A stretch of 64,000 nucleotides of DNA from Hormiphora californensis (GCA_020137815.1 CM035351.1:558001-622000), one strand, 5' to 3'. Shown: positions 1-64,000, counted from the stretch's first letter. Program-made: numbers and translations. Notes: generated by a model not told the origin, from the letters alone.

Positions 1-3000
1 AATATACAATATCAGCCATCATGTCGACCTCCTAAATCTGCCTTTAGCATCAGAGGGGTATACAACTAGACGTGTGTACTAATTACTATTCAATATGTTA
101 CTAACGCTTTAGCTGGTGCCCCTCCATCGTCTCTCATCTGGACCTCCTGTGTGTCCATGTGTACCCCATCCACAGTCTCAAGGAGATTAACCCTGACCTG
201 ATCATCACCATACTTCAATACTTTATCAATTATATTCGCTAGCTTCTCAACATTACCACCATCCATCTTAGATGAACTCTCATCCGACAGCTCCTTCAGC
301 TCAGCAGACACCCTGACAGCCTCATCGCTCGACTCAATGTCAGTAGACTGGTTATCTAACTCATCTAGCCGCTGTTTTGCAGCACTCGCACACGCCGAAT
401 AGTTGCTTGACCCAAAGGTCCGATCTTCCAGACACTTCCTTGTGGCAGATTGTGCGTTCTGGGATATTAGACACCGGGTCAGAGGCGTGTTTTGGGTTAC
501 TCAGTGAGTTTTGACAATAGTTTTGAGTAGATGGGGCACTGCGAGATGTATGTTCCGAGGATGTATTAGCCCCCCCCCCCCCCCGGTGTTAATATACATG
601 ACGTACATTATAGACACATGGTACAGATGCAGTCACCCCAACAGCCGTGGTAGGCCAACTGTACGCTCCGTAAATGTCATCTTCTTCCTCCAGTGCTCCG
701 CAAATATCTGTAACGACCATTTGTACTGGACATGGGGTTAGCAATGAACCAAATACACCCAACATCTTATAGCTGAGTATATAATAGCTGAGTAACAAAA
801 CATCATAGGACATTCAACAGAATATAAACCAATGTCATATGGGACAGCTTTTAATTTGTCACAAACCTTTTGTAAACTACACTAACCTTCAGGTTTCTCG
901 CATATTGGGTTTTCATTAGATCCCGGTGTACACTGGATACACTTTGTGCTGCCCTCTGGTGCGTATTGTGATGCTTCACAGTTCTCGCAGATACTCTGTC
1001 CAGCCTTGTTCTGGTATTGATTCTCCGGGCAGTTAGAGCACTGTGTGACATCCACCCCTCCGTTACTGATTGTACCAGCTTCACACTCGACCCAAGTGTA
1101 TTCATCGCGTAGTCGATATCCTTTTGGAACAGGCACATCCACTGTGTGGAGAAGGAGGTTTGGGAAGAAGTCTCGTGGGGCGAGGGAGGAGGAGAGGGAA
1201 GTTAGAATTGTCTCTTGTGGCGAGAGAGGGAGGAGGAGGTTTGGGAAGAAGAAGGAGAGGGAGGTTAGAATTCTCTTGTGGCGAGGAAATGAGAAGGAGG
1301 GGTAGGTTAGTTTTAGAAGTCTCTTGTGGCGAGGAAATGAGAAGGAGGGGTAGGTTAGTTTTAGAAGTCTCTTGTGGCGAGGAAATGAGAAGGAGGGGTA
1401 GGTTAGTTTTAGAAGTCTCTTGTGGCGAGGAAATGAGAAGGAGGGGTAGGTTAGTTTTAGAAGTCTCTTGTGGCGAGGAGGAGGTTAGTTTTAGAAGTGT
1501 GGCGAATTGAAGGAATTATAATTTGTTGATGTCACATACCGAACATTCTTCCAAGAACGAACATCTTCTGAACATCAACAGATCCTCCAGGCAGTGTGTA
1601 GTCTATTTTGGGTGTGCCTCTTTTATTGGCCTGTACACCACCACTACAGTTTAGTACTAGCTCTTGTTCAGATTGCCGAAGCGTCACGCACCCGTCCACT
1701 TTCACTCTTATTTCCGTTTGTATCTGTACGGCGGTCGTGAGATTACAAAAAGGGAGGGAACTGACAACTGTCTCATGGCGCCGACCCGATCTCCAGACAG
1801 AGAGGGAATCTATGATAAATAGTTACCTCTTCAAAGACAAATATAACTCTCTGTACATCGTACGTATGAGCACCACCTCCTATCTGAATCACCCCAGGAG
1901 AAGCGTCATCTACTCCCAGGGTGAATATTGCACTTGTCATGGAATCAAAAGACATCACATCTTCTGGAATATCTCTTTCACCGATCAAGTTCTCATAGTA
2001 ACCGTTACTATGGTAACATCGACTATTCGTTGCTGTGGAGACGGTACACGGCTCGCATGATTCACTCCCAGGATTGCTGTACTGGAGATAGTCGCACTTC
2101 TTACAGGCAGTCGAGCCTGAAGGTGAATTATTGATTAACATGCAAGTTTTAATTACTGACAAAGGTAATTGGGAATCTAGGTTCATATACTGTTTGGTGA
2201 ACAGATTTTAGCGGACTGCTATGCTCTCAGACTGTGGTCTCATTTACAAGTTGCATTGTAAAGGAGGTTTAACAGCAGGTTCTACTATAGCTATCATGTA
2301 CCTGTAGTGTCAGTGAAAGTGTTGCTGGGACAATTAGAGCATGATCCCACACTCCCAGCTTCATCAGAGTAGGTTCCTACCTCACACTCCTTACACACTC
2401 CTCCCTCCCTGAACATCCCACTACCACACTCGTAATTCTCTGGAGGAGAGATGTTGGTTGTTTGTCTATTGATTGTCTGTTTGTTTGTTTGGAAGCAGTC
2501 TAAACAGCTATTAAATTATTTTTTCCGTGGGACACAGTTTTCATAAATGATATAACCACTGGAATATTCCTATTGTAGAGCTCGTTGTTGAAGCACACCT
2601 GTGGTGCAATAGTACCTAACACATTAACCAGCTAAGTACCAGCAAAAAGATGTAATTATTTGATCATCAGTCCCCACATAGAATTAGATTATTACACCCA
2701 GGTGCACTTTTCTAAACTATATAATTCTTAGTGAGCAAAATATAACTTTTAATCGTTCGTCTTTTTTTCGGTAGACTAATCACTCGCTCCCTTTCTTATC
2801 ACTCTCTCCTTCCTCCCGATCCCCTCCCTTCCTCCCGATCCCCTCACTCTCTCCTTCCTCCCTTCCTCCCCTCACATGTCTCCAGTCTCCCTCCCTTCCT
2901 CCCCCCTCACATGTCTCCAGTCTCCCTCCCTTCCTCCCGATCCCCCTCATGTCTCCAGTCTCCCTCCCTTCCTCCCGATCCCCCTCCCTTCCTCCCGATC

Positions 3001-5217
3001 CCCCTCCCTTCCTCCCGATCCCCCTCCCTTCCTCCCGATCCCCTCCCTCTCTCCCTCCCTCCCGATCCCCCTTTCTCTCTCCCCTCTCTCCCCTCCACCC
3101 CTCCCTCTCCCTCCCTCTCCCCCCACATGTCTCCAGTCTCCCTCCCTTCCTCCCCCTCACATGTCTCCAGTCTCCCTCCCTTCCTCCCCCCTCCCATGTC
3201 TCCAGTCTCACCTGGTGATCCCATCACTCTCTCCCCTCCCTCCCCTCCCTCCTCCATGTCTCCACCCCTCCCTCTCCCTCCCTTCCTCCCGATCCCCCTC
3301 CCTTCTCCCCCCCCCCATGTCTCACCTGGTGAGGTCCCTGCAATGACCAACTCGCAGATTTTCACATCAGCAGAAAAAGTCAGCTCCATTTTGGTAAACA
3401 TTACGTCAGAGGGCATCGTAACGTTGTCAGTTGATATAGTAAGGGATGTTATAGCCTCACTGCCACCGGCCCCATTGATATAAGAAATCTAGGAGAAGAG
3501 GAGGTATAACAATCTTCATTAAGGGTACGCTAACCAAAAATTTTTTTCGAGTGCAGGGAAATCTCTCACCGTAGGGTTGTAGGCCATACCAAGGAGACCT
3601 CAAATATGCAATTTTAGCCCTTAAGTCGAATTCATATTTTTGCTACAGCTGTTTAAAAAATGTCCTGAAAATACGTTTTTGGCATCTCAAAATTTTTTTT
3701 AAAGATAGGAGCATGAAAATTTGGGGATTTGAAGAGGACATGAAGGTGAATAACCACAAAAAATTTTTTTGCAATCCGAGCTGATTTCCGGTCCTGAGAT
3801 GGATTTCTTTTTTTCCACTTTAACGCCCTATTTGGCAAAGTTCCGAAAACATGTGAAAGCTGTAAATTGGTGAAAAGTTGCGTCTAACGATTATCTAAGT
3901 GGCCATAAATTTTGGGCGTGTCCTTATTTGAGATAAGCTGTACGGAGTTTTTTTTGTGAAAGCCGTCATTTCAGAAATAAATAAATTCCCTGTATCTCAA
4001 AAACGGCTGATCGTAGAGACCTGAGACTATGCTTAAACGATTCAGAAGGTCCGATTTTGGGGGGGTCTTCTGAAAGACATTTTGCTCCTACTTCAACCGT
4101 TTTTGCTGTAATTGCGAAAAACAATAACCCATCTTCGCCATCGTGGATTTTTTGTGATTTTGTTTTTGATGATTATAGGGACCCATATGGACCAAATAGT
4201 GAAGGAATTAGCTTGTTAAACATTTTTCCATAGTTTCGGTCCTTTCTTAGCTAAAATTCCCTAATTACAGGATATTGGAGTTTAGCTTTTGCCCTTTTCA
4301 TAGAATTTGTTTTTCGCAATTACAGCAAAAACGGTTGAAGTAGGAGCAAAATGTCTCTCAGAAGACCCCCCCAAAATCGGACCTTCTGAATCGTTTAAGC
4401 ATAGTCTCAGGTCTCTACGATCAGCCGTTTTTGAGATACAGGGAATTTATTTATTTCTGAAATGACGGCTTTCACAAAAAAAATTCTGTACAGCTTATCT
4501 CAAATAAGGACACGCCCAAAATTTATGGCCACTTAGATAATCGTTAGACGCAACTTTTCACCAATTTACAGCTTTCACATGTTTTCGGAACTTTGCCAAA
4601 TAGGGCGTTAAAGTGGAAAAAAAGAAATCCATCTCAGGACCGGAAATCAGCTCGGATTGCAAAAAAAATTTTTGTGGTTATTCACCTTCATGTCCTCTTC
4701 AAATCCCCAAATTTTCATGCTCCTATCTTTGAAAAAAATTTTTTGAGATGCCAAAAACTTATTTTCAGTTCATTTTTCAAGCAGCTGTAGCAAAAATATG
4801 AATTCGACTTGAGAGCTCAAATTGCATATTTGAGGTCTCCTTGGCATGGCCTACAACCCTACGGTGAGAGATTTCCCTGCACTCGAAAAAAATTTTTGGT
4901 TAGCGTACCCTTAATCTAAGAAATGCATTTCTGTAATTCTACCAAACAGTAATTATAATTTCAATGTAGCATGTCAATAATTTATTGATGTATTACCTTT
5001 GTCAGTAAATCGGGAAGATTGTCCTGGTTACTACTCTCCAGATACACCAATAAGTAGTTCACCCTACAGACACCCCCACTACACAGCTCCACATCACTAA
5101 AATCAAGTCTCAAAGGGCTGGAGCTGGAGATTGTTGTACAGGATGAAGTATCATTGTCTTTCAGTTCACTTTGTAGGTTTGGTACCCATTGGGCGAGGTT
5201 AGTGTTGTAGAGTAGAT
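1..5217 (-). CDS. Adhesion-GPCR-like / cell-surface protein, extracellular part (Cys-rich ephrin-receptor-like repeats, HRM-like motif, helical GAIN-like start); multi-exon, partial at both ends
   Basis: GT-AG exons at about 5217-4997, 3488-3326, 2439-2302, 2117-1827, 1723-1540, 1142-887, 720-605 and 460-108. They encode CxxCxxGTYS/CxxCPxNxYQ repeats (CKECEVGTYSDEAGSVGSCSNCPSNTFT; CSNCPENQYQNKAGQSICENC), an HRM-like YSWPTTAVGVTASVPC...ATRKC and an acidic helical segment. No 7TM region is visible in the window. Confidence 0.6.
1145..1505. repeat. Intronic 48-bp tandem repeat (GAGGAAATGAGAAGGAGGGGTAGGTTAGTTTTAGAAGTCTCTTGTGGC), about 4 near-perfect copies plus degenerate ones
   Basis: Periodicity read directly; the array abuts the acceptor at ~1143. 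Confidence 0.9.
2780..3325. repeat. Intronic pyrimidine-rich compound repeat (CATGTCTCCAGTCTCCC and CCTTCCTCCCGATCCCC units)
   Basis: Read directly; it includes a second copy of the donor CTCACCTGGTGA at ~3207. Confidence 0.85.
3523..4910. mobile_element. Foldback non-autonomous DNA transposon, Kolobok/T2-MITE-like
   Basis: TTAA at 3519-3522 and 4911-4914; termini GGGTACGCTAACC...GGTTAGCGTACCC; ~600-bp inverted arms (3523-4124 / 4307-4910). RR..YY ends with a TTAA TSD fit Kolobok rather than piggyBac. Confidence 0.85.
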
Positions 5218-7125
5218 CTGAGAGGGAGGGGGAATTAGTAGAGGTTGGAATGTGCCTTGTTAGTTGTATAACCTCAATACCTCATACAATACCCCAATAC
5301 CTCATACAATACCTCAATACACCTCATACAATACCTCAATACACCTCATACAATACCTCAATACAATACCTCATACACCCTGGGATACATGCAAATCACT
5401 GGCAGACCCACACGCTCTCTCTTGCACAGGTTTTTGCTGGTAAAGGATACATTGGTAAAAGGATACATCGTGATAATATCACTGATAGTATCGTGATATA
5501 CACGGCCTTTCACATTGTGTGACTGCACCGTCACGAGCTGCCATGCAGCTTTCGTATCTTGTCACCCGCTCCCGGCCCGGGGGAGGGGGGGTCTTTTGAA
5601 TGTGCTCCAATGTGTTCATGTCACCTAGTTAGAAGTTTTATAACCAAACGAGCTAACAAAACATAGATAAAACAGTCTGTATAGATGATATCTCCTTCCG
5701 GCTGGGTCAATATGAACGAAATGAAAATACTGTGGTTTATTAATCAGTTTGCATTGTTCAGACATTTAACGCCCGACAGTGACGCAGTATCAGGCGAATC
5801 AAAAAAGGTGCGATTTGTACTACAATTTACTGCAATGTACCATACGACACAGCCAATTTAAATTTAATTAATAACCAAAACTCAGATCTAGATATGTTAC
5901 ATTTACACTAGATATCAAAAGAAAGACATAATTGGACATATGTTACGATTCTCATGTCCTAATATACCTAGCTCTGCCAGCAATAATTATTAAAGCTAAA
6001 AGTTTTATTTTCCGGTAAACAACTGTAGAACAATACGGAATGACAGGTTCCTTCCGAAGACGCAAAAGCGCTCTGAATAATACGGGCTAAAAATAATTTC
6101 CCTCCCTCCTGTGTGTGCTACTCCACGTGTGACATGTAGGTGTTCACACTTTGGCATAGGGCGACCCTGATAACTTCATTATTAAACAACACACACACAT
6201 GGTACATGGAGAGTTCACTGTTTTTTCCGTGTTTGGCCGTGTTTGGGGAGTTTTTCAGATATCAATAGGTATATAGTATGAGATAAACTAAAACAAGCCG
6301 TATGTCACTAGCTGGTAGTGGTACTGGTACTGGTACTGGTACTACCAGTATCGGTTTAACAAATAAAAGAAGAGATCAGATGAAAATTGTAGCAAAAGAA
6401 GGGGAGGGATCAGATGATAATTGTAGCAAAAGAAGAAGCCAATGCGCTGATCAGATGATATCACTGCAAGTGAATCATTGGAGGAAAAGGTGAAAGGGTA
6501 GAATTGAGTAGCTGGCTCCGGATGCAGAAATTAGGGAGGGAGACTGGGAGAGAGACGGGAGAGAGTCTAGTTGGAGACTAGGAGAGAAAGATAATCAGAA
6601 AGAGAGTGGGACTGGGGGTCGGGGTTGGATTACATAGAAGAAAATATAGCCTATTATAGGACAAGATTTTACTTCGTGGAGCATTGACGTAGAGGCCATA
6701 ATCTCAAAAGTGTAAATTTTTGTATTTTTATGAGGAACCCACGCCAATACATTTACAGTTGACAGTTTCACTTGCAGTGATCCAATAGCAACCCTGATTA
6801 TACAAAACAGCAGGAACTACAGTCACAGAAGGAATTAAATCTGGGACTAATGGCTGGGGAATCTAATAGATTATCTAGGCTAATGTGGGGAACTGGAAGG
6901 AGGGGGAGAATAGGGGAACTAGTCCCGGCACTGGGGGGGGGGGGGCTAATGGGGGGGGGGGGGGGGATAGAGTTGGAACTACTGCACACGGCCCTCGACA
7001 CTCGCCGGCTAATGGCTGGATAGTTGAGATAGTTGAGAGAGAGTTGGAACTACTGAAAAGGAGATCACAAACACAGCCAACACAACACAGGTGGGGTGCT
7101 GCACAGATGGCCTCTGAGAGCTCTA

Positions 7126-7163
<38 letters not shown>

Positions 7164-7172
7164 TCTCTCTCC

Positions 7173-7241
<69 letters not shown>

Positions 7242-9072
7242 GTCGCGTGACATACACAAACACATGTGTTCCTTCCCACGTGACACGTGAGAGAATGACC
7301 AATGAGCTTTCAGAGCTCTCTCAAACCACACTCGATGTGTTGTGCGTGATGAACGACCCTAATTGTATCATGTGTGTGACAAACATTGTGTCTTGGAGGA
7401 ACAGACCTCGGATAGAGCTCTATCCACTGGATAGTATCCAGGCTCTGTTCCTATAATAGAGGGGAGAATATCATAGGAAGTATGAAACATGAATCATTAT
7501 AATAGTCCTACTGTGTTTAGTAATGGAGGGTAATTAGCACATGTGGGTTTGAGAGCTGGGTGGGAGCGTGACACATGTCTGCTGCAGTATGGTGACGACA
7601 ACCATGGGTAGGAAGTGTTCGATTCCAAAGTGGAACTTCACTTTCCCACAAGCTGATATTGTATAACAATGTTATAACATGTTTCTTGCCAGAGACCTTT
7701 AGAGAGAGAAGAAATATAGAGGCATTGCTGCGATGAACAAGCAAAGTTTAAGCTGTCAGTCTGACATTGTCAGAGCATTGGTGAAGTTTGAGGGATCTGG
7801 CAAGATGGTTGGGTACAAAATTCAAAACACGGCGGATTTCAGTTATAATTGAAACTGTTTGGAAATCACAATTTAACACAGTGTTAATAACACACACAGA
7901 ACATGATATAATATCGTGGTGAACACAGAACATGACCGTGGGTGGTAACAAGAAGGAAGTATCTTTGAAATCTCACTTCTTTGGAAGTAGTGGTGAAGCA
8001 GTCGACACAATTTAGTAGGTTAATTAATCGAATTATTGACCAAATTGAGTCGACGTTTCTCATCACCATTGCCAATTGTAAATTGTAATAAATAGTATGC
8101 AGTGTCAGAGTAAAATATGTGTTGTCAGAATATAAATATTAATATTTCTGTCCTTAATCTCGCCCGCGATAGACAGCTTTACACACACAGTTAAAATATG
8201 ATCGGGGACCAAGATAAATTGTAAATCCGGCATCACTCAAAATATTAAATAGTAAATTGAAGGGATAAAACTATTGAATAAATGATAAATTACTAATGCT
8301 ACTGCTATTGGCCAGTAATGAAATATGGAACAAATAAATAAATTTCTATCCAATTATGACAAAATTAAATCAATTTGAATTGTAGATAACTCTCGTATCG
8401 CCGTCCGATTCCGGAATAGTTTCACAATCAATTTGGTCCCAGCCCGGTCAATAATGTACAGTTCCGGTATACAATATTTAACAGGGTTATCGGGGAACGG
8501 ACAAACCGACAGTGAAACCGCATTACAGCGATAATTTGAATCGTGTGCGACATGGGATGAACAAAATTATAAATAATGGTGATTTACAATCCTCATGCGT
8601 TAAAACTTTTGATAAAAGAAACTCCTAGTCCTATCGACAAATGTACATACAACAATTTAACAAACTGCTCCTGTATAGTACACGGGGCTCCCTAAATTAA
8701 CTTGCCAATTAACTCCAATTAACTCTAATTAGCCCAATAAAGTTTTATTAACGGGGTAGAGCTATGTTATGAGGGACGAATAAAACATAACATGCGAGGT
8801 TGTTCGTCCTTAACCAATGGAATTTAACTAGCAAACTACCAGATCAATATCCAGATAAACAATTAAAAATTCAAGACAAATAAACAAATTTAAATTCTAC
8901 TTTTCTCGCACTCAAAACGCTGCAATTCATAGCCCAAACAAAACTCCGATATATTTCTGGGAAACATTTCGAGTCAAATAATAATCCACACCGGCGTGTG
9001 TTTCTGCAGTGCTTCCCAGTACACTATACTTCCCCGCAGTTATCTACTGTCCCACTATATCTTCCTCTCTCT

Positions 9073-22430
<13,358 letters not shown>

Positions 22431-22530
22431 NNNNNNNNNNNNNNNNNNNNNNNNNNNNNNNNNNNNNNNNNNNNNNNNNNNNNNNNNNNNNNNNNNNNNN
22501 NNNNNNNNNNNNNNNNNNNNNNNNNNNNNN
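22431..22530. other. Assembly gap (100 N); sequence at 22531-23800 is error-rich
   Basis: N run; homopolymer expansions relative to the matching region 21370-22430. Confidence 0.98.
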
Positions 22531-22719
22531 TATCTCTCTCTCCTCTCCTCTCAAATCACTATCTTCCTATTTTTTTCCCCATTGTGAACAACACGTTTTG
22601 TTCCCACAATAACTGTACTTCCCATGGGAAAAAGGGGAATTGGGAAGGGTTGTAGTCCCCACAGTTGTACAAAATACACACTATTTTGCCTCTATTTGCC
22701 TTCTCCCCCCTTTTCTTTA

Positions 22720-24763
22720 GCACCCTTTCCCCTTTTTTTAAGCGGCGGTTGGCGTTGGGAGAAAACTTTTTGTTATATGGGACCCTGGCTGTTTTCCCTA
22801 AGGCACTCCCCCACCGGCCTCTCCCTTTATAACCTTCACCAGGATACCTGTGATACTCAACCCCGGCCTCCTCCCCGGGTAACTCCCCCGGGGGTAATTT
22901 AAACAATGGTGAAGGGTGGCAACTTCTTGTATTGGTTTTTGGAAAAATTTGTTTTGGTGGGGGGGTTTTTGAAATACATTCAGTTTTATTGCAGCTCTTT
23001 GTTTGCGTGCTTGATCAACTCTGTTCCCTATTAGGCATTACAACCTGGGGCTCACCCAAACCCTAACACCCGCTTTCAAGCAGAGTCGACATCGAGATAG
23101 AGGTATAACCATTTTGATTTTTTACTGCAAAAAAAACCAGTTATTGATTTCAAAAATTTTTTAAACCCCCTTTTTTTTTCCTTTTTTAAAAACCATTGGA
23201 GACCCCTCTCACCCCCCTTAAAAAACTTTTAAATTGGGGGGGTTGACGTGACGAATTATCCATTGCACATTCTGGACAAAATACCGGATCCCTGAAACGG
23301 GGAAAGGATGAGGAGGGGGTGGATGTGGAGACTGTGGAGGAATTCGTCATCAAGGAATTCTCTTTTAAAATTTGGGTTTGAGTAGGGTTTGTTCGTTTTG
23401 GGGGCCCCTTTGTAAACACAATTTTTTTTAAAAACCCGGGGTTTTTGGGGGTTCTTTTTTAACACAAATCCCAATCTACAAAAACCCTTCTCTCCTTTAT
23501 GAACACGATTTTTCTGGCGATAAAAGCTCCCATTGCATAAAAAGGGGGGCAGTACCCTTATATTCACTCCCCCACGCAGGTGGGCATGCTCTAAGGGTTT
23601 CAAAACCGATCCTCTCCCCACACAAATCGGGGAACAAAGGTTTAGTTGGGATACACCAAAACACCCCAATCCCTTTAAAATTTTTCGGGTCCCCTGACCC
23701 CCCAATCCCCCAAACCCCCCCCCCCCCCCCCGGGGGGGCCCCCTGGGGCGGGGGAAAAAAAGGTCCACCCTAATATATCTCCCACCCCCCCCCCCCCCAT
23801 TAGAGTTGCAGCAGTAACCCAGTTTGAAGCAACATTTGCCCGCCATGCCTTCCCCTGTTTCGATGAGCCACAATACAAGGCCTCCTTTTCTATCTCTATA
23901 GTTCGAGATACAGGACACACAGCACTCAGGTAATACATCAATGATTGCTATTGAAACTATTTCGAGATGTGAATTAGTGATCAAATATAGATTTAAAAGT
24001 GCCAACTGTTTGGAAATCTATTTTTAGAAACCAAATTGAAATCCCCCCTCATCAGTAACATGCCGGAGAGAGACACGGAGGAGTACGGTAGTGATGGTTT
24101 GGTGCAGGTAAACTTTGAGAAAAGTGTCAAGATGAGCACCTACCTGGTCGCCTTCATGATCATGGACTTTACCAGCAAATCTGCAACCACAAAATCAGGA
24201 AAACTGGTTAGTTTACAAGATTCACTTCTGCTTTAATATTATATAGTTTGTGTGTGCCTCAGTTTCACATTGTTCCTCCATCCCCTCTTCTTCTTCAGCC
24301 TCACTTCACCCCTCACCCTCTCTCAGATCAGGATCTGGTCTCGGTCCGACACGGAACACCAGACAGATTATGCACTGAAGTGTGCCGTGAATCTAATGAA
24401 CTATTACGAAGAGAAGTTTGGAATTGAGTTCCCTCTTCCGAAGCAAGGTAAGTGTGACGGCGAGAGTGACTTTTTAGACCCCTCGTCTCTCTCTGGCTTT
24501 TATAACGGCTGATGTGTCTATAGATAAGTTGCCCAATGTCTACTGTTCTTGTGGTTCTAGTATTTGTAAACCCTTCCACAGATCTAGTTGCGGTACCTGA
24601 TTTCAACTCGGGAGCTATGGAGAACTGGGGTCTGATAACATATCGTGAGACGAGCATTCTGTACGACCCAACCCAGACGAGTAGCGCATTTAAACGGCGT
24701 GTTGTGAGCGTTGTGGCACATGAAATGGCCCATCAGTGGTTTGGAAACCTCGTTACTATGAAG
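22720..24763 (+). pseudogene. Inverted partial second copy (allele or paralog) of the aminopeptidase, from the TM exon to the HEXXH exon
   Basis: Same peptides ([38 protein letters not shown]) with synonymous differences and partly different introns; no downstream exons after the transposon at 24790. Confidence 0.75.
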
Positions 24764-24789
24764 GTACGTTAATAATTGGGATAACTTAA

Positions 24790-27380
24790 GGGTACACCTC
24801 GGCGAAATTTTTGTCGAGTGCCCGCTTAGCTCACCATATGAGGTTGTAGGGCATACCCAGGGAACCTCAAATATGCAATTTTAGCCCTTAACTCGAATTC
24901 ATATTTTTGCTATAGCCCCCCAAAGTTGGAAAAAATAGGACCCTAAATCGCGGTTTTTAAGGTTCCTAAATTTTAATTTCAGGGCTAGAAGGCTGAAATT
25001 TTGGGGATTTGTAGAGGATACCAAGGTGTATCAGCCCAAGCAGTGATTTTTGAAATGGTGCTCAATTTTTTGTCTGAGACCATTTTACATTTTTTCGACT
25101 TTGAGGCCATATTTGGACATGTTCCTATGGACCGTTAAGGCTAAAAATCGGACATTTGGTGCTCCTAACAATTGTCAAAGTAGCCACAAATTTTCAGGAG
25201 GTCCGAATTTGAAATGTGGCGTACAGGTTTCTTTTTGTAAAGCACATATTTTAGGAAAACTTAAAATGGCTATATCTCAAAAACGGTAGGTCCTAACGAT
25301 CTAATTTTGTGCTAAATCGATTCAGCGGGTCCGATTTTGGGGGGGTCGTCTCTTAGACATTTTGCTCTAAGTCTAACCGTTTTTCAGAAATCTTATTTTA
25401 AGGTTTGTACATGTTTAGCAGAAATAGGTGAGATTAGCTCTAGCTAGAACATTTCTGCTAAAAGTGTACAAATCTTAAAAAACGATTTCTGGAAAAACGG
25501 TTAGACTTAGAGCAAAATGTCTAAGAGACGACCCCCCCCCCCCCCAAATCGGACCCGCTGAATCGATTTAGCACAAAATTAGATCGCTAGGACCTACCGT
25601 TTTTGAGATATAGCCATTTTAAGTTTTCCTAAAATATGTGCTTTACAAAAAGAAACCTGTACGCCACATTTCAAATTCGGACCTCCTGAAAATTTGTGGC
25701 TACTTTGACAATTGTTAGGAGCACCAAATGTCCGATTTTTAGCCTTAACGGTCCATATAAGCCTGTCAAAACGTGTTTCGACCTTGAACTCACTAGAGGC
25801 AAGCCAATTCCGGTTGTAAATCCTAGGTATAGGCCTCCTGAACATAAAAAACCAAAATGTCAGTCTCGATTATTTGGGGGAAGGTGTGTAATTAGCCCCT
25901 AATTGATTGATAATTGAGCATAAGGGAAAGAACGCTGTATCTACCCTTAGGAAAGGAGTAGAGACAAAATTAAGGGCAGCAAAATGTTCAGCGTCTTCGC
26001 ATTAGTGGGGGTAGGTGCCGGAATTAAGTCTCTATCTCATCTGGTTAATTAGATAATTGGATAATTAGGTTTGCACATAACCGTTTTTAGGCCATATGGC
26101 TATAGCCACTTAGGAATGGAGTAGAGACAAAACTGAGGGCACTAAAATGATCAGCGTCCTCAAATTAGTGGGGGTAGGTGCTGAAATTAAGTCTCTATCT
26201 CATCCGGTTAATTAGATAATTGGATAATTAGGTTTGCACATAACCGTTTTTAGGCTATATGGCTATAGCCACTTAGGAATGGTTTAGAGGCTTTTCATTG
26301 GTGCCATTTTGTAGGCAATAGCCAAGTTATGGGGGGTCGACCTCGGACTTTTAAGCTCTATCTCCAACCGGTTAGCCGTTATTTGGCTTAAACGATGCTC
26401 AAAATCGGGCTTTTTACCGTTTTTCGCTCATTTTGAGCATCGATTAAGCCCAATAACGGCTAAACGGTTGGAGATAGAGCTTAAAAGTCCGACGTCGACC
26501 CCCCATAACTTGGCTATTGCCTACAAAATGGCACCAATGAAAAGCCTCTAAACCATTCCTAAGTGGCTATAGCTATATAACCTAAAAACGGTTATGTGCA
26601 AACCTAATTATCCAATTATCTAATTAACTGGATGAGATAAAGACTTAATTTCAGCACCTACCCCCACTAATTTAAGGACGCTGATCATTTTAGTGCCCTC
26701 GGTTTTGTCTCTACTCCATTCCTAAGTGGCTATAGCCATATGGCCTAAAAACGGTTATGCGCAAACCTAATTATCCAATTATCTAATTAACCAGATGAGA
26801 TAGAGACTTAATTCCGGCACCTACCCCCACTAATGCGAAGACGCTGAACATTTTGCTGCCCTTAATTTTGTCTCTACTCCTTTCCTAAGGGTAGATACAG
26901 CGTTCTTTCCCTTATGCTCAATTATCAATCAATTAGGGGCTAATTACACACCTTCCCCCAAATAATTGAGACTGACATTTTGGTTTTTTATGTTCAGGAG
27001 GCCTATACCTAAGATTTACAACCGGAATTGGCTTGCCTCTAGTGACTTCTAGGTTTGGCCAAATTTCGACACGTTTTGACAGGCTTAATAGGAACATGTC
27101 CAAATATGGCCTCAAAGTCGAAAAAATGTAAAATGGTCTCAGACAAAAAATTGAGCCCATTGCCAAAACACTGCTTGGGCTGATACACCTGGTATCCTCT
27201 ACAAATCCCCAAATTTCCGCCATGTAGCCCTGAAATTAAAATTTAGGACCTTAAAAACCGCGATTTAGTGTCCTATTTTTTCCAACTTGGGGTTCTATAG
27301 CAAAATATGAATTCGATGTTAAGGGCTAAAATGGCATTTGAGGTCCCCTGGGTATGCCCTACAACCCATATGTGAGCTAA
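24790..27380. mobile_element. Branched foldback Kolobok-like element (A-B-B'-C-C'-A'), same family as 3523-4910
   Basis: TTAA 24786-24789 then GGGTACACC; outer arms ~24826-25127 / 27088-27380; inner hairpins ~25128-25757 and ~25758-27087; right terminus lost in a poly-C tract. Confidence 0.8.
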
Positions 27381-27400
27381 AACAAGTGGGGCCCCCCCCG

Positions 27401-27455
<55 letters not shown>

Positions 27456-27457
<2 letters not shown>

Positions 27458-27580
27458 GACAAAAAATGGTAGGAGAAAGTGAGAAATAGGCTAGGAACGG
27501 ATGGTGCAGGGGATGTCAGCGTTCCCTAATCTAGCTATCATTTCCCCGAAATTCGCCCGTAGGGCGAACGGGCCTACTAG
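27456..27580 (+). mobile_element. Helitron-like 3' terminus
   Basis: Hairpin GCCCGT-AGGGCGA-ACGGGC followed by CTACTAG|T at 27580; the 5' end is not visible. Confidence 0.6.
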
Positions 27581-27622
27581 TTATTACAATCCACAAAGGA
27601 TGTACAAATTAGAAAGGACCTA

Positions 27623-28415
27623 TAGTAGAGTCGATAACTACATCGACCTCTCCCAATTGTTCCAGTTTTTGTCACATCTGTTTGGAGCCTCGACACGACC
27701 TCTAAACAGGTGTTACTTTTTCACAAACTGTTTTCATCTTGGTGTAATCAGCAGTTGAAATGTTGCTAATCATAACAAAAACCTGACTAAATTTTTTCAA
27801 CTTGGGGTAAAACCATGGGTGTCAAAAGTTAGCTCTAGGTCCCCTGAGTAACCATCCGGAGACTCTAAGAGATATTTCAAGCCGTTCTCCCGTAATCATT
27901 AATCCCGGTGGAGAAAAAAATACAATGCGGACGTACGTGAGCGCTGGCAGGCTGTTTACATGTTATTGTATGTCTCTCACTCTCTCTGGAAAAACCGCAC
28001 GTGCGGTTGCGCCGCGCGAGATAACTCTTTCTCAAGGGGGAGAAAAGAGAGAGACGCACATTAACGTTATACATTAAAGTTGAGGTTGTAGGCAATTGCA
28101 CGTACGTCCATACTCAAATATGTGCTCTACCGGGATTAATGATTACAGGAGAACGGCTTGAAATATCTCTTGGAGTCTCCGGATGGTTACTCAGGGGACC
28201 TAGAGCTAACTTTTGACACCCATGGTTTTACCCCAAGTTGAAAAAATTTAGTCAGGTTTTTGTTATGATTAGCAACATTTCAACTGCTGATTACACCAAG
28301 ATGAAAACAGTTTGTGAAAAAGTAACACCTGTTTAGAGGTCGTGTCGAGGCTCCAAACTGATGTGACAAAAACTGGAACAATTGGGAGAGGTCGATGTAG
28401 TTATCGACTCTACTA
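27623..28415. mobile_element. Palindromic MITE with ~285-bp arms (possible TA TSD)
   Basis: TAGTAGAGTCGATAACTACATCG ... CGATGTAGTTATCGACTCTACTA; arms near identical. Confidence 0.85.
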
Positions 28416-28494
28416 CTACTTTACAAACTACAATTCTGTGAATGTTGGTACATACCTTATTTTCATAATCATATCTGTGAATGATGGTACATAC

Positions 28495-28603
28495 CTTATT
28501 TTCATATCGGTGAATGATTGAATTACTGAAGATATCATCATCTGCATCGCTATCATCTGACGCGAACTCCGTCAATCGCAGCTCCTCTGGGCGTGGCATG
28601 CCC
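28495..28603 (-). CDS. Isolated exon MPRPEELRLTEFASDDSDADDDIFSNSIIHRYENK; candidate first exon (cytoplasmic tail) of the aminopeptidase
   Basis: Acceptor TTTTGTAGTAG|GGGCATG and donor AAG|GTATGT; same strand as, and upstream of, the TM exon. The assignment is inferred. Confidence 0.45.
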
Positions 28604-28679
28604 CTACTACAAAATAGAGAATTACACGGTCGCTTGTAGTGGGAAAACGGTAATGGAAAACGAAGATACAGTAAGACGA

Positions 28680-29510
28680 CGCATGCCCCTACTACTACCA
28701 AATAGAGATTTAGAATATTGTGGGCGTGGCATGCCCCTACTACTACTACCAAATAGAGATTTAGATTATTGTGGGCGTGGCATGCCCCTACTACTACCAA
28801 ATAGAGAGTTAGATTGTTGTGGGCGTGGCATGCCCCTACTACCAAATAGAGAGTTAGAATATTGTGGGCGTGGCATGCCCCTACTACTACCAAATAGAGA
28901 TTCAGATTGTTGTGGGCGTGGCATGCCCCTACTACTACCAAATAGAGAGTTAGAATATTGTGGGCGTGGCATGCCCCTACTACTACCAAATAGAGATTCA
29001 GATTGTTGTGGGCGTGGCATGCCCCTACTACTACCAAATAGAGAGTTAGAATATTGTGGGCGTGGCATGCCCCTACTACTACTACCAAATAGAGAGTTAG
29101 AATATTGTGGGCGTGGCATGCCCCTACTACTACTACCAAATAGAGAGTTAGAATATTGTGGGCGTGGCATGCCCCTACTACTACTACCAAATAGAGAGTT
29201 AGAATATTGTGGGCGTGGCATGCCCCTACTACTACCAAATAGAGAGTTAGAATATTGTGGGCGTGGCATGCCCCTACTACTACCAAATAGAGAGTTAGAA
29301 TATTGTGGGCGTGGCATGCCCCTACTACTACTACCAAATAGAGAGTTAGAATATTGTGGGCGTGGCATGCCCCTACTACTACTACCAAATAGAGAGTTAG
29401 AATATTGTGGGCGTGGCATGCCCCTACTACTACTACCAAATAGAGAGTTAGAATATTGTGGGCGTGGCATGCCCCTACTACTACTACCAAATAGAGATTC
29501 AGATTGTTGT
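28680..29510 (-). repeat. 45/48/51-bp minisatellite (~17 copies) whose unit is the 3' splice acceptor plus the first 15 nt of the 28603 exon
   Basis: Unit ACAATATTCTAACTCTCTATTTGGTAG(TAG)n|GGGCATGCCACGCCC versus the real junction ATTCTCTATTTTGTAGTAG|GGGCATGCCACGCCCAGAG. Confidence 0.92.
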
Positions 29511-30820
29511 GTAACAACAAGATGATGAATGATGTGTACTGTGTAGCAATGTTGTAATGTGTATTTGAATCATGGTGCAACATATATAGCGGCGTTTGTG
29601 GCTGCATCAAGTACACATCAAGTATTTACTGAGGCTCGAGTGTTCTCGACCCTCCAACACTGGATTCTTCCCTCACGTTTTAAGAGAGGGTTGGAACAAG
29701 GCAAGAGAGTGGGCATGGGTAAAAAACATTAATAAAAAGTTACATTTAACAATATAATTCCAAAAATATAGTGCTATACTAATAGTAGGTAAGGGAAACC
29801 TCAAGCAACAATTTTGTGTTATTTCCCACGGTCATAGCTCCTTCTCAATATAGAGACTCTTGTCAGCCCCCCAGGAGGTGGAGCGTGGGAAATATTGCTG
29901 GGGTTTAACTTTGAACTACCTAATGTGTTACAAACTACCCTTCTACAATGTGGAAGGATAGTTTGTAATCTAAAAACGGAACAAGCGGGCTGCGAGACGA
30001 AACAGTTTGCTTTCCTCTGACGGGGGACTGTGGTGCATGTCCTAGTCCTAATAAAATGGCTAGGTACCAAACTACCAAACCACTCAACTGTTTTGGCTAA
30101 ATCAAAAAGTATCTGATACGGCATAACCTGAACCCTAGCTAAAAAAGTACCCTGCACTAAAATGGTTCTAACCACCAAACCACTCAACCGTTTTGGCTAA
30201 CTTAACATTTATCTGATAGGAAATCGCAAGCCCTAACCCTGTCTCCAGCCCAAATCCTAGCCCTAACGCTACTTTAGCCCTAACGGCTAACCCTAAAACC
30301 GTGAGTGCTGCCACTCAAAGGTTTTGAGTCAAAACACCCTGATTTCAACGCCTCTCACATGTTAACATGTTAACGTGCCTGTTAAAAACTGTTATCATTA
30401 GTCTCCGGGGTCATCATCTCCGGGGTCTTCGGGCCAGAGCCCGAAGAGTTTTAGTGATCGCAATGACATTAACATTTTATACATGATTAAAAACAATAAC
30501 CAGAATTAATTTATTATACCCAATTTATGTACAGATAAGATTGATTTCTATATCCATTTTACTAATTGAACCGGTACCCCGGCTTTCGCAAATGTTAACG
30601 TGTGTAAAATGCGTTGAAAATTATGAAGATCGCAATTTCACACGTTTGGGGGTGATAACTTCAAAAAGTATGACTTTTAACACCCGGATCGTATTGAAAA
30701 AAAGGCCCAAAATTACTTTGCAAAAAACAATAAGAAAAATATTTTCAGTGCCTTCTTCCTTGGTTCCTCCACTTCTCAAGCTATGCTCCTCTACCGTGAA
30801 CCGTCTACGATCCTCAGGTC

Positions 30821-30960
30821 ACTAAAGTGAAAGCGAAACAACAACGAACTGGCTGCGCGTCGCGCATTCGTTGCGCATAACGATCTCTCCGGTGAGATCG
30901 TTATGCGCAACGTTGCGGGATGCGCAGCCAGTTCGTTGTTGTTTCGCTTACACTTTAGTT
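30821..30960. mobile_element. 140-bp hairpin MITE-like element
   Basis: ACTAAAGTG..AGCGAAACAACAACGAACTGGCTGCGC ... GCGCAGCCAGTTCGTTGTTGTTTCGCT..CACTTTAGT. Confidence 0.75.
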
Positions 30961-30991
30961 CGGTGCCAAAATCGAAAAATTAAGAGTTCGG

Positions 30992-32110
30992 GGCAGGTGA
31001 GTAGAACTTCGCTCCTAATAAAAGGCTGCAATAAAAGGCTGCAATAAAAGGCTGCAGAAAAAGGCTGCAATAAAAGGCTGCAATAAAAGGCTGCAATAAA
31101 AGGCTGCAAGGGATCACTATCCAACCAGACTAAAGCGGGGGATAGACCGAATCGTCCTCCCCTAATAGTGTTTCGTATCACGTATCGGCTGTAGTGAGAC
31201 CGAATCACCCTCCCCTAACTATAGTGATTCGTGTCACGTATCCAACTAGACCATAGGCAATAGAAAGAGACCGAGATAGAGAGCGAGTACGATTGAGAAC
31301 TGAGAGTGTGAAAAATCAGAATCACGGTATGGTATCACGTACCATGGTATCCTCTAATGAAAAGCGGTTACCAATTGACAATGAGACCTCATCGGTCCCG
31401 ATACGTGATTCTCTACCGCTATGTATTCTCCATTAGTCTTTCCGTATCGATCCACGATTCAGTAGAGGTAGTCAGTAACTACTGAGAGTGTTGGTCTAAT
31501 GAGGTAGGGTAGATCTATTGATTGAGCGTGTAGCACAATCACACGTGAACCACCCAACCACTTGGTTCACCTATCATAGTATTATGTGTGATTCCGCTCT
31601 ACTGAATTGTGTACATAAAGACTATTGGCGAATAACGGTAGAAAATCAGTAATCACGTATTGGCACCGATTAGGTCAAATTATAGGTAACCGCCTTTCAT
31701 TTAATTAATTAGAGGATATCATGAAACGTGATACAATACTTGATTAGTCGTCCATGATTCGGATCTCTCACTCTCACCTCTCTAACTCTCTATCTCCGTC
31801 TATCTACCGCCTATGGTTTAGTTGGATACCAGGCACGAATCACTATAATTAGGGGCGGGTGATTCGGTCTCTCTACCGCTTATGGTAGAAAGCGATACGT
31901 GAAACAAAACACTATTAGGGGAGGACGATTCGGTCTATCTCCTGCTTTAGTACTTTAGTCCAGTTGGATATGTGATCCATTGCAGCCTTTTATTGCAGCC
32001 TTTTATTGCAGCCTTTTATTGCAGCCTTTTTCTGCAGCCTTTTATTGCAGCCTTTTTCTGCAGCCTTTTATTGCAGCCTTTTATTAGGAGCGAAGTTCTA
32101 CTCACCTGCC
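30992..32110. mobile_element. Non-autonomous TIR element with 8-bp TSD and subterminal 13-bp tandem repeats (Merlin/hAT/Mutator-like)
   Basis: TSD GAGTTCGG at 30984-30991 and 32111-32118; TIR GGCAGGTGAGTAGAACTTCGCTCCTAAT; (AATAAAAGGCTGC)n in both arms; the interior is an imperfect palindrome. Confidence 0.88.
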
Positions 32111-33407
32111 GAGTTCGGTGCTTGGCAAACGTTGCGGGCCCCCGATAGCGCGGGATAAGGCAGCGTTTTTCAAGTTCGGTGCCAAAATTTGGGTTTTTAA
32201 AAAGCCCGAACGCGAATTTTTTAAAAATCTTGTTGCGCGCGCGATTAGATCCGAAGGATAAACAATACTTGCGCGCAGTGGGTTCGAGATTTAAAACAAG
32301 CATTTTTCGCGCGTTACGTCAATTTTAGCAAACTTTTGGTTCGGCAATTTGTGTTTTCCACCGTCAGAGACAGAGTAGCCCGTCAAATTTCAGGACCTGT
32401 CTTGCAATGTTTTGGGGGTTATACAAATCTAAACTCGATAATATTTCTGACAGAAAACGTTTAAAAGGTGTCCGTAATGAACACATAATAATTCATGAAT
32501 ACAGACGCTTTAATAACAACACACATACTCTCTCACACTCACATACACACTCTCTTTCTCTCCTTTTCTCTTTCTCTCACACACACACACTCTCCATCAC
32601 TCAGTCACACATGTGTGGAATTGAACGTATCCCATACATTAATAACAGTGTCATTATCAGTAACAAAAACATGAATTAAACAGATTCATTGCCTCTCTAC
32701 CATCTCTCTCTCTCTCTCTCAGTAAGTTCATAATATTCCTTCAGTATCTTCATTATTATTCTAGCAGTATCTTCATTATATATCCTGTCCAGTGACAGTA
32801 ATCAAATCATCTTCATCTCTCGTACACTGCACCAATGGAGGCTGCTGCACAACATCAACTGGGCCAATCATCACCATCATTATTAATTATTCTTTATGGC
32901 GGGAATATCAAAAATAAATTCATAGTGTCACGTGATTATTAGCTATCACTTATCATATAATAATCGATGCTAAGTTACCATACTAGTGATACACCTCTCT
33001 TACTACAATATTCTATCTCCCTCTCTCTCCTCTTCTCTCTTTCTCTTCTCTCTTTCTCTATCTCTATCTCTATCTCTCTCCTCTTCTCTCTCTCGGTCCA
33101 CCACACGCACAACTCCCACATGGCGCTGTAAGGCCCCATGCGAGAACAGGGTTAAATCCCCCGAGCCCGGATCCTGTTGGATCTGAGGGCCCGGGGGGCC
33201 TGCGGAGTAAAGGTAGGTAGAACTCTCTCTCTCTCTTTCTGTCTCTTCTTGTACTATCATCTCCCTCTATCACTACCACTAACATCCTCCTAGAATTGAA
33301 TGCAGGAGCAGTCCAAATACACGAGTCTTTAATTTACGTCGTCCTAATTGGTCAATTAGTTACCTAACTAATCCGTTATATTTCTATCCTCTTTACACCA
33401 CGACATC

Positions 33408-36400
33408 TCAACTGGGTGACAGCTCGAACGGATATGGGTTACTGTCATTGTAAGCATCCCAGTGTGTAAAGGTATCCGTTAGTTGATCAGTGAGGTGCCC
33501 AAATTCAAGGAAATCAAAGTAAGCACTGAGTAGATCCCGAGCGAACAGGTTTATAAACATGACCTGTGATTTGGGGATGTTATCAAGAGATGGGAAGGAC
33601 TGGGGTAGTTGCCGCTTCTTTTCCTCAGCAATCTGGTCCCGATATTCCAGAATAATCCGGTGGGCCCATGTCCTGGAGAGGGTTGGGACACGTGAGGTGT
33701 TACTGATATCAGCGCACTTGATCGCCATTTTCAGTATCAGTGTCTTATTCTCCTGACTAGCCGGGATCTCCTGCTGCTCTGCTCCCTCTCCGTCTACATT
33801 AGCGTTGACTGCAATGAACCTGTTGTAATACTCAAAGTGCTGGGTCATATCAGTAGCTAGAATCATACTGATGATGGATTTCCGGACCGATTTGAATGTG
33901 TCCCCGTCCAAGTTTTTGAAAATGTTGATATTCTGTTGTTCTGGCGCCTGGGTGGTGATTTTGAAGGCGTGTGCAGCATGGTGACTTTCTAACACCGCAC
34001 TATCGTTGTATAACACCGCTAAGTCATGCTGGGTGTTGCAAAGGAAGGTGTTAGTACGGCCAGGGTGGTCTATATCGTGACAGATAGAGGCGATTAGGAG
34101 AGATAAGAAGTCCATTGGATCGAGGCAGGTCTCCATGCATTCAGAGCGGCAGAAGTAAGCTGCAGCTTGTAACACATCAGCTGCGTGTGTTGAGTTGTGG
34201 TAGCTGTTACTGCTGTGGTAATGGGACTCGACCAGGGCCAGCCAGTTCTTTAGTGTTTGTTCCTCTATCTTGAATATGTTCAACATACCAAACTCTACCA
34301 GGATATCAAAACCGAGGTAGTACAGGGGCCTGAAAAGGGGGGATGAGTGAGGGGTAAAGAATTTAAGAATTGAAGTATAAATATAAACACGTGGGATTGT
34401 GAACATAGTCACTAAGACAATCTAACCAACAACACCTAAACCTACCGACTGCTAGACAACTTCCCTAAACCTACCGACTGCTAGACAACCCCTTCCCTAA
34501 ACCTACCGACTGCTAGACAACCCCTTCCTAAACCTACCGACTGCTAGACAACCCCTTCCTAAACCTACCGACTGCTAGACAACCCCTTCCCTAAACCTAC
34601 CGACTGCTAGACAACCCCTTCCCTAAACCTACCGACTGCTAGACAACCCCTTCCCTAAACCTACCGACTGCTAAAAAAACCCCTTTCCTAACCTACGACT
34701 GCAGAAAACCCCTTTCCTAAAACCTCCCGAGCTAGACATTCCCAAAACCTCCGACTGAGAAAACCCCTCCCTAACCTCCCGACTCTAAAAACCCCCTTTT
34801 CCTAAACCCACCGACTGCTAGACAACTTCCTAAACCTACCGCTGCTAACAACCCCTTCCAAAACCTACGATGCTAGAAAACCCTTCCCTAAACCTACCCG
34901 ACTGCTAGACAACTTTCCTAAACCTCCCCGACTGCTAGAAAACCCCCTTCCCTAAACCTCCGACTGCTAGACAACCCCTTTCCCCCCACCTACCGACTGT
35001 TTTGAAAACCCCCTTTTCCTAAACCTACCGACTGCTAGAAAACCCCCTTTTCCTAAACCTACCGACTGCTAGAAAACCCCCTTTCCAAAACCTACGACTG
35101 CTAGAAAACCCCCAAACCCCCTAACCAAACCGACTGCTAGCAACCCTCCTAAACCTACGACTGCTAGAACACCCTTTCCTAAACCTACCGACTGCTAGAC
35201 AACCCCTTTCCAACCTACCGACGCTAGACAACCCTTCCTAACCACCGACTCTGACAAACCCTAACCCCTAAACCACCGACTGCTAAACCTACCCTCACCC
35301 CTTCCCTAACTACCACCTAGCCCAACCCCTCCTAAACCCCTCTAAACCACCGACTCAGACAACTTCCTAAACCTACCGACTGCTAGACAACAACCCCTAA
35401 ACCTACCGACTGCTAGACAAACTTTCCCTAACCTCCGACCTAACAACCCAAACCACCCGACTGCTAGACAACCCTTTCCCTAACAAACCTACCGACTGCT
35501 AGAAAACACCCTTTCCTAAACCTACCGACTGCTAGACAACCCCTTCCCTAAACCTAACCGACTGCTAGACAACCCCTCCCTACCCCACGTAACCAACCCT
35601 CCACCAACCTACACCCTACACCCCCTCCCAACACTCCACCCCTCAACCCACCTAACCACCTGCTAACCCACCTTCCCCCCAACCTCCGACTCTGACAACC
35701 CCTTCCCTAAACCACCGACTGCTGACAACCACCCCTACCACTGCTAACAACTTCACTAAACTCCGACTGCTAGACAACCCTTCCCTAAACCTACCCGACT
35801 GCTAGCAACCCCTTCCCTAAACCTACCGACTGCTAGACAACCTTTCCTAAACCTACCGACTGCTACCCAACTCCCCTAAACCTACCGACTGCTAGACAAC
35901 CCCTCCACCCCTGCTAACAACCCCTTCCAACCTACCGATGCTAGACACCCCTTCCTAAACCTACCGCTGCTAGACAACCTTCCCTCCACCGACTGCTGAC
36001 AACCCCTTTCCCTAACCTACCGCTGCTAGACAACCCTCTTCTCAAACCTACCGACTGCTAACAACTCTCCCCTAAACCTACCGCGCTAGACAACCCCTTC
36101 CTAAACCTCCACCCAGACAACCCTTCCCACCGACTGCAAACCCCTTTCCAACCTAACGACGGAACCCTTCCCTAAACCTACCGACTGCTAGACAACCCTC
36201 CTACACTGCTAACAACTTCCTAAACCTACCGACTGCTAGAAACCCTTCCAAACCTACCGCTCCTAAACCCCTTCCCTCAGAAACCCTTAAACCACTGCCT
36301 AGACAACTCCCCCAACCCTACCGACTGCTAGACAACTTCCCTAAACCTACCGACTGCTAGACACCCCTTCCCTACCGCTGCTAGCACCCCTTTCCTAACC

Positions 36401-39400
36401 ACCCGACTCTAGACAACCCCTTCCCTAAACATTAAAACACCCTGTCTAGACCAACTCTCAACCTACGACCGACCAACCCCTTCCAACTAAACCTCCCCTA
36501 ACACTCCGTAAAACCCCTTCCAAACCTACCACCTAACACCCTTCCCTAAAACCACCATGCTAGAAATTCCTAAACCTACCGACTGCTAGACAACCCCTTT
36601 CCTAAACCTACCGACTGCTAGCAACCCCTTTCCTAAACCTAACCGACGCTAGACACCCCTTCCCAAACCTACCGACTGCTAACAACCCCTTTCCCCTAAA
36701 CCTACCGACTGCTAGACAACTTCCCACCTACCGACTGCTAGACAACTTCTTCCCCCTAAAACCACCTGATCAACCCCTTCCCTAAACCCACCACTGCTAG
36801 ACCAACTTTTCCTATCCTAACCAACTGCTAGACAACTTACCCCTAATCCCTACGCTAGACAACTTTCCTAACCTACCGACTGCTAAACTTCCAAACACCG
36901 ACTGCTAGACAACTTCCTAACCCTAACACTGCTAAACAACTTCCCTAAACCTTCACTCTACCCAACCCCTCCTAGACAAACCCTCTAAACCCCTCCAAAC
37001 CTACCGACTGCTAGACAACCTCCCTAAACCTACCGACTGCTAGACAACCCTTCCCTAAACCCACTGCTAGAACCCCTCCAAACCACCTCCTAACACCCTT
37101 CCCTAAACCAACCACTGCTAGCCAATCCCTAAACTACCGACTGCTAGCAACCTTCCTAAACCTACCGACTGCTAGACAACCCTTCCTAAACCTACCACTG
37201 CTAGACACCCCTTTCCTAAACCTACCGACTGCAAACACTTCCCCCCACCTACCACTGCTAGACAACCCCTTCCTAACCTACCGACTCCAACCCCTTCCCT
37301 AACCTACACCCCCTACCAAACCCCTAACCCCTAAACCTCCGACTGCAACAACCCAACCCCTAACTCCGACTGCTAACAACCCCTTCCTAAACCTACCGAC
37401 TGCTAGACAACACCCCTAAACCTACCGATGCTACAACCCCTAAACCTACCGACTGTAGACAACCCCTTCCCTAAACCTACCGACTGCTAGACAACCCCTA
37501 ACCCCTAAACCTACCGACTGCTAGACAACCCCTAACCCCTAAACCTACCGACTGCTAGACAACCCCTTCCCTAAACCTACCGACTGCTAGACAACCTTCC
37601 CTAAACCTACCGACTGCTAGACAACCCCTTCCTAAACCTACCGACTGCTAGACAACTTTCCTAAACCTACCGACTGCTAGACAACTTCCCTAAACCTACC
37701 GACTGCTAGACAACCCCTTCCCTAAACCTACCGACTGCTAGACAACCCCTTCCCTAAACCTACCGACTGCTAGACAACCCTTCCCTAAACCTACCGACTG
37801 CTAGACAACCCCTTTCCTAAACCTACCGACTGCTAGACAACCCTTCCTAAACCTACCGACTGCTAGACAACCTTCCCTAAACCTACCGACTGCTAGACAA
37901 CCCCTTCCTAAACCTACCGACTGCTAGACAACTTCCCTAAACCTACCGACTGCTAGACAACCCCTTCCCTAAACCTACCGACTGCTAGACAACCCCTTCC
38001 TAAACCTACCGACTGCTAGACAACCCCTTTCCTAAACCTACCGACTGCTAGACAACTTTCCTAAACCTACCGACTGCTAGACAACCCCTTCCCTAAACCT
38101 ACCGACTGCTAGACAACCCCTTTCCTAAACCTACCGACTGCTAGACAACCCCTTTCCTAAACCTACCGACTGCTAGACAACCCCTTCCTAAACCTACCGA
38201 CTGCTAGACAACCCCTTTCCCCCCACCTACCGACTGCTAGACAACCCCTTTCCTAAACCTACCGACTGCTAGACAACCCCTTCCCTAAACCTACCGACTG
38301 CTAGACAACTTTCCTAAACCTACCGACTGCTAGACAATCCCTTTCCTAAACCTACCGACTGCTAGACAACCCCTTTCCTAAACCTACCGACTGCTAGACA
38401 ACTTCCTAAACCTACCGACTGCTAGACAACCCCTTCCCTAAACCTACCGACTGCTAGACAACCCCTTCCCTAAACCTACCGACTGCTAGACAACCCCTTC
38501 CCTAAACCTACCGACTGCTAGACAACCCCTTCCCTAAACCTACCGACTGCTAGACAACTTCCCTAAACCTACCGACTGCTAGACAACCCCTAACCCCTAA
38601 ACCTACCGACTGCTAGACAACCCCTAAACCTACCGACTGCTAGACAACTTTCCTAAACCTACCGACTGCTAGACAACCCCTTTCCTAAACTTACCGACTG
38701 CTAGACAACTTCCCTAAACCTACCGACTGCTAGACAACCCCTTCCCTAAACCTACCGACTGCTAGACAACCCCTTCCCTAAACCTACCGACTGCTAGACA
38801 ACTTCCCCCCACCTACCGACTGCTAGACAACTTCCCCCCACCTACCGACTGCTAGACAATCTAACCAACAACCCCTAAACCTACCGACTACTAGACAACT
38901 TTTCCAGTTCGAAGATATCGTAATCCCACTCTTTCCGTTTCGTGAGATTATCCTGGATTAACACAGGCAGAGAGGTCATACTACTGCTGAAGGCCACCAT
39001 CGATTCTGTTGAAAAAGAGGGAAATATTAACAGGAGGGGAGGGGAGAAAACAACTTTATAAAAATATAATAGTAGGGGGTGATGAGGAGGGGGAGGGGAG
39101 GGAAACAGCTATACATATGAGGAGGAGGAGGGGAGGGACACAACTATACAAAATGAGGAGGGGGAGGGGAGGGACACAACTATACAAAATGAGGAGGGGG
39201 AGGGGAGGGACACAACTATATATCACGAATAAAATGATTGCGTTATGTTATATATCGGATACTAATTAACGGGTACAGATTGTGCAATAATGATGGTGGG
39301 GCATCCGTCACATACAGGCAAAAAGGGGAGGGGAGAAATAGCAAGTACTAAAATATGCAACCTGGGTACCTCTAACCGTCACATGTACAGGTAAAAAAGG

Positions 39401-40536
39401 GAGGGAGAAAGGAGCAAAAAGGGGAGGGGAAATAGTAATACCTCTGTGTGATAAGATGGTATCCCCGGTAAGGGATGGTCTGGTATTCCGACCCTCCATC
39501 AGCCCATCCATGAAACCCAGCGCCTCTGGATCCTCTGTTAGACTGGTGGATCCAGTGGTGTAGAGTTCTGAGGATCGTAGCATGCCCATCATGTTCTCTA
39601 TTAGATTGGGAGGTAACTGGGGGCTCGTATCCTGGAGGTTCCGTAACATGCCCAGTATCTGGAGAGGGAGTTGATTTAGGGCACAAAACCACAATTTAGG
39701 GCACAAAACCACAATTTAGGGCACACAACCACAATTTAGGGCACGAAACCACCATTTAGGGCACAAAACCACAACACCCACAATCCACATAACACACAAC
39801 CCCCAGTTGAAAATGTAACCCCATGCCGACCGTGGGGGGGGGTTGCCATGGTGATATTTGGTGACCATGACAACCCCCTTACCAACCATCATCCACACAA
39901 GTACCTTAATAATAGGGGCATCCACTTGTTTCGAATAGCGGCGACTTTGTGTGTTACTAAGACTATTTATCGAGGTATTCGATGACTCTGTCCTCACTCT
40001 CCCATTACTCATTCTTCGCATGCTGTTTCCACCTGATTTACTGTAGCAGTTCTTGCAGGCGGGGTTCGATTCTTGGCGACATGTCACGAAATGGGAGGGT
40101 CTAAAGGGGAGAGTAAGACATGTTACGAAATGGGGGCCGGGATGTGTCACAGGTCAGATCGAGACGAGTACTAATAAATTTATATGGCAGTGACGGCATT
40201 GCAATGACGTCACTCTAATATAAAGGGTGTACTAGAGATGATGCTGTACCTTGACATCTCTCCATCAAAGATTGGTAGTATTTTCATCTCCACTGAAACT
40301 GGTTCCTGGCCCTGTCGATTGTTAAACACCAAACCGTCCCAGCCCTTACCATCAACCTTCGAGCGAGATATCACGTCGTGTATACCCTGAAATAGAGATA
40401 TGATGTATAATGACGTGGTGTACATGAAATTATGAGTATTTCCCACCACGCACTACCGTCCTTGCTATCTATCCATAGCCCAGTGCTAATTTACATACAC
40501 CAGAGACCGACGGAAGTAATTGCCACCACGAAGAGA

Positions 40537-40602
<66 letters not shown>

Positions 40603-43600
40603 GGAGAGAGAGAGAGAGAGAAAAGAAGAAGAATACCACATGGGACAGTACATGAAACACTGAACACTGAACAAGGGGAGATAAAAACCAGAAAGTGGAA
40701 GAATTGAAAAGATAGAATCCATTATTGCCGAAATGAGGATGAGAAGAAAATATAAAAAGAACCAGAGATAGAGAGAGGGAGATAGAGAGAGAGGCTAGAG
40801 GAGGAGAGAAAAAAAGAAGATAGAAATGAACCAGTAATATGCGTGTATAGAGACGAATGAATGAGAGGAATGTATTACCTGTGCGGTCCGTTCTTCATTA
40901 ATAAGCACATCAGTAGAACTGCCGACAATATCGCTACTTTTAAAGCCAGTCAACTTCTCAAACGCAGGATTAACATACTGGGGGGGGGGTCGTCACCTTT
41001 TTTTTTGCCCACATTTGCCCACATTTGCCCACATGGGCAAACTGAAATCTCAAAAAACAGGTATAATGTGGGCAAAGTGGGCAAAAAGTGGGCAAAAATA
41101 TTATAAGCATCAAAACTTTACCAGAAAACCCTCTGTGACAAATGTTTTTCACCTCCAATGTCTTCCAAGAGGTCCCCTCTATCGATTCCAACCGATAATT
41201 AATGTACTTACTTATGACTTAGGGTTGATAAGGCTCCATGTCCGACTGGACAAAAGTGGGCAAAAATTTTTGGCAAAATTAGGCAAAGGCCAGTGATTTT
41301 TCGTCATTTTGGGGCTATTTAGGGAACTGATACATAACAAAGGTTTTCCACTTGCATTGTACTCCAATGGGGTCCCAGAAAAACCAGAAAAATTTTCCAC
41401 TCCAATTATGTGAGAAACGTGCCTAAAATGACCAATTTTCCTAATTTTACCAACATATTTTGCCCATTTTTCCCAGTTGGATATGGAGCCTTATCAACCC
41501 TGAGCAAATAAATTATCGGTTGGAATCGATAGGGGGGACCTCTAGGAGGACATTAGTGGTGAAAAACCTTTGTGACAGACGATTACCTGGTTGATAGCAT
41601 ATATTTTTTATGGATTTAATTTTTTTTGCCTACTTTTGCCTACTTTTGCCCACTTTTGCCCACTTTTGCCCACTTTTGCCCATGTGGGCAAATTCAAAAT
41701 TTAAGAATAATGTGGGCAGTGGGCAAAAAAAAAGGTGACGTACCCCCCATACTGGGGGGGGGGGGGATGGAATTAGAAATTACACATGTAGGACATGGGC
41801 AGGATCAATAACATACTGGGGGAGTGATGGGGGGTTAACATACTGGGGGGGAGTGTGATGGAATTAGAAATCACACATGAAGGACATGGGCCCTTGCCAG
41901 AGCTATGATAAAGTCCAATTTTTAATGGTGTGAACATAACTAGAAATCGAACTTTACCAGGGCTGTAATCTCTATTCCAATGTATCTCAACAGCTGTATC
42001 ATGTTGTAAGATTCATCTTATTTTCACTGGTTTGAGGTGGTATTAATTTTATTACTCACGGAACAAATTCCATCTGCATCTGTAATATCAATACTCTCTT
42101 TACTATCCCGTAACAGTTGAAATAACGTATTAGCCACTCTGAAATGTGTAAATTGTCAAGATGGGATGCCATGATCATGTCAGGATGGCATCCCATTGGC
42201 GATCCTTCAGAACGTATTATCTGTCAAGTCATCGACTACAATGCTCCCAACTGTCTCTACTACTATAATACTACCTCTCTTAGAACACAGCAAGTTCCAA
42301 GTTAACATTTAGCCCTGTCTGAAGAAAAGAATACAACCCAGACTACATCTCTTAGTTCAACTTACGAGAGCTTGAGTGCTGTCTGAACCTCGCCACTATC
42401 TATCATGACAATCTCGTTTAGACAGGCGCCTCTGTCGTGGTTCTCCAGATACCGCTGAGAGGGGAGAAGGGAGTTAGACGGGGGAGAAGGGGGTTAGCGA
42501 GAGAGAGAAGGGGGTTAGCTAGGGGAGAGAAATAAGAGATGGGAACTGGTTTGAGTGGAATGAAGGAGAGAGGGAGGGGAGTGGAAGGTAGCCTAGTCAT
42601 GAACCATTTATTCCTATTTTATAGAATTATTTAACCAGTTAGTTACACGGGGGGGGGGGGTTACCATGGTTACCCCAGTTACACAGGGTGGTTACCATAG
42701 TTACACACTCACCCTGTTAAATCCCATGTCTAAATAGGGTCGCACCGTCGGTTCCTCGCACCACCGTAATCTGAGAGATATTATCTTCATTACCAAACAC
42801 AATATAATCTCAATTCTTTCGATGAAGTATTTCACAATTCATCCTACTGCCCCAATATCTCAAAAGGCTAAAACTCCCCAATATTATATTACTCACATGG
42901 CAGGGCAGACAGCTAGTGCGATGACACTGTTGAAGGCAGGTTTACTTCTCAATCTCCTCACCATTTGTTCCCCTAACCCCGCTACGGGGACCCTCATATC
43001 AACCACTACTATGTGGTGCCTCTTCTTTTCTAACTGATCCATAGCTGCATCCACAGTGTTAGCCATACTGGCCTTGAAACCACCCTTCCTACAGGCCCAC
43101 TGGAAGGCCTCACTCTGACCATCCTCGCCAGGAAACACCAGTAGAACCTGAGAGAGATGTGTTTGTGTGTGATAACTGGGTTAGCACCTGAGAGAGATGT
43201 GTTTGTGTCATTACTGGGTTAGCACCTGATGGAGATGTGTTTGTGTCATTACTGGGTTAGGGACTGGGTTAGCACCTGATGAGAGATGTGTTTGTGTGAT
43301 TACTGGGTTAGGTACTGGGTTAGCACCTGATGAGAGATGTGTTTGTGTGTGATTACTGGGTTAGGGACTGGGTTAGCACCTGATGGAGATGTGTTTGTGT
43401 CATTACTGGGTTAGGGACTGGGTTAGCACCTGATGAGAGATGTGTTTGTGTGTGATAACTGGGTTAGGGACTGGGTTAGCACCTGATGAGAGATGTGTTT
43501 GTGTGTCATTACTGGGTTAGGGACTGGGTTAGCACCTGATGAGAGATGTGTTTGTGTGTCATTACTGGGTTAGGGACTGGGTTAGCACCTGATGAGAGAT

Positions 43601-43898
43601 GTGTTTGTGTGTGATTACTGGGTTAGGGACTGGGTTAGCACCTGATGAGAGATGTGTTTGTGTGGGGGCTGATTCGGAGGTAGAATAGTTCAATTAAAAT
43701 CAACTTACCCTCGATATCTCCTGATTTATTACAATAGGACCTAGTCCGATCTGTCGTTTTTCTGCCTGTGAAAATGAGACGTGAGTTAGAAATAAATTAA
43801 CATTACTAAATTAACATTACTATTTACTGTGTAAAATTTGTTTAGTTTGAACCTAGATAGGGTACAAACTAAACAAGATTGTGTTTGTGTACCTTCAT
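33408..43898 (-). CDS. PDE8: cAMP phosphodiesterase, PDE8-type (REC-PAS-catalytic); start uncertain
   Basis: Exons give IGLGPIV, the REC domain VLLVFPGEDGQSEAFQWAC...EEPTVRPYLDMGFNR|RYLEN...GEV, the PAS domain YVNPAFEKLTGF, DAPIIK, LRSSELY, WDYDIFELEKLSSSR|PLYYLG, and catalytic YHNSTHAADV, HDIDHPGRTN, LESHH, ILATDM, IKCADISN, KSQ. Confidence 0.9.
34420..38900 (-). repeat. ~4.4-kb intronic satellite, unit ~29-36 bp (roughly 140 copies), equal to the PDE8 exon end plus GT donor
   Basis: Minus-strand unit GTTGTCTAGCAGTCG|GTAGGTTTAGGGAAGGG versus the real junction AAGTTGTCTAGTAGTCG|GTAGGTTTAGGGG at 38885/38884. The centre (~34680-37450) is error-rich. Confidence 0.95.
39674..39775. repeat. 21-bp tandem repeat (ATTTAGGGCACAAAACCACA) x5 next to an acceptor
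   Basis: Read directly. Confidence 0.9.
40982..41747. mobile_element. Non-autonomous TIR element with 8-bp TSD, inserted exactly on the PDE8 PAS-exon acceptor
   Basis: TSD CATACTGG at 40974-40981 and 41748-41755; TIR GGGGGT(A)CGTCACCTTTTTTTTTGCCCAC; internal TTTGCCCAC repeats. Confidence 0.82.
43147..43662 (-). repeat. ~53-bp tandem repeat (10 extra copies) of the PDE8 REC-exon acceptor region
   Basis: Unit GCTAACCCAGT(CCCTAACCCAGT)AATCACACACAAACACATCTCTCATCAG|GT versus the real ...ACACATCTCTCTCAG|GTTCTA at 43148/43147. Confidence 0.92.
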
Positions 43899-44670
43899 AC
43901 GACCACTAATTCTCGGTGTCAGGGACAGCAATAAATCTCAAAGGAGCGTTGAAACAAGCTATTAAAAAATGGAAGCTTCAAGAAAAATAATGTCAAGTTT
44001 TAACGAGCTCAATAAATGAAAAAAGGAGAAGGTTTAAATGGGATTTTAAAAGTTTTAACAGGGCTTAAAACCTTTTCTCTGTTGCAACATGTCACGTAGT
44101 CACTGGAGAGGGCAAATGTTATATTTCCTTAGTAACAACAGTTGTTACCATGGTAACAGTGCAGTTACCATGGTTACAGTTACCATGGTTACAGTACCAT
44201 GGTTACAGTGTAGTTACCATGGTAACAGTACCATTGTACAATTTTGAGATATAATATAATTCTTTAGGTAGCACTGCTTGTACAACTTATAACACCCCCC
44301 AGTGTTATAAGTTTTCACTTATAACACCCCCCAGTGTTATAAGTTTTCACTTATAACACCCCCCAGTGATACATGAAAACTTATAACACTGCTGCACTTC
44401 GAACTCCTTACTCCACTGTTTCTGTCACACTTAGAAAGATAAGCGTGTACGAACTCTCTCTCTCTCTCTTTCTTTATGTCACACTCACACGCCGTTGCAG
44501 TACCGAGATCAAGATAACAGTTACGAACTCCCGGACCCACGTCCCACACATTCTTTATCTCTCTCACTCTCACTCTCACTAATCTCTCACTCTCTTTACC
44601 TATCACGAATTCGCTCTATTGTTACGCCCTAAAGTGTCCCCCACTCTTGTTTTAAAAATTTTACAATGCA

Positions 44671-44943
44671 ATTTTATTATGCCTATTTTCGTTGTACCTG
44701 ACATCAACAATAATGTCCCAGATTCTTACACTTTTAGACCTCGCAGGCTCGGTCAAAAAGTAAAACTACATCACTCGCAGGCTCGTGAGGTAGTTAGACT
44801 TAGTGGCACTCGCAGGCTCGTGCACTAAAGTACAAGAATCTGCCTCGACCTGTGGTCTCGGATCATTATTGTTGTACTTATAACACTTGACCTTCGGTCT
44901 CGTGTTATAAGTGTTCAGGTACAACTTATAGGCATAATAAAAT
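44671..44943. mobile_element. Small MITE-like element
   Basis: Inverted termini ATTTTATTATGCCTAT..GTTGTACCTGA / TCAGGTACAAC..ATAGGCATAATAAAAT, set between GTTACCATGGTAAC-type repeats. Confidence 0.6.
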
Positions 44944-45174
44944 CCTACATGGTAACAGTGCAGTTACCATGGTTACAATTACATGTTACCATGGTTACAG
45001 TGCAGTTACCATGGTCAAAATTACATGTTACAGTACAACTTTTACAATATTCTGATTCAACAGGTTACTCATACGGCTGCATTACAGTGTGGTTATGACA
45101 CTGAACCTCTAGATATAGACAGAGCAAACTAATATCACTCTCCGTCTATGAAGTTCTCTCTATCCCCCTCCCTC

Positions 45175-45222
<48 letters not shown>

Positions 45223-45234
45223 TCTATCTCTCTA

Positions 45235-45265
<31 letters not shown>

Positions 45266-45627
45266 TCTCTTAGCGCCAAGACCAGGTGCACTGAATCGAG
45301 AATTCAATACTGTGCGTGTACAAGAACTGGGCGGTGGCTCAATCCTCAGACAATATAGACAATATGTAGACGAAGAATGTATACTACTCACAAAATTAAT
45401 GATACATGATACAAGATACACGAACATTGGATAAAGAGATAGCAAGACAGTTCGACAGCTCTACACAGGACAGGCTAGTGAAAATAGACAGGGACGACAG
45501 GGTTGTTGCTGAGTCATGAGAGGAGGATGCTCCACAGGGGGCACTTCAATAGTGTTAGGAGAAGAAGAAACTTAGCGTATCAGTTAATCACACATAGCAA
45601 CCTGGATGATTGAAGTGGGGAGATGTG

Positions 45628-45708
<81 letters not shown>

Positions 45709-45726
45709 TAGAGAGATAGAGAGGGG

Positions 45727-45825
<99 letters not shown>

Positions 45826-46480
45826 AGAGACTTTGTGACGTCATTACGAGTGACGTAACAAACTAGAATTGCATAATAGCATTTAAAAATTAGTTCTTGA
45901 AATGAGAAACTGACAAAGCCGAAGGGCGAAGGAAGGAACCTTTCAAGTCATAAAAATTGATGGTTAGGGAAAACGGTAACAGAGCTTTTTAATAACTTTG
46001 GTAAGTGGGGATTATATTGGACCCTCTAGTAATGAAGTGAGGCTGGATAGTGTAGAAGAGATGATCACTCATCCGGAACTGAGATAGCAAAATGTAGAGT
46101 GCCAAGAAGAAGAAGAAGAAGAAAGAGAATATATTCAAGTGCTATGACGCAATTTTAGTAAAGCAAGTACAAATTAGATTTCGAAAATCGCAGCAATTCA
46201 TTTCTATAAAACAGTTTTTTTTGCAATCTCTCCTCGACTGTGGGGGGTACGTGCCGAATTATAGTTATAGCAGGAGGACAATCTGACCTAATAGGGACGG
46301 TAGTAGCCGAGAGAGAGATAGAGAAAGAGTGATATGGAGGGGGCTATTGGGTAGTTATATAGCGTGCCTTATTGTTTTAATATATATTCAGATAATAAGA
46401 TGTGAAACAATGAATATCGCTATGTCATACCCCCCCCCTAGCGATATATCGAGACCCGTAATTAGAACGAACGGAGAGAG

Positions 46481-46517
<37 letters not shown>

Positions 46518-46647
46518 GTTGATTGATCATCTCATTGTATGTGTAATGAGTGTTAGTTACGTGCGTATGAAATTTAGAAAATGAATGAGAGATTCAAATT
46601 ACACAAAATAACTCCTTAGTGACACCATCAAATTTCTCTCTCTCTCC

Positions 46648-46690
<43 letters not shown>

Positions 46691-47613
46691 TCTCTGCCTC
46701 TCAGGCAGAGAGAAAGATGGAGCGAGAATAATTAAGAAGATTTGTTCTTATTTCATCATCACACTATGTTTTTTACATCTCTAGAGACACACAGAGCCCA
46801 TCACATTTGTTGACCACACAGCTGCGAAATATTGGTGTGAAGAACGAATGAAGGATAACATAACGCGGACATAACGCTGTCACCACAATCACTTTAATCC
46901 TCACATGACCGCCCCTTTTCATTAAAAATCATTTAACATTTTAGGCCCATTCCACGGCCCCTTTGAGCCCTATTTAAACCGGCACCCGGAGTCCAGTTCA
47001 ATTGAATTGTCATATTCAGAGTGAAAGAAAGGAGCGAGGGAAGACAAAGAGCGGGGTGCAACAAAGACATGTCTGTGTGTGTGTATTGGATGCACACAAC
47101 ACACAGCTGTATAGATCGGAGAAAAGCGGCTCTTGAAAGATCAGGAGCCTTAGAGAGAGACCCAGCGAAGAGCGAAGAGAGGCAGGAGAGAGAAGAGAGA
47201 GAAAATCATATCTCTCTTCTTCACTCTCTCTATCTCTCTCTCTCTCTCGTTTGTCTTTATCTATTTCGTAGCTATTCTCTATATTCTCTATTCTCCCTTC
47301 CCTCCATATTCAGGTTTCCCACACCCTGCAACAGAGCAGCTGTGTTCGTGACAATAAGATAAGGTGGTGGTGACGGAAGCAACACACTCTCTTTCTCTCT
47401 CCTTTGGCATCCCTCTCTCTCTTTTGGCATCCCCTAGTAGTAGCTGTAGTAGTAGTAGGCATCCCCTCTTACATTCTTCACTCATCTCACCTTACACTTT
47501 TATACCCATACAAAGATAGTTACGTATCCTAATTTTCACCAACAGCTATTATTATTGGGGGCGGGGCAGGGTGGGTGTTCGTCATCATTAGAGTTCTTTA
47601 CCAAAACACTCAA

Positions 47614-48280
47614 AGTAAGAGTGGCGCGCCGTGTTTTCTCACAAAACTTGGTGGATGAACGGGTAGTACCACCAGGGACCATTGGTACGGTATCGAAAAA
47701 TTTCCAATTCTGTCTCGTTCATTAGTTATGACGTAATATGTTCATTATTTCAAACTTTCATAAAATGCTCTACAGAAAAATCGTCATTGTGGATTGAAAT
47801 GGATGCTTGCATCGTGTTCAGCGTCAAAAAATAGCGGGGTACCAAATTTGGTGTCTCTACCTTGTCTGTGACGCGAGATTATCGACAATTATCAAAAAAC
47901 GACCAAAAATGCGGAGAAAGAGAGTTTGTTACTTTGGGTGCTAGTTGTTTGTGCGCGCCACCCACTTGTAACAATCTCTCTTTCTCTCACTTTTGTCGTT
48001 TTTGATATTTGTCAATATCTCGCGTCACAGACAAGGTAGAGACACAAAATTTGGTACCCGGCTATTTTTGACGTGAACACGATGCAAGCATCCATTTCAA
48101 TCCACAAATGAACAGATTTTTCTGTAGAGCAATTTGTGAAAGTGTGAAATAATGAGCATATTACGTCAAAACTAATAAATGGACGGAATTGGAAATTTTC
48201 TATACCGTACCAATGGTCCTGGTGGTACTCCCCGTTCATTCACCAAGTTTTGTGAGAAAACATGGCGCGCCACTCTTACT
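47614..48280. mobile_element. Palindromic MITE, Kolobok-like (AG..CT termini, TCAA TSD)
   Basis: TCAA|AGTAAGAGTGGCGCGCC ... GGCGCGCCACTCTTACT|TCAA; diverged arms of ~300 bp. Confidence 0.85.
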
Positions 48281-48475
48281 TCAACATCCTTCCCTCAAAA
48301 CTTTGTAATGAAGTACATGCATCTCTTGAGGGCCTCTTGTTCAATCTAGGGTTGTGGGGTACTGGGGCTCTCTCTTCATATCAATCATCTCCATCTTGGC
48401 TTACTTCTTGTTTGTGGGCTATCAGCTAATAACCATTTCAACATACAGCGAGTGAGAGGGAGAGAGAGGGGAGAG

Positions 48476-48514
<39 letters not shown>

Positions 48515-51500
48515 GGGGGGGCCTAGCAGGTATACCCCATTTAGACCAAACACAAACTGCCGTCTCACTCGTCACATGAAATGTATGATATGAACAAACA
48601 AACATTCATCTCAGTACAAACACACATATCCAACCGACTTGAGATGACCATTATATCCATAATCCAACAGGTGTGTCATGGGTCTAAAAAGAGAAAATAA
48701 GTTGAGAAGAAGGACGAAAATGTGGGGAGAGAGTATGGGACCCTGGCCTTTGAAAGTGACATATATCGGAGCTTCTTCAATATATAACTTATTATTAATA
48801 TCAAAGTTATTGAACTCCACAACCTATCCGTGTCCATCCCTCCCTCCCTATATCCATCTTCTCCCTTACCCTCTAGTCTCTCTATCTGTACTTTTTAAAT
48901 TCATACATTCCTCCTCCCTCGTCAGATGTGACGATTGTGTTATGCTTTCGGAGGGATTATTTATAAATTAGGCTTTGAAATGTTCGAACAAGCATGATTC
49001 CTCTTTCGGAGAGCGAGAGAAAAAAATATGACATACTGGCTCTCTATCTTTTTGTCTGTCTCACTGCAGCAGCACGCAAATCATTTTTCTAGTACGGTGT
49101 TTAAAAGAGGGTAGGGGAGAGAGAAAGACCTCTCGAAAGTACTCATACGCGTATGTAGAGAGAATTCTCTCCCGAATTTGATACTGGAGAGGAATACGCG
49201 TATGAGTGGTTTCAAATTTTTCTAAGAATTTACCATTGTTCTCATAATCGTATTAAAGTACTCATATCAGTATCTACCAGAGAGCACTTGGAGAGCGAAT
49301 CCTCTACTGTTCAAAATACTCATACTCGTATGCCATAATGTTTTTGGCATTCAGTACTTGGCTAAAGTCATAAATGAGTTTGCAGATTCAAGTACTGACT
49401 ATTTATATTTGACCAAACATTAAGGTGAGAGTATACAATTTTACAGACCCAGCAGTTAAAAAATTAAACATCGTGACAAAGTTTTGAATGTTTGACACTA
49501 ATCAACCTTCAAAATCTAAAATCTTATCTTCTAATTGAGGGCTGATTTGGCTCAAATTTTAATACACATTTTTTACATTAGTCCTTGTGAGTTATAGTCG
49601 TTCAGAATTGATGAACTCGTATGCCGTAATGCTTTGGTATTCAGTGCCAGTTTCAAACGACTTGGGCAATTGCTCGGAAAATTATATTTGACCAAATATC
49701 TAGGTGACTCACCTAATAGGTGGTAATAAAATTACCCCTCAGCATTGATATGACTCACAGAGTAATGCAATAAAAGGGGTGACTTCGTAACCAACCTAAT
49801 AGGTGAGAGTAAACAATTCTACAGACCCAAAGCAGTTATAAAATTAAATATTGTGGCATAGTTTGGAATGTTTGTCACTCATCAACCATTAAAATCTTAT
49901 CATTTAATAGAGTGCTGATTTGGCACAAACACATTTTACACATAGTCATTGTTAGTATGTCGTTCAGAATTAATGAACGGGAGTCGAAGAAACCACTGTT
50001 CTAAATTTTGTATTTCTACCTCAGCCATACAAAGCAGGGGTATGTATGGGTCCAAGTATCTCGACCTTGAACTGGTCTTGATCCGTGGCAAAGAATGGCA
50101 CCCGTGAAGGGTGTGGGTCTTCCCTCAAACTGCACACACCATACGGTTAAGTTGTAGTTGCCTAACCCCTGGGTGACTTACATCACACATTACCACCTCG
50201 GTGTAGAATTTACACTCATACTCGTATCAAACTACTCATATATGATGTATGAAATTAGGTTATTAGAAACTTCTTGCCGAACCCTGTTGTTTTAAATCTC
50301 CCATCTATTTATTCAGATTTCTAAAATCAACCTAATAGAATTGCTAATTATTCATTGTGGTCATTAGAAATTCTACTCATACTCGTATCAAAAGTACTCA
50401 TACCTGTATGAACTATGGAAAGTTCTCATGCTCTTACTTCATGACTAAATAATTAGAGACTATCATCGAAGACTTATATCTTAAATCTCTCAACTTTTCC
50501 ATCAAAATTACTAACTTCAAACTGATGGAAATGTATAACGTCTGCATCAATTGACAAAGTACTCATACTCGTATGATAAGTACTCATACCTGTATGGGCG
50601 GAAAACGCCTTAAAAACGCCTCTACGAAGTTTTAATTAACACAGTTTTCTGGGCCATTCATGACAACAATAAAACAAATTGATTCGAGACCAACTTAACT
50701 TAAAAACTAAAAGTCAAATTTTTCCGTCGAAAATTTTGCCAGTGGTACCCCTTGCCAAAAAAACACCCAAAAATAAAAATGTCTCCCGTTCTTTAATATC
50801 TTGGCATGGTTGCACCCGGTAAATAGTGAACTTTTAAAATTCCGGCTACCAGCTTTGAATGCCTAAAAACATAGACGGTATTTGGGTCAGAAGTGCAAAT
50901 ACGAGTATGAGTACTTTTCATACGAGTATGAGTACAATTTCAAATTACCATACCAATTGGATATTCTAGTAAGCCAGATTAATCTATTTCACAGGAATAA
51001 TGGGAGATTTAAGACATAAGTCTTCGATAGTAAATCTCTAATTATTTAGTCATGTATTCAGGGCATGAGAACTTCCCCATAGTTCATACAGGTATGAGTA
51101 CTTTTGATACGAGTATGAGTAGAATTTCAAGTGACCACATTCAATGACACTGCTTTTGGTTTATTTTAGAAATCTGAATAAATAGATGGGAGATTTAACA
51201 TAACAGGGTTCGGCAATAAGTTTCTAATAACATGTACATGAAAAATCCTGTTTTTCATACAGATTACAGTTATGAGCAGGACTTGCAATTCTTGTCACCC
51301 GGCCCAAATACATGGCCTGCACAATTTCCGGACGGAGATAGTCTCGAGACCATCGTTAGGCCTGATCTTATTGCGTTACCACGAGTGGTGAGGGAATTAA
51401 CCTGGTGGGAGTAGAAGAGACGACAGGCCATATTGTATAGCGGATGATCAAGATTCAAGGGCCAAGGCCCATGAGATCGAGCACCGACCTGGAAAGAGAC

Positions 51501-54500
51501 AGTGGAGATAACGACTGGATGCTCACATTGTTTTGGAATGGTTTGAGGAGAACAGTGATGGGGTTCGTGACCAGATAGCGAGCAGCTTTCAAGATCACCA
51601 GCTTATCTGGCTGATTCGATGTTCAGTCACGGGAGTCCCCGTGGCCCGTCCGGGGCTTGCAGGCTAATAGTGTTAGTTAAGCAGATCGGCGGAACGTAGC
51701 TATGACGAAATTCGGCACTAGAATTCTTGGGGTTGAGTTCAGTTCCTTCAGGTTGGTCTGACCAAAGTTGTAAAGTGGAATTTTTTGAACCACTCAGGTT
51801 GCCCTATGGGCTGGTTGGTTGGTTGATGAGAGCAGTTGGTGCTTTTTGGAGCCTTTGAGTCCTATGGGTATCCATAGTAGGAATAGTATAAAAACATGAA
51901 TTGTTCAATCTGTGGTACCAACTAATGTTCCTGGAAATTGAATAACAACAAACGTTTGCAAACATGCTATCAATGTGTATTGTGTAGTTGTAGCTTTGTT
52001 AAGGCAAAACAAAGTAAAAGCTTGACTTATATTCGTATAAAAGTACTCATACCTGTATGAGAAACAGGATTTTTTACATACATGTAGTTAAGTTATGCCA
52101 TTGGAAACGTATCACCAACTCCTTATACCTTAAATCTCCCATGTTATATTCAAATTCCTGAATTCAACCTAACAAAAGTGCAAATTATTGTGGTCACTAG
52201 AAAATCTACTCATACTCGTATCAAAAGTACTCATACCTGTATGAACTATGGGAGGTTCGTATGATTTGATTGTTAAGTTATGCCATTGGAAACTTATCAC
52301 CGACTCCTTATACCTTAAATCTCCCAGATATTCATTAACTTTCCTGTATTCAACCTAATAGAATTGCTAATTATTGCGGTCATTAGAAATTCTACTCATA
52401 CTCGTATCAAAAGTACTCATACCTGTATGAACTATGGGAAGTTCTCATGCCCTGAATACATGACTAAATAATTAGAGATTTACTATCGAAGACTTGTGTC
52501 TTAAATCTCCCACTTTTCATCAAAATCACTTAATTTAAACTGATTGAAATGTATAACGTCTGCACCAAGTGACAAAGTACTCATACTCGTATGATAAGTA
52601 CTCATACCTGTATGGGCGGTAAAACGCCTTAAAAACGCCTCTACGAAGTTTTAATTAACACAGTTTTCTGGGCCATTCATGACAACAATAAAACAAATTG
52701 ATTCGAGACCAACTTAACTTAAAAACTAAAAGTCAAATTTTTCCGTCGAAAATTTTGCCAGTGGTACCCCTTGCCAAAAAAACACCCAAAAATAAAAATG
52801 TCTCCCGTTCTTTAATATCTTGCATGGTTGCACCCGGTAAATAGTGAACTTTTAAAATTCCGGCTACCAGCTTTGAATGCCTAAAAACATAGACGGTATT
52901 TGGGTCGGAAGTGTAAATACGAGTATGAGTACTTTTCATACGAGTATGAGTACAATTTCAAATTACCATACCAATCGGATATTCTAGTAAGCCAGATTAA
53001 TCTATTTCACAGGAATAATGGGAGATTTAAGACATAAGTCTTCGATAGTAAATCTCTAATTATTTAGTCATGTATTCAGGGAATGAGAACTTCCCATAGT
53101 TCATACAGGTATGAGTACTTTTGATACGAGTATGAGTAGAATTTCTAATGACCGCAATAATTAGCAATTCTATTAGGTTGAATTCAGGAAAGTTAATGAA
53201 TAACTGGGAGATTTAAGGTATAAGGAGTCGGTGATAAGTTTCCAATGGCATAACTTAACAATCAAATCATACGAACCTCCCATAGTTCATACAGGTATGA
53301 GTACTTTTGATACGAGTATGAGTAGATTTTCTAGTGACCACAATAATTTGCACTTTTGTTAGGTTGAATTCGGGAATTTGAATGAATACATGGGAGATTT
53401 AAGGTATAAGGAGTTGGTGATACGTTTCCAATGGCATAACTTAACTACATGTATGTAAAAAATCCTTTTTCTCATACAGGTATGAGTACTTTTATACGAA
53501 TATAAGTCAAGCTTTTACTTCGTTTTGCCTTAACAAAGCTACAACTACACAATACACATTGATAGCATGTTTGCAAACGTTTGTTGTTATTCAATTTCCA
53601 GGAACATTAGTTGGTACCACAGATTGAACAATTCATGTTTTTATACTATTCCTACTATGGATACCCATAGGACTCAAAGGCTCCAAAAAGCACCAACTGC
53701 TCTCATCAACCAACCAACCAGCCCATAGGGCAACCTGAGTGGTTCAAAAAATTCCACTTTACAACTTTGGTCAGACCAACCTGAAGGAACTGAACTCAAC
53801 CCCAAGAATTCTAGTGCCGAATTTCGTCATAGCTACGTTCCGCCGATCTGCTTAACTAACACTATTAGCCTGCAAGCCCCGGACGGGCCACGGGGACTCC
53901 CGTGACTGAACATCGAATCAGCCAGATAAGCTGGTGATCTTGAAAGCTGCTCGCTATCTGGTCACGAACCCCATCACTGTTCTCCTCAAACCATTCCAAA
54001 ACAATGTGAGCATCCAGTCGTTATCTCCACTGTCTCTTTCCAGGTCGGTGCTCGATCTCATGGGCCTTGGCCCTTGAATCTTGATCATCCGCTATACAAT
54101 ATGGCCTGTCGTCTCTTCTACTCCCACCAGGTCAATTCCCTCACCACTCGTGGTAACGCAATAAGATCAGGCCTAACGATGGTCTCGAGACTATCTCCGT
54201 CCGGAAATTGTGCAGGCCATGTATTTGGGCCGGGTGACAAGAATTGCAAGTCCTGCTCATAACTGTAATCTGTATGAAAAACAGGATTTTTCATGTACAT
54301 ATTATTAGAAACTTATTGCCGAACCCTGTTATTTTAAATCTCCCATATATTTATTCAGATTTCTAAAATAAACCTAAAGGAGTGTCATTGAATGTGGTCA
54401 CTTGAAATTCTACTCATACTCGTATTAAAAGTACTCATACCTGTATGAACTATGGGAAGTTCTCATGCCCTGAATACATGACTAAATAATTAGAGATTTA

Positions 54501-55448
54501 ATATCGAAGACTTATGTCTTAAATCTCCCACTTTTCCATCAAAATCACTTAATTTAAACTGATGGAAGTGTAGTTACTAGAAACTGTACTCATACTCGTA
54601 TGAAAATTACTCATACCCGTATCAAATGTTGTATGATTTTATTTACTTTTGATACGGTTTTGGTAATGGAAACTTTCTACCAAGGTTTTATTTATCAAAT
54701 CTCCCATTATTCCTGTGAAATAGATTAATCTGGCTTACTAGAATATCCGATTGGTATGGTAATTTGAAATTGTACTCATACTCGTATGAAAAGTACTCAT
54801 ACTCGTATTTACACTTCCGACCCAAATACCGTCTATGTTTTTAGGCATTCAAAGCTGGTAGCCGGAATTTTAAAAGTTCACTATTTACCGGGTGCAACCA
54901 TGCCAAGATATTAAAGAACGGGAGACATTTTTATTTTTGGGTGTTTTTTTGGCAAGGGGTACCACTGGCAAAATTTTCGACGGAAAAATTTGACTTTTAG
55001 TTTTTAAGTTAAGTTGGTCTCGAATCAATTTGTTTTATTGTTGTCATGAATGGCCCAGAAAACTGTGTTAATTAAAACTTCGTAGAGGCGTTTTTTAAGG
55101 CGTTTTACCGCCCATACAGGTATGAGTACTTATCATACGAGTATGAGTACTTTGTCACTTGATGCAGACGTTATACATTTCCATCAGTTTGAAGTAAGTA
55201 ATTTTGATGGAAAAGTTGGAGATTTAAGATATAAGTCTTTGATAGTAAGTCTCTAATTATTTAGTCATGAAGTAAGGGCATGAGAACTTTCCATAGTTCA
55301 TACAGGTATGAGTACTTTTGATACGAGTATGAGTAGAATTTCTAATGACCACAATGAATAATTAGCAATTCTATTAGGTTGATTTTAGAAATCTGAATAA
55401 ATAAATGGTAGATTTAAGATAACAGGGTTCGGCAAGAAGTTGCTAATA

Positions 55449-55620
55449 CAGTCGGACCCCGATTTACCGGGCCCCGATTTACCGGAACCCCGATTTACCG
55501 GGAGGATAAATTTCCCCCGATCTAGGAAATTAACGGTATTTGACCCCGATATACCGGACACCCCGATTTACCGGGCAAAACCCTTTCCCCCGAGCATCCC
55601 GGTAAATCGGGGTCCGACTG
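55449..55620. mobile_element. 172-bp Tc1/mariner(pogo)-type MITE
   Basis: TA|CAGTCGGACCCCGATTTACCGGG ... CCCGGTAAATCGGGGTCCGACTG|TA; the empty site is visible in the opposite arm at ~50256-50280. Confidence 0.92.
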
Positions 55621-55633
55621 TAACCTAACTTAA

Positions 55634-56102
55634 AGTGAGAGTGGACCGGATCAGAATTGGACAAGTTTGTTGTAGGTAGTAGAGATTAGCTTTCCGAGCA
55701 TTTTGCGTTTTTGCCGCTCAAAATCGACCCACCCATCACAGAGATATTTTTGTTATGTTGGGAGAATTCCTGCTGGATCAATATTTATCAAACAGGATAG
55801 AAACAATCCTTGTGTTTTACTAACACATTCTTTAAATTTTTGATATGCTGGCTTGCATTGCCCTGCTTCTGTGCATGGACATGTCAACCTCACTGCTTAT
55901 ATTCAGAATGTGTTAGTAAAACACCACGATTGTTTCTATTCTGTTTTATACATACTGATTAAACAGGAGTTCTCCCAACATAACAAAAATATCTCAGTGA
56001 TGGGTGGGTCGATTTTGAGCGGCAAAGACGCAAAATGCTCAGAAAGCTAATCTCTACTACCTACAACAAACTTGTCCAATTCTGATTCGGTCCACTCTCA
56101 CT
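55634..56102. mobile_element. Palindromic Kolobok/T2-like MITE
   Basis: TTAA|AGTGAGAGTGGACCG ... CGGTCCACTCTCACT|TTAA. Confidence 0.9.
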
Positions 56103-56924
56103 TTAACTATATCTACATAAAAAAACCCTGTTTTCATACATGATCCTGTTTTCATACATGATCCTGTTTTCATACATGATATATATGAGTAGTTGGATAC
56201 GAGTATGAGTGTAACTTCTACACCGAGGTGGTAATGTGTGTTGTAAGTCACCCAGGGGTTAGGCAACTACAACGTAACCGTGGTATGTGAGAGAAGACCC
56301 ACACCCTATAACACGGGTGCCATTCTTTGCCACGGATCTGGACCAGTTCAAGGTCGAGATACCTGGACCCATACATACCCCTGCTTTGTATGGCTGACCA
56401 CCTACAATTTCCCACCTTCACCTACTTCAGGCACCCATTTTTCTCCCGTCTTCGAGGCGTCGCATTGTACACCCACAGTTCACCGCCATATATCAGCCAT
56501 AACCAGTGATACTCCTTTAAATTCAACTGCTTTACCCAAGTATTAACATCCACATCACGCAAGTCAAAACCTCATTTTGTCATTCTCTCTTTCGTAGAAC
56601 GCAGGGCCATTCTAAGCATATCAGGCAGGCTCTACTGCCACCCAATCACAGCAAAGTCCAGGCTGTGGATGGTCTTAACTCATATGACTCGTTCGCAAGA
56701 CATCCTAGGCTAGGGTGTATTAATCTACCACCCGGCTGAGGGTGGAAGTAAACTCATCTCAGATGAGTCAACTGGTAATATTGTAGCCCTTGACCCTTCG
56801 GGTCACCTTCACAATCAAATTAATTCTACAGCCTCCGGAGTGACGACAATAGGCACCTACAACACGTGAAATCCGGGGGTCCGACTATTGGTTAGGAACA
56901 CCGTTTGTATAAAAGATTATGAAC

Positions 56925-57220
56925 ATCACCCCGAATTGACCCCGAAATGATCCCCAATTGATCCTGTAGCACTCCAAAATGAGGTCCCAAATTGACCCCG
57001 AAATGATCCAAAATTGACCCTGAAATGATCCCGAAGTGACCTGGAAATGACCCCGAATTGATCCTATAGCACTCCAAAACGAGGTCCCGATTTGACCCCA
57101 AATTGATCCCGAATTGCTCCTGTAGCACTCCAAAACGAGGTCCCAAAGTGACCCTGAATTGACCCCGAAATGATCCCGAAGTGACTCCAATTCCGAAGTG
57201 ACCCCGAACTCCGAAGTAAT
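56925..57220. repeat. Tandem repeat of 11-bp TGACCCCGAAA-like subunits with a higher-order TAGCACTCCAAAACGAGGTCCC unit
   Basis: Read directly. Confidence 0.8.
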
Positions 57221-57663
57221 TTAAATGTTTGAGATCTAATAATCTAATAACTCATTTTTAAATTTACAATTAAACTTGGTCAAAATGGTAAAATATTTTA
57301 GGAAATTGTTTTCCGTAAATACGACTACCATATTTATTGATAAAAGTTACAAGTACTCATACTTGTATCGGTTTATTGCTCTCCAGTGCTCTCCAGTGAC
57401 TCTCCGCTCAATACGCATATGAGTAGTTTCATACGATTATGAGAACTTTCAAAAATTGCAATATTTTCATCGACCTAGCCTTCATACGAGTATGAGTACT
57501 TTTTCTACAAGTACTCATACTCGTATTTGCCTATATACGCGTATGAGAACTTTCATACGAGTATGAGTAGTTTTTGATACGAGTATGAGTACTTTACTCA
57601 TACTCGTATCAAAGTCCTCATACTCGTACGAGTATGAGTACTTCATACGCGTATGAGTAGATT

Positions 57664-57713
<50 letters not shown>

Positions 57714-57857
57714 GAAGAGAGAGAAACACGATAACAAACAAGTGAGAATATTGAGATTTAAAAAAGAGGACGCTAAGGTGAGAAAAAAGGGAGGTTCAAA
57801 AAGAGTGGCACCAGATGTGGCGCCTACAAACGATACTGTTATACTTGGGGGAAGAAA

Positions 57858-57925
57858 GTAAACAACCAATCAGAACTCGTTATTTAGGTCACGTGACTGG
57901 TTATCAGCCAATCAGGGACCAGTAT
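57858..57925 (+). mobile_element. Second copy of the intron-forming short repeat core
   Basis: GTAAACAACCAATCAGAACTCG...GGACCAGTAT flanked by direct repeat TATACTTGGGGGAA (57840-57853 / 57925-57938). Confidence 0.85.
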
Positions 57926-59738
57926 ATACTTGGGGGAACAGAAGAAAGGGGCTGGGGGTTGTATATAACAGAGTATTATAGAGGAGGGAAGGAAGGGTGG
58001 TATAAATATAGCAGATCTGATGATACATTATACAAGGTGGCCCATAAATTATGATAGCGGGGGAAGAGCCGTACCTCCAAAACGGTGATAGTTGTGCAAA
58101 AAAAACTACGGGAACATACTGGAACAATTCCTGGACGGCTTTTTGCAAATTATGAAATTTTTATTCAAAAGTTCATTTTTCATTCATGAATTTTCTACAT
58201 GTTCATTAATGAATTAAGGACTCTAATTTACCGAGAGTGGGTTGTATATAACAGAGAAGAGTATTATTATAGAGGAGGGAAGGAAGGGTGGTATAAATAT
58301 AGCAGATCTGATGATACATTATATATGAATCTTACACCAAATGCACACAGTGAGATGTATAATATATGACAGTGAGATGTTGGGTTATCTATCACTCACT
58401 CCCACCACACACACTGACCAACACACACTCAGAATGTATGTGTTTCCCTGTGTGGGTGTGTAGAAAGAAGAATATATGTAAATTACTGATGCGAATGAGT
58501 GTCAGACAGAGCGAGATAGAGAAATAGTGACAGACAAAAAGAGAAAGGAAGAGAGAGAATGACAGACAGAAAGAGAGAGGGAGAGAGTGTGACAGACAGA
58601 AAGAGAGAGAGAGAGAGAGAGAAATAGACAGAGAGCGAGAGAGAAATGGTAACACACAGAGTATCCTCTCAGAGTGACAGACAGAGAGTAAGGGGTAGAG
58701 AGAGTGCAAGAGAAAGAAGGAGTGACAGACAGAGGGCTGATGTAGGGGGAGAGAGGAAGAGAGAAAGAGAGAGTGTAAGAGAAAGAAAGAGTGACAGACA
58801 GAGGACTGTTGTAGGGGGAGAGAGAAAGAGAGTGTAAGAGAAAGAAAGAGTGACAGACAGAGGGTAGGTACACGAAAACAATTTACCACGAGTGACGTGG
58901 GGAATCGTAAAATGCGTTTTTTCTTTGCAGTTCGCTAATTATCAGAGAAAACTAAAGAGGGAATGTAATGGAGAGAGACGCTAGGAAGACAGAGAGAAAG
59001 AGAGCTAGAAAGACAGAAAGGATAGAGATAGAGATAGAGAGAGGGAAAGAGAGAGAGCGAAAGATAGAGAGAGATAGTTGTGCCATCTGAAGAGAGAAGA
59101 GGACAAACCGCAATCCACTACGGACCACACACATACCTGAGATCGTGTCAGTGTGGCTTCACTCTTATATCCATGGCACACTAAATGAGAGAGAGTGTGT
59201 GGTTAATGCAAGGGAAGTTTCCCTAAAATAATATGTTTTGGAGAATCCCCGGATTTCAATTTAAAGGGAAATTGGTGGTGAGTAAACTGATTGGTCAATT
59301 TTTAAATACTATCACTCAGCGGCGGATTGGAAGTTGACCCAAGTGAAACTGCTCAAAACCACTTTTTCTTCAATTCTGGGAATTCACTGGTTTAGAGATT
59401 TTAGGACAGGTAATATGTTACTCATTGACCTTTTTGGCACTTTCGTAACCAATCACATATTACAGAATTTAGTAAGGAAGGGTATTCGGTCATAATTATT
59501 ATTCGGTCATGACCAATAGGGAACTGGAAAACCTAACAAGAACAACTAAAACTTTCATGTAGACTAGCTGTGCAACTCCCGTCATTGCCAAGGCCCCCGA
59601 AATGTTCATGGGCTGGCATACATCTGTGGCCTGAAGCCTGCAAAGTATACTCAGGATAGGGCCAGGCATAATGACGGAAAATTAATTTGAGATATGTCCT
59701 CAGGATGTTGAGACCGCCCGTAGGGGCAGGCAGAAGTT

Positions 59739-60797
59739 ATGACGGAGAAACTCAATACCTCTGATGCAGATGCCGATCCACTGGAATGCTGGGGTTTGTC
59801 GATGATGGAAAAACTTCGTTGTGCAGTAGAGGACGTTTTTTATATCAAGAACGGGCTCAAACAACCAAGTGAACAACAGGTTGATGGAGTATTGTCCAAG
59901 TTATTGGATTCTAGTTTGTATGATGATCCTGAGCAGTATATTGAGGACGCACTGCCGAAAGACTCCGAAATGAGAAAGTATAATGTTGATCGTTTCATGG
60001 CTTTCACCGAGAACCTCTCTCGTCATATTTTTCGGATAGTGAGAGAAATAGGACCAGTTATGAAGGAGAAACGTCTGTATGCAACTGCCCGAATGAAAGA
60101 ACGCCTGGAACTAGAGGAGTGTAATCAGAAGCTCAAGGAGGTACAAGAAGAGCTTGGCACTTTTAAGGAAGAAATCGACAAACATCGGGTATCAAGGATT
60201 GAACTGCAAGAGAAGCTGATTGAAGCACAAAATACTTTGATTGAAGTACAAGGTCGGAAACTTAGTTCAGTGTCAGAGTCTGTTCAGAAGCAATTGCAGG
60301 GCTACTCCAAGGTGCTTGTACAGAATTGCTCTGCAGCTATTACACCATCCCGCCTCCAAGCAGCATTGAAGAAAGCGACTGTACCGCATCCAAGTACAAC
60401 CGCGGAAGAAGCAACTCTTGATCGCAAGTTGAATTTGGTTATATTTGGGCTGCCAGAAACTACGGCAAGGGCTACTGAGCATGAAGTTCAGGATATCTTT
60501 GGAGAGCTCAATGAAAAACCAGTCATATCTTCTACAAAGCGTATTGGCGAAAAGACTGATAACCGACCGAGACCAGTAATTGTTACACTTGAAAGGAGGG
60601 AAACTTTGTTACAACTTCTAAGAAAAGCAAAACAGCTCCGAGATTCAGAGAAATTCTCCTCGGTGTTTCTCTCCCCCGACCTAACACCGGAGGAGCAGCG
60701 AGAGCGGAAAACTCTCGTTGATACAGTGAAAGGACTGAGGCGAGACAATCCGAATGGACGATACTGGGTTAGCAGGGGGGTAATTAAATGTGGCTGA
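59739..60797 (+). CDS. LINE-type ORF1-like protein (coiled coil plus RRM/CTD-like region), intact, with no ORF2 downstream
   Basis: 352 aa intronless; heptad region followed by RKLNLVIFGLPE, RIGEK..RPRPVIV, LRKAKQLR, VFLSPDLTPEEQRERK. Confidence 0.82.
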   Translation: MTEKLNTSDADADPLECWGLSMMEKLRCAVEDVFYIKNGLKQPSEQQVDGVLSKLLDSSLYDDPEQYIEDALPKDSEMRKYNVDRFMAFTENLSRHIFRIVREIGPVMKEKRLYATARMKERLELEECNQKLKEVQEELGTFKEEIDKHRVSRIELQEKLIEAQNTLIEVQGRKLSSVSESVQKQLQGYSKVLVQNCSAAITPSRLQAALKKATVPHPSTTAEEATLDRKLNLVIFGLPETTARATEHEVQDIFGELNEKPVISSTKRIGEKTDNRPRPVIVTLERRETLLQLLRKAKQLRDSEKFSSVFLSPDLTPEEQRERKTLVDTVKGLRRDNPNGRYWVSRGVIKCG

Positions 60798-61590
60798 CCT
60801 GCTACATGTAATTTGTACTCTAAAGAGACTTCAAAAGGAACCTTATGACTATCAATTTAGCCCACAAAAAGGGGCAGTATATGTTGTATTTTATCCAATG
60901 TATACATTTTAGATTTAATCCATATAATAAATTCCAAAATGTTAGTCCGATAATTGTTTTCTCCCTACTCCTCCTACAGTTTTTGAGCTAGACCCCTGAA
61001 AATTTGTACACTGGTACTTTGGACCAAGGCGGGTGTAAGTACGGGCTCAGATTTTTGATCCGATCTTTACAACAGTGACGTCACGGGGTGACGTCATTGC
61101 GCCAAAAATACTTACATTTTTCAAACGCTTCTAAGACCCTGAAAACGGCTCTAAATCAAAAAACTAACGCAATAGTGGGGAAAGAGAATCGTTTGAACTT
61201 CATTTTACATGATAGCGATTTCCCGTAACTCAATGTTTAAGGGTCGTAAATCGCGTCGGGAAAGTTAAAAATGCCAAAAATACGATATTTTTCACCGTAG
61301 CCACCCAAAATCTTATCCAATCGATATGAAACTTGGTCGTTATGTGAACTTTAATGTCCTTTGGCCAGGGGTTCCCGGAAAACGGATTGGCAAGATGAGA
61401 ACTGACCGGAGTTCTTATAATTCTAAATTTTTTTTTGAAAATTCACTAACCCCAACACCGATTGGCATCACTTTCCAACAGCCGAAGAGAAGCTGCCGAA
61501 GAGAGAAAGGGGGTAACCGTATGAAGAGTTAATCGCGATGAGTCTCATTCACATTGGGTTCGATCATTTGCCCCCGGTGTTGGGGTTAGT

Positions 61591-62560
61591 AATAAATAAA
61601 TAAATAAATCTTAAAATCACTCACTCAAATAATCAATAAATCTTACAAATAAAATCTCACACATGATTCAGATATTGAAGTCAATGCTACCGAGTCCTAC
61701 TGGGGTGTATTTAATTCGACACCCCCTCAGAGATCTCAATGTTGCGATTAGTAAGCAGAATCTCAGCCTCCTTCTGATAGCTGCCAACGCCTCGCTGTAC
61801 ATCTCTCCATGCTTGTCCTCGATGTGTCTGGCTGTCTTCTTCATCGCCCTGTCCATTTCTGGGCCAACACCACCTGTTGTTGTAAACACCAGTGGAGAGA
61901 AGGTCCCGCCCTCTACAATCTGCACTCGTCTCATGTAGCACGTCTTCTTGGACTTTTCGTGATTTTTGTACAGAGATGATGGCTTGATGTTGAGATATGA
62001 AGCTGCCATCGGGTGACAGACTCTGACATCCATGTAGGACATCTGGTCCGGAGCCCACAATCCCATGCAAACGATGTCCATACGGGCGTCTCTATCTGTA
62101 TTTGCCCAAGGATACTGCTGCATTTCTTGGTCGTAATCCTCACATGGTTGTAAGAGTTTTTCAGTTTCTATAGACCTGACACCAGCGTAGGATAAGATAT
62201 CAGCAAAGTTGTCTCTCAGGCGGTCGTGTCTGTAGATTGTGTAACCACCTTTGTGACAGGACAATGCGTGATCGGCACTGTTACTGGACCCACATGGGCA
62301 TTTGGCGGGGAGATCAAGAAACGGTAATCCAAATCGAAGGTGCATCGCATCGACAAACTCTTGTTTGGTCAGGTGATGTCCATGTGCTTCGATGGGTCTT
62401 GCTGTCAGCCAAGATGATGCCCCGGGCTCTTGGTTTAGTGAATGTAACCGGTTCTCCGTGTCAGTCATCTTTTCTTTCAGGGATTTCATCTGGACAAGAT
62501 GTCTTTCAATTGTTCTTTCTTCGCATTCCTTGGTTCTTTCTCTGGTGATCTTCTCGATTC
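61591..62560 (-). mobile_element. 5'-truncated CRE-clade (REL-endonuclease) non-LTR retrotransposon
   Basis: Frame open from the 62560 junction to the stop at 61668: GASSWL, EFVDAMHLRFG, CPCG..DHALSC..GG...RHD zinc knuckle, RMDI..GLW...DVRV.HP, HEKSKK..Y, FSPLVFTTTGG; T-rich 3' UTR with (TTTA)n. Confidence 0.88.
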
Positions 62561-62966
62561 AATTCACGAATTTGGAATTTTTCGTCGACTTTTTTTGGCG
62601 ACATAAAACGCGAGGAAATTTTCAATGAATTTTAAAATTTTACACTGCGCGCGTAATTCTAGGTTCCGCGCGCGGCGTAATGATTTACCCGCCTCGCCAA
62701 AATTGTAATGGCCGTTTTTTCAAAAACCCAAGGTGATAAAGGTCCTCCCAAACTATTATGTCCCTTGCTGCGCGCGACCGGATTTTAGACAGCCATAGCT
62801 CCACCCCCTGATGAGATAGAGACTTGAAATTTGTTTTGTGAGGAGATCATGTCGAGTTCTTCCTACAAAACAAATTTCAAGTCTTTATCTCATCAGGGAG
62901 TGGAGCTATGACCGTGGGAAATTTCACAAAACCCGAGTGAGGGACATAGTAGTTTGGGGAGTACTT

Positions 62967-63290
62967 TAGTAGGAGCGGTTAGATCACCACGTGGTTAAAG
63001 TCGCATGCCACCCCTTTTTGCGCATTGTCATAGCTCCTCGAGGTCGCATCCAATCATTATCAAGAAATGTCCCTCAAGTTTTCGCTTCTCCTTGACTGTC
63101 TGGCGGCGCCAGACCCCAATTTGAGCGACAGTGCGCTCAGATGGGTCGCGGCGCCAGACAGCTCCTTGAGGAGATCTACAGGTTTGATGAAGGTCACTTA
63201 TGGATTGGATGCAAAATGAAGCCGTGAGAGTAACCTGAGATTAGGGTGGCGCGCGACTTTCTGCACGTGCTGATCTAACCGCTCCTACTA
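62967..63290. mobile_element. Palindromic MITE; an adjacent separate hairpin lies at ~62737-62968
   Basis: TAGTAGGAGCGGTTAGATCA ... TGATCTAACCGCTCCTACTA. Confidence 0.75.
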
Positions 63291-64000
63291 TGAGACTCAT
63301 TGCAAGGAACAAACAAATTATCTTTTTAAAATCAAACACAAATGTCACCGGTTATATGAGGATAAATTACCATTTACCAGGTCACGGGTTCTATTCCCAG
63401 CAAACGGGTACTCTATAATCCATATAATAAATTCCAAAATGTTAGTCCGATAATTGTTTTCTCCCTACTCCTCCTACAGTTTTTGAGCTAGACCCCTGAA
63501 AATTTGTACACTGGTACTTTGGACCAAGGCGGGTGTAAGTACGGGCTCAGATTTTTGATCCGATCTTTACAACAGTGACGTCACGGGGTGACGTCATTGC
63601 GACAAAAAGACTTACATTTTTCAAACGCTTCTAAGACCCTGAAAACGGCTCTAAATCAAAAAACTAACGCAATAGTGGGGAAAGAGAATCGTTTGAACTT
63701 CATTTTACATGATAGCGATTTCCCGTAACTCAATGTTTAAGGGTCGTAAATCGCGTCGGGAAAGTTAAAAATGCCAAAAATACGATATTTTTCACCGTAG
63801 CCACCCAAAATCTTATCCAATCGATACGAAACTTGGTCGTTATGTGAACTTTAATGTCCTTTGGCCAGGGGTTCCCGGAAAACGGATTGGAAAGATGAGA
63901 ACTGACCGGAGTTCTTATAATTCTAAATTCACGAATTTGGAATTTTTCGTCGACTTTTTTTGGCGAGGAAATTTTCAATACAATGAATTATAAAATTTTA

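Follow-up and report, generated by a model that had tools for sequence, protein, structure and literature searches.

A probable splice-junction minisatellite of about 140 units in a PDE8-like gene of the ctenophore Hormiphora californensis

Recursive-splicing ratchet points and micro-exons place AG and GT signals close together inside long introns. Splice signals are also copied in tandem repeats that begin at an exon border. In the passages cited here, the intron 7 of human F7 carries a 37-bp VNTR, and 6-16 (25 pseudo-sites), CBS IVS13 (15–20), LMNB2 (10–15) and PDGF intron 4 (16–18) are given as similar human cases (PMC1557585). Mutation tests described there for F7 showed selection of the most upstream donor, even where other copies are stronger, and a few pseudo-sites are used in 6-16 and CBS (PMC1557585). 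In amphioxus, repeats known as 'mirages' occur in Adh3, the globins BflGb6 and BflGb9, troponin C and PGBD5, with splicing undisturbed according to the cited passages (PMC3087553, PMC3902484). One ctenophore genome paper gives 13% tandem repeats, with no such case in the passages cited (PMC8527503), and no ctenophore case of such splice-junction repeats was found in the literature.

Here it is proposed that a tandem array in a PDE8-like intron of the ctenophore Hormiphora californensis is a splice-junction minisatellite of this kind (a 'mirage' of the F7 type), spliced at its first donor only in the assembled mRNA and likely neutral, a reading that is considered very probable. The array lies in a stretch of 64,000 nucleotides (CM035351.1:558001-622000), the whole of which was analysed and is referred to as the window.

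Host gene and anatomy of the array

The exons flanking the array encode a protein with the Pfam domains PDEase_I and PDE8A_N, and the product is 72% identical to the Mnemiopsis leidyi protein P0007. In the protein search, the best 7 of 2,461 matches were 66–73% identical, followed by fish proteins (46–52%); the one species name visible among these seven is that of the ctenophore Mnemiopsis leidyi. By tblastn, the junction LEKLSSSR/PLYYLG is colinear with relatives, having no extra residues. The array-bearing intron extends over 34330-38884 (4,555 nt), and these bounds, already given in the preliminary description, are confirmed by homology and by spliced contigs (Table 1).

The array spans 34435-38884 on the minus strand and fills 97% of the intron, with about 142–145 head-to-tail copies of a unit of 27–39 nt. 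TRF reported a 32-mer with 144.8 copies (34435-38859), and the 45 clean units have a mean period of 31.2 nt, which corresponds by scaling to about 142 copies; the array of some 140 copies of a 5' splice junction that the preliminary description had placed in this intron is confirmed by both measures. Its length of 4.4 kb is the length as assembled. On the minus strand, each unit consists of the donor and a G-rich intronic spacer of variable length, followed by the last 14 exon bases, or 17 in some variants, so that the exon end is indeed repeated, at 14 nt rather than the roughly 15 nt first claimed. The authentic exon end has AGT and the copies have AGC, a difference pointed out earlier and present in the sequence. 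A 16-nt junction pattern gave 83 matches in the whole window (0.04 expected by chance), all within 34440-38894 on the minus strand. The rest of the window has no copy by this pattern, and the match of the units to the exon end and donor, and to nowhere else in the window, fits an origin from the local exon end.

Downstream of the authentic donor, 84 donors are intact in the assembled sequence, fewer than the approximately 140 decoy donors of the preliminary description, although the number of units (about 142–145) agrees with it. One of these downstream copies has the donor GTAAGT, which is nearer to the consensus than the authentic GTAGGT. In each unit, TAG and CAG precede the donor by 6 and 3 nt, and the donor hexamer itself contains TAG-GT.

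The two ends of the array are clean, with exact cores in 41 of 45 units of the 5' part and in all 7 of the 3' part. Of the intact donors, 31 lie in the 2,799 nt between 34671 and 37469, whereas the end parts have 44 (5' part, 1,415 nt) and 8 (3' part, 236 nt). This noisy middle differs mostly by single-base deletions and has sharp borders. Because of these borders and the deletion-rich error spectrum, the middle 2.8 kb of the array is likely uncorrected, or unpolished, long-read sequence.

Other repeats were found in the window. Repeated branch-point-like and pyrimidine-tract sequences lie just upstream of acceptors at 1265-1479, 42459-42528 and 39674-39774. Long inverted repeats, some of them with internal tandem arrays, occur at 30820-32300, 25946-26889, 50021-56397 and 3518-4915 and look like foldback or MITE-type elements. 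In the region of the aminopeptidase gene, a 51-mer array of 16 copies (28681-29511), just upstream of the first coding exon, copies the start codon region and a possible acceptor. The first intron of this gene contains an inverted copy (22768-24778), 76–93% identical, of several of its exons (20239-22429); it adjoins an assembly gap (100 N at 22431-22530) and is either a real duplicate or an unmerged haplotype. A papain-family protease gene (12900-14001) lies within an intron of the aminopeptidase gene, in the same orientation.

Table 1. Positions of the array, its host gene and the donor-spanning duplications in the window.
Feature	Position	Strand	Remarks
PDE8-like phosphodiesterase gene	33408..43765	-	at least 11 coding exons, 5' end partial; Pfam, homology, tblastn map
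Last coding exon	33408..34329	-	catalytic domain
Unique 3' intron part	34330..34434	-	pyrimidine tract and acceptor; common to organism B
Clean 3' array part	34435..34670	-	8 intact donors
Noisy middle of array	34671..37469	-	probably unpolished long-read sequence
Clean 5' array part	37470..38884	-	45 units of 27–39 nt; first unit 39 nt with long spacer
Copy with GTAAGT donor	38689..38704	-	
Authentic donor	38879..38894	-	cleaved at 38885/38884; sole junction with AGT; used in X1 and X3 contigs
Upstream exon	38885..39005	-	ends in LEKLSSS-R, phase 2; its final 14 nt supply the exonic portion of the unit
Second splice-site repeat, PDE8 gene	43142..43664	-	53-mer, 8.7 copies, copying acceptor and CTAAC motifs ahead of true exon start 43147
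Aminopeptidase gene	9097-28599		mapped with Bolinopsis protein
Donor-spanning duplication, aminopeptidase	28438-28518		period 39
Donor-spanning duplication, aminopeptidase	20196-20283		period 46
Donor-spanning duplication, aminopeptidase	15716-15837		period 43
Donor-spanning duplication, aminopeptidase	15280-15560		period 154

Array-bearing and array-free forms and the origin of the array

Sequencing contigs were examined from five of the 16 listed runs (X1, X3, X4, X5 and X8); the metatranscriptomes X7, X12, X13 and X15, as well as X2, X6, X9-X11, X14 and X16, lie outside the analysis. In X4, from the same sample of organism A as X1 and X3, the summed unit depth is 5,163–8,190, versus about 40–190 on the unique flanks, and in X5, a second sample of organism A, it reaches 260,912, versus 290–430 on the flanks. 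These depths show that many array copies exist in the read data, with no number derivable from them. Of 259 X5 contigs examined, only 4 have a partial fit; this argues against a dispersed satellite or many dispersed sites, as judged from the window and the contig ends. Several percent of exon bases distinguish the two samples carrying the array (in one X5 contig, 8 of 149), and the array is therefore not transient.

Organism B (X8) has an intron at the same place. One X8 contig connects the upstream exon to the unique 3' intron segment by way of one 27-nt donor unit, without an array, and the bin depths predicted from this layout matched in 3 of 3 unfitted bins. The single unit is not a collapsed repeat, because 27 nt is shorter than the 31-letter word. 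In one haplotype of organism B the intron hence measures roughly 0.13 kb, has a single donor and lacks the array. Another X8 contig stops 30 letters into a variant donor that carries AGC and the purine-rich spacer known from the array; given its shortness, an array in that haplotype is possible. The comparison suggests that AGC is the older base and that the exon changed later, the base itself being unreadable in the bridging X8 contig.

Two further observations come from these contigs. An X5 contig (depth 108) at 34293-34342 reads successively as a CT microsatellite, the acceptor plus 37 exon bases, another acceptor copy of 28 nt and the array; acceptor copies possibly lie beside the donor array in this sample, a layout read from two tables. 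The PDE8 exon pieces at 39443-39531 and 39905-40110 have summed depths of about 1,000–30,000 in X4 and X5, with divergent letters and foreign loose ends, and X1 has a low-depth, spliced and internally deleted copy of them. This looks like multi-copy PDE8 exon fragments elsewhere, carried perhaps by a transposon.

In the proposed origin, slippage at an older, short intron would have duplicated a short piece covering its donor and the adjoining exon end, and the duplicate would then have grown to about 140 copies. A long spacer ending in TTGTCT is common to the first unit (39 nt) and the sequence past the last unit, and this hexamer is also present in the exon end. The initial duplication may have been of 39 nt, between the TTGTCT of the exon end and the one 25 nt into the intron, and deletions and unequal exchange would afterwards have produced the units of 27–34 nt. 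The spacer variants come in recurrent runs, as is usual in minisatellite turnover. A telomeric seed, considered for the TTAGGG-like words of the spacer, was rejected since the single donor of organism B has the same start and needs no telomeric insertion.

Donor duplications are also present in the aminopeptidase gene, where the donors 28494, 20252, 15808 and 15486 begin short duplications of 39–154 nt with 1–2 extra copies, at sites placed by tblastn and GT/AG and not by RNA. Counting the donors that are first of their family, 5 of 30 compare with 36 of 1,037 other GT sites, and without the PDE8 finding, 4 of 29 donors start a local tandem duplication (p of 0.02, 0.03 and 0.10 in three settings). 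This test was chosen after seeing a first control that counted every GT copy inside the arrays and gave no contrast (5/30 versus 178/1,152), and the control hits are clustered; one uncertain PDE8 acceptor was omitted and one aminopeptidase donor was never mapped. Duplications at acceptors (1–2 of 30) did not differ significantly from the background of about 3.5%. The donor bias in the duplications of the window is a weak hint, and the broader proposal, that this ctenophore genome duplicates donors by a biased and possibly splicing-linked mutational process and that its spliceosome takes the foremost among 140 identical donors spread over 4.4 kb, is regarded as unlikely. Should the bias hold across the genome, both first-donor selection and the formation of mirages would extend as far as the sister group of other animals, and a natural series would be available for testing donor choice against copy number.

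Donor use in RNA and alternative readings

The RNA evidence comes from the runs X1 and X3, both of a single organism A sample, studied at the contig level, where rare forms are dropped. Both are labelled 'DNA?' and were treated as RNA because three GT-AG introns are skipped cleanly. The main contigs of X1 (depth 304) and X3 (depth 633) join 38885 directly to 34329; from the acceptor side, the joined letters are those of 38886-38915 in the window, in the AGT form that is unique to the first donor. Joints from an array copy to the acceptor numbered 0 in X1 and 0 in X3, in this one sample and with about three units covered per array end. The junction at the first donor fits a neutral expansion tolerated by normal site choice, which was among the possibilities offered by the preliminary description. 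The first donor would win because it alone has a full exon with an upstream acceptor and is transcribed first, comparable to the upstream-first selection of human F7. Were a copy used directly, the Arg codon would be followed at once by an in-frame TAG, and 0 of the 84 downstream donors leave the frame open, so rare copy use could be hidden, its RNA being degraded unseen, probably through nonsense-mediated decay. Additionally, X3 has a second version of the exon at 34161-34296 (9 differences in 136 nt, depth 156 versus 503), either a divergent allele or a paralog.

The copies might instead compete with the true donor and, through this immediate stop, shared by all 84 intact donors (one of them better in consensus), divert part of the transcript to nonsense-mediated decay, with the array length tuning PDE8 dose. 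Pseudo-site use of this sort is reported for human 6-16 and CBS; however, the F7 pseudo-sites did not compete although they were stronger, as far as the cited passages go (PMC1557585). With no copy joints in X1 or X3, an X1 depth of zero on the array and the array missing from a haplotype of organism B, such dose tuning is quite improbable.

It is highly improbable that the genomic array is much shorter and was inflated by assembly. The length does come from the assembly and the middle 2.8 kb is error-rich, but unit depths in X4 and X5 far above those of the unique flanks indicate many copies in the read data, and non-repeating errors over 2.8 kb would resemble raw long reads rather than a collapsed or copied unit.

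A putative role of the array RNA, nascent or after excision, as a sink for U1 or hnRNP or as a G-quadruplex scaffold would draw on the G-rich sense strand (G4Hunter mean of 0.88, at least 1.2 in 16% of the scoring windows), on a ViennaRNA gain of 20 kcal/mol over 585 nt when quadruplexes are allowed, and on X3 array contigs at 57–66 times the depth of the X3 unique intron. This ratio is of the order expected for a multi-copy unit in unspliced RNA or DNA carry-over, contig depth not being valid as a copy number and used here only as 'many copies', and X1 has no depth on the array. Motifs with four G3 tracts and loops of 1–7 nt numbered 0 in the array, and a canonical G-quadruplex array was rejected on this count; with loops of 1–12 nt there are 9 motifs, all within the noisy middle and none in the clean parts. 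Two-tier G tracts are common, and weak quadruplexes, of two-tier or long-loop forms only, are possible from the sequence, so that the G runs proposed earlier to form quadruplexes keep this weaker potential and lose the canonical motif. The array occupies one intron of a single gene and is missing from one haplotype of organism B. No observation requires a sink function, which is scarcely credible.

Stepwise removal of the intron, or inclusion of micro-exons of 3 or 6 nt, through the AG dinucleotides of each unit (TAG and CAG ahead of the donor and TAG-GT within its hexamer), is almost certainly wrong: in the 19 nt before the unit AG, pyrimidines make up 37% and G occurs 9 times, whereas the 29 real acceptors in the window have 47–95% pyrimidine and 0–3 G, the lack of a pyrimidine tract makes micro-exons and recursive splicing unlikely, no copy joint is present in the RNA contigs, and neither the mRNA nor three groups of ctenophore relatives have an extra residue at the junction. 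Both models, raised in the preliminary description, were rejected on acceptor composition.

As a probably neutral minisatellite, the array illustrates how an intron, through repeated copying of its own donor, can lengthen from 0.1 kb to 4.5 kb with the mRNA unchanged. The array-free form in organism B makes the locus a natural test of the reach of first-donor selection. It is also a warning for annotation, as such arrays yield false exons and stay unpolished in assemblies.

Comparison with known splice-junction repeats

Like ratchet points and micro-exons, the PDE8 array has AG near GT; however, it has no pyrimidine tract, a weak second donor and no RNA support, and a usable acceptor is lacking before each internal donor. 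Three features that define mirages and F7-type repeats, a type that the preliminary description does not mention, are present. The first unit of the tandem repeat lies across the exon-intron border, the splice signal is kept in the copies (84 intact downstream donors), and contigs of X1 and X3, from one sample, show the authentic site in use in mature mRNA. As to length instability, a possible further trait, the units range from 27 to 39 nt, and the array occurs in both samples of organism A but is missing from a haplotype of organism B.

In the cited passages, F7-type VNTRs have the same organization, with a first unit across the border, identical donors after it and use of the most upstream one (PMC1557585). 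The PDE8 array has about 140 copies versus 5–25 in the human F7-type cases described there, and 14 exon nt per unit versus 4 in F7. It also differs in filling 97% of its intron and in its ctenophore host. The amphioxus mirages, as those reports describe them, likewise consist of tandem copies of a donor or acceptor border, with several per genome region and normal mRNA, and the PDE8 copy number is far above the 3–6 units of BflGb6 (PMC3087553, PMC3902484). The PDE8 array is thus a repeat of a known type, larger than the published cases compared, as these are described in the passages cited.
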